A stretch of 64,000 nt of DNA from an uncultured Bdellovibrionales bacterium (GTDB lineage Bacteria; Bdellovibrionota; Bdellovibrionia; Bdellovibrionales; UBA1609): positions 54,700-118,699 of the forward strand of contig CALLAU010000020.1 in NCBI GenBank assembly GCA_938002015.1, given 5' to 3'. The translations under genes and the position numbers were made by a program. A model generated the notes under the pieces. It searched no databases. It saw nothing but the letters and a program-made list of their open reading frames with translations, and was not told the DNA's origin. Of this stretch, positions 1-64,000 are shown piece after piece. Numbering within the stretch: position 1 is the first letter of the stretch; the number at the start of each line of letters is the position of its first letter.

Positions 1-54
1 ATTATATAGGTTTTAAGGAAGCTTCCTTATTAAATAATACCGATTAAAGTCTTG

Positions 55-1173
55 ATGAAATCGTTTAAGAAATTAATAGTAGTTCTTACCTTAAGCCTTA
101 CTCTTGGCTGTGGTGGTGGAAGCGTAAGCGTGCAGCCATCTCAAAATACCTTTGATTTATCTGAGCAGGTAAATGATAAAATTGATATTTTATGGGTGGT
201 GGACTGCTCTATTAGTATGCAAGATGAAATTCAAAACGTAAGAGATAACATCAGTGATTTTATTTCTGATTTTGTAAATTTAGGTTATGACTATAGAATT
301 GGTGTTATCACCACAACGGCTTGGTCTTATTATGCCTACCTTGATGATACAAGCTTAACAAACCTTCCAAAATTTAATCTTCTTCATGTTGGAGAGGCGA
401 CAAGTTCAGATTCAACTAATGGAGGACTTCTACCAAAATTTATTGATTCAAGTAATCCAGACCCAATTGGAAACTTTGATACAAACTTTAATGTAGCAGC
501 TGCGAATCATTGTGGAGATTATAATTCTGGTGGACAAAATGTAGCTGAATACATTGGTGATGAAAGAGAAATGCAATCATTAAAGGCCTTTTTAGAGCAT
601 AGCCCAGATGCTGCAGGATTTTTAAGAGATGATGCTTTCTTTGCTACAATCTTAATTACTGATGAAAGAGATGCTTCTCGTGATTATCTTGTGCCTGATT
701 ATGCAAATGGTAACAACGATCCTGGTGGAGCTGTTTATCATGATCCGGCGGATTATTTAAATTACCTTACAAACTATTTTGGTAATTCTGATGAGTATAG
801 AACATATGCAATTACAAAAATGACAGGGAGTCATTTTCTAAATATCAACCATAAGTTTGCAACAGACTCTGGTGGTTTTGTAGTAGATATTGATGATAGT
901 GATTACAGTGATGAGCTTTCACAAATTACGACAAATATTATTGAAGTTGCCTCACAGTTTGATCTAGCTGAACTTCCTAAAATTGAAACTCTTCAAGTCT
1001 CCTACACTTATAATGATGGAAGTGAAGATGTTACAGTAAATGTTCCTATAGATGAGACTGAAACAGATGGCTATAAGTACTTTGGCTCAGGAAATTATAT
1101 TGCTTTTTTTGGAAGTTACAGACCTCCAGCAAATTCTCAAGTTTCTATTAAGTATGATCCAATAAGTCTATAA
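55..1173 (+). CDS. Secreted VWA-domain lipoprotein
   Basis: ORF track 52..1173 (TTG at 52, ATG at 55). The hydrophobic N-terminus ends in lipobox LTLGC. A MIDAS-like DxSxS motif (VVDCSISM) and a later ILITDERD are typical of von Willebrand A domains. Motif recognition only. Confidence 0.7.
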   Translation: MKSFKKLIVVLTLSLTLGCGGGSVSVQPSQNTFDLSEQVNDKIDILWVVDCSISMQDEIQNVRDNISDFISDFVNLGYDYRIGVITTTAWSYYAYLDDTSLTNLPKFNLLHVGEATSSDSTNGGLLPKFIDSSNPDPIGNFDTNFNVAAANHCGDYNSGGQNVAEYIGDEREMQSLKAFLEHSPDAAGFLRDDAFFATILITDERDASRDYLVPDYANGNNDPGGAVYHDPADYLNYLTNYFGNSDEYRTYAITKMTGSHFLNINHKFATDSGGFVVDIDDSDYSDELSQITTNIIEVASQFDLAELPKIETLQVSYTYNDGSEDVTVNVPIDETETDGYKYFGSGNYIAFFGSYRPPANSQVSIKYDPISL

Positions 1174-1200
1174 AAAAACTCTCTACTTTTTAGATCTTTT

Positions 1201-1704
1201 TTACTCACCAATGAGATCTAATGAACACTGAAAGCTGTGCTCATTAATAAAAATATACCCTCTAGAGTTACGAGTGTAGGCACTAAACTTAAGCTCATCT
1301 TCTTTGTTGGTCATGTTTTGGTACTCACTTTGCTCTAATCTTAAGGCTAAAGTGTCACTGCTTTTTTTTTCTGTATTCCTAAACTCAAGCTCATTTAAGT
1401 CAGGTGAGGTGTTTGTGCTTGTTACGCCTTTATCAGCACTAAACCAAATAGTCCCATTTTCTGCACTCCAATGAGCGCTACGAATGCTTGGTTGCTCATC
1501 TTCTATATTGAGGCTTATTTCTAAAGTGCTTGAGCCATACTCTTTATCATCTTGGCAGACATAGTCTGTAGACTCTTTGGCGTGACTTAATGAAAAGCTA
1601 ATAAATAAACTAAAAATTACAGAAAAAACACTTAGGTGAGACACAGTAAAAACTCCTTTTTTAAATAAACAATATAAAAATGAATGTTGGCTTAGGGTTA
1701 GCAT
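1201..1704 (-). CDS. Hypothetical exported protein
   Basis: 167-aa ORF with a signal-like hydrophobic segment (VFSVIFSLFISFSLSHA). No recognisable domain. An A9 run lies in the coding strand (T9 at 1362-1370 on +). Confidence 0.5.
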   Translation of the reverse strand: MLTLSQHSFLYCLFKKGVFTVSHLSVFSVIFSLFISFSLSHAKESTDYVCQDDKEYGSSTLEISLNIEDEQPSIRSAHWSAENGTIWFSADKGVTSTNTSPDLNELEFRNTEKKSSDTLALRLEQSEYQNMTNKEDELKFSAYTRNSRGYIFINEHSFQCSLDLIGE

Positions 1705-1872
1705 AGATATGCTTATATTTTAAACATATCTGTAATGTCGTGAAAATTATTCAAGCAGGCTAAGACTGTCCGAAAGATGAATGACTTGTAGCCTCTAGAG
1801 CCCACAGGTTTGACCCTGCGAAGTTTTTTTAAATGCATACTTAGTTTAGTCAGTTTTACGGGGAGGTAGAAG

Positions 1873-2004
1873 ATGTCTAAATTTAATTTTTTTAAAAAAT
1901 CACTTAAAATTCCTTATAGGATTTTAAATGTAGGGGAGGAGCAGGCTTTTTTGTTTTTTGAGGTTGGGGGTGAGGTTTTTTATGTCTCTTCAAGTCTTAG
2001 TTAA
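1873..2004 (+). CDS. Possible 43-aa small protein (MSKFNFFKKSLKIPYRILNVGEEQAFLFFEVGGEVFYVSSSLS)
   Basis: Hand-translated and absent from the ORF track because it is under 60 aa. A GGAGG at 1862-1866 lies 6 nt upstream of the ATG at 1873, in an otherwise unassigned 290-nt gap. Its 3' end overlaps the convergent gene by 8 nt. No homology recognised. Confidence 0.25.
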   Translation: MSKFNFFKKSLKIPYRILNVGEEQAFLFFEVGGEVFYVSSSLS

Positions 2005-2545
2005 TTTGAGCACAAAGATTAAGTTCATCAAAGTTGTACTTTAAGGACTCAAGATAGGAGATTTGGCAACCATCTCTTGCTTCAACACATATGCCGCTTT
2101 CTAGGTTAATCATCTGAAGGTATTGTTGAGAGCATATAAGCTCTTCACTAAGCTCATAACCAAGATCTGAGGCTGTTTTTGCTGTGAGTGTATCAGGGTT
2201 AAAGTTTGTATCTAATATAGCTTCTGAGCAGCTGTCTTCACCTGCTTCAAAGCCTTTCTCTTTAAGTAGGCTAAGTTCACAGTCATTTGTTGCTTCAAAG
2301 CAAAGATGAGAGTTCTTGCTATAGAGAAGGGTGTTTTGAGTTAATTTATTACAGCTAGCTTGCGTGCTAAAGCCAAGTGTTTGAGAAGATGTAAGAAGTA
2401 GTGGAGGAAGTTTTATAGAGTTTATACTGCTTTTAGAGGTCATTTGACTGTCTTGGCCTATAAGCTCAGAGCAGTTTTGAAAAAAGAGCAGCAGAGCTGG
2501 TAATAAAATTATAGAAACAAAGGTAAAGTTTGATGTCTTATTCAT
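1997..2545 (-). CDS. Hypothetical Cys-rich lipoprotein
   Basis: 182-aa ORF. The N-terminal hydrophobic stretch ends in LFFQNC (lipobox-like). Ten further Cys residues are scattered through it. No known domain recognised. Confidence 0.55.
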   Translation of the reverse strand: MNKTSNFTFVSIILLPALLLFFQNCSELIGQDSQMTSKSSINSIKLPPLLLTSSQTLGFSTQASCNKLTQNTLLYSKNSHLCFEATNDCELSLLKEKGFEAGEDSCSEAILDTNFNPDTLTAKTASDLGYELSEELICSQQYLQMINLESGICVEARDGCQISYLESLKYNFDELNLCAQIN

Positions 2546-2596
2546 TAATAAGTGTATCGGAAAGGTACATAAGGAACTTTAGTCCTGAAGAGAGGT

Positions 2597-3850
2597 TTAA
2601 TCATCAACAGGCTCTGAATTTTGATGAATTTGAAAAGGAACCCTTGCTGAGATGAGGCCAAAGACTAAAGAGGCCACTAAAAGAGAGACTAGAGCTGGTG
2701 TGGATGAGTTTGATTCAGCAAATTTAGAGCTTGATCTATAAAGTAGAATAAAAGCAAAAAGCCCAGGAACTAAAGAAATAATACCTGGCACAGAATAGAT
2801 TTGGCTTGGGACTTTAAAAAACCTAGAGAAACTTAAGGATATAAAGCCAATGATGAAGCTTGCAATAAATGAAGAGATGTAGACTCCGCTACTTAGGCTT
2901 AAAAAGTAAAAAGCACTCCAGCCACTTATTCCTGCAAAAGCAGCTATAGCAATAGACCGAACTGGAATATAGCACGTTATTGAAAAACAAGTGATGAGTA
3001 TAAATATAGATATAAGCTGTTTTATAAAAGGAAGTTTTGCTCCTTCCGAGATATTCATACTTAATTCGGATCCAAGCATAAGTTCTAAGATCTCCTGAGC
3101 AATAACTGAAGAGGCTCCAAGGGCTATAAGTATAATGATAGCCTTGGCCATTTTTACAGTACCTGAAGTAAAATTATGCTCTGCTAGTTCTGAAACTGCA
3201 TTAGTTATTCTAAAGCCAGGTAAAAGTAATATAACAGCTCCAATAAGAACTTGTTCAATAGGGAAGTTATAAAAGTGAGAGAGAAGGCCAATGCCTATTG
3301 TTGTTAAGGTGAGGCTAAAGAAAATAATGTAGATTCTTGTAAAATTAAACTTATGAAAGAATGGAGAGATTACGCCGGTTATAAAAAGAGAAAAAGCGCC
3401 GGCAAAACTTGCGTATTTAAAATTTCCAAATTTTGAGAAGCTTGAAAAAAAACCCACTAAAAAAGCACTTAAGTAGAGAACGCTTATGGGATATATAGGT
3501 TTAGAGTCATTTATTTCATCTAAAAGTCTTTTTGCCTCTTTTGCGCTAATCTCTTTTTCAATAGCTTGATTTATCAGGGTATTTAGATCTTTAAGTTTAC
3601 TTAGATTAATCTGATCCTCTTGAACCCTTCTCATGGAAGTGATTGATTCTCCATCAGTATCTTGAAGAGAGAGGATAACAGCTGAAGGGGTAGAGAAAAT
3701 TTGAACATCAAGGTTATAAACAGAGCCTAACTCTGAAATTTTTCTTTCAAGCCTTGATGTCGAGCCTCCAACTTCAATAAAACTTGCAGCATAATCCAAA
3801 CAAAGATTTAAGAATAAATTGAGGCGGCTTCTTTCTTTAGCGGTTATCAT
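2597..3850 (-). CDS. Threonine/serine exporter family membrane protein (ThrE-like, fused DUF1212+DUF3815 architecture)
   Basis: 417 aa. The soluble N-terminal part (CLDYAASFIEVGGSTSRLERKISELG) matches the ThrE/YjjP family, followed by about 9 hydrophobic helices. Confidence 0.8.
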   Translation of the reverse strand: MITAKERSRLNLFLNLCLDYAASFIEVGGSTSRLERKISELGSVYNLDVQIFSTPSAVILSLQDTDGESITSMRRVQEDQINLSKLKDLNTLINQAIEKEISAKEAKRLLDEINDSKPIYPISVLYLSAFLVGFFSSFSKFGNFKYASFAGAFSLFITGVISPFFHKFNFTRIYIIFFSLTLTTIGIGLLSHFYNFPIEQVLIGAVILLLPGFRITNAVSELAEHNFTSGTVKMAKAIIILIALGASSVIAQEILELMLGSELSMNISEGAKLPFIKQLISIFILITCFSITCYIPVRSIAIAAFAGISGWSAFYFLSLSSGVYISSFIASFIIGFISLSFSRFFKVPSQIYSVPGIISLVPGLFAFILLYRSSSKFAESNSSTPALVSLLVASLVFGLISARVPFQIHQNSEPVDD

Positions 3851-4440
3851 TGTCCTTCTTTTCTAAATTCTAAAAAGAAAGTGTACTCCTTATGTTCATT
3901 ACGATCTAGTTTTTTTCTTTTTGTGTAAATTTTTGAAAGCAGGTCGGGTGTTTCAAATGAATAGCGGTGAGCTTTTCCATTAAGTTCTATATCAAGTCTT
4001 TTTATGCCGTCTTCATGATTGAGGTAGACTTTGTAATTGTTATTTTGGCCAGCCTCTGTTTCAACAATTTGATCTACTTGAAAAATTGAGATCAGTTCAG
4101 CCTCTGAAACAAGGTCAACTCTAGCATTGCTGTCAAAATATGGAGTGTGCTTCTTAAACTCACTTCCTGGAAGTTCAAGATCATCTTCAGCGTCTTTAAA
4201 GTATTTATAACATTGCACTTTACTTGAGGGAAAGTTCTTACAAGTATAGCGCTTTTCTTTTAAAGCAATTATTTTTTCACGGTTTGCACTTGATCTGGTG
4301 TCAAAAAGAAGGACGTGTTTTAGGTTGTATAAGTTAGCTGAATGTAGGCTGTATTTGCCACTTGGAACTTTAAAATGCTCAGCAATTGCTATAAAGGAAA
4401 ATGATACTAATAAAGAAAGTAAAAACAGTTTAAGTCTCAT
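3847..4440 (-). CDS. Hypothetical exported protein
   Basis: 197-aa ORF with a signal peptide (MRLKLFLLSLLVSFSFIAIA). Its stop overlaps the start of the ThrE-like gene by 4 nt, suggesting an operon. Confidence 0.6.
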   Translation of the reverse strand: MRLKLFLLSLLVSFSFIAIAEHFKVPSGKYSLHSANLYNLKHVLLFDTRSSANREKIIALKEKRYTCKNFPSSKVQCYKYFKDAEDDLELPGSEFKKHTPYFDSNARVDLVSEAELISIFQVDQIVETEAGQNNNYKVYLNHEDGIKRLDIELNGKAHRYSFETPDLLSKIYTKRKKLDRNEHKEYTFFLEFRKEGQ

Positions 4441-4624
4441 ATATGCCTCCTAAAAACATGATTTTTATTTTATTACGCCTTTCTCTAAGAGTTAAACTTA
4501 AGCTAGACCTAAAACCTGCAGATTCTGCTTAATAAGGGGGCGCGGCATGTTTTATAGGCTTTTAAAATCTGCATTTTTAGTTTAAAAAAGGTTAAAAATT
4601 ATTAAAACCGTAAGGAGAGTTTAT

Positions 4625-7261
4625 ATGCGCGCCATTAAGTTGTTTGCATTAGTTTCGTTAACTTTATCAGTCCTAAGTTGTACTCAAAAGGAAGTAGTAA
4701 GAGAAAATAAAAAAGGTCTTTATCAAAAAGATGCAAGCTTTAGATCAGAAAATATAAGAGAGGTGTCGTATAATTTTAGTATTAACCTTTCAAAGGCTAA
4801 TGAAAGTGAAACATACAGCGGTGTTTCAACAATAGGTTTTGAGCTTGTTAAGCCGATTAATCTTAGTGTTGATTTTGTAAAAGGATCTGTTGAAGCGGTA
4901 ATTGTTAATAAACAAGAAGTTAAAGACTTTACTAAAAACGATAACTTTATCCTTATTCCTAAAAAACATATGAAAAAAGGAAAGAATACGGTTGCTGTAA
5001 GTTTTACGAAAGAGTTTAGTAAAACAGGCTCTGGGCTTTATAGGTTTAAAGATGAAACTGATAACAAAGTTTATGTTTATACTGACTTTGAGCCATATGA
5101 TGCAAATGAGTTTGCGCCTTTGTTTGACCAACCAGATCTAAAGGCTAAATACACTCTTAATGTGGTTACTCCAGATGACTGGAAGGTTATAAGCTCTGTC
5201 CAAGAAAATAAAAAAGCTATTTTAGAAAATGGTGTTCACTGGTTTTTTCCTGAATCAGCTAAGTTTTCAACTTATATATTTCCTCTGCACGCTGGTCCTT
5301 ATAAAGTTTGGAGAAAGAGTGCTGAAGTTAATGGAAGAACTATTCCTATGGGGCTTTTTGCAAGACAATCACTTGCAAAGTTTGTAAAGCCTGAGTTTTG
5401 GTTTAAAATCACTGAAAGCGGTTTTAAGTATTTTGAAAATTATTTTTCAACGCCTTATCCGTATACTAAATATGATCAAGTTATTGTTCCAGACTTTAAC
5501 TCTGGTGCTATGGAGAATGTAGCAGCAGTGACTTTTAATGAAAGAACTGTTTCAAGAGATGCAAAACCTCTTAGAGCTCAAAGACATGGCTTAGCAAATG
5601 TTATTATGCATGAGATGGCGCATATGTGGTTTGGTAACCTAGTGACTATGAGCTGGTGGAATGATTTATGGCTTAATGAGAGTTTTGCAACTTTTATGGC
5701 AAACTCTGCTACACATGAAGCGACTGAGTTTAAAGAAGCATGGCTTATGTTTTTTAATAGAACTAAGCAGTGGGCGTACTCAACTGATCAGTGGAGAACA
5801 ACTCACCCAATAGAGGCTGACATTGATAGTACTGAAGTGGCGTTAACAAACTTTGATGGTATCACATACGGAAAAGGTGCTTCGTCTTTAAAACAATTGG
5901 TGTTCTTAATAGGGGTTGAGAACTTTAAAAAAGGTCTTGCAAGTTATTTTAAGAAGTTTGCCGAGAAGAATACAAAACTCACTGACTTTATGGGAGAGCT
6001 ACAAAAAAATACCAAAGAAAACCTTTCAGGCTGGACCACTGCATGGCTTCAAAAAGAAGGCCTTAATAGTGTTAAAGCTGTTCCTGTATGTAAAGAAGGA
6101 AAACTTAAGAGAATTGATTTTAATCAAGGTTTTGTAAGTGGACTAGACGTACTTAGGCCGCACAAGACAAGAGTAGCCATCTGGACAAAATCAAATGTTG
6201 TAGAAGCTCCAGATAAAGAATTTAACTTTAAGTATGATAAAAAAGTAAGTTCTTGGAAGCCTGAAAAAGAAATGAATTGTCCAAGTGCTGTTTTTCCTAA
6301 CTGGGATGATCATGATTATGTGAAAGTTGTTTTAGACGAAAAATCACTTAAATCTTTTTCAAAGGATCTAGGTAAGATAAGTAATCCACTTTTAAGGTCT
6401 CAGGTTTGGGCTTCGTTATGGTCAATGGTTAGAATGGCTGAGTTAAAGCCTGAAAAAATGCATGAAATAATTGTAAGCCAATTAAATGATGAGAAAGATA
6501 GTACAGTTTTAAATAGCGTTACTGGTCAAATCTCTGGCGGAGGTTCTTATCAAAGACTTTATTATTATTACACTGATAAGGAGCAAGCAAAAAAAGATAG
6601 GAATGAGGTGGCTTCTTTCTTTAAAAATCATATAGCAAAAACTGATGATACTGATTTAAAGAAAATACTATTTGGAAGCTGGATCACGATGTCTACAGAT
6701 AAGGATTTAGCTTCGGTGAAATCATGTCTTACTAAGTGTGATTTTGATCTAGGTTTTGAAATTGACCAGGATAGAAGGTGGTGGCTTATTACTAAACTTG
6801 CCGTATATAGAAGCCAAGCTTTTGAGAAATCTCTTAAAGAAGAGCTTAAAAGAGATAAGAGTAGACGAGCGGAACTATCAGCTCTTTCATCAAGAGTTCT
6901 TTATTCAAAAGATAAGAAACAATGGTTAGATAAGATTTTTTCAAAAGATGAAAAATTAGCGTTAAAAGAAAAGAACGCTATTCTTGGTGGAATTGTTCCT
7001 AGCACTCAAAGAGAAGGGTATTTAGATTTTATTGATGAATCCTTTAATGAGTATTCAAAAAAGATTGATGAGCTTCCAGCAAGGCTTCAAAGGTCTTTTG
7101 CCTACACTTTTTCTCCTTATTATTGTGGTTCAATAAAGCCTAAGGAGAGTTTAAGTGAAAAAGAAATCAGGGACTCAAAATGGTCTCCAGGTGTAAAAAA
7201 AGCACTTCTTCAAAGACTTGATGTTGAAGAAAGGTGTTTAAAAATTAAAAAAGGTGCTTAA
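4625..7261 (+). CDS. pepN: M1-family aminopeptidase N, lipoprotein form
   Basis: GAMEN exopeptidase motif (SGAMENVAAVTF) and zincin HEMAH-x18-E (HEMAHMWFGNLVTMSWWNDLWLNESFA). Lipobox LSVLSC at the N-terminus. AGGAG lies upstream of the ATG. Confidence 0.9.
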   Translation: MRAIKLFALVSLTLSVLSCTQKEVVRENKKGLYQKDASFRSENIREVSYNFSINLSKANESETYSGVSTIGFELVKPINLSVDFVKGSVEAVIVNKQEVKDFTKNDNFILIPKKHMKKGKNTVAVSFTKEFSKTGSGLYRFKDETDNKVYVYTDFEPYDANEFAPLFDQPDLKAKYTLNVVTPDDWKVISSVQENKKAILENGVHWFFPESAKFSTYIFPLHAGPYKVWRKSAEVNGRTIPMGLFARQSLAKFVKPEFWFKITESGFKYFENYFSTPYPYTKYDQVIVPDFNSGAMENVAAVTFNERTVSRDAKPLRAQRHGLANVIMHEMAHMWFGNLVTMSWWNDLWLNESFATFMANSATHEATEFKEAWLMFFNRTKQWAYSTDQWRTTHPIEADIDSTEVALTNFDGITYGKGASSLKQLVFLIGVENFKKGLASYFKKFAEKNTKLTDFMGELQKNTKENLSGWTTAWLQKEGLNSVKAVPVCKEGKLKRIDFNQGFVSGLDVLRPHKTRVAIWTKSNVVEAPDKEFNFKYDKKVSSWKPEKEMNCPSAVFPNWDDHDYVKVVLDEKSLKSFSKDLGKISNPLLRSQVWASLWSMVRMAELKPEKMHEIIVSQLNDEKDSTVLNSVTGQISGGGSYQRLYYYYTDKEQAKKDRNEVASFFKNHIAKTDDTDLKKILFGSWITMSTDKDLASVKSCLTKCDFDLGFEIDQDRRWWLITKLAVYRSQAFEKSLKEELKRDKSRRAELSALSSRVLYSKDKKQWLDKIFSKDEKLALKEKNAILGGIVPSTQREGYLDFIDESFNEYSKKIDELPARLQRSFAYTFSPYYCGSIKPKESLSEKEIRDSKWSPGVKKALLQRLDVEERCLKIKKGA

Positions 7262-7288
7262 AATAGAGCTTTAATTTTAAAAGTAAGG

Positions 7289-7315
7289 AAGCGTGTGTAA
7301 TTATTTAACACGCTT
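7289..7315. terminator. Hairpin between convergent pepN and kinase genes (bidirectional terminator candidate)
   Basis: AAGCGTGT (7289-7296) pairs with ACACGCTT (7308-7315), an 8-bp perfect stem followed by a T-rich run. It overlaps the last codons of the kinase gene. Confidence 0.5.
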
Positions 7316-8479
7316 TCTTTTTCTTCTAATGACTCTTCTTTTGCGTGGCCTCTCACTACTTCTAACTTGAGAGTTAATTGGAATAGGGGCGCTTAAGGTT
7401 GAAACTTGAGTTCGATCTTCGGAAGTTTCTTCTTTGTTTTTATCAGTATCTAAAACCTTAATCTTAGAAAAATCTACAAGCTTACTTGATGTAGCCTCTA
7501 TATCATTTTGAAATAAACTTTTTATTTCTTCTGCAAAATTTTGTTCTAAAAAAGCAGGATATGTTTGATGGAAAAATATTGTTAAGTCTTTTAAAAACTC
7601 TCCCATTGATTGGTATCTTTCATCAATAGATTTAGTAAGAGCTTTGGATGTTATTTCCTTAAGTCGTTGAGGGATATTTTCAGGAAGTTCAGGGATCTCT
7701 GCAGCCTGTGCTTTTTCAAGTGTTTTAATTTCACTAATACACTTATAAAGCCTTTTTCCTGATAGAAGCTCCCATAAAACTATCCCTAAGCAAAACACAT
7801 CAGTTCTTAAATCAACTTTAGCACCGATGGCTTGCTCAGGAGCCATGTAAGTAAACTTACCCTTAAGCTCACCAGTTTTGGTTGCTTCAAGTTCATGAAA
7901 GGTTGATTTTGTTGCTTCATCATCTTGAGGTTCTTGTATACGTGTTACTTCAGGTAGCTCATCTGATCCAGACTTTGCAATACCAAAATCGATTACCTTT
8001 ACCTCTCCTTCAAAACTAACCATGATGTTTTGCGGACTAATATCTCTATGAACTATATTTAAAAGCTCACCACTAGATTTTTCAGTTGAGCGGTGAGCGC
8101 AGTCTAAACCTTTTGCTGCTTCTATAATCACATAAAGTGAATGTTCAATACTAAGCTTAGAATCTGGAGATTGCTTGATGAGTTGTCTAAGGTTTTTACC
8201 CGCGACATGTTCCATGGCGATATAGAGCTGGCTCCCATCGATACCAAAATCAAATATCTGAGCAATGTTGCTGTGAGAGAGATTTACGTTTAACTTAGCT
8301 TCTTCAACAAACATTTCAATAAAGTTTGGATCTGAAGAGTATTTAGGAAGTATCCTCTTTATAACAACGAATTTCTCTACACCTCTGCTTCCAGATGTCT
8401 TGGCTAAAAAAATTTCAGCCATTCCACCAACAGCTAGTTTTTCTAATAAGAGGTACTTTCCAAATTTTTCAACAGACAT
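7301..8479 (-). CDS. Hanks-type serine/threonine protein kinase
   Basis: G-loop LAVGGMAEIF, VIK lysine, HRDISPQNIMV, DFGIAK and YMAPEQ are all present. The activation segment is long and the C-terminus is polybasic (RPRKRRVIRRKRKRVK). No signal peptide or TM segment. Confidence 0.9.
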   Translation of the reverse strand: MSVEKFGKYLLLEKLAVGGMAEIFLAKTSGSRGVEKFVVIKRILPKYSSDPNFIEMFVEEAKLNVNLSHSNIAQIFDFGIDGSQLYIAMEHVAGKNLRQLIKQSPDSKLSIEHSLYVIIEAAKGLDCAHRSTEKSSGELLNIVHRDISPQNIMVSFEGEVKVIDFGIAKSGSDELPEVTRIQEPQDDEATKSTFHELEATKTGELKGKFTYMAPEQAIGAKVDLRTDVFCLGIVLWELLSGKRLYKCISEIKTLEKAQAAEIPELPENIPQRLKEITSKALTKSIDERYQSMGEFLKDLTIFFHQTYPAFLEQNFAEEIKSLFQNDIEATSSKLVDFSKIKVLDTDKNKEETSEDRTQVSTLSAPIPINSQVRSSERPRKRRVIRRKRKRVK

Positions 8480-8814
8480 TACATTGTACTGTCGGGATTT
8501 AAGCCCAGTAATTTTAAATTAAGTTTAGTTGTATCAGTTTAAGACAGTGCTAAAAAATAGTGAGCTGTATAAAGTTACTAAGACCAATAAAGTCATAGAC
8601 TTTAATTTAATAAATTAATTAGCATAAGATAAAATTTTTTTAGAAGATTATTTTGATTGAATTTTAAATTTAGAAACTTGTAAAAAAAACGTCCAGTGTT
8701 TAATTTATGGAACACTTATATCGTATCAAAACAAGATTAGTCTGTGTTTTAAGTAATTTGAGTGTTGTGTGCACCGATATTAAATACATGAAATTACTTT
8801 CATAAAGGTACGTA

Positions 8815-11800
8815 ATGATGATTAAATATTTTTTAATACTATCTTCAACTCTTTTGTTTCTTTCTGGTTGTCTAACAAAAACAGAAACTAAAGATAAGTT
8901 GTCTGAAATTGGTGAAAGCACATGCTTAAGTGCTAGTGCTATTGCTTATGATGGTATTCAAATCCAATTTGCAATACCGAATGAAGCAATTATGTTTGTT
9001 TTAAAAAGAAATGGTGAAGTAATTCTAGAAACAGATAATAAAGAAGAAACAAGTTTTATTGACAGTGGTTTAATAGAAGGACAAACATATCGTTATAGAT
9101 GTGCTGCTATTATTGATGTAAATCAAGGTTTAAGAGATTTAGGGCAGCAGTTAACTGTGACTCTTGAAGCAAGTACTGCTCCAACATTTGATGGGATTCA
9201 ATCATTAGTTTTAAATGATGTACAATCTGCTACTGTTGGCTGGGCTTTAACTTCTGATCAGATCATTTCACATTATAAGATTTTTAAGTATATAGGAACT
9301 GCAACAGATAGGAGTCAGTTTCCAAGCACACCTGAGGTCATAATTAATGATTTAGCTCAGATGACTGAAGTTATTAATAACCTTGGTGATCAAATTACTT
9401 ATTCTTTTAGGGTTTCAGCATGTAATGCGTCTGATGTATGTGATGAAAATAATGAGACCTTATCTTTAACCATGCCAGATAACGGTGTTCCTGGAACTTC
9501 AGGAGCTACTGGAATCAGTCTTTTAAATGGGAGTGTTAACCTTACGGTTCCATGGACTGATTCTCTAGGGCTAATACAAAGAAGGCGAATATTTAGAGCA
9601 AATGTAAACCTTGGTGAGGCTTGTCCTAGTATTTTTGGTCTTTATGGAAATGTAAATGATGTAGTTATAAATGAACCAAGAGACACTCCAACAACAGTAG
9701 TAGCTTCAGGAACTTTAAATGAAGGTTCAAAGTATTGCTTTATAGTTAGAGACGTAGATTCTTTAAGTCAATCTGAAATGAATATGAATGTTCAATCAGT
9801 AGAAATCGGGGACTTAACTCCTCCAGAATTTAATTCTACTTTGACTCTTCAAAGAGATTCACTAGAGCCTGAAACAAAGCTTAATCTTTCATGGACTGCA
9901 ATGCTAAGAGAAAGCGATGATGCTTTAAATGGAGCTAATGATTACCTGATTTTCTTAAGCTCGGCTGTTCACCCTAATTTACCAGACTCTGATCCATGTG
10001 TGACAGGGTCACAGGTTACAGGATCTCCATTATCTTCATCTCCATATTCATCTGGTTCGACTATTAATTTTGATATTGAAGGTTTAAGTCCTAGAAATAA
10101 CTATAGAGTTTGTGTTAAAGCTAGGGATAGTTCTTTAAATATTTCTTCTCAAAGTCCAAAAGCCTTAATTAGTACAGGAGATAATACGGCTCCGGTTTTT
10201 GCAGGCATTCAGGCTCTAAGGTTTTTAAACGGTAAGCTTGAGTATGATATTATTATTCCAGCTGCAAGTGATGTTAGAAACTATAGAATAACAACGATTA
10301 GAACTAGAGCCTCTGTTGAAAACTCCCCGATTGTTTTAACAAAAACAATTAGTGGTACGGCTGGTCAGACAGTGACTCAAGATTTTACATTAGCTGAAGC
10401 AAGCCTTATAGATAATGATTCTGTTAAAGTAAGAGTAGATGTTTGTGATAATGCAAGTCCTGATTTTAATTCAATTGATAATTGTAGTGCTACAAGTGCA
10501 GAAGAAAGCATTGCAATTCCTGATGCAACTCCACCGGCAAGTTTTAGTGGTATTGTAGCTGCAACACAGGGAAGTACTAACAGTTCAATTCAAGTCTCAT
10601 GGACAGCGCCTCCATCATGGGTTGATTACGTTGGTTTTAAAGTTTCTTATGTAAATGAAGGTGGTAATTTAGTTGGATTAAACAGTTCAAACTGTATTTG
10701 TGCCAGTAATGACTGTGAGTCTAATCCGATCCTAACATGTGAGGTGAGTCAAACTGATGGAGGAGCTTTTTTAGATCCATCAAAACTTTATGAAATGTAT
10801 GTTGCAGCTTTTGACCTAGTAGGAAATTCTACAGAGCAGTACATTCCTTACCAAGGTGGAGCTAAAGTTACTACAAATGCTAGAGCTTCAGATACTATAG
10901 CTCCAATATTTAATGCTAACTTTGTTGGGAGTTATGAGTCTGGTGTAAAGCTTTTATTTGATCAAGCTAGTGATAATCAATACTCAGGAGCTCCAGATAA
11001 CTTAGATATAAGTTATCAAGTTTATAGAAAAGAAGGGGCTACTTTTACTTGCCCTTCAAGCCCAGAGGTTTCTCTTGGTGGTTGTGATGGTTTAAGTGTT
11101 TATGAAAATATTTTGCAAAGTTCATTATCCACTGAAAATGGAAAGCTAGTGTATGTTGATAGTAGTGTTACTGATGGAGTGCATTATTATTATCAACTCT
11201 GTGCGCTAGATTTTGCAGGTAATAGAAGGTGTAATACAGGATCTGTTGGCGATGTTAATGTTCAAGATGTTACTGCTCCAGTAATAGCAAATGAAGCTTC
11301 AAATAAGTCTGTTGGTGGAGGAACATCTTGGACTGTTAATTTTGACATATCTGATAATTCAGCTAGTTACAGTCAGCTTATTGTAAGAGTATATAAAAGC
11401 TTAACAGACTTTCCGGATCAAATATCTCCGGGAACTCCTGTTTATGAATCAGGAAATGGAACAGTTAGTGTAAACCCTTCAACAGGTGCTGCTTCATTTA
11501 CTGACACAGGTACTGCAGATGTTCCAGAAGCTTATTACTTAATATTAGTTCAAGATTTAAACGGGAATAAAGCTTTTTTAGAATTAAGAGATATGCCAGA
11601 GGCACCTGTTATAACAAATGTGACTTGGTCAGCTCCACTGCATCCTGATGGGAACCCTCTGCATGGAATGAATAATTCAAACTCCATTACGATTACTGGG
11701 ACCAATTTAGATCAAATAGAATTTATAAATGAAAGTTCCTCTCCAGCAAGTACCGGTGATAGAAATCACTGTCAGACAAGTAGTATAGTTTCAAGAACTG

Positions 11801-13851
11801 ATACTGAAATTGTATGTGATGGTTCAGGCCTGACAAGATATAGTTTAACTTACACACTCTATTTTTCAGATTATGCAAATAGAGACCTGACCTACGCTTC
11901 AGGCTCTCCATGGAGATATTGTGATTACGCTGACTTTATGGGTATTACAGCTTTAGCAGGTACTGGAGCTTCTAGTAGGCCTTATGTACCTTGCACACCT
12001 GATCATATAAAACAAATTGGAAGAAATGCTGATAACCCAAATAACAGTGAAGATATTATTGGACACTTCTGGTTAGGAAGAGACATTGATTTTTCTGGAG
12101 TTACTGATTTTAACGGAATACCTGTTATGCAAGCAGATGAGTTTTTCTTACATGGAAATAACTACACTATTTCAAATATAACAATTGATAAGAGTTCATC
12201 AAATGAAGAAGCAGCTTTTGTTTTAGGTTGTCAGGGGAGTAACTCACTTGGCAATACAGCCTTTATGAGGTTCTTAAACTTGGATAACATAGTAGTTAGA
12301 ACAGGATCAGCAAGAGGTGCTATCCTTTTATTAGAAAAAAACTGCGATGGGCCTTCAGGACAAAATTTTCTTCAATCAGTAGATGTAACTAACTCAGAAG
12401 TACATTCAGATAATACTGCAGGAATAATTTCAGCTCAGTACAATATTAATAACGATAATGTTTTTGATATAGTTGTTGAGGATTCAAAAATATACTCTTC
12501 TCGTGCCCATGGTACTGGTTTAGGCACAGGTATTTTTGCAGGTATTATGGGACAAACTTCAGGTGCTGTAGCAGATTCAACACTAGATTTTTTACAGTTT
12601 TCTTCTGTAGAAGTAAACCCTTCGCAAAGTTCTGGATTAGAAGTTGGAGACCAGGTAGGCTTAGTAGTTGGGCTTTTAAATTCTCCAAGAGTAACAGTTA
12701 CTGACTCTGAATTAGACGGAATCAATAGAATAAATGGTGCTACTAGTAGTGTGGGGGGAGTTGTCGGTCTTGTAGGTTCAAGTGCTAATAACTTTGCAAT
12801 TACTAATACTAGTATTGATAGCTTGGTGGTAGATACTTCAGGTGTTAGTTCTTTAGATTCTCGTGGAGGATTGATTGGCTACATTGATTCAAACTCTACA
12901 GATTTATTAGTTAGTGATTCTAAAGTTGAAAATAGCAGTATTTCAGGTAATACAAATATTGGTGGGTTTATTGGATATGCAAGTCGTTTAACTGGAGCTA
13001 CTATTAATGGAAGCTTAAGTGAGCCATCCATTAATAATGTCAACCTTAATGCATCAACAGCTTCTGGTGGTGGAATAATTGGTCAGTTAACACAAGCTTC
13101 AGGACCTACTTTATCACAGCTTTTAGTCGTAAATACTAGTATCACTGGTGCAAACTCTTTAGGCGGAATGATAGGGCAGTTTCAAAGTAATGCAAATGGC
13201 TCTTCTATAAATACAGTTGAAAGATGTGCTTTTTATGGCGGAAGTGTGATTGGTGTAACCGGAGCTTTTAGTAACGGTGGAGCTGCAGGGATTATTGGAA
13301 GAGCTCTTGCCACAGAAAATCTTGATATTATTAACAATGCTGTAGCAGACTCGCAGATTCAAGGTAATCCTAATGTTGGAGGCCTTGTAGGCGCTTTTCA
13401 ATACTATAATGATCCAGCTGCAGCACCTGATTATGAACATAAAATAGAAGATAACTATATTAGTGGTGATGTTGTTATTGAAGGAGATAACGGAACTGGT
13501 GGTTTGATTGGAAACTTACTGTATTTTGCTAACTTAGAATCTGGTACGACTATATCTAGAAATGCGATTCATGCAAGAGTTGTGAGTTCAAGCGCAAATT
13601 CAGGCACTTTTGTCGGACGGTTTAATATGACTTCAAACACTAACACATTTGTCTTTGATAATTATTATAGAAATGATTGGACTGGGACTAATGTGGTTAC
13701 AACTAATCCTGCTTTTCCTGAACCTGAAGGAAAAACTGCAGCAGAGTTAGCTGTACAAGCTACCTATGTTAACTGGGATTTTACTAATACTTGGGAAATG
13801 GATGGAGTAAAAGCTAAACTGCAAGTTTTCTCTGGTATTCCTGAGTTATAG
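8815..13851 (+). CDS. Giant surface lipoprotein (1,678 aa): Fn3-like domain array, IPT/TIG-like domain, C-terminal GLUG-type beta-helix repeats
   Basis: Lipobox LFLSGC. Repeated ~100-aa modules carry the W..(P/A)....Y.(V/I) signatures of Fn3-like domains. The segment PVITNVTW...ITITGTNLDQIEF is IPT-like. The last ~550 aa are packed with GG[LFIM][IV]G repeats. The terminal motif is GKTAAEL...YVNWDFTNTWEM. Confidence 0.85.
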   Translation: MMIKYFLILSSTLLFLSGCLTKTETKDKLSEIGESTCLSASAIAYDGIQIQFAIPNEAIMFVLKRNGEVILETDNKEETSFIDSGLIEGQTYRYRCAAIIDVNQGLRDLGQQLTVTLEASTAPTFDGIQSLVLNDVQSATVGWALTSDQIISHYKIFKYIGTATDRSQFPSTPEVIINDLAQMTEVINNLGDQITYSFRVSACNASDVCDENNETLSLTMPDNGVPGTSGATGISLLNGSVNLTVPWTDSLGLIQRRRIFRANVNLGEACPSIFGLYGNVNDVVINEPRDTPTTVVASGTLNEGSKYCFIVRDVDSLSQSEMNMNVQSVEIGDLTPPEFNSTLTLQRDSLEPETKLNLSWTAMLRESDDALNGANDYLIFLSSAVHPNLPDSDPCVTGSQVTGSPLSSSPYSSGSTINFDIEGLSPRNNYRVCVKARDSSLNISSQSPKALISTGDNTAPVFAGIQALRFLNGKLEYDIIIPAASDVRNYRITTIRTRASVENSPIVLTKTISGTAGQTVTQDFTLAEASLIDNDSVKVRVDVCDNASPDFNSIDNCSATSAEESIAIPDATPPASFSGIVAATQGSTNSSIQVSWTAPPSWVDYVGFKVSYVNEGGNLVGLNSSNCICASNDCESNPILTCEVSQTDGGAFLDPSKLYEMYVAAFDLVGNSTEQYIPYQGGAKVTTNARASDTIAPIFNANFVGSYESGVKLLFDQASDNQYSGAPDNLDISYQVYRKEGATFTCPSSPEVSLGGCDGLSVYENILQSSLSTENGKLVYVDSSVTDGVHYYYQLCALDFAGNRRCNTGSVGDVNVQDVTAPVIANEASNKSVGGGTSWTVNFDISDNSASYSQLIVRVYKSLTDFPDQISPGTPVYESGNGTVSVNPSTGAASFTDTGTADVPEAYYLILVQDLNGNKAFLELRDMPEAPVITNVTWSAPLHPDGNPLHGMNNSNSITITGTNLDQIEFINESSSPASTGDRNHCQTSSIVSRTDTEIVCDGSGLTRYSLTYTLYFSDYANRDLTYASGSPWRYCDYADFMGITALAGTGASSRPYVPCTPDHIKQIGRNADNPNNSEDIIGHFWLGRDIDFSGVTDFNGIPVMQADEFFLHGNNYTISNITIDKSSSNEEAAFVLGCQGSNSLGNTAFMRFLNLDNIVVRTGSARGAILLLEKNCDGPSGQNFLQSVDVTNSEVHSDNTAGIISAQYNINNDNVFDIVVEDSKIYSSRAHGTGLGTGIFAGIMGQTSGAVADSTLDFLQFSSVEVNPSQSSGLEVGDQVGLVVGLLNSPRVTVTDSELDGINRINGATSSVGGVVGLVGSSANNFAITNTSIDSLVVDTSGVSSLDSRGGLIGYIDSNSTDLLVSDSKVENSSISGNTNIGGFIGYASRLTGATINGSLSEPSINNVNLNASTASGGGIIGQLTQASGPTLSQLLVVNTSITGANSLGGMIGQFQSNANGSSINTVERCAFYGGSVIGVTGAFSNGGAAGIIGRALATENLDIINNAVADSQIQGNPNVGGLVGAFQYYNDPAAAPDYEHKIEDNYISGDVVIEGDNGTGGLIGNLLYFANLESGTTISRNAIHARVVSSSANSGTFVGRFNMTSNTNTFVFDNYYRNDWTGTNVVTTNPAFPEPEGKTAAELAVQATYVNWDFTNTWEMDGVKAKLQVFSGIPEL

Positions 13852-14067
13852 TTAAATTTAGTAGTTTTTTCTAGATAAGCAGTACGATAAAAATGTGATG
13901 TCTCATGTTGAGAAGAACCATAATAAAAAGCTACACTAACTTTCAAATTCTTAGGGTATATGTATATATTTGAGAATATAGCATAAAGAAGTTAGCCAAT
14001 AAGCTTTATTTTCACTGCTATTTAGAGTAGAGCTTGTGTCTCAAAAAATCAATGCCGATAAATTAAC

Positions 14068-17000
14068 ATGCATACATTAAAAAAATACTTACTATTTTTT
14101 GCATTATTAATTTTATCTGGCTGTTTAACTCAAACAAAAACAGAAGATAAGCTTTCAAAAATTGGTGCTCAAAGCTGCTTAAGTGCAACAGCAGTAGCTT
14201 ATGACGGTGTTATGATTACAATTGATATACCAGATGAAGCTGTTAGATTTATGATTAAAAGAGATGGTGTTCCAATACTTGAAACATCAGATAAAGAAAT
14301 CACTACAAAAATTGATACAGGACTTTTAAAAGGCCAAACCTATAGATATACATGCGCAGCAATTTTAGATGTAAACCAAGGCTTTAGAGACCTTGGTCAA
14401 GAGCTTGTTGTTAATCTTGAGTCTGATACTCCTCCAATTTTTGGTGGTATAACTGACGCTACTCCAGAGGGAGCAAACTCTATTAGAGTTTCATGGGACT
14501 TAGCTTCAGATGAAGTTATTTCACATTATAAAGTGTATAAATACATTGGTATAGCTTCTAATAAAAGCCAGTTTTCAAACTCAGTTGCAGCAACTATTTA
14601 TGATCTATCACTGTCTAGCTTTTTATTAGAAGGGCTTGGAGATCAACTAGATTACTCTTTTAGAGTAGTTGCTTGTAACACGTCTGATATTTGTGATGAT
14701 AATGATGCCATTGAATCTGCAATACTTGCAGATACAGGTGCTCCTTTAACTACAGGTATTTCTGATATAGGCATTATAAATGGTGAAGTAAGACTAACGG
14801 CTCCTTGGGATGATTCAAAAGGTTTAGTTTCAAAAAGAACAGTTTATAGGCTTGAAACAACAACTGGAGCAACTTGCCCAACTACAATTGGTTCTTATTC
14901 ACCAAATGATATTAATGTAGCTATTCCAAGAGATACGCCAGTATCTTTTAACGCACCAGGAAGTATTAATGAAGGTGTTAGGTATTGTTATATCGTAAGA
15001 GATACAGATTCTCTTGCTCAACAAGAAACAAATACAAACATTCGTTTTATTGATGTAGGAGATTTAACACCTCCTGTGTTTAATACCTCATTTAATCTTG
15101 TAAGAGATGTATCTTTTCCTGAAAATCGTTTATTAGCTAACTGGATTGCTATAGAAAATGAAAGTGAAAACGCTCTTGCTGGAGCAAATGAGTATGTTAT
15201 TTATATAAGCTCTTCAATACCTCCTGCTCAACCAGACTCTGACCCTTGTAGTACTGGTAGTCAGTATGGAGCTCCAATTTCAGCTATGTCATTTCCTCAA
15301 GGAATGAATATATCAATTCCAATAAGTGGTTTAAGTAGAAGAAATAACCACAGGGTATGTATTAGGGCAAAAGACTCTTCAGGAAACTTTGCTACAAATG
15401 AACCTAAGTCTTTTCAATCTACAGGTGATGTAACACCACCGCTTTTTAATGGTATTGATAATGTTGTATTTAATGGACTAACTAATAATATTGATGTGAA
15501 CTTTATTGTGCCAAATGATTCTGATGTAAAGAATTATCTAATTAAAATTAGTAGAAATAGAAGTGGAACAGTGACTCAGTTATCAGATATTCCAGTTATT
15601 ATAGGTGTACAGCAGCCAGGGTCAGTTTATACTTATAGTTTAACTCAGGCTCAGGCTAGTGCTCAAAGTGATGATGTACTGACTGTGAGAGTGGATTCTT
15701 GTGATGATGCAAATCCAACTTATAATACAAGTGATAATTGTACAGCTACAAGTGTAAGCAGGAATGTTTTAATTCCGGATTCTGAACCTCCAGCAGGTTT
15801 TCAGTTTATCACATATACTGTTGCTCCAGGTAGTGCAGAAAGCTCTGTTATTGTTAATTGGAGTTCTCCGCCAAGCTGGGATGATTATGCAGGCTTTAAA
15901 CTTCACTATGTTGATGGTGGTGGAAACCTTGTAAATTTAGATAGTTCAGATTGTGTTTGTAATGGCTTAGACTGTAGTTCATCTCCTAAAAACTCATGTG
16001 AAGTTTTTAGAACAGATGGTGCTGTTTTTCTAGACCCGTCAAGACAGTATGAGTTTTATTTAAGTGCTTATGATACAGATGGTTTTTCTACTCAACAATA
16101 TATTGATTACACTGGTGGAAGTAAAAAAACTGCATTTGCGAGAACTAGGGATAAGACAAAACCTACATTTAACGCTGACTTCACGCATGAGATTAATAAT
16201 GGAGTAATTATAAGTTTTTCTCCTGCTACTGATAATCAGTACTCAGGTGCTCCAGATAACCATCAACTTACATATCAAATTTATAGAAAAGAAGATACAG
16301 CGTATAGCTTTCCTTGCCTAACTGGGGATTCTCAAGATCCTGAGTGTGACGGAGCATCGTTACTTATTAGCACACAAACTGAAAGTCAGCTTAGTTTTAG
16401 TAACGGTAAATTTTCATTTACAGATACTAATATTGATGATGGTAAAACATATTTTTATCAAGTTTGTGCATTTGACTTTGCTTACTCTGACTCATCAAAC
16501 CCTTTTAATGGTGATGATTCTACTAATAGACAGTGTCAAACTGGAAGTATTGCTCAAGTGTCTGTAACTGATACCACTCCTCCAACGGCTGATAATGTTC
16601 ATTCAAATAAAAGGGTAGACAGAACTTACTGGACAGTGACATTTGATGTCGGTGATAACAGTCCTTTAGATCAACTTAGTGTAAAAATATACAGAAGTAG
16701 TGTTGATTATCCAGATGAAATGAGCCCCGGCACTCCTTTATATACTTCTCCTACTAGTGTTACAGTGGATTCAATGACTGGTGTAACAAGTTTTGATGAT
16801 ACTGGAGCAGGAGGCCCTGCGGAGTATTATTATTTAGCTGAAGTGAGTGATGCTGCTAATAATAAAGTTTTTATTGAATTCAGAGACATGCTTCCTCCAC
16901 CAATTATAACAGGAGTTTCTTTTATTGGAGGACCATTACCAAACGGAGAGACCCCTCCAACAGTTCTTGAGGCGTCAACTTCTAAACCCGCGCCTAATCA

Positions 17001-18909
17001 AAGAGTGAGAGTTGTTGGAACTGGTTTAGATAATGTGAAGCTTTTCCAGTTAAGAGATAATGACAATCCAAATACCATACGTGCGACTTGTGGGTTAAAT
17101 ATTTTTTATAACACTACTGAAACAGAAGCAATTTGTGATTTTGAAGATAGAGTTCCAGCATTTGGTAAATATAGAATCTTTATTATGAATAGTACAAATC
17201 AAGGTGACCAGCAGTCCTTTATGACAGGGCCTGATGCTATAGAATTTAGAGAATTTTGTGAAATTTATCCTGATAGAAACTCTATGCAAGGTACTGGATC
17301 TGGTACTAACCCTTTTGGAATTTGTTTTCCAGAACACCTTAATTTAATCAGTGCTAGTGGTGAAAAGGGTTTTTTTAGACTATTACAGGATATTGATTTT
17401 GCAACAGATGCTCTTCCAGGATTTACTTTTTCAGGTATAGACACAAATGATACTGATGATATTAAAATAAATGGTAATGGCTTTAGTTTTACAAATCTAA
17501 TTATTGATAGCACAACTGGAGGCCATGCAGGTTTTATAAAAGGTATTTCGAATGCATCTAGTCTGCCAAATCCAGTTTTAGAAGATATTAACTTTATAAA
17601 CAGTACTTTTAATATTAATGGTTCTACAGCTTTTGATGTTGGTTTTTTAATTGGTACTGTTATTTCTTCAGGTACAGGTTTTGTTGAGCCAGTTAAGAAC
17701 GTATCCATTGACGGTTTAACAATAAATCTCGATGTTGGTGCTTCGAATGTTGGTGGAATCTTTGGTCAAGTGAATAGAAATGGGTTTGCTAACATTGAGT
17801 TTAACTCTGGTATTAGTGTAAACAACTTAACTTTGAACTTGAACCCGCCTGTAGCAATTACGACGGCGGGTGGTTTTATTGGAAGAATAGGCCTTCGAGG
17901 GAATGATATAAAAATTGATGGTGTTCAAATGAGTAATATCACGATTAATCAAAATGCTAATGTAATTTATTTGGGGGCATTTATCGGTATACATGGTGTA
18001 ACTTCAAACACTACTGGAAGTTGGACTATTTCTAATAATGATTTAACGAATTTAAACCTAGTAAAGACTGTAAGAAGCAATAATATTGGAGGACTTATAG
18101 GTTATCAAAACATGCACTCTAGCTCAGAATGTTTAGGCGCATGTGTAATTAGTGATAATTTTGTTGATTTTAATTATGATGGAACAGCTTTAACAAATAA
18201 CAGCACAGCTATTGGTGGTTTAGTCGGGTTTGCAGATATTGCAGATGGTGCATCCATTTTAAGAAACAGAGTTGATTTTAACTTTAGAGGATCTGGTAGT
18301 GATGCTTCTGTTGGTGGCCTTTATGGTACTATGCGCAGTAAGCAAAGATCTGATTACTCTTCTTTATCAGAAGTTTTTATTGAGGAAAACCTGATTGAAG
18401 CTGATGTGCTTGGTGTGGGTTCTCGTTTAGGTGGTATTGCGGCTAATTTTTTAGCTACTATTGCAACTGAGAATTATACTTATAAATTTAGAAATAATAA
18501 AGTATCGGCACTTAATAACTTTGCATCTCTTGATGAATCTTCAGCTACTTTTGGAAGGTGTTCAATAGGAAGCGGAAGTGTGAACAACATTTTAGATATC
18601 GAAAACAATTTACTTCAAACAAAGTATAATGGTAGTGGACTTGAGTATGACCCTGTTATGTCAAATGATGCTGGTGGTCCTTGTGTAGATAGTCCAGGAT
18701 TACTTACTATTAACTTAAGTAAAAACTACTATGATACAACACTATCTGGAGGTTTAAGTGTTTTTGAGGCAACTGGAGAAGCAGAGGGTAAAACAACTAC
18801 TGAGTTAAGAGCAGCTCCAAGTTCTAGTGTTTATGATACATGGGATTTTACTAATGTATGGAGAGATCGGTCAGGTAGTAGCCAAGTGCCAAATCACTTG
18901 TGGCAGTAA
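14068..18909 (+). CDS. Giant surface lipoprotein (1,613 aa), tandem paralogue of 8815..13851
   Basis: Lipobox LILSGC. It is collinear with the upstream gene for about 1,000 aa (for example GQTYRYTCAAILDVNQGFRDLGQ, GDLTPPVFN, PDSDPCSTGSQ, DNQYSGAPDN). The GG[LF][IV]G repeat region is divergent. It ends in GKTTTEL...YDTWDFTNVW. Confidence 0.85.
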   Translation: MHTLKKYLLFFALLILSGCLTQTKTEDKLSKIGAQSCLSATAVAYDGVMITIDIPDEAVRFMIKRDGVPILETSDKEITTKIDTGLLKGQTYRYTCAAILDVNQGFRDLGQELVVNLESDTPPIFGGITDATPEGANSIRVSWDLASDEVISHYKVYKYIGIASNKSQFSNSVAATIYDLSLSSFLLEGLGDQLDYSFRVVACNTSDICDDNDAIESAILADTGAPLTTGISDIGIINGEVRLTAPWDDSKGLVSKRTVYRLETTTGATCPTTIGSYSPNDINVAIPRDTPVSFNAPGSINEGVRYCYIVRDTDSLAQQETNTNIRFIDVGDLTPPVFNTSFNLVRDVSFPENRLLANWIAIENESENALAGANEYVIYISSSIPPAQPDSDPCSTGSQYGAPISAMSFPQGMNISIPISGLSRRNNHRVCIRAKDSSGNFATNEPKSFQSTGDVTPPLFNGIDNVVFNGLTNNIDVNFIVPNDSDVKNYLIKISRNRSGTVTQLSDIPVIIGVQQPGSVYTYSLTQAQASAQSDDVLTVRVDSCDDANPTYNTSDNCTATSVSRNVLIPDSEPPAGFQFITYTVAPGSAESSVIVNWSSPPSWDDYAGFKLHYVDGGGNLVNLDSSDCVCNGLDCSSSPKNSCEVFRTDGAVFLDPSRQYEFYLSAYDTDGFSTQQYIDYTGGSKKTAFARTRDKTKPTFNADFTHEINNGVIISFSPATDNQYSGAPDNHQLTYQIYRKEDTAYSFPCLTGDSQDPECDGASLLISTQTESQLSFSNGKFSFTDTNIDDGKTYFYQVCAFDFAYSDSSNPFNGDDSTNRQCQTGSIAQVSVTDTTPPTADNVHSNKRVDRTYWTVTFDVGDNSPLDQLSVKIYRSSVDYPDEMSPGTPLYTSPTSVTVDSMTGVTSFDDTGAGGPAEYYYLAEVSDAANNKVFIEFRDMLPPPIITGVSFIGGPLPNGETPPTVLEASTSKPAPNQRVRVVGTGLDNVKLFQLRDNDNPNTIRATCGLNIFYNTTETEAICDFEDRVPAFGKYRIFIMNSTNQGDQQSFMTGPDAIEFREFCEIYPDRNSMQGTGSGTNPFGICFPEHLNLISASGEKGFFRLLQDIDFATDALPGFTFSGIDTNDTDDIKINGNGFSFTNLIIDSTTGGHAGFIKGISNASSLPNPVLEDINFINSTFNINGSTAFDVGFLIGTVISSGTGFVEPVKNVSIDGLTINLDVGASNVGGIFGQVNRNGFANIEFNSGISVNNLTLNLNPPVAITTAGGFIGRIGLRGNDIKIDGVQMSNITINQNANVIYLGAFIGIHGVTSNTTGSWTISNNDLTNLNLVKTVRSNNIGGLIGYQNMHSSSECLGACVISDNFVDFNYDGTALTNNSTAIGGLVGFADIADGASILRNRVDFNFRGSGSDASVGGLYGTMRSKQRSDYSSLSEVFIEENLIEADVLGVGSRLGGIAANFLATIATENYTYKFRNNKVSALNNFASLDESSATFGRCSIGSGSVNNILDIENNLLQTKYNGSGLEYDPVMSNDAGGPCVDSPGLLTINLSKNYYDTTLSGGLSVFEATGEAEGKTTTELRAAPSSSVYDTWDFTNVWRDRSGSSQVPNHLWQ

Positions 18910-18923
18910 AGTAATAAAATAAA

Positions 18924-18949
18924 AAAGGCTAACCATTTGGTTAGCCTTT
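18924..18949. terminator. Bidirectional intrinsic terminator
   Basis: AAAGGCTAACC-ATTT-GGTTAGCCTTT forms an 11-bp perfect stem. On the minus strand it is followed by TTTTTTATTTTATT, which serves the csp gene. It also lies 15 nt after the stop of 14068..18909. Confidence 0.8.
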
Positions 18950-18981
18950 AAAAAATCAAATATTAAAATTTAATATAAAAA

Positions 18982-19176
18982 TTATTGAGCTACTTTAACA
19001 TTAGTTGCACAAGGGCCTTTTTTGCTCTCGCCTACTTCATACTCAACTGTATCACCATCTTTTGGCTCTGTTCCTTGAATTTCTGAGATGTGGAAGAAAA
19101 TATCGTTTCCGTTTTCCGGTGTGATAAATCCAAAACCTTTTGTGCTGTTAAAAAACTTTACTGTACCTTTGTTCAT
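18982..19176 (-). CDS. cspA: Cold-shock protein (CspA family)
   Basis: 64 aa. GTVKFFNSTKGFGFI contains the RNP-1-like KGFGFI motif, and DIFFH is the RNP-2-like motif. Confidence 0.9.
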   Translation of the reverse strand: MNKGTVKFFNSTKGFGFITPENGNDIFFHISEIQGTEPKDGDTVEYEVGESKKGPCATNVKVAQ

Positions 19177-19401
19177 TTGTATTCCTTTTACTTATCGTAT
19201 TGTATTTAAATTAGATCTACATTTGATCAATTTATTGAAATAATACAAGGCAAATCATCATAATTCTTAAATTAATCCTGTTTGTTAGGGGAATACTAAC
19301 AAAAGAGTGAAAAAGAGTCTTTTGATGCTTAATAAATAGGCTTTTATTGCATGACTCTATCCTTCTTTACCGTCTTCTTAGACTTGTTATGCTCACTAGA
19401 T

Positions 19402-28011: not shown

Positions 28012-29397
28012 TTAATAGGTTTTAAACTCATTAGCTGCAAGTTTTTTAAAGTAGACCTTAGCTTGGCTTTTAATTTGTGGTGCAAGAAGCCACACAGCTA
28101 TAAGGTTAGGAAAAATCATAAGCCCTGTCATAATATCTGAGAAATTAATAACTGGAGTAACAGTCCATATAGAGCCAAGTACTGCAAGTATACAAAAAAT
28201 TATTTTATAAGGAGTGATATATTTTTTTCCAAGTGAGTATTCAATTGATGTTTCGCCATAATAAGACCAACTTACCATAGTTGAAAAAGCAAAAAGAACA
28301 GCTGCTATAGCAACAAAGTAGCCTCCAAAGCCTGGGATAACTGTATCAAAAGCATGAGCTGTTAATGGAACACCAACTAAATCTGAAGTAACGTGAACAT
28401 TAGTTGAAAGAATAACTAAGCCAGATAGAGCGCAGACAATAACGGTATCAATAAACGGACCTAAAGATGCTACAACACCTTCTCTAACGGGTTCATCAGT
28501 TACTGCAGCAGCGTGAGCAATAGCAGCTGACCCAAGTCCTGCCTCATTTGAAAAACAAGCTCTTCTTACACCTTGAAGCATAGCCATTTGAATAGAAATG
28601 ACAGCTCCGCCGGCAACAGCAGTTCCTGTAAAAGCATCACTGATGATCATTTTTATAAGTGAAGGCATAATTTCAATATGATTGCCAATAACTACTAAGC
28701 AGCCCATCACGTAACCCACTGCCATGAAAGGAACAAGAAAAGCTGTGACTTTTCCAATTCTCTTAATGCCGCCAATAATAACAAGACCTGCAAAAACCGA
28801 AAGACTTAAACCTGTTATTATTCTTGGAACTCCAAAGCTTTGATTTAGAATCTCAGCGCACTGGTTAGTTTGAAACATGTTTGTAAAACCATAACTTGCA
28901 ACTGCAATTGCAACGGCATAAAAGATAGCCATTGGTTTAAATTTTTTACCAAGGCCCATTTCAATATAATACATTGGCCCGCCTCTTATATTGCCAGCGT
29001 CATCGATTTTTCTGTAGTTTATAGCAAGAGTGCTTTCAGCAAATTTTGTAGCCATACCGATAAGCCCCGTAAGAACCATCCAAAAAAGTGCCCCTGGTCC
29101 ACCAAGTTTTAAAACAAGAGCAACTCCTCCGATATTTCCCATTCCTACAGTAGCTGAAAGAGCAGTAGTGAGAGCTTGAAAGTGAGTGATATCACCTGGG
29201 TGGTTAGGGTCGTCATACTTGCCTCTAAGAACTGAAAAAGAGTGAAAGAAGGATTGTCCTTGAATTCCAAAAATAGAGCTTCCTAAATAAAAAGTAAGAC
29301 CAACACCTGATCCTACAAGAATAAGAACAGTTGGAACTCCCCAAATATAGCTAACAGCAATTTCAAGGAAACTTTCAATATAGTTTAGTGCTTTAAT
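28012..29397 (-). CDS. Alanine/glycine:cation symporter (AGCS) family transporter
   Basis: The track ORF begins at the internal Met of the family motif TVGMGNIGGVA...GGPGALFWM. The frame stays open upstream to 29445 and encodes a family-typical N-terminus (IKALNYIESFLEIAVSYIWGVPTVLILVGSGVGLTFYLG). There is no ATG, GTG or TTG in that stretch. The start is provisionally placed at ATT 29397, 8 nt after AAGGA. Confidence 0.8.
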   Translation of the reverse strand: MKALNYIESFLEIAVSYIWGVPTVLILVGSGVGLTFYLGSSIFGIQGQSFFHSFSVLRGKYDDPNHPGDITHFQALTTALSATVGMGNIGGVALVLKLGGPGALFWMVLTGLIGMATKFAESTLAINYRKIDDAGNIRGGPMYYIEMGLGKKFKPMAIFYAVAIAVASYGFTNMFQTNQCAEILNQSFGVPRIITGLSLSVFAGLVIIGGIKRIGKVTAFLVPFMAVGYVMGCLVVIGNHIEIMPSLIKMIISDAFTGTAVAGGAVISIQMAMLQGVRRACFSNEAGLGSAAIAHAAAVTDEPVREGVVASLGPFIDTVIVCALSGLVILSTNVHVTSDLVGVPLTAHAFDTVIPGFGGYFVAIAAVLFAFSTMVSWSYYGETSIEYSLGKKYITPYKIIFCILAVLGSIWTVTPVINFSDIMTGLMIFPNLIAVWLLAPQIKSQAKVYFKKLAANEFKTY

Positions 29398-29716
29398 AAC
29401 GGGATTCCTTTTTCTTACAATATTATACTTTAGACTGGGTGAATATTAAGTCTTGTCTTTATTGTTTAAAAGTTGACGTGCGTCTTTTTTAAATAGAGTG
29501 ACGTAGAGCTAATCAAAAAAAATAGAGAATGCTTCATTAAGGGGCTTTTAAAAGCACTTAGATTAGAGTTTGCATTATAAAGTATACTAAAAACTGATTT
29601 TCTATAGATGATTGAAATGAGGTATTAAGTTAAAAGCGGACTAAGTGTGGCTAGACTAACTGTTTATCAGATCAGTCTAACTTAAACTCATTAAAAACAA
29701 GAAGTGTCTAGTTTGG

Positions 29717-30580
29717 TCACGAAGTTTTTTCTAGTCCCCATATTTTTTTTATTTCTTGTAATATCATTGTCTCGTGTTCTTTATCATTGAGGTTTAAAGA
29801 CCAATGAATTTCACGCGTTTGAGCGGTTAAGTTTAGATTGATGTAACCTTCAATACCTCGTTCAGAAGCAACTCCATAAGTTCTTAAAATTAAAAGATCT
29901 GACTTAGGTAATAAACACAAAATATTATTTCTTAGCAGCCCAATTGATTTAGTTTCTGTGTGTGCCCACAAGTAGGTTGTGTTGCCCTCTAGTTCTGAGA
30001 TTAAAGAATCGGGTGTCAAATAAAGGTTGTAGTTTGGAAGCCTTCCATTTGATCTAGAGATTTTTTTTGAATCCAGCATAAGTTTACTTATTTTAAAGTT
30101 AGAAGGAGTAAACGAACTTGGTACTTGTAGTGTTGGTATTGGATGCTCAGTGGAGGTAATCAAAGAGAGGGTGGTGTCTTTCGTTTTAAAGTCGGCGACA
30201 AGCTCAACAGAAGCTTCATCAAAGATCCAGTTGCAGAACTTTACTGGTGTAGATGAAAAAACATCTATTTCTTCAGCTTTTTCGAAAAGAGTTTCAAGCC
30301 ATTTTTTGGATGTTTCATAATTGGCTGGTTCATTTTGAAAAGTCGTCAGCTTAATTTCAAATTTTTTTGGTTTGCAGATATTGCTATGTGAGTGATGCCA
30401 GGTCTGAACAGTGAGATCACCTTGAATATTTTCTGCAAAGTGTTTAACTCCAAAAGATTTAGGTTTTGAGGTAGAAATTATAGAGCCGTTATTATTTACT
30501 GGAGGGAAGTCCTCTTCATGACTCCAATCGAGCCCTAGAGTCGTAGTTTTTTCGACAAAAATGCGCAACTTGTTGGTCAT
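29717..30580 (-). CDS. Hypothetical cytoplasmic protein
   Basis: 287-aa ORF with no signal peptide and no recognisable domain. Confidence 0.55.
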   Translation of the reverse strand: MTNKLRIFVEKTTTLGLDWSHEEDFPPVNNNGSIISTSKPKSFGVKHFAENIQGDLTVQTWHHSHSNICKPKKFEIKLTTFQNEPANYETSKKWLETLFEKAEEIDVFSSTPVKFCNWIFDEASVELVADFKTKDTTLSLITSTEHPIPTLQVPSSFTPSNFKISKLMLDSKKISRSNGRLPNYNLYLTPDSLISELEGNTTYLWAHTETKSIGLLRNNILCLLPKSDLLILRTYGVASERGIEGYINLNLTAQTREIHWSLNLNDKEHETMILQEIKKIWGLEKTS

Positions 30581-30744
30581 TGTATCTCCATTTCTGAAAT
30601 ATTATCTTGCACCCGATGCTCGAGTCAAAAGTATCTTTATTTCTATTTTAGTGGGCCTAGGTTTACTCAACTGGGGTGAATTGGTTTACAGGCCAGGAGT
30701 ACATAACAAGTTTGGGAGATTGGGACTACATTTTTGAGTGATGC

Positions 30745-31164
30745 TTAAAATCCATTTGTCCACATATCTTCTAAAAGCCATGTTGTTCTATTCTTTTCTT
30801 TTGAATTAACACCGCCATTATCTACACGAGCTTTAACAGCCTCATAAATATTTTTTGAGGTTAAACCTATTTGGATTCCAATAGTGTTATTATGTATATC
30901 CATTGCATCATGCGGAGAATTTGCATTTCTCTCACTTAAGTTTGTTACTAATTCAACCACCTTGGGTGATAGGTACTTTGCAACTATAGCACTGGCATAG
31001 GTATGTCTAAAAGCATCTTGTGGGCCGCCTCTTCTACCTGGGAGGCCTGTTTCCATTGCAATTAAATAGAAGAACAGCAATTGCAGAAGTGGCAACAAAA
31101 CTATTAGACCAAGTGCAATTACAGTTTTGTATTTTTTAAACAAAGACATTGTTCTAGAGTACAA
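30745..31164 (-). CDS. Hypothetical membrane-anchored protein with AFRH...HD..MD.HNN motif
   Basis: 139 aa with one N-terminal TM helix (VIALGLIVLLPLLQLLFFYLIAM). This is followed by GGPQDAFRHTYASAIVA...SPHDAMDIHNNTIG. An alternative start is at Met6 (31149). Confidence 0.55.
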   Translation of the reverse strand: MYSRTMSLFKKYKTVIALGLIVLLPLLQLLFFYLIAMETGLPGRRGGPQDAFRHTYASAIVAKYLSPKVVELVTNLSERNANSPHDAMDIHNNTIGIQIGLTSKNIYEAVKARVDNGGVNSKEKNRTTWLLEDMWTNGF

Positions 31165-31206
31165 ACACCCTAATCTCTAAACAACTGATTTTATTATGAA
31201 ATTAAA

Positions 31207-31283
31207 TGGCGGGGTGGACGGGACTCGAACCCGCGGCCTCCGCCGTGACAGGGCGGCGTTATAACCAACTTAACTACCACCCC
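31207..31283 (-). tRNA. tRNA-Asp (anticodon GTC), CCA encoded
   Basis: The reverse complement reads GGGGTGGTAGTTAAGTTGGTTATAACGCCGCCCTGTCACGGCGGAGGCCGCGGGTTCGAGTCCCGTCCACCCCGCCA. It folds by hand into a cloverleaf with a 7-bp acceptor stem. The anticodon loop is CTGTCAC, the T-loop is TTCGAGT and the discriminator is G. Confidence 0.95.
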
Positions 31284-31526
31284 ACAGTGGTAAGATATTC
31301 GAAGATATAGGTTTATAGTAAAAAAAAGCTCAAATCAACTAAAATTGATCTTAAGCTTTAAGATTAGGCTTAAAGATATTTTTAGCTTAAACAGCCAGCA
31401 GTGTTTAGGTTTAATTTATAAATGGCAGGTCTTTATTAGCCTTTAGTTCTTTGTTCTCTCCTTTAGAGGTCTTGCTAGAGGAGCTTTGAGTTTTACTAGA
31501 GCCGTCTTTAAGCTAGAATTTATTAG

Positions 31527-32492
31527 ATGAGAAAGTCTATATTTATAGTTTTACCAGTGCTCACTTTTTTTTGGATAGTTTTTAGCTACGGCTACTACGC
31601 TAAAATAAACACACAGGTTTCAAGTGATATTGGAAGCGGTGTGCAAGACACTGAAAGAGCTATCATCTCATACAGTGCACTGGAGAAAAACTTTGATTTA
31701 AAAGACGGGGTTGCTAAAGGCATTTACTGGGCAAGAAGAGCGCCTTCAGAAAAACCGTTTTTTTACTCTATCTGCTATCTTCATGGGTTTTCAGCTTCAA
31801 GAAAAGAACTTTCTCCGGTTATAGAACTAGTTGGTGATAAACTAGGGGCTCCTGTCGTCTTTACAAGGCTAGAGGGGCACGGAATTAAGGACAATAAAGA
31901 CTTTACTAAGGCCTCTGTTCCTGGATGGTATAAAGACGCTGTGGAGTGTTTTGAAGTGGCCTCTAGAATCGGAGAAAAGGTCATTATGATAGGGACTTCA
32001 ACGGGAGCTGCTTTAGCTAGTCTTGTAGCAGCTCATCATAAAGAACCTCATCAAATGATTCTCCTTTCTCCAAATTTCGGCATTAATAATAAATTTTTCC
32101 CTCTTTTATCAGGCCCTTTTGGACCTTTAGTAGCAAGACTTTATTTTGGAAAAGAAAGAGAGATTCCTCATATTTATAATGAAGACTTTCGCTACTTTTG
32201 GACTTCTAAATACCCTTCATCAGCTTTATCAATACTGGCAGATCTTTTAAGAAATATAGATAAAGAGTCTTTTAAAAGAATTAAAGCTCCAACACTTATA
32301 CTTACAACCCCAAAGGATAAGATCATTGATCTAGAAAAAGTAAAGGAATTTGCTCTTTTAAAAAGAGAGGGTGAGACTGTTTGGGAGAGTAAAGAAGACT
32401 TTAAAAATCATAATCTTGCAGGAGACATAGTTGATCCATCTAAAAATGAACTTCTTATTGAAATCATTTCTGATTTTATTACTAAGCACTAG
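31527..32492 (+). CDS. Alpha/beta hydrolase (lysophospholipase/esterase-like), membrane-anchored or exported
   Basis: N-terminal hydrophobic helix, nucleophile elbow GTSTG, and an HG oxyanion-type motif (LHGFSAS). Confidence 0.75.
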   Translation: MRKSIFIVLPVLTFFWIVFSYGYYAKINTQVSSDIGSGVQDTERAIISYSALEKNFDLKDGVAKGIYWARRAPSEKPFFYSICYLHGFSASRKELSPVIELVGDKLGAPVVFTRLEGHGIKDNKDFTKASVPGWYKDAVECFEVASRIGEKVIMIGTSTGAALASLVAAHHKEPHQMILLSPNFGINNKFFPLLSGPFGPLVARLYFGKEREIPHIYNEDFRYFWTSKYPSSALSILADLLRNIDKESFKRIKAPTLILTTPKDKIIDLEKVKEFALLKREGETVWESKEDFKNHNLAGDIVDPSKNELLIEIISDFITKH

Positions 32493-34677
32493 TATTACCT
32501 CTTGTTCTTTTCTTTTTAATAAAGATGAAAAAACTTTTTCTAAAAGGCTTAAAACCTTTGAAGCTAAAAAATGGAACTTAAAGAAGAAAGTCGATGTTTA
32601 CTGGAACAAACAGGGAGTTCCTTATATTTATGCTGAGAACGATCTAGATCTTTTTTATGTAACTGGTTTAGTGCAAAGTTTTTTAAGACAAGGTCAGATG
32701 GAGCTTTTTAGAAGACTTTCTCAAGGTCGGCTTTCTGAAATGATTGGAAAAAGAGGGCATGATATTGACACCCTTATAAGAACAATTGGCTATGATAAGG
32801 CCGTAGAAGAGATTAAATATAATTTTACAAAAGAAGAGAGCCTTATTCTTGAGTCTTTTGTAAAAGGTATTAATGATTTTAATAAAAAGATTAAGAAAGT
32901 CCCTCTAGATTTAAAATTATTAGGTGTTAAAGAACTAGAGCCGTGGAGTTTAGATGACCTTATAAGAGTACACCGTTTTACAAGTTCTGATGTAAACTGG
33001 ATGGTGTGGCCAAGGTTTATAAAAATTATGGACGAAGAAGGCTTTAAGGGTTTTTGGAAAGATTGGGCTATAGAAGAAAGCTTTAAAGGGGTTTCTTTAA
33101 ATCAGAATGATTTTTTAAATGAGTCTTTGTTTTCTTATGTAAGTGATGCAGGAAGTAATGCTTTTGTTATTGGGAAATCAAAATCATATTCAAGAAAGGC
33201 TCCTATTGTAGCAGGAGACCCTCATCTTGGTCTTATGGTTCCTAATTTATGGCTTTTAATTGGACAATCATCTCCAAGCTTTAATTCTTTAGGAGTTTTT
33301 ATGCCAACATTCCCAGTGCCTGTTATGGGAAGAACAGATCATCTTGCATGGACTGGTACGAACATGTGGGGGCTTAACACTTACTTTTTTAATCTAAGTG
33401 ATGATGAAATAAGTAAGCTTGGTGTAAGAAAGGAAGTGATTAAAACAAGATGGGGAAAAGATAAGATAATTGAAGTAAGAGAGAGTCTTAAAGGCCCTGT
33501 GATTTCTGACACTAAATTTTTTAGATCAAAAAAACCTGTAGCACTTTCTTGGACAGGGCATTTCTCATCTAATGAAGTAGGTTCTTTTATAAAAGCGAAT
33601 AAAGCTAAGTCAGTAAACGAGTTTAGAGATTCTTTTAAAGACTATGGCCAGGTAGCTTTAAATTTTGTTGTTGCTGATAAAGAAAACAACTTAGCTAAGA
33701 TTCATGTATTAAAGCAGCCTGTTTTAAATATAAATTCTGAAAAAAAACTTATTCAAGATAGTTTTAATTTTGTTAAAAACTTTAAGAATTCAAAAGATTT
33801 CCCAATTATTTTAAATCCTAAGAAAGGTTTTTTGGTTTCAGCTAATGAGCCTGTTTTAGGTGTTGAACCAAGTCCAACATGGTTTAGTCCTCCAATGTAT
33901 AGGTATGACCGCATTTCAGATTTAATAGGAAAAGACTTAAAGGTTGATTTAAGCGAGATTAAAAAAATTCAAAACGATGTGTTTTTAAAGCCATCAAAAG
34001 ACATGGTCTTATTTTGGAAAGAACAATACCCAAGTACTCAGCCTAGCTTTTTAGTGAATTTACTTAATTGGGATTATAAATACGAGGAAAATCTAGAAGA
34101 GCCTTATATATTTGAAGAACTAGCGGCTTTCTTTGCAAAAAAAGTTTTTAATCTTAAAAAGTTAAGTTTATCTCAAATAAAAGTTCTTATGTCGCACTCA
34201 AGCTGGAAAGAAAAATCAATAAAGGCTTTTAAGAGCCTAAAATTAAAAGAGAGGAAAGAAATTTTAATAGCTTTAGAAGCTAAGTCTAAAACTATTAATA
34301 AAAACATAAAGTGGAAAGATGTACATAAGCTTAACCTTTCACACCCTTTAGCAAAACTACCTCTAATTGGTAAGTACTTTACTTTTTATGATGGAGGTTA
34401 TCCTGGGGGTAATGAGACAGTTTTTAAAGCATTACATAAAAGTGGAGAAAATGATTATTCTACTAAATTTGGTGCTAACTTAAGGTTGATTTTTGATTTA
34501 TCTGATGAAGATAAAAACTATACGTCTTTAATGGGTGGTCAAGACGGCTACTTTTGGAGTGAGCATACTTTTGACCAATTTAGTAAATGGAGAAAAGGTG
34601 AGTATTCTCAAACATATTTTAAGAAAGAAACTGTGATTAAAACTGCAAAAAAATTAACAAGCTTAAGGCCTATTTAA
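32431..34677 (+). CDS. Penicillin/acyl-homoserine-lactone acylase family Ntn-hydrolase lipoprotein
   Basis: GVPYIYAENDLDLFYVTGLVQSFLRQGQMELFRRLSQGRLSEMIG matches the penicillin amidase family N-domain. GSNAFVIG provides the beta-chain N-terminal Ser nucleophile. The lipobox is SITSC. The TTG at 32431 follows AGGAGA by 5 nt, and the ATG at 32446 is an alternative. Confidence 0.85.
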   Translation: MIHLKMNFLLKSFLILLLSTSITSCSFLFNKDEKTFSKRLKTFEAKKWNLKKKVDVYWNKQGVPYIYAENDLDLFYVTGLVQSFLRQGQMELFRRLSQGRLSEMIGKRGHDIDTLIRTIGYDKAVEEIKYNFTKEESLILESFVKGINDFNKKIKKVPLDLKLLGVKELEPWSLDDLIRVHRFTSSDVNWMVWPRFIKIMDEEGFKGFWKDWAIEESFKGVSLNQNDFLNESLFSYVSDAGSNAFVIGKSKSYSRKAPIVAGDPHLGLMVPNLWLLIGQSSPSFNSLGVFMPTFPVPVMGRTDHLAWTGTNMWGLNTYFFNLSDDEISKLGVRKEVIKTRWGKDKIIEVRESLKGPVISDTKFFRSKKPVALSWTGHFSSNEVGSFIKANKAKSVNEFRDSFKDYGQVALNFVVADKENNLAKIHVLKQPVLNINSEKKLIQDSFNFVKNFKNSKDFPIILNPKKGFLVSANEPVLGVEPSPTWFSPPMYRYDRISDLIGKDLKVDLSEIKKIQNDVFLKPSKDMVLFWKEQYPSTQPSFLVNLLNWDYKYEENLEEPYIFEELAAFFAKKVFNLKKLSLSQIKVLMSHSSWKEKSIKAFKSLKLKERKEILIALEAKSKTINKNIKWKDVHKLNLSHPLAKLPLIGKYFTFYDGGYPGGNETVFKALHKSGENDYSTKFGANLRLIFDLSDEDKNYTSLMGGQDGYFWSEHTFDQFSKWRKGEYSQTYFKKETVIKTAKKLTSLRPI

Positions 34678-35752
34678 GTATAATTTTAGCAGCAACGGGC
34701 CAGTGGTCAGAAACACCAGTTTTGTGTTGTCCGCCATTAAATTTAGCTGGCGAGCCGTACCTGTTGTTTTGAATGCCTGAGCTACTATAAATAGTGATAG
34801 ATTCTTTATCTAACTCCCAGCCTTTTTTATCATCTAAGTTTTTAGAGAATAAGAGAGCATCAAGAAAAGACCAAGATCTTTTTCTGTGGTAGTAATGACT
34901 CCCTTTACAGTTTTTACAACCTTCAAGGTGAGAGACAAGCCATTTTGAAGAAAGATCTTTCTTAAAAAAGTTAAACTTTTCTTCTTCTTTAGAGGTGATG
35001 TTAAAATCTCCCCCTGCAATAACGATGTTATTCTTTGGTATGGTTCTTAAAATAGAGTTAAGTTTTTTTATGGCTTTTTCTCTATAATCAGAACTCGTTC
35101 CTTGAGAAGGGAAGTGAACTCCAACAACTGTGAGAACTTGCTCATTAGAGATTTTAAAGCTTGCTTCAAGTATGCCTCTAGTTGGTTTATATCTGTTAAA
35201 ATCTTGTAAATGAATTTTTGCTTTTTTGTGTGCCCTAAATTTAGAAAGAATACCAACATCAATGCCTCGTTTATCAGGGCCCTCAATTAAGATAGCCTCC
35301 TTATAACCTAGTTTATTTAAGTATTCGTCTTTAAGTTTATTTAAAACACCGATATTTTCAACTTCCTGCAATATTAAAACATCTGGACCTAGACCGCTAT
35401 TGAAACTTGAAATCACTTTTTTTAAACGACTAAGCTTTAAGTTGAGTTTAAAATCATTCCAGTTCGTATTTAAGCATTCTTTAACCCAGTAAGATTTCCT
35501 AGCTTCCTTACACTTACTAGTGATTGTTTTGTTGTTTCTCTTAAGTTTTATTGGAAGATAAGTCTCATCGTTTTTATTTGGATCATCTTTTGTATCAAAA
35601 AGGTTTTCAACATTATAAGTCATAACCCAGAGCTCAGATTTTTTTACACCCTGATTCTTTGATGACTTTGCATCTGATGTCTTTAAGCTACAAGAGCTTA
35701 GACTTAGAGTCGCTAAAAAAAAGAGAGGTATAAATACTAGTTTATGTTTCAT
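34670..35752 (-). CDS. Endonuclease/exonuclease/phosphatase (EEP) family lipoprotein
   Basis: Lipobox LSLSSC. EEP motifs present are TYNVENLF, LILQEVEN, GGDFN and SDHWPV. Confidence 0.8.
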   Translation of the reverse strand: MKHKLVFIPLFFLATLSLSSCSLKTSDAKSSKNQGVKKSELWVMTYNVENLFDTKDDPNKNDETYLPIKLKRNNKTITSKCKEARKSYWVKECLNTNWNDFKLNLKLSRLKKVISSFNSGLGPDVLILQEVENIGVLNKLKDEYLNKLGYKEAILIEGPDKRGIDVGILSKFRAHKKAKIHLQDFNRYKPTRGILEASFKISNEQVLTVVGVHFPSQGTSSDYREKAIKKLNSILRTIPKNNIVIAGGDFNITSKEEEKFNFFKKDLSSKWLVSHLEGCKNCKGSHYYHRKRSWSFLDALLFSKNLDDKKGWELDKESITIYSSSGIQNNRYGSPAKFNGGQHKTGVSDHWPVAAKIILK

Positions 35753-35761
35753 ATAAGATCT

Positions 35762-36562
35762 TTAGTTGATGTTTTCTAAAATAAATGACTTCATTTTTTC
35801 TAAATTTTTCCAGAGCATGAGATGACCATTTTTGTTAAGAATCTCAAGCTTGCCTTTTTGACTCTGTGAAAGTTTATCATAAAGCCATTCAGAGTCCTTA
35901 TAGGGAACAATTTTATCGGCTTTTCCATGAAGTAAGTGGACTTTGCTTTGTATTTTAGAAAGTCTTTGACTAAGTGAGAGGAGTTCATTTTTAAGTGCAA
36001 ACATCTCAGCATTACTGTTTCTAAAGCTAATGGGAAGTATTTTATTAATAAAAGTGTTTCTTCCAACTCTATTATACCACCTTAAAATTTTTCTTTCATG
36101 ATTAAAAGCTCCTGCTATAAGAACAGCGTCGTTAAAAGTATTTGGTCTTCTTGACATAAGATCAAGGCAAAGAGGTCCACCATAAGAGTGACCAACGCAG
36201 GAAAACTTTTTATTTGGAAAGTTAATATCTAAAAATTTAAAAATAGACTCAGAATGTTCTTTAAAAGTAGTGACAGGTGTTTTTGAAAAAGAACTTCCAA
36301 ATCCTAGGCGGTCAAAAGAGATCATATTATATCTTTTATCTAAATCAGGGTCTTTTAAATAATTTTTATATGCTAAAAGGCTTCCTGGGGTGCCATGAAC
36401 AAAAAGAAGGTTAGGTCTCCCTTTTTTATGATTATTTATGGAAAAATGTATACCGCTTGAGCTATCCATAAGGCTTTCACTTATGTTTTCTTTTGAAAAG
36501 CTATAATCAGCACTTAAAATAATAAACAATTGAAAAAACAAAAAAGTCTTAATAATATGCAT
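35762..36562 (-). CDS. Alpha/beta hydrolase, exported
   Basis: GHSYGG nucleophile elbow, HGTPGS, and late HGKAD and GH motifs. The start is moved to Met13 (36562), which gives signal peptide MHIIKTFLFFQLFIILSADYSFS and avoids overlap with thiL. Confidence 0.75.
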   Translation of the reverse strand: MHIIKTFLFFQLFIILSADYSFSKENISESLMDSSSGIHFSINNHKKGRPNLLFVHGTPGSLLAYKNYLKDPDLDKRYNMISFDRLGFGSSFSKTPVTTFKEHSESIFKFLDINFPNKKFSCVGHSYGGPLCLDLMSRRPNTFNDAVLIAGAFNHERKILRWYNRVGRNTFINKILPISFRNSNAEMFALKNELLSLSQRLSKIQSKVHLLHGKADKIVPYKDSEWLYDKLSQSQKGKLEILNKNGHLMLWKNLEKMKSFILENIN

Positions 36563-36585
36563 GTATAATATAAGACGGAAGAAGT

Positions 36586-37575
36586 ATGACAGAGTCAATC
36601 TTGATAAATAAAATTTATACTAAGCTTAACAGTCCAAAAGGTTTTGCTAGCTTTGGTGAAGAAGGAGATGATTCTGTAGAGATGCCTTTAGATGGCTTTA
36701 ATGAGTCGCTAGTTCTTTCAACAGACTCCTTTGTTGAAGGCACTCACTTTAATCATGAAGTGGGTTATGAGACTGTAGGGTGGAAATCTTTAGTAAGCTC
36801 TCTTAGTGATATTTATGCTATGGGAGTGCAGCCTTCTTTCTACACTCTAAACTTGATTATACCTAAGCACTTTAAAGAAAAGTATTTTGATGAATTTTTA
36901 GAAGGGCTTTTAAAAGCCTCAAATGAGTACAATGTTAAAATTGTTGGTGGGGATATTGCAAAAGGCCCTTGTTTTATTGCAGCTTTTCAAGTCGGGGGTT
37001 ATTCAAGAAAGGGGCAAATTAAAAGTTTAAAAGGTGTGTCTAAAGGGGATGTGCTCTTTACAAATGCAAATCTTGGTTATGCAAAACTTGGCTTTGAGGA
37101 TTTTAAGGCTGAAGATTTTGATTCAATATACACAAAAGCTTTTTTAAGGCCTGAGTTAAATAAAAGTCTTTCAACATGGCTAGGTTCTTTAAATGAAGTG
37201 ACTGCGATGACAGATGTTTCTGACGGTCTTGTAAGAGAAATTAATACAATGCTAAATGGCAGAAGCTTAAAGTTTCAGCTTGATGAGCTTACATGGTCAA
37301 AAGACTTTGAAAAAGCTTGCAAGAAAAGAAAGTTAGATCCTGAAAAAACCATACTAGAAGGCGGGGAAGAGTATGGTCTTTTGTGGGCAATAAAAACTGA
37401 CGGAATAGAAGATTTTTTAAAGCAGTATAAGCTTAAATTTAAAGTCGCTCCTTTTATGCTTGGAAACTTTGTACAGTCAAGTGCAGCTGAGCCTGGCCAA
37501 GAAGTAAGTGATAGAATCATCTATCACAATAAAGGTGTTTTCTCAGATTTGAACCTTTTTAGTCATTTTGGGTAA
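36586..37575 (+). CDS. thiL: Thiamine-monophosphate kinase
   Basis: LSTDSFVEGTHF and GWKSLVSSLSDIYAMGVQP match the ThiL / AIR-synthase-related family signatures. Confidence 0.85.
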   Translation: MTESILINKIYTKLNSPKGFASFGEEGDDSVEMPLDGFNESLVLSTDSFVEGTHFNHEVGYETVGWKSLVSSLSDIYAMGVQPSFYTLNLIIPKHFKEKYFDEFLEGLLKASNEYNVKIVGGDIAKGPCFIAAFQVGGYSRKGQIKSLKGVSKGDVLFTNANLGYAKLGFEDFKAEDFDSIYTKAFLRPELNKSLSTWLGSLNEVTAMTDVSDGLVREINTMLNGRSLKFQLDELTWSKDFEKACKKRKLDPEKTILEGGEEYGLLWAIKTDGIEDFLKQYKLKFKVAPFMLGNFVQSSAAEPGQEVSDRIIYHNKGVFSDLNLFSHFG

Positions 37576-37749
37576 AAAACATATTTTAAAAATTTAGAAA
37601 TTTTAAATTAATTCATTTAATGGTGAAAATGTTTCTTCTCGAAAAGACCAGCTTTGTTGAGATTTCGCAGTGACAATTATCGCCTCTCTTGGACAGTTTT
37701 AATGTGCTCTTCTGCCCATAAATTCGTTCTTAGCATTGGGTATTTGAGT

Positions 37750-38892
37750 ATGAGTTTTGCTAACTCTACTTCTATGAAGTTTACATGTTTCCCCTTTATT
37801 CTTTTGAGCCTTAGCTTATTCACAAGCAACTCAGTTTGGGCTCAGAGTCAAATTGAGCTAGAGCTAAAAGTTGACGTTGATTCGGTAACATCTCCAAATT
37901 TCAGTCTCAGAGGCGCAAAGGAAATATTTTTTTTCATATCTCCAGAAACGATCACCACACCCAGACCGACTCTAGATGACCACGTCAGTAATAGTACAAT
38001 CCGTAAAGTTCATCATGGAAGTATTGGTGATTTTTGGTTACTTTTTTTAAATCGAGCGACAGAGTTATCAATAGAGCCTGGTGATGGATTCTCTGATGTT
38101 ATGCGTACAAATAGACCGTACGACACAAATCTTGATACTAATTTAATAAGAAGAGAGAACCCTATTCAAAATTACTTAACTGATGAATTAGGGCTTCATA
38201 GAGTTGAGGCCAGAGACTTATACAGATCTCTTCAGTTGGCATATCTTGGTGGTGGTGAATCAGCTGCTAAACTGGCTTACCATGATTTTTTTTCAACTAG
38301 ACTTCATTCAGAAGTCGTAAATCTTATGGGCGCATTAACAAAATATAGAGATATTAGATCTATTGAATTACAAGACCAGCTTTTAGGATCTCATAAACAA
38401 ATTGACGACAAGGTTAGCACGGTTGTTGATCGATTGATATCCGGCCTATCTGATAACCAACTTCTAAGAGAGATCATCTCTTCGGCAGGTATATCTTTAT
38501 ATGACAAAGATGGAGTTAGACAGTTTTTAGTCGATAACCTTGATAAATTAACCATTGGGCGAGAAGCCACCACAAGTGATAGTTTTATGAACATAATTAT
38601 AATGTCTTCACCTTTAACTAGATATAGAGACGGTATTCAGTATGAGAAAGAAAAAAATCTTGGCAGCTACAATGGTCCTCTATTCACCTTATCGAGATAC
38701 AATAACCATATGTATGAAATTATAAGAATTAAAATACTTCTAGGTCATAGTTATGAGGCAGCCTTGTCTTACTTAAACTTTATTTTATCTAATGAAAGTA
38801 GAGTTAGGAGTGCATTAGCAGATCGAGACTTAGATTGGGTTAGTAGAGAATTCAATGGTTCACGAAGGAGCTGTAAAAGTTTTCTCATGTAA
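37750..38892 (+). CDS. Hypothetical exported protein (orphan)
   Basis: The track ORF starts at 37654. ATG 37750 or 37774 gives signal peptide MKFTCFPFILLSLSLFTSNSVWA. No domain recognised. GC is slightly higher than in the neighbours in a hand-counted sample. Confidence 0.55.
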   Translation: MSFANSTSMKFTCFPFILLSLSLFTSNSVWAQSQIELELKVDVDSVTSPNFSLRGAKEIFFFISPETITTPRPTLDDHVSNSTIRKVHHGSIGDFWLLFLNRATELSIEPGDGFSDVMRTNRPYDTNLDTNLIRRENPIQNYLTDELGLHRVEARDLYRSLQLAYLGGGESAAKLAYHDFFSTRLHSEVVNLMGALTKYRDIRSIELQDQLLGSHKQIDDKVSTVVDRLISGLSDNQLLREIISSAGISLYDKDGVRQFLVDNLDKLTIGREATTSDSFMNIIIMSSPLTRYRDGIQYEKEKNLGSYNGPLFTLSRYNNHMYEIIRIKILLGHSYEAALSYLNFILSNESRVRSALADRDLDWVSREFNGSRRSCKSFLM

Positions 38893-39107
38893 CACTATTG
38901 ATTAATCTGGAAAATTTTGGATTTAATAAGCCTTTCTAAGAAGAAGGGCTTTTCATATTCTGGATAGAAAGATTAGCCTTTGTGACCAAAGAGCAACTGA
39001 AAGAAGTGTTTTTTTAAATTTTAAATTCATTCAAGTGTTAGTCTTTAGCATAAAAGGCCTTTAGAAAATAAGAGGCTATAGTTTTTTTTAGTGTATTGTT
39101 TGGTAAT

Positions 39108-39752
39108 CTAATTAAAGAGCTTTTTAAGTTTATCAAATATTCCACATTCTTGTTTGATTTTAGCTGTGATTTTTAGATCTACAGTGGACCAAGTTTTTGA
39201 TACTCCATCTTCTCCTGTGTGAAGTTTTTCGCAAGACTCATGAACGGCGTCATAGTTAGGTTTAAAGCCGTTATTCATGAGATCAAGGCTTCCACTTGCT
39301 TCAAAAACTCCAGTTTTTTCATTGTAGTTAGTTTTAAAATCAACACTTATATCTTGATTGAATGTCATTTTAACAACAGCTAGAGATTTTTCTTTAGAAT
39401 ATGAATCAATGCTTCCACTTATTTTTTGAGGCTCTTTAAGTAAGTTAAATACTGTGGCTTTAAGAGTAGTGTCTCTTGCTGGATTTTCGCTGTTAAGAGA
39501 ATCTGTATTAACTACAAATTTAATAGACTCCATTAACTCTTTTAAGCTTTTTGAGACGGTCTGCTCAAAACTTATATCATCAAAAGTTCCAGGAACTGCT
39601 TTTTTGTTTGTAAACTTATATCCTGTCCATGTGAGTTTTTGACTGTTTTCTTCAATACTAAAATTACATGTGGCATTTGACTTAAAACTAGTAAGAGAAA
39701 GAAGAAGGAGAAGAAGGCTTAAGAGTGCAGTGTTGTTGTATTTAAGATTCAT
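39108..39752 (-). CDS. YceI-like periplasmic (polyisoprenoid-binding) protein
   Basis: Signal peptide present. WTGYKFTNKKAVPGTFDD...VNTDSLNSENPARDTTLK resembles the YceI family core (S..T....RD..L). Confidence 0.7.
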   Translation of the reverse strand: MNLKYNNTALLSLLLLLLSLTSFKSNATCNFSIEENSQKLTWTGYKFTNKKAVPGTFDDISFEQTVSKSLKELMESIKFVVNTDSLNSENPARDTTLKATVFNLLKEPQKISGSIDSYSKEKSLAVVKMTFNQDISVDFKTNYNEKTGVFEASGSLDLMNNGFKPNYDAVHESCEKLHTGEDGVSKTWSTVDLKITAKIKQECGIFDKLKKLFN

Positions 39753-39823
39753 TTTATTTCGTTGTCCTTTAGTTTGTATTTTATTTACGTATTAATCTGT
39801 TTTGAGTTCCTTTTTTAAAAATT

Positions 39824-41314
39824 TTATTTAAAAAAGTTTACTTTATCTATCTCCCAGGAAGTTGTGCCGTTTGGATTGTCTTTTAAAAGTACAAATGACT
39901 TAAGAAGAGAGTCTCTGATTTCATCTGCGGTTTTAAAATCTTTGTTCTTTTTAGCTTCTAGGCGTTTTAGAATACTTTCTTTAATCTCTTCTTCACTTAG
40001 ATCTGTTTTCTTTAAAAGGATTTTATCAAGGTTTTTTAAGAAGTCAGCATAAGGGGCCTCTTCAAATAAAGATAAAGTTGAGCCTTGTTTTTTAAGAAAG
40101 TCTATAAGAATTTTTGAGATGACTTTTGCTTCTCCTGTTTTTTTAGAGTTACTAGGAACAAGTTGGTTAAAGCTTCTGATGATATCAAAAAAGAGAGCAA
40201 AAACTCTTGGCGTGGCAAAGTCATCGTTTAAAAGATCAAGGATTTCATTCTCTTTGTTCTTTAAGTCTAAAGAGAAGCTCTTTGTTTTCTCTGTTTCTGC
40301 CTCTGGTTTATTGTTTTCATCAATCATTTCTTGAGCTGTACTTAAAGCTGAGTAAATTCTTGAAAGACCTTGTATAGCTTTTTGAATCGCTTGATCAGAA
40401 AAATCAATTTCAGATCTATAATGAGCTGAAAGAACCATGAACTTAAAGATCTCACCGTGGTATTCTTCTAAAAATGCTCTCATAGTCTTTGTGTTTCCTA
40501 ATGACTTAGACATTTTTGAGCCAGAGAAAGTGAACATATTATTATGAATCCAGTACTTAACGTGAGGGGAGTGATCACATGAGCCTTCAGCTTGAGCGAT
40601 CTCATTTTCATGGTGGGGAAAGAGAAGGTCTATTCCTCCTCCATGTATGTCTATTTGCTCTCCTAGGTGCTTATGAATCATTGCTGTGCACTCTATATGC
40701 CATCCAGGGCGTCCTAGCCCCCACGGGGAGTCAAAGGACTGCTCTCCATCTTTAGCTGGCTTCCATAGAGTAAAGTCTAGTGGATTTCTTTTCTTCTTAT
40801 CTACTTCAGATCTTGTGCCCTCTAAAAGATCCTCTGTTTTTCTTTGGCTAAGCTTTCCATATTCCTTAAAACTATCTATTGCGTAGAAGACTTCACCCTC
40901 AACTTCATAGGCTTTATCTCTGTTAATAAGATCAGAAGTCACTTTAATAACACTATCTAAACTCTCAGTAACTCTAGGGTTTTTACTATGTGGCTTAAGT
41001 CTTAAGTCGTTAAAATCTTTCCAAAATTCTTCAATATACTTAGAGGCGATTTCAGGAGCTGAGGTGTTTTCATCATTTGCTTTTTTGATTATTTTATCAT
41101 CAATATCAGTAAAGTTATAAACGTAGTTAACTTTATACCCTATGTTTTCAAGGTGGTTTCTTAAGAGGTTATAAAAAACTGCTCCTCTAAAGTTACCAAC
41201 GTGGAGCAAGTCATAAACTGTTGGTCCACAGCAATACATTTTCACTTCCCCAGGAGTTATGGGGTTAAAATCTTCAATTTTACGACTTAGGGTGTTGTAA
41301 ACTTTTAGGCTCAC
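39824..41314 (-). CDS. cysS: Cysteine--tRNA ligase
   Basis: YNTLSRK..F.P, CGPTVYDLLHVGNFR (the HIGH-type motif), the WHIECT zinc site and the KMSKS motif are all present. Confidence 0.95.
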   Translation of the reverse strand: MSLKVYNTLSRKIEDFNPITPGEVKMYCCGPTVYDLLHVGNFRGAVFYNLLRNHLENIGYKVNYVYNFTDIDDKIIKKANDENTSAPEIASKYIEEFWKDFNDLRLKPHSKNPRVTESLDSVIKVTSDLINRDKAYEVEGEVFYAIDSFKEYGKLSQRKTEDLLEGTRSEVDKKKRNPLDFTLWKPAKDGEQSFDSPWGLGRPGWHIECTAMIHKHLGEQIDIHGGGIDLLFPHHENEIAQAEGSCDHSPHVKYWIHNNMFTFSGSKMSKSLGNTKTMRAFLEEYHGEIFKFMVLSAHYRSEIDFSDQAIQKAIQGLSRIYSALSTAQEMIDENNKPEAETEKTKSFSLDLKNKENEILDLLNDDFATPRVFALFFDIIRSFNQLVPSNSKKTGEAKVISKILIDFLKKQGSTLSLFEEAPYADFLKNLDKILLKKTDLSEEEIKESILKRLEAKKNKDFKTADEIRDSLLKSFVLLKDNPNGTTSWEIDKVNFFK

Positions 41315-41369
41315 TTTGTTTATTCTCCATTTAAAAGATAAAATCTAGCTTACAATAAAGGTGCTTAAT

Positions 41370-41786
41370 ATGAAAGACAACAGTGATAAAGGCTTTAGTA
41401 AAGATGAACTTTTAAGAGCTCAATCTAACTCCTACTCTCCATTTTCTAAGTTTAAAGTAGCTGCTGCTGTAAAAAGTGAAAAATCAGGTAAAACTTACTA
41501 CGGCTGTAACGTAGAAAACGCTACCTACGGAGCTACAATTTGTGCTGAAAGAACAGCATTAGTAAAAATGGTATCTGAGGAAGGTCCAGAAGCAAAGATT
41601 GAAGAAGTCAGGATTATATCAATTTCAGATGAGACTATTTCTCCGTGTGGAGTTTGCAGGCAGTCTCTTTATGAATTTTCTGATGAAAAAACGACTGTTA
41701 TATCTTATTCAAAAGATTTTAAAATGGAAAAAAAATGGATGATGGATGAGCTCCTTCCAGATGGCTTTAAATTCTCGATAGATTAG
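41370..41786 (+). CDS. cdd: Cytidine deaminase
   Basis: CAERTAL and PCGVCRQ zinc-binding motifs. The ATG at 41370 is preferred over the GTG at 41361. Confidence 0.9.
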   Translation: MKDNSDKGFSKDELLRAQSNSYSPFSKFKVAAAVKSEKSGKTYYGCNVENATYGATICAERTALVKMVSEEGPEAKIEEVRIISISDETISPCGVCRQSLYEFSDEKTTVISYSKDFKMEKKWMMDELLPDGFKFSID

Positions 41787-41871
41787 TAAAAAAACAGGAA
41801 AAGAGTTTTAAAGAAAAAAACAAACAAACAAGTAAATAAATAAAGTAAAAGTAAAGTAAGAGAAAAAATAT

Positions 41872-42435
41872 ATGGCTAAAGAAAAAGAAAGGTGCCCCTG
41901 GGTAAAACTAAATAATAAAGAATATATAAAATACCATGATAAAGAGTGGGGTAAGCCTGTAAGAAGAGATAAGATGCACTTTGAGATGATCACTCTAGAA
42001 GGGGCCCAGGCGGGCTTAAGCTGGGAAACAGTTTTAAGTAAAAGGAAAGAGTATAGGAAAGTTTTTGAAAATTTTGATCCTCTAAAAGTTCAAAAGTTTT
42101 CAAAAGCAAAAGTTGAAAAAATCTTAAAAAACCCTGGAGTGATTAGAAACAGGTTGAAAATTGAATCAACTGTGACAAATGCAAAGGCTTTTATTGAGAT
42201 TCAAAAAGAGTTTGGTAGTTTTAATAAATACATCTGGTCTTTTACTGATGGAAAAATTATTAAGAATAGACCAAAAAATATTAAAGACTATCCGGCAAAA
42301 ACAGTGTTAAGTGATAAGATATCTAAAGACTTAAAGAAAAGAGGTTTTAGGTTTGTGGGGTCAACAATTATTTATGCTTATCTTCAAGCTGTTGGAATAG
42401 TGGATGATCATTCAAGAACTTGTTTTTTAGCTTAA
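41872..42435 (+). CDS. tag: DNA-3-methyladenine glycosylase I
   Basis: RCPWV..N..Y..YHD.EWG.P and LEGAQAGLSW are classic Tag signatures. Confidence 0.9.
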   Translation: MAKEKERCPWVKLNNKEYIKYHDKEWGKPVRRDKMHFEMITLEGAQAGLSWETVLSKRKEYRKVFENFDPLKVQKFSKAKVEKILKNPGVIRNRLKIESTVTNAKAFIEIQKEFGSFNKYIWSFTDGKIIKNRPKNIKDYPAKTVLSDKISKDLKKRGFRFVGSTIIYAYLQAVGIVDDHSRTCFLA

Positions 42436-42464
42436 GAGTTTCTTCTTAAGCTACTTTTTCGAAT

Positions 42465-42899
42465 TTATTTATTAGCATGAATGCCGCTAACCACTTCCAC
42501 TAAAGCATTTAAAGCATCTGTTGTGGTAAAAATACCAAACACAGTTCCATCATGATCTTCTACAATAGCGCTTCCAATTTTTCTATTAGACATCTCAAAT
42601 GCAACATCTTGTATCTTATCTTCTCTAGAAACAAAGAAAGGCTTTTCAGTCATTCTATCTTTAGCGGTGAGTTTCTCAAGGTTGTCTTTATCAGAGGTAT
42701 AGAGATCTCTTAAGCTTACAATACCGGTGAGTTTTTTATTCTTAACAACTGGAATATGTCTAATGTTATTAGATTTCATTTTTTCTTCTAAAGATTTTAA
42801 ACTTTCTGTTTCTTCAGCCAGCACTAAATTAGGTGATGTGAATTCTTCAACATTCAAATTAATAGAACTCATAGTCGTACTCATCCTTTCTCTTTTCAA
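42465..42899 (-). CDS. CBS-pair domain protein
   Basis: 144 aa with two CBS-like repeats (IRHIPVVKNKKLTGIVSLRDL and IGSAIVEDHDGTVFGIFTTTDAL). Confidence 0.8.
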   Translation of the reverse strand: MKRERMSTTMSSINLNVEEFTSPNLVLAEETESLKSLEEKMKSNNIRHIPVVKNKKLTGIVSLRDLYTSDKDNLEKLTAKDRMTEKPFFVSREDKIQDVAFEMSNRKIGSAIVEDHDGTVFGIFTTTDALNALVEVVSGIHANK

Positions 42900-43097
42900 T
42901 TTTATAGTATTACAGCATTTGTTTAAATCTAAATCTATAAGTTATGTTTAACCCAGACTTTTAATCTGCTTTAAACTATTCTTAGTGACAATTTTTGTCA
43001 CCTAAATTGAATTTAGTCCTATTTTCAATAGCTTAAAAAGCAATCAGGTCTTGTTTAAGCGGGGCCTAAGATTTGCTTTATCTCTAATGAGGTATAT

Positions 43098-43769
43098 ATG
43101 GAACGTATTCAGTTAAAGTCCTCACGGACTAAAAGAAAATCAAAATCTAAAACTAAGCTAAGTTTTTTAAACTCGACACTTATTTTTTTCTTCATGTGCT
43201 TTAGTTTTAAAGTTAACGCTTCAACTGGTGTTAGTGATATAAAGGAAAATCTTTTATCAAGCACTGTGGGTGTGGGAGTTTTTGAATTAGGCTCCTTTAT
43301 TAAGTTAAAGCAAGATTTAAATTTAAGAAAATCACCTGGTGGAGAAAAAACAGCTATCCTTTTAAAAGGTGATGAGGCTCAAGTGGTTTCCATTAAATTA
43401 AATAAAACTGGCAACAGGTATTATCAAGTTTATACAAAAGGCATGATTGGGTATGTGTATGCTGGTGATAATCAAAGTTATGATCAGTGGGTAGAGCAAG
43501 CTTGGAGATCAAAAGAGAAGAAGTTTTTAGCAAGATCAGGGGACGTTGTAAGAATAAAAAATAAAAACGGAATTAGTATTAGGATTAAACCTGGTGATAA
43601 AAGAGTTTCTCTTATCCCTGAGGGCAGTACAGTAACTGTTAGAGGGTTAAAGCAAGGAGAAGATGGTAAGATCTATTATAAAATTAAACATAGATCTTAT
43701 AGTGGCTATATTTATGCTGGGAATTTAGAAAAAAGAGCAAGCTTGAGTTTTTGGACGGAGGTTCTTTAG
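43098..43769 (+). CDS. Exported protein with two bacterial SH3-like repeats
   Basis: Signal/anchor segment present. It contains two similar modules: LNLRKSPGG.KTAILLKGDEAQVV...YYQVYTKGMIGYVYAG and ISIRIKPGDKRVSLIPEGSTVTV...YYKIKHRSYSGYIYAG. Confidence 0.6.
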   Translation: MERIQLKSSRTKRKSKSKTKLSFLNSTLIFFFMCFSFKVNASTGVSDIKENLLSSTVGVGVFELGSFIKLKQDLNLRKSPGGEKTAILLKGDEAQVVSIKLNKTGNRYYQVYTKGMIGYVYAGDNQSYDQWVEQAWRSKEKKFLARSGDVVRIKNKNGISIRIKPGDKRVSLIPEGSTVTVRGLKQGEDGKIYYKIKHRSYSGYIYAGNLEKRASLSFWTEVL

Positions 43770-44038
43770 AAGTTATGAGAATCTCAGTAAACATAAGGAA
43801 GCCAGTTAGAAGAGTATTTAGGGAAACTTACTTTTTTCCACTTATGCTTGTTATTCTTGGTTCAGGACTTATTTATTTTTCTCAAAGTAACTTTGATGAA
43901 GAAAAAGTGAATCATGCTATTTATGAAGTGAGTTTAATAGGAGAGACGTTAAAATCTAGTTTTAAAAAAAGTCTTAAACTCTCATCTAATATCTATAAAA
44001 AAGAAAAAAGACCTCAAAGAAGGCCTTTTTCATACTAG
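43751..44038 (+). CDS. Hypothetical small membrane protein
   Basis: 95-aa ORF with one TM helix (YFFPLMLVILGSGLIYF). The start is uncertain (TTG 43751 or ATG 43775). It overlaps the upstream gene by 19 nt. Confidence 0.35.
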   Translation: MDGGSLEVMRISVNIRKPVRRVFRETYFFPLMLVILGSGLIYFSQSNFDEEKVNHAIYEVSLIGETLKSSFKKSLKLSSNIYKKEKRPQRRPFSY

Positions 44039-44082
44039 TTAGCTTGGCTTAAGAGTTAATGTTATCACGGGCTATTACTTTT

Positions 44083-44892
44083 TTAGTTGCAAGCTAGAGC
44101 TTCATCCATTCCTTCAGCCTTATATGCTAACTCTGAAAAGCTCATTTCTAGATTTGTGTAAAGCTCTAAAATATTTCTTAGGTCATTTTGGTAAGCTCTA
44201 AAATCATCTTCAGACATGGATCTAGATGAGAGAGCTTGAGCAACGACACTATCCCACGCGCTCTTATTATCAGCAGCTTTTCGTCTAAGATCTAAAATAG
44301 TATCTGAATGACCAAAAGTATCTAGAATCTCTAAGAATCCTTTTTCTCCTGCAATTTCATCAGAAGTTTGATTTAAGTCATTATAAATACTGTCAGCGTT
44401 GTTAGAGTCTTTCATATAATCAAGAGTCACTGTCGATAAAGCTAGAATATTAGCTTTTACTCTTGCCGTCTTTGTAAGTAGATCAGATCTTTTAGAGCAA
44501 ACTTGATCATAGGTAAGGACAATCTTTTTAAAACCAGCAGGTGTTTCTTCTAAACTTCTGCATTCCTCTGCATCAAGTCCTAGACTTTCAAAGTTTTTAA
44601 GGGGAAGGTGATCGTAATTGCAAATGGGGGTTCTTTCTGGTTTACAAAATCTACAAGCTAAGACTTTACCTACATCGCAGTATTTTTTTGAGTTTGATGT
44701 TATAAGGTTTGTAGCACAGTAAGCACTAATAAATCCACGACCTCGTATGCATTCGTTACTGTAGTCGATTCTATGATCTAGAAAGACTATCTTTTCTCCG
44801 CCGTATTTAGATGCATCCTGGGGACAGAAGTTATCAGCAAGAAGGCTTTGTGAAAAAAGAAGAATAAGAAAGAATATATTATGAATTGTCAT
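44083..44892 (-). CDS. Hypothetical exported Cys-rich protein
   Basis: The start is moved to ATG 44892, giving signal peptide MTIHNIFFLILLFSQSLLA. There are eleven Cys residues in the mature protein. No domain recognised. Confidence 0.55.
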   Translation of the reverse strand: MTIHNIFFLILLFSQSLLADNFCPQDASKYGGEKIVFLDHRIDYSNECIRGRGFISAYCATNLITSNSKKYCDVGKVLACRFCKPERTPICNYDHLPLKNFESLGLDAEECRSLEETPAGFKKIVLTYDQVCSKRSDLLTKTARVKANILALSTVTLDYMKDSNNADSIYNDLNQTSDEIAGEKGFLEILDTFGHSDTILDLRRKAADNKSAWDSVVAQALSSRSMSEDDFRAYQNDLRNILELYTNLEMSFSELAYKAEGMDEALACN

Positions 44893-45145
44893 ATTTAGTG
44901 AGCTCCTGTTTAAGTTTTTTAATTGCAACGAAAGGGCCTATTTAAAAGAGTTATGGCCTAAAGAATGCTATATAAAGTGTTTAAATTTTGTTTTTGTGAC
45001 ATTTTTTGGCTAAATGCTAGTTTTAAAATTTTGCTTTTATAATTTTAAAAGTGAACTGATGCGTTAAGAGGCTTGTCTTGGAACTTTCTTACATGAACAA
45101 TACTGATATTAGAAAACTCAAAAACTATCTATGAGGAGAAAACTT

Positions 45146-45934
45146 ATGTTTACTAAGTTGTTTTTATTAATGTCATTTTCTGTAACTTCTGCTTTTGCCC
45201 ATGAGGGAAGCGTTCCTGAATTCTTCTATCAAGCCGATGAAGGTCAGATGACTGTTCAAGGCGAGTTAAATGTTATTTTAAACAACCTTGAAATTGGTGC
45301 TAATGAACAAGAATTAGATGCTATGCAGTTAAAAGGCTGGCTTAACTATGGGATCACTGAGAACTTTGCAATTCAGTTTGGAGTTCCTTTTGTTTTAAAT
45401 ACTAATGTTGATGTTAACGGCACTTCTTTAGTAGATGGTGATAGTGGTTTTAATGATTTTGAGCTTAACTTATTAGTCCATAGAGAAATGGGCTCTATGC
45501 TTTTATTTTATGGTGTTGAAGGTGCTATCACTTTAGATAAAACAGGATCTGGTCCTAACTTCTTTAGTGAAGGTCATACGTTTAACCCTTATCTTGGCCT
45601 TTCTATGGGGGATCACTGTAAATATGGAGCTAAGCTTACTTATAGATCTATCTCTACTGACAGTGGCGCTAATGGTGGCACAGGTGGCAATGGTGATTAT
45701 GATTTAGAGTTTTTTGGTGAAGTTGATAAAGAAGACTCTTATCTTTTAGGTGGCTCTCTTGGCTACCTTCAAACTTCAGGAGTTGATGATTCTCTAGCCC
45801 TTGGTTTTTATGGAAGGGTTTATTTCGAAAAATTTACTTTTGTACCAAGAATTACTTACACACATAATTTAAATAGTGATATCGACAGTCAGCTCAATTT
45901 AACGGCGTCTCTAGGTGTGAGAAAGAGCTTCTAA
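45146..45934 (+). CDS. Putative outer-membrane beta-barrel protein
   Basis: The ATG at 45146 follows AGGAG by 7 nt. The signal peptide is MFTKLFLLMSFSVTSAFA. The protein shows an alternating amphipathic pattern, Gly-rich loops and a C-terminal aromatic residue (...GVRKSF). Confidence 0.6.
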   Translation: MFTKLFLLMSFSVTSAFAHEGSVPEFFYQADEGQMTVQGELNVILNNLEIGANEQELDAMQLKGWLNYGITENFAIQFGVPFVLNTNVDVNGTSLVDGDSGFNDFELNLLVHREMGSMLLFYGVEGAITLDKTGSGPNFFSEGHTFNPYLGLSMGDHCKYGAKLTYRSISTDSGANGGTGGNGDYDLEFFGEVDKEDSYLLGGSLGYLQTSGVDDSLALGFYGRVYFEKFTFVPRITYTHNLNSDIDSQLNLTASLGVRKSF

Positions 45935-45977
45935 CCAAAACAAAATAAAATATAAAAAATACTACCTAATCATAAAG

Positions 45978-46002
45978 AGGGCCTAAAAAAAGGCCTTTTT
46001 TT
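45978..46002 (+). terminator. Weak intrinsic terminator candidate
   Basis: AGGGCCT-AAAAAA-AGGCCTT forms a stem of about 5-7 bp followed by a T7 run, 44 nt after the stop of 45146..45934. Confidence 0.5.
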
Positions 46003-46268
46003 GTGCCAAATCAAAAATAAAGACTTTCCAGCGTCCATTAGAATCACTTATATCTACTGTAAAAATGACAAAAGTGTAAAAAAAATCCTTAAATCCTTAA
46101 AAACACTACCCAACCGGCTAAAAGTCTGGGAAAAAGCTACAAGGTCCCATTATGGGTCCAAAAGAACGTAAGAACAAAGCTCTAAAGATCACGGTTTGAA
46201 GGGGTTAGCGAAGAAGGGGGAATTTTCTTGGCTTTAAAAAAGTTCTTAAAAAGAGGGGAAGTTAAGGG

Positions 46269-47138
46269 GTGAATTTAAAATTTAGGGGGAGAAAATTTGT
46301 TACGGCCGCTGGGGGGATACTTTGTGCTTTAACTTTATCAATTCAAGCTTTTGCACAGCTTGATCCATACGATCCAAGTTCACCTAACTATGTAGGGAAT
46401 AAGGTCACAGCTAAAAAGAATAAAAGCCTGATTAGGTTTTCAACTGCGAGTTTAAGTACTGCTGCAGGAAGGTCTTTTGATGAGTTTGGTGAAACTGCAG
46501 TTTTTTATTCTGGAACAGTTGGTTTTAGAGTAGGTGAGAAATGGTCATCTGATGTGACTGTTGATTATTCCCATCCTCTAGATCTTGATGCTGAACGTCC
46601 TGATAGGTGGGAGTTAGAAGATGTTACTCTTAGAGCTGTAAGACCAAATGTTTGGAAATCAAAAGACAAGTCGACTTATATGTCATTACAATTTGCTTTA
46701 AGTCTTCCAACTTCAGGAACTTCTCAAGATTCAGGTATGAGAGCTTCAGCTTCAGTAAGAGCGCCAATAGCAAAAAGAATGGGGAAAGCCACTTTAATTG
46801 TTACTCCAACATTAGTGGTTGCAAATCACAGGTTTGATACTGCAGATGAATTTGGATTTGTGAAGAACTCTCCATACGGAGCGGCTTTAAGTGGAGCTTT
46901 AAGGTATTCAATTACTAGAAAGCTAGCAGTCTTAGGAGCGGCATCAATTTATACTTACTGGGATTATCAAAGCCGTAATAAAAATATTCAAAGCTTAAGT
47001 GCAAGTCTTCAGTACTCTATTTCAAACCACTGGTTTGGAACATTTGGCTACAGGTGGCGAGATAGAATCATAACGAATAACTCTGTATTTGATGATGATA
47101 CATCAAGACTATCAGGGTCACTCACTTACACATTTTAA
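46269..47138 (+). CDS. Putative outer-membrane beta-barrel protein
   Basis: GTG start after GAGGGG. The signal peptide ends in SIQAFA. Alternating beta-strand patterns are present and the C-terminus is ...GSLTYTF. The stop lies 9 nt before the next ORF. Confidence 0.6.
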   Translation: MNLKFRGRKFVTAAGGILCALTLSIQAFAQLDPYDPSSPNYVGNKVTAKKNKSLIRFSTASLSTAAGRSFDEFGETAVFYSGTVGFRVGEKWSSDVTVDYSHPLDLDAERPDRWELEDVTLRAVRPNVWKSKDKSTYMSLQFALSLPTSGTSQDSGMRASASVRAPIAKRMGKATLIVTPTLVVANHRFDTADEFGFVKNSPYGAALSGALRYSITRKLAVLGAASIYTYWDYQSRNKNIQSLSASLQYSISNHWFGTFGYRWRDRIITNNSVFDDDTSRLSGSLTYTF

Positions 47139-47195
47139 AGAAATAATATGAATTTAAAGAATGATAAAGAAAACAAAACGATTGGGGAAAAAAAG

Positions 47196-50100
47196 ATGAG
47201 AAAAATAACTAACTTAGCATTTGCTTTAAGCTTTTTGCTTTTTTTAGGTGGTTGTGTAGATAGCCATAAAGAAAGGCTTGATCAAATCACTCAGGGGTCA
47301 GAAGAGTCATTTTTTGATATCTCAGAAATTAAAGGTATGTATATGGTCACAAACAACCAAGTTGGTTGTAAGACAGTGCCGCTAGAAGGAAAAACTACAA
47401 CTGTTAGTGAGCCTGGAAAGGAAACTATAGTAGTTGAAGAAAGCGGTGGTAATATCACAGAATGTTTAACACCTGCGGCAGTTGCTTTAAGTGAAGACAG
47501 ACCTGTTGTTAGTTTTCATAATGGAAATGGCCCGACTTCGAGCCCTTATACAATTCAAACAAGAGGTGTGATTAGATCTTTAGGTTTAAGTGCTGCAGAA
47601 AAACCTGTTGAAGTTGATGAAGGCTTAAGTATTAAACATACAAGTCTTGTTAAGTTTAGAACAAATTCACCGTTTTTAGCTGCAGGACAGGAGAAAGTTA
47701 ACCTCCCAGGGGATCCAGCAACTTCATATAAAGTTTTACATAAACTTACTCCTCAGCATCTTATTATTATGAGGGTTTCTTCAAAAGAAATGATGGCTCA
47801 TAGAGAATACACTATGGCTGATAATTTAGGAAATGGAGAGTATGCATACCCAATTGCTTACTACAATATTTCTTACTTTAGAAAAGAAAACATCTTAAAC
47901 GCTGATAATGAGAAAACAAACTTGCAGACTTTTGTTCCAGTTGATTCAGTTGATAAAGCAACTCATATTAAATTGAATTTAGAGTCAGGCCTGACTGATA
48001 TGGCTTTGAATAGAAAGCTTAAGAAAGATTTCTATCCAGCTAAATATTTCTTAGGTAGTGAGTGGTATGTTTCTGAATCAGTTGTTGATACAAGGCCAGG
48101 TCTTGAAGGACTTATTGGTACTTCTACGGGCTCATTTGACCTAGATTTTAGATCAGCATCAAAGATCACTTTCTTTAGAACTGATGAAAAGCTTGTTGGT
48201 TATAATATTGGAGTAGATGAAAGAGTTGATATTGACCCTTCAAAACTTTCTCCAGTTGTCGAAATCCCTGCTGAAGGCTTGGCATTTGAGTTGAGTGCTG
48301 ATGGCATTTCTGAAGTTGATGTTAATGCTATTGATAAAACGAAAACTCCGCTCCTTGCAATGAACTTTGAAGAAACGAGTACTTTAAAGAAAAGAATATC
48401 AGATATCGTAAGCTTTACTTTAGGTGCAACTAAAGGTGAATTGATTGACTTAAAGTTTGCTAAAGACAGTTTTTCTTATACTTTGCAAGATGGTGCTACA
48501 GGGAGGCAGGTAAAGTATTCTTTCTTAAGAGCTGACAACAGACCAGAGTATACTGAAAGAAGACATTATGCAGGAGATAGAAATACTTTTGGTTTCTTTG
48601 TTCAAAGAAAAGCTAAGATTATTACAAGTGATGAAAACCATAGAGAAGAAGATATTGAAAAAGACTTCTTTATCCAAAGACATAATCCAAATGAAACAGT
48701 AAAATTTTACGTCAGTCACCTTACTCCTAAGTATGAAGAGACAAGAGTTAATGGCTCAAAAGACCAATTCGGAATGGACATTGATTATAGAGAAATTGCT
48801 AAAAAAGCGATTGATTACTGGGATGCTGCATTTAAAAGAGCTGGAGCTAAAGGTGTTGAATTAGTTGGTGGTAAAGAAAACTCTGCGCCTTATGGTGATA
48901 TAGCTTATAACACAATTAACCTTATTGAGTCTGAAACGGGTAGTAACTTACTTGGTGTAGGTCCATCACTTACTGATCCCTTCACTGGTGAAGTTATTAA
49001 TACAAACTCAAATGTTTATATTGCTCCATTTAGATCAATATTAGCTAATGACATTAGAAATTATATCAAGTCTCAAACAGGTTACCTTGATTCTGTTGCT
49101 AAAAACCTTCCTCCAGAAGGAAAAGTAAACAGTTCTATCTTAGGTGATTTAGTAGGTTCAGGAACAAATGTTCAAGCTTTCTTAGAAAACATTTTACCTA
49201 AGAGACTTTGGAATGTTGTTGCTGGTTTATACCATCATAGCTATGAAGGTATTGGTTTTGATCCTGAGTTAACAGAGTCTCCAACTCTTAATGGATATGA
49301 GGCTATTAATTTATATGGACTTAATAAATTTGATCCTAAAAACTCTCAAATTCAGAGGCTTATAAAAGTTGCTCAAAGAATTCCTGAAGTTGCAGCTTTA
49401 GAAGCTTCAGGGGATGTGACTTTTGATATTAGAAACAGGTCTGATCTTTCTTACCTTGCTTCTCAAGTTGAGTTTTACAGGCCTGCTTTTTATAGATCTT
49501 ACTTCATGACTGAAGATAGAAAAATATCGCAGTATAACTCTTTAAATAGAGATATTGAAAATAAGTGTGAGATGGTAAGTGAGCTTATTAACAGAATTAA
49601 TAATAAAGATATAACAGAGCTTACAACTGAAATTGAAGCCTCGGCACTTCAGTCTTGTATGTCTAAATTGATTCCTGAAAAATTTATGGCTACTTTAGTA
49701 CATGAACTAGGACACAGTTTAGGTTTAAGACATAACTTTAAAGGATCATCTGATAAAAAGAACTTCTTTAATAAAGAAGAGGTTAAAGAGCTTTACGGTT
49801 TAGAAATGAATGACTTAGATCTTCCAAGAAGTTCATCTACTATGGACTATGTAAGGTCTGAGCAAGATAGATTATTCTTTCCAGGTCACTATGATATTGC
49901 AGCGATTAGATACGGTTACACGAATGAAGTTGAACTTAAGTCAAACCAAGAAAGACCAAATACGCTTGGTGGTAAGTACTTAGATATATCTGAGAATATG
50001 GACCTTAAGGCTGATGGTGGTATTGCAACAATCGTGAGTAATTCAGGCGAAACCTTAAGAGACTTTGGTTTTTGTACAGATGCTAAGGCTTCACTTGGTA

Positions 50101-52049
50101 TAGATCCAATGTGTGCAAGACATGATTTTGGAACAAGTCCAGAAGAGTCAGTTAATGATATCATAAATTCTTACTGGGAAAACTTTGCTCTATGGAGTTT
50201 TAGATATGATAGAAGAAGAGCGGGTGTTACGGGTCCTTTAAGAAGAGCTGGTAATCTTGATAACTTAAAGAAAATGTATGATGAGTGGAGATTTCACTTA
50301 GCTGACTACCTTGGTTCAAAAGATTCTGTAAGTAGTGCATATCTTGAAAGGTTCTCTCCTGAAGAATACTCTGAACTTGTTACTGAGCTTTCAAATGACC
50401 CTAACTTTAAAGGTGCTGAGTACTTAAAGGTAAGAAGAAAAATCTTTGATTTCCTAATGGAAGTTACTTTCTTTCCAAACAAATACTGCTTAGCTAATGG
50501 TGAGTTTGGTTTAAAAGCTTTAGAGTTTGAAAAACTTAGAGATGAACTTAAAAACCAAGTTCCAGTTGGAACAAAAGTTACTCAGTGTTCTGATGATTAT
50601 ATTCAAGAGATCATTGCTAAGAAAGGTTTTGCATATATTTCTGAAGTTGGACTTCCAGTAAATAACATGTGGGATTATGTGAACCCTGCAGATACTTTTG
50701 ATCCAAACTTTGCTGATGATACAAGGGGTTTAAGAAGACCTATTGATACTGTTGGTACTTTTGTGGATAGGTTCTTAGCTTCAGGAACGCTGACTTCTAG
50801 ATCATCAGGTTTTGGTTATAAACATTTCTTAGAAAAAGTTTTTCCAAATATCTTAGATGAGCCAGACCTATTCTTAGAGTATGAGCAAAAAGTACTTGAA
50901 AGAGTGATTCAAGGTGTTGATTTAACATCAGTAATATCGAGAGTAGAAGGGATTGAGTTTCCAGCTGATCAAAAAATTCAAGCTGTAAACTATGAAGCTG
51001 AGTCAGGTTTCTTAAAAGCACTTTGGTTATCTCTTGAAAGAGGAATAGGGAATCCGTTTGTAAATACAACTGCTAGACAAGAAAGATATGCTAGATTTAT
51101 TTCTGATGACTTAGATCAAATCGAAAACGCTCAAGAAAACGGTGGCTTCGTTCTTCCTATTGCTAGTGGTGGTAGAGCTTTAATAGTTCCTGGTGATGCT
51201 GAAGTATCACAGGCTTTAGCTCAAAAACTTATTGAGATTAATCAACAGATTTCAGCTGCAAACACAGTTGTTCCAAGTGATGAAGAAGTTCTTGGAAGTT
51301 TACCTCAAGTTCTTGCTTTCATGTCTGAAGGTTTAGGTGACTCTACTGAAATTACTGGAGAGCAGTACCTAGACTTTGCAAGAAGGTTCATAGCTGTTCT
51401 TGGTCAAGTTGATCCGTTTCAAGGTGCTATACTTCAAGACCTTTTCTTAGGTGACCTTGTTCTCTACCTTGTTCACTTAAGAAGCGCTGATGAAGCTATT
51501 CAACAAGCTCAAGCACAAGGTGTAGAACCTCCTGCTGGAGCGATTGAGTTTATTAACTCAACTCTTGCAAGCTGGAATGAAAAAGGTTTAAGCGTTGTTG
51601 CTGAAGAAACTCAAGCAGCTGTGGGCGCTCAACTTCCTCCAGGTGTAGTTACAAGTGTTCCAACGACGAATGCTTTATCAATCACCCTAGTTCAAAAAGG
51701 ACCAGCTTCAGCGAAAACAGCACTTGATCCGATTAGAGAGCAAGTGGCATTAGCTAAAGCTCAGTTTGAGCAAAACGAAGAAGACATTTTTGCTCAATTT
51801 GATTTAATCAGATCAATATTAATTTTTGACACTCAAGAAGCTGCTCAACAATTTGTTGCTCAACTTTCTGAGCTTTTTAGTGATAACGGGGAAGACTCTG
51901 TTTCTCACTATAAGAGAATTTCAAAATCTACTAGAGCTGATGTTAGATTCTATGCTGATAAGTACTTAAAACCTTCGGTTGTTCTTAATAAGTATCTAGA
52001 ACTTGAAAACAAGTTCGATGCTGTTAAGCCTTTAGCTAGAAAGTTTTAA
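47196..52049 (+). CDS. Giant zinc metalloprotease lipoprotein (Met-zincin, DUF4953-like catalytic core)
   Basis: The track ORF starts at 47148. ATG 47196 gives MRKITNLAFALSFLLFLGGC, which contains a lipobox. The zincin motif VHELGHSLGLRHNF lies at nt 49698-49739 and is followed by SSTMDYV, a Met-turn-like segment. The C-terminal ~400 aa are rich in Q, A and E. Confidence 0.85.
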   Translation: MRKITNLAFALSFLLFLGGCVDSHKERLDQITQGSEESFFDISEIKGMYMVTNNQVGCKTVPLEGKTTTVSEPGKETIVVEESGGNITECLTPAAVALSEDRPVVSFHNGNGPTSSPYTIQTRGVIRSLGLSAAEKPVEVDEGLSIKHTSLVKFRTNSPFLAAGQEKVNLPGDPATSYKVLHKLTPQHLIIMRVSSKEMMAHREYTMADNLGNGEYAYPIAYYNISYFRKENILNADNEKTNLQTFVPVDSVDKATHIKLNLESGLTDMALNRKLKKDFYPAKYFLGSEWYVSESVVDTRPGLEGLIGTSTGSFDLDFRSASKITFFRTDEKLVGYNIGVDERVDIDPSKLSPVVEIPAEGLAFELSADGISEVDVNAIDKTKTPLLAMNFEETSTLKKRISDIVSFTLGATKGELIDLKFAKDSFSYTLQDGATGRQVKYSFLRADNRPEYTERRHYAGDRNTFGFFVQRKAKIITSDENHREEDIEKDFFIQRHNPNETVKFYVSHLTPKYEETRVNGSKDQFGMDIDYREIAKKAIDYWDAAFKRAGAKGVELVGGKENSAPYGDIAYNTINLIESETGSNLLGVGPSLTDPFTGEVINTNSNVYIAPFRSILANDIRNYIKSQTGYLDSVAKNLPPEGKVNSSILGDLVGSGTNVQAFLENILPKRLWNVVAGLYHHSYEGIGFDPELTESPTLNGYEAINLYGLNKFDPKNSQIQRLIKVAQRIPEVAALEASGDVTFDIRNRSDLSYLASQVEFYRPAFYRSYFMTEDRKISQYNSLNRDIENKCEMVSELINRINNKDITELTTEIEASALQSCMSKLIPEKFMATLVHELGHSLGLRHNFKGSSDKKNFFNKEEVKELYGLEMNDLDLPRSSSTMDYVRSEQDRLFFPGHYDIAAIRYGYTNEVELKSNQERPNTLGGKYLDISENMDLKADGGIATIVSNSGETLRDFGFCTDAKASLGIDPMCARHDFGTSPEESVNDIINSYWENFALWSFRYDRRRAGVTGPLRRAGNLDNLKKMYDEWRFHLADYLGSKDSVSSAYLERFSPEEYSELVTELSNDPNFKGAEYLKVRRKIFDFLMEVTFFPNKYCLANGEFGLKALEFEKLRDELKNQVPVGTKVTQCSDDYIQEIIAKKGFAYISEVGLPVNNMWDYVNPADTFDPNFADDTRGLRRPIDTVGTFVDRFLASGTLTSRSSGFGYKHFLEKVFPNILDEPDLFLEYEQKVLERVIQGVDLTSVISRVEGIEFPADQKIQAVNYEAESGFLKALWLSLERGIGNPFVNTTARQERYARFISDDLDQIENAQENGGFVLPIASGGRALIVPGDAEVSQALAQKLIEINQQISAANTVVPSDEEVLGSLPQVLAFMSEGLGDSTEITGEQYLDFARRFIAVLGQVDPFQGAILQDLFLGDLVLYLVHLRSADEAIQQAQAQGVEPPAGAIEFINSTLASWNEKGLSVVAEETQAAVGAQLPPGVVTSVPTTNALSITLVQKGPASAKTALDPIREQVALAKAQFEQNEEDIFAQFDLIRSILIFDTQEAAQQFVAQLSELFSDNGEDSVSHYKRISKSTRADVRFYADKYLKPSVVLNKYLELENKFDAVKPLARKF

Positions 52050-52081
52050 TCAAGTACTTTAAAAAAAGAAGTATTTTCTTT

Positions 52082-52114
52082 AAAGCCTCACATTTTTAGT
52101 GAGGCTTTTTTTTC
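52082..52114 (+). terminator. Intrinsic terminator
   Basis: AAAGCCTCAC-ATTTTTA-GTGAGGCTTT forms a 10-bp stem followed by a T-run, 33 nt after the protease stop. Confidence 0.8.
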
Positions 52115-52136
52115 TTTAAAAAAGGGTAATAAAAAA

Positions 52137-52445
52137 ATGTTATCAAAAATTTTAAGTTTGTTCTTTAAAAAGCAAAAAAAAGAGGAGGTTCTTTTTAAAG
52201 AGCCAAGTGAGGAGTTTAAACTTAAATCTAGAGAGCATTTTAAAAACACTCTAATCAAATGTGCAACTGAAGAAGATTTTTCTATTTTAATAGATGAGCT
52301 TAGTTGGTCTTATATAGATGATCTAGGTAGTGATGAACTTGTGTGGGAAGTTGCAAGAGATATTTTTAAGGAAAGAGGTTATAGTAACTCTTATGAAGAA
52401 AAAGTCTCTATTTTATTTGAAAAAATTCAAGAAGATAATAAATAA
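52137..52445 (+). CDS. Hypothetical cytoplasmic protein
   Basis: 102-aa ORF, acidic, with no signal peptide and no domain recognised. Confidence 0.5.
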   Translation: MLSKILSLFFKKQKKEEVLFKEPSEEFKLKSREHFKNTLIKCATEEDFSILIDELSWSYIDDLGSDELVWEVARDIFKERGYSNSYEEKVSILFEKIQEDNK

Positions 52446-52448
52446 AGC

Positions 52449-52733
52449 TTATTTCTTTTTAATACACTGAAGAGGGCGACTTGTATTTGTACTCTTTGAA
52501 TCAAGGTAGTAACAACGAGCAAACTTATCTTCTTGGAAATAAAGTACTTTTGGTGATGGCTTTGCTGAAGCTAGTTCGCGGTACTTCTTAACAGCTTTGC
52601 CGTCCTTGTAAAGCACATACTCTTTTCCATCTAAGATAAAACCTGACTTTCCTGAGGGGGATGAGCAAGCCGTTGTGCTTATTAGAATAAATAAAGCACT
52701 TATGATGTATTTTGTAGTAGTCTTAAAGCTCAT
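52449..52733 (-). CDS. Small hypothetical lipoprotein
   Basis: 94 aa with lipobox ISTTAC. It lies 79 nt downstream of the TonB-dependent receptor gene on the same strand. Confidence 0.55.
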   Translation of the reverse strand: MSFKTTTKYIISALFILISTTACSSPSGKSGFILDGKEYVLYKDGKAVKKYRELASAKPSPKVLYFQEDKFARCYYLDSKSTNTSRPLQCIKKK

Positions 52734-52812
52734 AAAGTCTCTTCGGTAGAAAGAGGTAAATAGTCGAGTTTTGTCTCTAAAGGTTAAAGTCTAGAGGCTT
52801 GGTGTCTAATTT

Positions 52813-54864
52813 TTAGAATTTATAGGCTATATTGATGCCAAAATGAGCTTTTGGGCCACTTTGAGTGTAAAGCTTTGGTTGCCAAGTGGGTGGCTCATTA
52901 GCAAAATAAAAGCCTCTTAGAGCGTATTCTTTGTTAAGAATATTTTTACCCCAAAACCTCATTTTAAGCTTTTTATTTAATTTATAATCTAAGTAAATAT
53001 CAAGTAATTGATAGGGCTTAGACTTTTGATTATGAGCATTTGAAAAATAGAAGCCATCTTTTCCATGAATTATAGAAGCTAGATTTAAGTTCTTATTAAG
53101 TGTTAATTTTGATTCTATTGAGAAGGTGTATAAAGGAGAGTGTGCCTGGTCTCTGCCCTTGTAATTAAGGTCTTCTCGGGTGTATTCATTAAATTTTGCT
53201 TTTAAAAGTCCAATTGAAGCATGTATATCTAAGAGTCTATTTTTAAAAATAGAGGAATCTATTTCAATTCCATAATTTTGAGATTTTGCAGCATTGTCTG
53301 TATATATATAAAAACTACTCGGATCTAGAGGGTCATCTTGAAAAGAAGTTTTTACTTGTTGATTTCTTCTCTTTAAAAAGAAAATGTTTACTCTTGTATT
53401 TAAGTTACTTAAAAGCCAAGTGGCTTCATATTGGTAAAGATTTTCTGCATCAAAACTTTGCTTTTTTTCTTCTAAATTTATATCTGCGTTAAATCCACCA
53501 GCCTTATATCCTTTTGCAAAGCTTAGTGAGATTTCATGATTTAAGTTTAGTTTGTGTTTTATGTTTAGATTTAGGCCATAGTTTAATTCGAGCATTTTAG
53601 AGTTGAAATTTTTAGATGTTTTAAAGCCAAGGTTAATTCTTTCAATTCTAGAATTTAATGAAACCTTTGTTGCTTTAAATTCTTTACTCATTCCAAAGAG
53701 TAAAGAACTGTTTTTTTGTTTAAAATCTGTTCGGTTTTGATCTCTTAAAGTATTATCTTTAAAAGATTTAATATTGCTTTTTTCTTCTTGATTGAAGAAA
53801 TGCAGCCCGCCAGTAATTGTGAGATTTCTTTTTAAAGACTTTTGATAAGTAATTTTTTGATGAAACCTGTTGTTTGTCCTCTTATATGATTTGTTATAGT
53901 TATAATCAGAGTTCCATCCAGGGATGTTATTCCAGTACGCATTGTTTCCCCAATCTTCATCGTAAGAGTATAGGCTTTTGTTTAAAGCATGAGAACTTAT
54001 AAAGCTAAGAGTTTGTGAATCTCCAAGTTTATAATTTAGTTCAACAGAGTTTCCAAAAAGCCTTAGATCATCCTTTCCAGGTTTATCAGAAATAGTCTTA
54101 AAACTATGTTGAGTAAAGTTCCAAACATCATAGCCATTATCTTGGTTAAAATACATATGACTGGTTGCTAAGTTTACTTTCTTATTTTGATAAAGGTATC
54201 TTAAACTAATTGAATCTTCGTTTTGATAATTCGTACTTTTGCTTAAGTAAGTGTTTTTAATATAGTGATCACTCTTAGTTTTTCTTAAATCTATTGAAAC
54301 TGCTGAATTTAAATTTAAAGGAATTGAAAAAGATGTGTTTAAATCCCTAGTGTTAAAGCTTGATAGGTTCATATTTAAACTGGTGTTTTTTTCAATAAGA
54401 TCAGGCTCCTTTGATTTAAAAATAATATTACCAGCAAGAGCACTGCTTCCATAAAAAGAGGACATGGGACCTTTATAAACATTTATACTTTGAGTAGCAT
54501 TTGAGTTAACAGCATTTGGCGTGCCACTTAGATCTATATGATTTAAGAAGACTCCAACAGAGGTATTTGGTGTGTTATCATACTGACTTCTCTCTCCAAT
54601 TCCTCTGATTTGAATAAAGCGAGCTCTATTAGTTCCTCCTGCTGTATTTAAATTAGATATATGATTCCAAATTTCTTCAATATGATTTGTGTTTTTTGAA
54701 TCAAGATCTTTAAAGTTAATAAATTCATGAGGGTTGATATTTATGAAGCTATAAGGATAGGGGTTCTCATAGTAAACGGTGATTCTTTCTTTTGGGGTAG
54801 GTTTTGTTGTTTGGGCGTGAGAACTCATTAAAGAGGCTATTATAAACAGTAAATAAAGCTGCAT
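52813..54864 (-). CDS. TonB-dependent outer-membrane receptor, TPP-riboswitch controlled (probable thiamine or thiamine-precursor uptake)
   Basis: Signal peptide present. Plug-domain motifs are RFIQIRGIG and NVYKGPMSSFYGSSALAGNI. A long beta-barrel ends in ...NIAYKF. A THI-box lies immediately upstream. Confidence 0.9.
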   Translation of the reverse strand: MQLYLLFIIASLMSSHAQTTKPTPKERITVYYENPYPYSFININPHEFINFKDLDSKNTNHIEEIWNHISNLNTAGGTNRARFIQIRGIGERSQYDNTPNTSVGVFLNHIDLSGTPNAVNSNATQSINVYKGPMSSFYGSSALAGNIIFKSKEPDLIEKNTSLNMNLSSFNTRDLNTSFSIPLNLNSAVSIDLRKTKSDHYIKNTYLSKSTNYQNEDSISLRYLYQNKKVNLATSHMYFNQDNGYDVWNFTQHSFKTISDKPGKDDLRLFGNSVELNYKLGDSQTLSFISSHALNKSLYSYDEDWGNNAYWNNIPGWNSDYNYNKSYKRTNNRFHQKITYQKSLKRNLTITGGLHFFNQEEKSNIKSFKDNTLRDQNRTDFKQKNSSLLFGMSKEFKATKVSLNSRIERINLGFKTSKNFNSKMLELNYGLNLNIKHKLNLNHEISLSFAKGYKAGGFNADINLEEKKQSFDAENLYQYEATWLLSNLNTRVNIFFLKRRNQQVKTSFQDDPLDPSSFYIYTDNAAKSQNYGIEIDSSIFKNRLLDIHASIGLLKAKFNEYTREDLNYKGRDQAHSPLYTFSIESKLTLNKNLNLASIIHGKDGFYFSNAHNQKSKPYQLLDIYLDYKLNKKLKMRFWGKNILNKEYALRGFYFANEPPTWQPKLYTQSGPKAHFGINIAYKF

Positions 54865-54867
54865 GGC

Positions 54868-54978
54868 TTGCTCCTATTCCTACGCTAGTTTTAACTAGAT
54901 CAGGTTCGAAGGGATCCATGTATTTCAAGTTTAACACGATCTCAGGCCCTTTATAAAATTTGAGCCACCCCTTAGGTT
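54868..54978 (-). promoter_or_regulatory. TPP (THI-box) riboswitch
   Basis: Minus-strand RNA: CCUAAGGGGUGGCUC...GGGCCUGAGAUCGUG...GGAUCCCUUCGAACCUGAUCUAGUUAAAACUAGCGUAGGAAUAGGAGCAAGCCAUG. It contains the conserved GGGGUG, CUGAGA and ACCUGAUCU(N)nGCGUAGG elements in canonical order. AAGGG/CCCUU and CUAG/CUAG pairings are possible. The SD (AGGAG) directly follows the aptamer. Confidence 0.85.
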
Positions 54979-55131
54979 TTTTTAATTTGTATTTAAATCC
55001 ATCCAATGTTTTGAGTAATTATTCAAGGTGTTTTAGGTTATTGCTTTGCGACATAGGCTTATTGTTTAAGGAGTTTTATTTCTAACATTTTTAGATGATT
55101 AAAACTGTTTTGGTGAGCTATTTGTCTTAAT

Positions 55132-55893
55132 TTAATAAGAATTAATTTGATCAAGTATTAAATCACGCCGGAATAAAATTTCACGGATTTGTTCTACATT
55201 AAGTTCTGGCACTGCATTTAAAAGCGTATTTTCATCAAATGAAGATATTTTTCTTAAGAAGTTTTGAGCGAGGTGGTTTGTTGTTAAAAATTTTATAGCT
55301 CTTAAAGATAGTTTATTACGCCTGAAAAAACCTGGAAAAGCTAAGCCGTGATCGATTAAATAAATCCTACCAAATTTGCCAATGAGGTAGTTTGGTTTTG
55401 TCCTATCTTGATTTGAAATGAGAAAATCAAAAACCTCCATAAATAGTAAATCACTCTTTTTTGCTCTATGCCAAAGGCGAGGCCAGTTAGCATCCCAGAG
55501 GTTTTTATAAACTTGAAGGGAGCCTTCTTCATATTTACCTTGGTGATAAACTGCTCTTTTGACAGTTTTTAGTACAAAGCCAAGCTCTAGAAATTCACTA
55601 AATTGGTAAGCTGCAATTTCAGCATCACTGGCAGAAGATTTACTTGGAAAAAACCGACCAGGTCGATTAGATGTTGAGTCAGGTTTAAAAACAGCTTGAG
55701 ATTTATCTTGAAAAGTTACAAGCAAAGGTTTGCTTAACCCTTTTCCAAGAGGCTTAATTTTAATAATTTTTTGAAAAAGAAGTGAGTCATCTACACCAAG
55801 AACACTATGGCAGTTTGAAGAAGCTGAAGTGTTAAGTGAAAAAATCACTAGTATTAAAATAGTTAAAGTATTAAGAAAAGCTGTCTTCATCAC
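55132..55893 (-). CDS. Secreted minimal type II phosphatidylinositol-4-kinase-like (PI3/PI4-kinase superfamily) protein
   Basis: Signal peptide MMKTAFLNTLTILILVIFSLNTSAS. QAVFKP, FLISNQDRTKPNYLI and IYLIDHGLAFP parallel IAVFKP, YIIRNTDRGNDNWLI and AAIDNGLAFP of human PI4K2A as I recall it. Confidence 0.6.
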   Translation of the reverse strand: MMKTAFLNTLTILILVIFSLNTSASSNCHSVLGVDDSLLFQKIIKIKPLGKGLSKPLLVTFQDKSQAVFKPDSTSNRPGRFFPSKSSASDAEIAAYQFSEFLELGFVLKTVKRAVYHQGKYEEGSLQVYKNLWDANWPRLWHRAKKSDLLFMEVFDFLISNQDRTKPNYLIGKFGRIYLIDHGLAFPGFFRRNKLSLRAIKFLTTNHLAQNFLRKISSFDENTLLNAVPELNVEQIREILFRRDLILDQINSY

Positions 55894-56017
55894 TTAAAAG
55901 AGCCTGCAAGTTTTGTGCTTGCCTAGAACTAATTTAACGGCAGAAACCCTATTTTATGAGAACTAAAGAATGACCTAAATTGTCACTGAAGTGGGTTTAA
56001 GGTCATAATTAAGTGAC

Positions 56018-57472
56018 CTAACCTCTTCTCCAAGTGTGAAATTTTCTTAAGAACTTTAAAAGACCTTCAGGCTTATTCTTATTTTTCCAAGTGCTTGCAG
56101 CAAATTTATTTCCTTCACCCATCGTTGGGTAGGGGTGGATAGTTCCCATGATTTTATTTAAACCAAAACCGTGTTTCATAGCTGCAGTGTATTCTAAAAG
56201 CATGTCACTTGCATTCTGTCCAACAATGGTTGCTCCTAAAATTTTATCTCTTCCTCCAGGAGGAGTAAGTACTTTAACAAAGCCTTTAATAGCAGAGTCT
56301 GCAATAGCCCTATCAAGGTCATCAAGGTGGTAGGTGGTGGTTTCATATTTAATGTTAGCTTCTTTAGCGCTTTCTTCAGTATGCCCAACATGTGCCACTT
56401 CTGGATCTGTAAAAGTTGCCCATGGTATAACAGAGTAGTCAGCTTTTTTCTTATAAGGGGAAAATAGAGAATTTACAGATACAAACCATGCTTGATGACT
56501 TGCTGTGTGTGTGAACTGATAAGGACCTGCTACGTCTCCACAAGCGTATATATTCTTATATTTTATGGTTCTTAAGTAGGGATCTGTTTTAACAGTTCCA
56601 TTTTTATTTAATTCAACACCGAGTTCTTTTAAACCAAACCCTTCGGTATTGGGGCGTCTTCCCATTGCAAGAAGACAAACATCAAATTCAATTTCTGAGG
56701 TTGAACCATCTTCGTTTTCAGTAATGAGTACTTGTTTTTCACCTTCTCTTTTAAATTCTTTAGCACTTGCTCCAAACTTAATATCAATACTTTCTTCTTT
56801 AAAGGTTTGCTCAATCACCTCTGAAACTTCAGGGTCTTCTTTGCCCATGAGTTTTTTAGCTTTATCAACAATTGTAACTTTCGAGCCAAATCTTGCAAAA
56901 CACTGAGCTATTTCACAACCAATCGGCCCTCCTCCTAAAACTAAAAATTTCTTAGGTAGGGTTTCTAAGTTCCATAAATTATCAGAAGTAACATAATTTA
57001 CATCTTCTAAGCCTTTAAAGGGAATCACAAGTGGCCTTGCTCCAGTTGCAATAACAATATTTTTTGTAGTTAAGACTTTATTATTAACTTCAATGTGCCA
57101 TGGAGACTTAATTTGAGCTTCTCCTGTGATGCACTCTACACCAAGATTAGTGTAGCGCTCAATAGAGTCATGCGGTTCAATATCTTTAATGACTGACTGA
57201 ACTCTATTCATAACTTCTTTAAAATCAAAGTCTACATCCATTTTTTTTATGCCATACTTACTTGAGTTTTTTGCAATATGCATAGCTTTAGCACTTTTAA
57301 TAAGAGCTTTACTTGGAACACAGCCAGTGTTTAAACAGTCGCCTCCCATTTTATGTTTTTCAATTAAAGCAACTTTAGCATTAACAACTGCTCCAATATA
57401 TGAAGTGACAAGTCCAGCTGAACCGGCGCCAATTACGATAAGGTTATAATCAAAATTTTTAGGTTTTCTCAT
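56018..57472 (-). CDS. Class I pyridine nucleotide-disulfide oxidoreductase (mercuric reductase / dihydrolipoamide dehydrogenase-like)
   Basis: FAD motif VIGAGSAGLV, redox-active GGDCLNTGCVPSK, NAD motif VLGGGPIGCE, and the C-terminal dimerisation motif HPYPTMGE. Confidence 0.9.
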   Translation of the reverse strand: MRKPKNFDYNLIVIGAGSAGLVTSYIGAVVNAKVALIEKHKMGGDCLNTGCVPSKALIKSAKAMHIAKNSSKYGIKKMDVDFDFKEVMNRVQSVIKDIEPHDSIERYTNLGVECITGEAQIKSPWHIEVNNKVLTTKNIVIATGARPLVIPFKGLEDVNYVTSDNLWNLETLPKKFLVLGGGPIGCEIAQCFARFGSKVTIVDKAKKLMGKEDPEVSEVIEQTFKEESIDIKFGASAKEFKREGEKQVLITENEDGSTSEIEFDVCLLAMGRRPNTEGFGLKELGVELNKNGTVKTDPYLRTIKYKNIYACGDVAGPYQFTHTASHQAWFVSVNSLFSPYKKKADYSVIPWATFTDPEVAHVGHTEESAKEANIKYETTTYHLDDLDRAIADSAIKGFVKVLTPPGGRDKILGATIVGQNASDMLLEYTAAMKHGFGLNKIMGTIHPYPTMGEGNKFAASTWKNKNKPEGLLKFLRKFHTWRRG

Positions 57473-57478
57473 AAGTTT

Positions 57479-58153
57479 TTAAGCTCGCTTTTCTTTGATT
57501 TTTTTAATGATAAGTTTTGCTAGAATAGGAAATGTGCCAAGCAATACAAAAGATAAAATAAGTTTTGGAGATAGTATTCCTGATAGAGAGTTAAGCTCAC
57601 TTAAGCTTGTTCCAGCATTTACATAAACTATAGTGCCAGGAAGCATTCCAAGTTGACTGGCCACATAAAAAGTTAAGGTCTTAATTGGTGTTAAACCCAT
57701 AACAAGGTTAACTACAAAAAAAGGAAAAGCAGGAATAAGTCTTAGAGTAAAAAGATAAAAGCCTCCATCCTCTTTAAAGCCCTTATTAAAGCTTTCAAGT
57801 TTAGCACTAAACTTTGATTGAATACTTTCTTTAAATAAAAACCTTGAAACTAAAAAAGCCAGAGTTGCGCCTATTGTACTTGAGAATGAAGCGATGATAA
57901 CACCTATAAAGAGACCAAAAATAGCTCCAGAAAGTAGTGTTAAAAGAGCTGCGCCAGGCAGAGAAAGAGCTGTTGTTGCAATATAAAGAATAGAAAAGCC
58001 AAGAACTGAGATGAGATAATTGCTTTGAGTAAAGGCCTGAATTTTTGATTGCTGGGCTTTGATAGACTCAAAGGTTAAGAGATCAAAGAGACCTAAATAA
58101 TAAAAGATCCCAACAAGTGTGCAAATACTTATAATAATTATACTTTTTTTCAT
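57479..58153 (-). CDS. TVP38/TMEM64 (DedA-related) family membrane protein
   Basis: It is a multi-pass membrane protein with ...GAIFG...RLIPAFPFFVVNLVMG, typical of the SNARE-associated/TVP38 family. Its stop lies 6 nt upstream of the oxidoreductase start, a known conserved pairing. The start is moved to Met48 (58153), and Met25 (58222) is also possible. Confidence 0.8.
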   Translation of the reverse strand: MKKSIIIISICTLVGIFYYLGLFDLLTFESIKAQQSKIQAFTQSNYLISVLGFSILYIATTALSLPGAALLTLLSGAIFGLFIGVIIASFSSTIGATLAFLVSRFLFKESIQSKFSAKLESFNKGFKEDGGFYLFTLRLIPAFPFFVVNLVMGLTPIKTLTFYVASQLGMLPGTIVYVNAGTSLSELNSLSGILSPKLILSFVLLGTFPILAKLIIKKIKEKRA

Positions 58154-58333
58154 TTGTACTATCGTTTCTTGATTGCTCTGACTTGTCAAAGTAAGTGAGA
58201 GTCCTTGTATATTGCGTCTCATAATGAAACCAATTTGCAATTGACTGGACTTACACTTACACTTAGAGTAGTTTAAGAAAATGTGAACTGACATCTCTTA
58301 TCAAGTTAAGAGCTTATAAAGGTAGGAAAACTA

Positions 58334-59248
58334 ATGAGAAATATGCCCGATATAGCACAGGATGCTAGCATATCACTTCAAAAGAAAATTGACTGGGTCG
58401 GCATGTCTGCAGTTGAGGGAAGTTTAAAAATTGATAACCAAAGCGTACCTACACAAATAGATGTGTATGTGAGTTTAGCTGATGAAAAGTCAAAAGGCAT
58501 TCATATGTCTAGGCTTTATTTAGCTGTAGCTGATGAGTTAAAATCTGAAAACTTAGATCAAAAAGTATTGTCAGACCTGCTTGTAAGATTAATTGAAGAG
58601 CAGCAAGGCATTAGCGATAAAGCAAGCCTAAGTCTTAACTTTGATCTTTCGATGATGAGAAAAGCATTAGTGAGTCAAACTCAAGGAGAAAGACATTACC
58701 CTGTAAAAGTTAAAGCAATGGCTGTTAAAAATGGAGCTGGTGATTATAGTTTTGATTTTGAAATTGGAATAAAAGTTCTTTACTCAAGCACTTGCCCTTG
58801 CTCAGCGGCTCTTTCTAGACAACTTATTGAAGCTAAGTGGAAAGATTTTAGTGAGGGACAAAAGAACGTATCAGTAGAAGATGTTTCTACTTGGTTAAGA
58901 CAAGAGTCCTCTATGGTGGCTACTCCACATGCTCAAAGAAGTGAGGCGCATGTTAAGTTTTTAACTAGAGAGTTTAACTCAAGTTTAATTAAAGATTTTA
59001 TTGTTAAGCTTGAAGAAGGCGTTTTAAAAACACCTGTTCAAACTGCTGTTAAAAGAGAAGATGAGCAAGAGTTTGCAAGGCTTAACGGAACTAACCTTAT
59101 GTTCTGTGAAGATGCAGCAAGACGTGTAGCAAATTGGTTAGATGATGAAGCTTTAGTAAGTGGTTACTGGGCTAGAATGGAGCATAGAGAAAGTTTACAT
59201 GCACACAATGCAGTAAGTGAAATTTCAAATAACTGGAGGAGTCAGTAA
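58334..59248 (+). CDS. folE2: GTP cyclohydrolase I type 2 (FolE2, zinc-independent)
   Basis: KGIHMSRLY, YSSTCPCSA and FCEDAARR match FolE2/MptA family signatures. Confidence 0.9.
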   Translation: MRNMPDIAQDASISLQKKIDWVGMSAVEGSLKIDNQSVPTQIDVYVSLADEKSKGIHMSRLYLAVADELKSENLDQKVLSDLLVRLIEEQQGISDKASLSLNFDLSMMRKALVSQTQGERHYPVKVKAMAVKNGAGDYSFDFEIGIKVLYSSTCPCSAALSRQLIEAKWKDFSEGQKNVSVEDVSTWLRQESSMVATPHAQRSEAHVKFLTREFNSSLIKDFIVKLEEGVLKTPVQTAVKREDEQEFARLNGTNLMFCEDAARRVANWLDDEALVSGYWARMEHRESLHAHNAVSEISNNWRSQ

Positions 59249-59793
59249 TGGATTATTTAACTCAATCAAGTCAATCGCAGCAACCTGTAGAAGAACAGCT
59301 TCCTTCTTTAGTTAGAGGTGAGCAGAATCCTAAAGAAGAGCTTGTTAATCGTGAAAGATTAGACTCAAAAAGCTTTAAGCGAATTATTAGAGAAATGGGC
59401 CTTAAAGTTACTAAGCAAAGAATGGCTATTTTAGAGGGTTTAAGTTCTGGTAGAGCCCACGTTACAGCTCAAGAAGTTTATGAACTTGTAAATCAAAAGC
59501 ATCCAGAAATCGGTTTTGCCACTGTATATCGTTTTTTAAGAAAAATGACAGAGCAAAAATTTGTAACTGAAGTGAGAATGGGAGGGCTGCCTGCTAGGTA
59601 TGAGCTGACTCCAAACCATCACCATGACCATTTAACTTGTGTTGAATGTGGTAAAATTGTTGAATTTGAGAATGATGAGATTGAAAAGCTTCAGATTGCA
59701 ACAGCTGATAAGTATGGCTTTAAATTAACAAATCACGTACTAGAACTTTATGGTGTTTGTAATAACCCTGAGTGTCGAAGTGCTCACGAATAG
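59248..59793 (+). CDS. Fur-family metalloregulator, probably Zur
   Basis: Winged-helix KVTKQRMAILEGL...ATVYRFL, a metal site HHHDHLTCVECGK, and a C-terminal CNNPEC. The start overlaps the folE2 stop (TAATG). There is a ~45-aa N-terminal extension. Confidence 0.85.
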   Translation: MDYLTQSSQSQQPVEEQLPSLVRGEQNPKEELVNRERLDSKSFKRIIREMGLKVTKQRMAILEGLSSGRAHVTAQEVYELVNQKHPEIGFATVYRFLRKMTEQKFVTEVRMGGLPARYELTPNHHHDHLTCVECGKIVEFENDEIEKLQIATADKYGFKLTNHVLELYGVCNNPECRSAHE

Positions 59794-59828
59794 TTAATTC
59801 TTGTGCTAGTCTCTCCAGTTAAGTATTT

Positions 59829-62435
59829 ATGAAGAAGAGCACTAGTAAAAAACAAGAGCAGCAGCAGCAAGAATGGATTGAGTTAAAGGGGGTTCGTGAG
59901 AACAACCTTAAAAACTTTGATATTAAAATACCAAAGAATAAAATCACTGTGGTCACGGGTTTAAGCGGAAGTGGTAAATCAAGCCTCGTATTTGAAACTC
60001 TTTTTCTAGAATCACAAAGACGATTTTTAGATGGCTTATCAAATTACTCTAAAAACTTTATTGATACATTTAAAAAACCAGAGCTTGATGCCTTAAAAGG
60101 TGTTTCTCCTTCAATAGCTGTAGATCAAAAAACAGCTGGCACAAGCCCAAGATCAACTGTTGGTACGATAACAGAGGTGCTTGATTTTTTAAGACTACTT
60201 TATGCAAGGCTTGGTGTTCCGACATGCCCAAACCATGATACTGAGGTGAGAAGCTTAACTTCAGATGAAATTTTTGAGTGGGCAAAGACGAATCTAAATA
60301 ATAAAAAAGTGAGAGTTGTTGCTCCTGTTGTACAAGGCATTAAAGGGGAATTTAAAAAAGAATTTACTAAATGGGAATCACTTGGCTTTATTAAAGCTAG
60401 AGTAAATGGGGAGTGGAGTGAAACATCTGAGCCTCAGAATTTACAAAAAAGAAAGTCACACTATATAGATTTGTTAGTAGATCAATTCTTGTTAAATGAT
60501 AAAATGCTTTTTAGATTAAGAAAGGCAATAAGAAGATCCTTAGAATTAACAGAAAACTTTGTTGTTTTTGAAATTATTGATTCTAAAAGTAAGAAGGAGG
60601 AGAGAAAGCTTTTTTCGCTAACAGCAGCCTGCCCTGAATGTGGCTTTTCTTTTCCAAAACTAGAGCCTAGACATTTTTCTTTTAATAACCCTCAAGGAGC
60701 GTGTGTTTCTTGTGGAGGTCTTGGCACTCAAGATATACATGAACGTGTTGAAGATGACCGTGTTGGTTCTGGTGGCATGTATATGAATATGACAAAAACA
60801 GTTTATGACCAGTTAACAGAGGAAGATGAAGATCTTTCAGATTGCTCAGAATGTAAGGGGTCAAGATTAAATGAACGAGCTCGTTCAGTAAGTTTTTATG
60901 ATAAGTCTTTAGCTGATCTTTGTGATATGTCGATTTATGACTTATCTGACTTTTTTTCATCCTTAAAACTTGATCCATCAGACTCTTTAGTCGGAGAACC
61001 AATTTTTAAAGAAGTGATTGAAAGACTTAAATACTTAAAGTCAGTTGGAACAGGCTACCTTTCTTTAAACAGAAGATCAGAAACACTTTCTGGTGGAGAG
61101 AGGCAGAGGTTAAGACTTGCTTGCCAGTTAGGTAGCCCTTTAGTTGGTGTGCTTTATGTTTTAGATGAGCCATCAATTGGTCTACATCCAAAAGATCACA
61201 ACAACCTTCTTTCTGTTATTAAGAGTCTTTGTGATCAAGGAAATACGATTGTAATTGTTGAGCATGATGAAGATACGATGAGAGCTGCTGATTACCTCAT
61301 TGAAATTGGGCCAGGTGCTGGAAGGCAAGGTGGAGAACTAGTTAAAGTAGGTGATTATCAAGACTTTCTTAAGTCTAAAACTAAATCAATAACAACTGAC
61401 TATCTTTTAAGAAATAAATCTATTCATAGAGAAAAGTATATTCAAATTAAAGAAAGTAAAGATATTGTTTTAAAAGGAGCTGGTAAAAATAACCTTAAGG
61501 ATGTCACGGTAAGTATTCCCTCATCGGGTATGACTGGTGTATCAGGGGTTTCTGGAAGTGGAAAAAGTTCACTTATTATGGACACCCTCTCAGTTTTTGC
61601 TGAATCTAATAAGTTAAAAGAAGTTGAGAGTATTGAGGGGTTAGACCAGTTTAAGAAAATAAGTAGAATTGATCAAAAGCCAATAGGAAAAACTCCACGT
61701 TCAGTTCCTGGCACTTACGTTGGGGTTTATCAAATCATTAGAGATCTTTATACAAGAATGCCAGAATCTCAACTTAGGGGATTTAAAGCAGGGCACTTCT
61801 CATTTAACTCTAATCTTGGAAGATGTAGCGAGTGTGAGGGCTTAGGTGTTAAAAAAATGGGTTCACACTTTTTAGCCTCTATTAAAGTTTCTTGTGGCTC
61901 ATGTGGTGGTTTAAGATTTAAACCAGAAGTTTTATCAGTAAGGTTTAAAGAGAAAAATATCGCAGAAGTTTTAGACATGTCTTTAAAAGAAGCCTATGAA
62001 TTTTTTGAAAACCAGCCTTCTATTAAAAGAAAACTTAAAACAATGCTTGATGTTGGTTTAGGTTATATAAAGCTAGGTCAAGACAGCACAACTTTATCTG
62101 GTGGAGAGTCTCAAAGATTAAAGCTTTCAAAAGAGCTTTCAAAATCTTTTAGAGGGAAGGTTTTATACATATTAGATGAGCCTACAACAGGCCTTCATTT
62201 CCAAGATATCCAGAATTTGCTTAATTTACTTTCAGAGCTAGTTGCCAAGGGGCATGCTGTTATTATCATAGAGCATCATTTAGATTTGCTTAGAGAGTGT
62301 GATCATCTTATTGAACTTGGCCCTGGTGGAGGAGTTCAAGGGGGAGAGATCGTGGATTTTGGAAAACCTCTTGATGTTGCTAAAAGAAAAAAAGGGCCTA
62401 CAGGGGAAGCTCTTGATTCTTTAATCAATTCATAA
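59829..62435 (+). CDS. uvrA: Excinuclease ABC subunit A-like ATPase (UvrA family, short form)
   Basis: Two ABC modules (GLSGSGKSS and GVSGSGKSS; LSGGE.QR twice) and zinc modules (CPECG..., CVSCGGLG, CSECKGSRL, CSECEGLG...CGSCGG). At 868 aa it is shorter than canonical UvrA. Confidence 0.85.
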   Translation: MKKSTSKKQEQQQQEWIELKGVRENNLKNFDIKIPKNKITVVTGLSGSGKSSLVFETLFLESQRRFLDGLSNYSKNFIDTFKKPELDALKGVSPSIAVDQKTAGTSPRSTVGTITEVLDFLRLLYARLGVPTCPNHDTEVRSLTSDEIFEWAKTNLNNKKVRVVAPVVQGIKGEFKKEFTKWESLGFIKARVNGEWSETSEPQNLQKRKSHYIDLLVDQFLLNDKMLFRLRKAIRRSLELTENFVVFEIIDSKSKKEERKLFSLTAACPECGFSFPKLEPRHFSFNNPQGACVSCGGLGTQDIHERVEDDRVGSGGMYMNMTKTVYDQLTEEDEDLSDCSECKGSRLNERARSVSFYDKSLADLCDMSIYDLSDFFSSLKLDPSDSLVGEPIFKEVIERLKYLKSVGTGYLSLNRRSETLSGGERQRLRLACQLGSPLVGVLYVLDEPSIGLHPKDHNNLLSVIKSLCDQGNTIVIVEHDEDTMRAADYLIEIGPGAGRQGGELVKVGDYQDFLKSKTKSITTDYLLRNKSIHREKYIQIKESKDIVLKGAGKNNLKDVTVSIPSSGMTGVSGVSGSGKSSLIMDTLSVFAESNKLKEVESIEGLDQFKKISRIDQKPIGKTPRSVPGTYVGVYQIIRDLYTRMPESQLRGFKAGHFSFNSNLGRCSECEGLGVKKMGSHFLASIKVSCGSCGGLRFKPEVLSVRFKEKNIAEVLDMSLKEAYEFFENQPSIKRKLKTMLDVGLGYIKLGQDSTTLSGGESQRLKLSKELSKSFRGKVLYILDEPTTGLHFQDIQNLLNLLSELVAKGHAVIIIEHHLDLLRECDHLIELGPGGGVQGGEIVDFGKPLDVAKRKKGPTGEALDSLINS

Positions 62436-62510
62436 TTAAATTCTTATATATAAATATAAAAAATAAATTAACATTAGTTATTAACTGCAACTATGAGGAG
62501 AGAGTTTAGT

Positions 62511-62930
62511 ATGGGAATGATGAGTGAATTTAAAGCTTTTGCAATGAAGGGTAACGTTGTTGATATGGCAGTAGGTATTGTCATTGGTGGAGCGTTTGGA
62601 AAAATCGTAAGCTCTTTTGTGGCTGATGTTATTATGCCACCAATTGGAATGCTTATGGGTGGAGTGAGTTTTACAAGTCTTTTTGTAGATTTAAGTAACT
62701 CAGGTCATGAAACACTTGCTGCAGCTGTAGAGGCAGGTGCGCCAGTAATTAAGTATGGTCAGTTCATACAGACTGTTTTTGATTTTATTATTATAGCTTT
62801 TGCTATCTTTATGGTTGTTAAAGCTATGAACGCTGCAAAGAAAAAAGAAGAAGAAGCGCCTGCAGCACCAGCGGCACCGCCAGAAGATGTTCAGCTTCTT
62901 AGAGAAATCCGTGATGCTTTAAAAAAGTAA
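62511..62930 (+). CDS. mscL: Large-conductance mechanosensitive channel
   Basis: [41 protein letters not shown] is the canonical MscL N-terminus. The ATG at 62511 follows AGGAGAG. Confidence 0.9.
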
Positions 62931-62962
62931 TTAGTTTTTTAAAATTGTAATTTGTTACTTTA

Positions 62963-62997
62963 GGCAGTAAACATTTTTTGTGTTACTGCCTTTTTTT
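62963..62997 (+). terminator. Intrinsic terminator after mscL
   Basis: GGCAGTAA(A)CA-TTTTTT-TG(T)TTACTGCC stem followed by T7. Confidence 0.75.
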
Positions 62998-63218
62998 ATG
63001 TTTCACAATGAGCCGACTTCTTACTTGAGAGTTCACTTCATTTTAACATTATGTTGATAATATAACCATATTGGTGCCTATTTGATATAAATTTGTTTTA
63101 TTTCTTAGGTCTTGTTTCAGTTTTTCCGATTTATTACATGGGTCATTAATAGAGCTTAGTTAAGGCTTTGTTCTTTTGATTTAATAAATTGATTAACCAT
63201 ACACTTGGAGAAGAATAA

Positions 63219-63869
63219 GTGAGTTGGAACGACGTACCTGATTGGGCTGCAAATATGACGAGAGCTTTACTTAAAACAGTAAAGGCTAAGGATCCACATA
63301 CATTTTTTCATTGTTGTAGAGTCGGTAAGGCAGCAAGAATGCTTGGAAAGGCTGCTGGCTTAAATGAGTATGAACAAGCTGTCTTAGAGTATTCAGGTCT
63401 TTATCATGATATTGGAAAAATTGCTGTACCAGATGAAATTCTTTTTAAACCTGCAAAATTAACTAAAGATGAGTACAGACTTATGAAGCTTCACCCTGTT
63501 CAAAGTATGCAAATACTGGATCCTCTTTTAAGTGAGGCTTTCTTTAGAGATATAGCTCCAGGAGTAGAGCTTCATCATGAAAAACTTGATGGAACAGGTT
63601 ATCCTTATGGATTAGAAGGGAAAGATATCCCTATTTTTACTAGAATTGTAAGCATAGTTGATTCAGTTGATGCCATGGTAAGCTCAAGGCCTTATTCAAA
63701 GGGAATGCCTATGGAAAGAGTTTTAGAAGAACTTAAAAGGTGTTCTGGAACTCAGTTTGATGAGGCGTTAGTAAAAATTTACCTTGATGCTTATAAGTTT
63801 TGGGAAAAAGAAAAGCCAAAAGCAACAGAACTTGATATGGCAGATGAACTTTTAAAAGCGGCATCTTAA
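63219..63869 (+). CDS. HD-GYP domain protein (probable cyclic-di-GMP phosphodiesterase), stand-alone
   Basis: GTG start. HD motif (GLYHDIGK), HHEKLDGTGYPYGL (the HD-GYP signature) and a downstream VDSVDAM. Confidence 0.85.
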   Translation: MSWNDVPDWAANMTRALLKTVKAKDPHTFFHCCRVGKAARMLGKAAGLNEYEQAVLEYSGLYHDIGKIAVPDEILFKPAKLTKDEYRLMKLHPVQSMQILDPLLSEAFFRDIAPGVELHHEKLDGTGYPYGLEGKDIPIFTRIVSIVDSVDAMVSSRPYSKGMPMERVLEELKRCSGTQFDEALVKIYLDAYKFWEKEKPKATELDMADELLKAAS

Positions 63870-63873
63870 GAAA

Positions 63874-64000: not shown

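What the first reader, a model, noticed from the sequence alone, without database searches (positions are those of the whole stretch)
55132..55893. Signal-peptide-bearing, minimal (253 aa) type II PI4-kinase-like protein
Catalytic landmarks of the eukaryotic PI4K type II branch are present in order. QAVFKP carries the ATP-lysine strand (compare IAVFKP). SLQVYKN parallels GSFQLFVEGY. FLISNQDRTKPNYLI is the catalytic loop (compare IRNTDRGNDNWLI). IYLIDHGLAFP is the DFG-equivalent (compare AAIDNGLAFP). The protein has a typical Sec signal peptide and little beyond the kinase core. Typical Gram-negative prey are not expected to contain phosphatidylinositol. A periplasmic or secreted PI4K-II-like enzyme therefore implies either a non-PI substrate (lipid A, sugar, protein or small molecule) or an activity deployed outside the producer. 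It is an obvious candidate effector or envelope-modifying kinase with no described counterpart that I know of.
Basis: partly seen in the sequence, partly recalled or inferred. Interest (0 to 1): 0.65.

Follow-up and report, generated by a model that had tools for sequence, protein, structure and literature searches.

The report
Exported Fam20/PI4KII-like minimal bacterial kinase
A bacterium from the predatory phylum Bdellovibrionota encodes a small kinase with an export signal that is related equally to animal secreted kinases (Fam20) and type II PI 4-kinases; it belongs to a large, unstudied bacterial family that appears to phosphorylate targets outside the cytoplasm.

Summary
The ORF is real: 55132-55890, minus strand, 252 aa from the ATG. 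The single sequence gives only sub-threshold Pfam hits. However, 608 representative proteins match it by phmmer.

A profile of 89 family members hits solved FAM20 kinases (E 2e-19) and PI4K type II (E 1e-17). An AlphaFold model (pLDDT 88) has PI4K2A and Fam20C as tied best structural matches (E 7e-9). The catalytic Lys, Glu, Asp/Asn loop and DHG Asp are intact. The N-terminus looks like a cleavable Sec signal peptide.

The PI4KII-like call is therefore right but too narrow:
- Its nearest relatives are closer to Fam20 (2e-11) than to PI4KII (3e-5).
- The closest curated family is the bacterial SCO1664 family.

Most stand-alone relatives also carry signal peptides or lipoboxes. The same domain also occurs in phage, eCIS and toxin-like giant proteins.

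In one Aminicenantes-like clade, several paralogs sit in an operon with an NTP/NDP-exchange (TLC) transporter and an exported PPP phosphatase. This suggests periplasmic ATP-dependent phosphorylation. The window has no such partners. Substrate and target compartment remain unknown.

The parts
55132..55890 (-). CDS of the kinase-like protein. It is 252 aa from ATG 55890, with an alternative GTG start at 55893 and a TAA stop at 55132-55134.
   Evidence: ORF list and sequence. The identical 252-aa product is called on public contigs. AF2 model has pLDDT 88.4 and pTM 0.82.
55819..55890 (-). Predicted Sec signal peptide, aa 1-24 (MKTAFLNTLTILILVIFSLNTSAS), followed by SNC with the only cysteine (C27).
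   Evidence: Hydropathy and the -3/-1 rule. AF2 shows an N-terminal helix at 3-18, then a low-confidence linker at 25-32. About half to 88% of stand-alone relatives have comparable N-termini.
55717..55746 (-). Gly-rich nucleotide loop, GKGLSKPLLV (aa 49-58).
   Evidence: Family consensus is LGxGxxxxxxV. It aligns to the Fam20C GGTQLKLI segment.
55681..55698 (-). Beta-3 strand QAVFKP carrying the ATP-binding Lys69.
   Evidence: K69 is nearly invariant in 89 sequences. It aligns to Fam20C QALFKP.
55606..55623 (-). Alpha-C helix AEIAAY carrying Glu91, the ion-pair partner of Lys69.
   Evidence: E91 and A94 are nearly invariant. The segment aligns to Fam20 AEIAAF.
55507..55524 (-). Hinge / adenine-binding strand GSLQVY (G123, S124, Q126).
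   Evidence: G123 and Q126 are nearly invariant. The PI4K2A/B profile match starts here, at profile positions 119-172.
55381..55425 (-). Catalytic loop FLISNQDRTKPNYLI (D155 lies just before it; N160, D162, R163, N167).
   Evidence: N167 is invariant; D155, N160, D162 and R163 are at least 90% conserved. The loop matches the PI3_PI4_kinase, Fam20C and HipA_2 Pfam models in this region.
55333..55365 (-). IYLIDHGLAFP, the DFG-equivalent metal-binding Asp180 (family motif IDHG).
   Evidence: I179 and D180 are nearly invariant. The segment aligns to Fam20 DNG/DHG.
55135..55305 (-). C-terminal four-helix subdomain (aa 196-252), a reduced C-lobe.
   Evidence: AF2 predicts helices 196-204, 206-217, 220-226 and 232-251 at pLDDT above 90. 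The profile aligns this region to the Fam20A/C C-lobe.

Best explanation
The gene encodes a Sec-exported, catalytically competent minimal kinase of about 26 kDa after cleavage, with pI about 9.7. It belongs to an unnamed bacterial family in the PI3/PI4-kinase-like superfamily. That family is homologous to both the eukaryotic Fam20 secretory-pathway kinases and type II PI 4-kinases, and its nearest curated relative is the actinobacterial SCO1664 family.

Proposed mechanism:
1. The signal peptide takes the unfolded protein across the inner membrane.
2. The folded enzyme binds ATP-Mg using Lys69-Glu91, the GSLQ hinge, Asn167 and Asp180.
3. Asp162 acts as the base that transfers the gamma-phosphate to a hydroxyl group on a substrate located outside the producer's cytoplasm.

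The most likely acceptor is a protein side chain or a glycan, as for Fam20C and Fam20B, rather than phosphatidylinositol. The site of action is either the cell's own envelope or the prey-facing compartment of this Bdellovibrionota organism.

Shown: gene, motifs, homology, fold, and the family-wide habit of export signals.
Inferred: signal-peptide cleavage, ATP use, substrate class and site of action.
For: - Homology and fold: there are 608 phmmer hits. The family profile matches FAM20 at 2e-19 and PI4K2 at 1e-17, against Vps34 at only 1e-3. The AF2 model has pLDDT 88.4. Foldseek gives PI4K2A and Fam20C tied at 7e-9, with query-normalised TM-score 0.57-0.64.
- Active site: K69, E91, G123/Q126, D155, N160, D162, R163, N167 and D180 are invariant or at least 90% conserved, and all are present here.
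- Export: the N-terminus looks like a signal peptide. By the same heuristic, 44 of 88 short phmmer hits and 95 of 108 profile hits have signal peptides, and several nearest relatives have lipoboxes.
- Protein or glycan rather than lipid: the profile of the window protein plus its three nearest relatives hits FAM20C/A/B at 2e-11 to 6e-10, but PI4K2 only at 2.7e-5 to 2.9e-4. There is no PI4KII Cys-rich insert.
- Sister clade: kinase paralogs are in an operon with an exported PPP phosphatase. That phosphatase carries GDxHG/GDxxDRG/GNHE motifs and is closest to the Shewanella protein-tyrosine phosphatase 1v73 (E 2e-36). The operon also holds an NTP/NDP-exchange transporter.
- Organism: the best named hits for its CysRS are Bdellovibrionaceae and Bdellovibrionales MAGs. 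Relatives of the kinase occur in Bacteriovoracaceae, Bdellovibrionales and Bdellovibrio MAGs.
Against: - On its own the protein fails every curated threshold: PF00454 15.6 bits against 27.1, Fam20C 14.9 against 26.8, and TIGR03843 42.7 against 172.4.
- No signal-peptide predictor was available, so an uncleaved anchor cannot be excluded.
- The periplasm normally lacks ATP, and the 64-kb window holds no TLC transporter or PPP phosphatase.
- The nearest relatives share no conserved gene neighbours, so context gives no substrate clue.
- The protein is at most about 37% identical to anything known and about equally distant from all subgroups. Transferring function from the Aminicenantes clade is therefore weak.
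- The catalytic loop has DRT instead of the family's DRH.
Confidence: 0.55

Rival explanations
1. Prey-directed toxin or effector. After Sec export the kinase is released (by type II secretion, vesicles or at the invasion pore) into prey. There it uses prey ATP to phosphorylate an essential cytoplasmic or envelope target, as HipA and the phage T7 kinase do.
For: - The same domain sits in conflict-system proteins. One is eCIS cargo with an eCIS_core domain (P0032). Another is fused to an ADP-ribosyltransferase exotoxin domain (P0121). A third is a giant protein combining GDPD, a hydrolase and a glutamine deamidase toxin with three kinase copies (P0021).
- Phage head-morphogenesis, portal and ART fusion proteins are structural matches.
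- PHROG 3162 matches 84 of 89 relatives.
- A Bacteriovoracaceae MAG encodes a 1156-aa protein with this domain at its C-terminus.
- The host is a Bdellovibrionota lineage.
- The protein is orphan-like and fast-diverging, and its genomic context varies.
- ATP would be available in prey.
Against: - A Sec signal alone only reaches the periplasm.
- No immunity gene or secretion-system gene lies adjacent.
- Exported stand-alone relatives are abundant in non-predatory phyla, and some are lipoproteins, which points to the producer's own envelope.
- Injected versions of the domain lack signal peptides.
Confidence: 0.2
2. True lipid kinase of the PI4K type II kind. It phosphorylates a membrane lipid head group, either phosphatidylinositol of a eukaryotic or actinobacterial target or another hydroxyl-bearing lipid or lipid A.
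For: - PF00454 is the Pfam family most relatives match, 74 of 89.
- PI4K2A 4hnd has the highest query-normalised TM-score, 0.64.
- The GSLQ hinge and the NxDRxxxN and IDxG motifs parallel PI4KII.
- The mature protein is very basic (pI 9.66), and the segment after the DHG motif, PGFFRRNKL, is rich in basic and aromatic residues, which suits anionic membranes.
- One giant relative also carries GDPD and lipase-like domains.
Against: - The nearest-relative profile prefers Fam20 over PI4K2 by about six orders of magnitude.
- PI4K2 profile matches cover only the hinge-to-catalytic-loop stretch, whereas Fam20 matches cover both lobes.
- The palmitoylation insert is absent, with only one Cys. The reduced C-lobe and target-normalised TM-score of only 0.46-0.49 suggest the extra C-lobe elements are absent too.
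- The segment after DHG is not conserved in the family.
- Gram-negative prey lack phosphatidylinositol (general knowledge).
Confidence: 0.12
3. Not exported. The N-terminal hydrophobic stretch is an uncleaved anchor holding a cytoplasm-facing kinase, which acts on a small molecule as proposed for the SCO1664 family linked to mycothiol and inositol metabolism.
For: - TIGR03843 is the best curated model hit (E 4e-11) and matches all 89 relatives.
- SCO1664 genes are invariably linked to mshC (PMC4255298).
- The hydrophobic core is fairly long, about 17 residues.
- This location would solve the ATP-supply problem.
Against: - There is only one positive charge before the hydrophobic core. By the positive-inside rule, that weakly favours an N-in orientation with the rest of the protein outside, for a signal peptide and a signal anchor alike.
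- A small-residue cleavage motif is present.
- Relatives have canonical AxA sites or lipoboxes.
- The score is far below the TIGR03843 cutoff, and the organism is not an actinobacterium.
Confidence: 0.08
4. A kinase fold used for another chemistry (AMPylation as in SelO, glutamylation as in SidJ), or a non-catalytic pseudokinase or ATP-binding scaffold.
For: - Atypical kinase folds are known to do this (SelO and SidJ are cited in PMC7948968).
- The family does contain paralogs with degenerate catalytic loops that keep K69, E91 and D180.
Against: The window protein keeps every canonical phosphotransfer residue in the normal arrangement.
Confidence: 0.05

Closest known systems
Fam20 secretory-pathway kinases (Fam20C Golgi casein kinase, Fam20B xylose kinase, Fam20A pseudokinase; PF06702)
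   Same: - They are exported through a secretory route.
- The N-lobe motifs correspond (QAxFKP, AEIAAF/Y, VPxT).
- The catalytic FDFLxxNxDR and D(N/H)G motifs correspond.
- The profile aligns over both lobes.
- Fam20C is a tied best structural match.
- In the sister bacterial clade an intact kinase is paired with a degenerate paralog, which recalls Fam20C/Fam20A.
   Different: - Fam20 proteins are about 150-200 aa larger.
- They are Cys-rich with conserved disulfides, carry insertion domains, and are found only in eukaryotes.
- The window protein has one Cys and a four-helix mini C-lobe.
- It scores below the Pfam threshold (14.9 against 26.8 bits).
Type II phosphatidylinositol 4-kinases (PI4K2A/B; PF00454)
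   Same: - The order and spacing of the VFKP, GS.Q.F, N.DR...N and ID.G.AFP motifs agree.
- PI4K2A is a joint top structural hit.
- PF00454 is the Pfam model that most relatives match.
   Different: - There is no CCPCC palmitoylation insert.
- The protein is much shorter.
- Profile matches are limited to the hinge and catalytic loop.
- The nearest-relative profile is much closer to Fam20.
- The protein is exported rather than attached to the cytosolic membrane face.
SCO1664 family (TIGR03843), actinobacterial PI3/4K-like proteins linked to mshC
   Same: - It is the best-scoring curated model for this protein and for all 89 relatives.
- It has the same minimal size; the model is 253 positions long.
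   Different: - The score is 42.7 bits against a 172.4-bit cutoff.
- SCO1664 proteins are an actinobacteria-specific signature family and their function is not established (PMC4255298). That they are cytoplasmic is general knowledge and was not checked here.
- The window protein is exported and from Bdellovibrionota.
Kinase domains of phage and conjugative-element polyvalent proteins (Iyer et al. 2017, PMC5512222), and PI3K/PI4K-domain phage proteins
   Same: - Both are truncated kinase cores with intact catalytic residues.
- Both have a conserved Gln in the last N-lobe strand (compare Q126).
- The domain occurs in phage, eCIS and ART fusion proteins.
- PHROG 3162 matches 84 of 89 relatives.
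   Different: - Identity between the 2017 family and this one could not be checked, because their alignment was not available.
- Those domains are injected cargo without signal peptides, whereas this protein is a stand-alone Sec substrate.
HipA-type toxin kinases (PF07804, PF20613)
   Same: They belong to the same superfamily, and there is a weak match over the catalytic loop.
   Different: - There is no HipA N-terminal domain and no HipB-like neighbour.
- A signal peptide is present.
- The match is below threshold, and at family level it is weaker than PF00454.

Membership tests
PI3_PI4_kinase superfamily (PF00454) | Sequence score at or above the Pfam gathering threshold (27.1 bits) | tested here: not met
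   The window protein scores 15.6 bits, E 0.016. However, 74 of 89 relatives match at E<=0.01, with a best E of 1.4e-13.
PI3_PI4_kinase superfamily (PF00454) | Kinase fold with a beta-3 Lys, a DRHxxN-type catalytic loop and a DFG-type Asp | tested here: met
   K69, the D162-R163-(T)-x-x-N167 loop and I179-D180-H-G are all present. Foldseek gives probability 1.0 to PI4K2A, Fam20C and Vps34.
Type II PI 4-kinase | Closer to PI4KII than to any other kinase family | tested here: not met
   With the broad profile, FAM20 scores 2e-19 and PI4K2 1e-17. With the nearest-relative profile, FAM20 scores 2e-11 and PI4K2 2.7e-5. The structural hits are tied.
Type II PI 4-kinase | Cys-rich palmitoylation insert (CCPCC) and the extended C-lobe of a roughly 350-aa catalytic domain | tested here: not met
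   There is a single Cys, at position 27. The mature protein is about 228 aa, and the target-normalised TM-score is only 0.46-0.49.
Type II PI 4-kinase | Phosphorylates phosphatidylinositol at the 4-OH | not testable with these tools
   This needs an in vitro lipid kinase assay.
Fam20 (PF06702) | Sequence score at or above the gathering threshold (26.8 bits) | tested here: not met
   The window protein scores 14.9 bits, E 0.021. 28 of 89 relatives match at E<=0.01.
Fam20 (PF06702) | N-lobe QAxFKP and AEIAAF motifs, plus catalytic FDFLxGNxDRH and DNG motifs | tested here: met
   phmmer alignments to 5yh0 and 5yh3 show QAVFKP against QALFKP, AEIAAY against AEIAAF and FDFLISNQDR against FDFLMGNMDR. 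The profile alignments agree.
Fam20 (PF06702) | Conserved disulfide network and insertion domain of the roughly 400-aa luminal kinase | tested here: not met
   There is one Cys. The target-normalised TM-score is 0.31-0.46.
Fam20 (PF06702) | Targeted to a secretory or extracytoplasmic compartment | tested here: inconclusive
   The N-terminus looks like a signal peptide by hydropathy and the -3/-1 rule only. No dedicated predictor or experiment was available.
SCO1664 family (TIGR03843) | Score at or above the equivalog cutoff (172.4 bits) | tested here: not met
   The window protein scores 42.7 bits, E 4e-11. All 89 relatives match but fall below the cutoff.
SCO1664 family (TIGR03843) | Actinobacterial, with genomic linkage to mshC | tested here: not met
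   The host is a Bdellovibrionota lineage. The neighbours are a disulfide oxidoreductase and a TPP-riboswitch TonB receptor. The linkage is described in PMC4255298.
HipA toxin kinases | HipA_C or HipA_2 score above threshold, a HipA N-terminal domain and a HipB-type antitoxin neighbour | tested here: not met
   HipA_2 scores 16.9 bits against a 27-bit threshold. There is no additional domain and no small HTH gene adjacent.

The most novel reading that the evidence does not exclude
This protein is one member of a large, unrecognised family of Sec-exported bacterial kinases. The family would be the prokaryotic sister, or source, of both the eukaryotic secretory-pathway kinases (Fam20) and type II PI 4-kinases. 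On this reading, bacteria carry out ATP-dependent phosphorylation outside the cytoplasm. In at least one clade this would be a complete periplasmic module: active kinases, a pseudokinase-like paralog, an NTP/NDP exchanger supplying ATP, and an exported PPP phosphatase. In predators the kinase might be turned against prey.
Probability: 0.3. Interest if true: 0.85.

Novelty: new variant of a known kind. Interest (0 to 1): 0.55.

Why it matters
Dedicated protein or glycan kinases in the bacterial periplasm or secretome are essentially undescribed, partly because that compartment is thought to lack ATP. A widespread exported family with an intact active site challenges that view, especially since one clade links it genetically to a nucleotide exchanger and an exported phosphatase.

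The family also offers a bacterial root for two medically important eukaryotic kinase families, Fam20C (Raine syndrome, biomineralisation) and PI4KII. At about 228 residues it is a minimal scaffold for studying their catalytic core. In a Bdellovibrionota organism it is also a candidate predation factor.

Tried and rejected
- Word-indexed homolog search with the single protein found only itself.
- A close-relative scan of 185,579 GTDB species genomes found nothing. Alignments A1 and A2 were too divergent for pattern scans. A 4-sequence alignment gave only 8 loci.
- HipA toxin-antitoxin reading: rejected. The score is sub-threshold, there is no HipB or N-terminal domain, and a signal peptide is present.
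- Link to thiamine through the adjacent TPP riboswitch and TonB receptor: rejected. The riboswitch lies downstream of the kinase gene and controls the receptor, and no relative shares this neighbourhood.
- Search for a TLC transporter, a PPP phosphatase or further kinase paralogs in the window: none found. The only weak profile hit (7301-8479) is an ordinary Hanks-type Ser/Thr kinase.
- Conserved gene context for the closest relatives: none.
- A neighbour-joining analysis did not place the protein in any subgroup; distances were 0.77-0.80 to everything.
- Literature searches for bacterial Fam20 or PI4KII homologs, periplasmic kinases, and SCO1664 function found no functional study.
- Horizontal transfer by composition: there is no GC anomaly.
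Full report
**Observation.** The minus strand carries an ORF from 55893 (GTG) or 55890 (ATG) to a TAA stop at 55132-55134. Public gene calls use the ATG and give a 252-aa product. This product is found on one 125-kb contig and one 29-kb Logan contig that is identical to the window. The N-terminus is MKTAFLNTLTILILVIFSLNTSAS|SNC. It has a basic start, a 17-residue hydrophobic core and a small-residue cleavage motif. No dedicated signal-peptide predictor was available, so export is a heuristic call. Gene GC (33%) matches the 34.5% of the window.

**Single-sequence searches are weak.** Pfam gives only sub-threshold hits over the catalytic loop: HipA_2 at E 0.004, PI3_PI4_kinase at 0.016 and Fam20C at 0.021. 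NCBIfam gives TIGR03843 (SCO1664 family) at E 4e-11, far below its cutoff. Against PDB sequences the best hits are Fam20C proteins (E 2e-4). Those alignments cover the N-lobe (QAVFKP against QALFKP; AEIAAY against AEIAAF) and the catalytic loop (FDFLISNQDR against FDFLMGNMDR). The word-indexed search of 5.8 billion proteins returned only the protein itself.

**Family-level evidence is strong.** Exhaustive phmmer against 1.84 billion representatives found 608 proteins at E<=1e-3 and 17 at E<=1e-10. None exceeds about 37% identity apart from isolated low-ranked hits of up to 43%. In an alignment of the window protein with 88 short relatives:
- N167 is invariant.
- K69, E91, A94, G123, Q126, D155, N160, D162, R163, I179 and D180 are at least 90% conserved.
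- The consensus is LGxG...AVFKP...ExAAY...VPPTV.R...GSLQ.F...FD.LI.N.DRH..N.L...IDHG..F.

This is a complete kinase active site, and the window protein keeps all of it. Its only departure is DRT for DRH.

Scanning the 89 members individually gave the following matches:

| Model | Members matching (of 89) | Best E |
|---|---|---|
| PF00454 (PI3_PI4_kinase) | 74 | 1.4e-13 |
| Fam20C | 28 | 6.8e-09 |
| HipA_2 | 28 | 3.7e-07 |
| TIGR03843 (SCO1664) | 89 | 4.4e-27 |

The family profile hits solved FAM20 structures at E 2e-19 to 1e-14, with alignments over both lobes. It hits PI4K2A/B at 1e-17 to 2e-15 and Vps34 or PI4KA only at about 1e-3. An AlphaFold2 model built on this alignment is confident (pLDDT 88.4, pTM 0.82). 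It shows an N-terminal helix, a five-strand N-lobe with an alpha-C helix, and a reduced four-helix C-lobe. Foldseek against the PDB puts PI4K2A (4hnd) and zebrafish Fam20C (5yh0) joint first at E 7.3e-9, with query-normalised TM-scores of 0.64 and 0.57. Other Fam20 and PI4K2 entries follow, then Vps34.

A profile of the window protein plus its three nearest relatives hits FAM20C/A/B at 2e-11 to 6e-10, and PI4K2B/A only at 2.7e-5 to 2.9e-4. The protein has a single cysteine, so it has neither the PI4KII CCPCC insert nor the Fam20 disulfide network. It is best described as a minimal bacterial member of the Fam20/PI4KII/SCO1664 branch of the PI3/PI4-kinase-like superfamily. It fails the formal membership threshold of each named family.

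**Who has it and in what form.** The window organism belongs to Bdellovibrionota. The best named hits for its cysteinyl-tRNA synthetase are Bdellovibrionaceae and Bdellovibrionales MAGs at 55-58% identity, with unnamed metagenomic hits up to 69%. A pattern scan of GTDB species genomes found relatives at 26-42% identity:
- Two Bacteriovoracaceae MAGs.
- One Bdellovibrionales MAG.
- Two Bdellovibrio MAGs.
- One unclassified bacterium MAG (L004).
- One Chloroflexota MAG and one Polyangiaceae MAG.

The scan is biased by the patterns used.

The family is much wider than predators. A profile search returned 170 proteins, mostly about 273-aa 'hypothetical proteins'; the few that carry an organism name are mostly Aminicenantes. 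By a hydropathy heuristic, 95 of 108 of these have signal peptides, as do 44 of 88 short phmmer hits. Several of the nearest relatives have lipoboxes.

The same domain also occurs without signal peptides, often in several copies, inside large conflict-system proteins:
- With an eCIS_core domain (P0032).
- With an ADP-ribosyltransferase exotoxin domain and DUF7178 (P0121).
- With GDPD, an alpha/beta hydrolase and a glutamine-deamidase toxin domain (P0021).
- At the C-terminus of a 1156-aa Bacteriovoracaceae protein.

Structural matches in BFVD are phage proteins labelled PI3K/PI4K domain, ADP-ribosyltransferase, Nudix, portal or head-morphogenesis fusions. PHROG 3162 (unknown function) matches 84 of 89 relatives. 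Iyer et al. 2017 described a truncated kinase domain in phage polyvalent proteins with a conserved Gln in the last N-lobe strand. It may be this domain, but I could not check that (PMC5512222).

**Context in the window.**
- Upstream on the same strand are a pyridine-nucleotide-disulfide oxidoreductase (56018-57472) and a DedA/VTT membrane protein (57479-58294).
- Downstream are a TPP riboswitch (54860-54982, 71.9 bits) and the TonB-dependent receptor it presumably controls (52813-54864).
- The riboswitch lies after the kinase gene.
- None of these neighbours recurs next to relatives, so I treat the gene as stand-alone.
- No immunity-like, secretion-system, TLC or phosphatase gene is nearby, and there is no second family member in the 64 kb.

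**A lead from related loci.** In the Aminicenantes-like clade the kinase gene lies in a tightly packed, apparently translationally coupled operon, in this order:
1. An exported Metallophos protein.
2. A roughly 250-aa gene.
3. A TLC-family transporter.
4. Zero to two further genes of 280-320 aa.
5. The kinase.

The A1 profile shows that all the 'unknown' genes are paralogs of the same kinase family, at E 1e-38 to 1e-60. The first paralog has lost D162, R163 and N167 while keeping K69, E91 and D180, so it looks like a pseudokinase. The transporter matches PF03219 TLC (E 2e-15), the TIGR00769 NTP/NDP-exchange superfamily (E 7e-16) and a solved ADP,ATP carrier (E 1.5e-4). The Metallophos protein has a signal peptide and the PPP motifs GDxHG, GDxxDRG and GNHE. 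It is closest to the Shewanella cold-active protein-tyrosine phosphatase (1v73/2z72, E 2e-36).

In a metagenome scan of this clade, 35 loci were at least 9 kb long. Of these, 30 carry the TLC gene, 25 carry the phosphatase, and all 35 have at least two kinase paralogs. Every locus with the full 8 kb upstream has both the TLC gene and the phosphatase. TLC proteins from different loci are only 42-68% identical, so the linkage is old. This looks like a self-contained periplasmic phosphorylation module with its own ATP supply and a protein-type phosphatase. It argues that exported members of the family work in the extracytoplasmic space on protein-like substrates. It is one lineage's synteny and is not found in the window, so it counts as supporting inference only.

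**Mechanism.** I consider it most likely (about 0.55) that the window protein is exported by Sec and folds into an active kinase. It would transfer phosphate from ATP, via D162 with Mg held by N167 and D180, to a protein or glycan hydroxyl outside the producer's cytoplasm. Whether that happens at the cell's own envelope or in or on prey cannot be decided.
- The toxin, phage and eCIS occurrences, the predatory lineage, the orphan-like divergence and the need for ATP all favour a prey-directed role.
- The abundance of exported and lipoprotein relatives in non-predators, and the Aminicenantes operon, favour an envelope role.

A genuine lipid-kinase activity, a cytoplasm-facing anchored enzyme, and non-kinase chemistry are less likely rivals.

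**Novelty.** I found no paper describing bacterial exported relatives of Fam20 or PI4KII. Fam20 reviews and the structure-and-evolution paper do not mention prokaryotic homologs. SCO1664 is known only as a signature gene linked to mshC. A Bdellovibrionota comparative-genomics paper does not mention such a kinase. Databases already label some relatives as PI3K/PI4K domain proteins. This is therefore a new, uncharacterised variant of a known fold rather than a new kind of thing.

**Limits.**
- No signal-peptide predictor was available.
- No biochemical evidence exists.
- Taxonomy rests on one marker protein.
- Pattern-based locus scans are biased.
- No explicit phylogeny with Fam20 or PI4KII sequences could be built.

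Noticed in passing
L010, L011, L014/L015, L016, L021-L100 (related loci, not the window): A conserved operon in Aminicenantes-like contigs. In order it holds an exported PPP/Shelph-type phosphatase, a pseudokinase-like paralog, a TLC NTP/NDP-exchange transporter and one to three intact exported kinase paralogs, with a convergent RsbW-like HATPase_c_2 gene after it. Of 35 loci at least 9 kb long, 30 have the TLC gene and 25 the phosphatase. This is a candidate periplasmic phosphorylation module with its own ATP supply.
   Followed up: yes
L014:2002-2754, L010:1804-2574, L011:1584-2336, L016:2250-3068: The kinase paralog next to the phosphatase has lost D162, R163 and N167 but keeps K69, E91 and D180. 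This recalls the Fam20A pseudokinase that activates Fam20C.
   Followed up: partly
window 54860-54982 (-) and 52813-54864 (-): A TPP riboswitch (Rfam RF00059, 71.9 bits) lies immediately upstream of a TonB-dependent receptor and overlaps its start. This is likely a thiamine- or precursor-regulated outer-membrane transporter, and it is not under common control with the kinase gene.
   Followed up: partly
window 55810-55812 (codon of Cys27): Cys27 is the only cysteine. It lies 3 residues after the predicted cleavage site and is nearly invariant among the 15 nearest relatives (motif C-x-x-hydrophobic). In some of them it coincides with a lipobox cysteine and in others it does not. Its role is unknown; it could be a lipid anchor, an intermolecular disulfide or something else.
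   Followed up: no
window 55906-55922 (-): A short terminator-like hairpin (5-bp stem followed by a T-run) lies 16 nt upstream of the kinase start codon. It is possibly the terminator of the upstream oxidoreductase gene. No sigma-70-like promoter was found for the kinase gene.
   Followed up: no
window 58334-59248 (+) and 59248-59793 (+): A FolE2-type GTP cyclohydrolase I is directly followed by a FUR-family regulator, with the stop and start codons overlapping. This arrangement is typical of zinc-responsive (Zur) regulons.
   Followed up: no
window 8815-13851, 14068-18909, 22525-26190, 47148-52049 (+): There are four very large ORFs of 1221-1678 aa. Two have only fn3 hits, one has no Pfam hit, and one has a DUF4953 Met-zincin domain. 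M1 and M23 peptidases, a penicillin amidase, an endonuclease/exonuclease/phosphatase protein and several alpha/beta hydrolases are also present. This is a hydrolase-rich region consistent with a predatory secretome.
   Followed up: partly
window 7301-8479 (-): An ordinary Hanks-type Ser/Thr protein kinase (Pkinase E 1e-29). It gave a weak cross-hit to the family profile (E 2e-4).
   Followed up: yes
L003:3121-6591; proteins P0046, P0121: DUF7178 recurs together with the kinase domain. It is found in a Bacteriovoracaceae 1156-aa protein and in a 1925-aa ADP-ribosyltransferase fusion, and may be a delivery or partner domain of these toxins.
   Followed up: no
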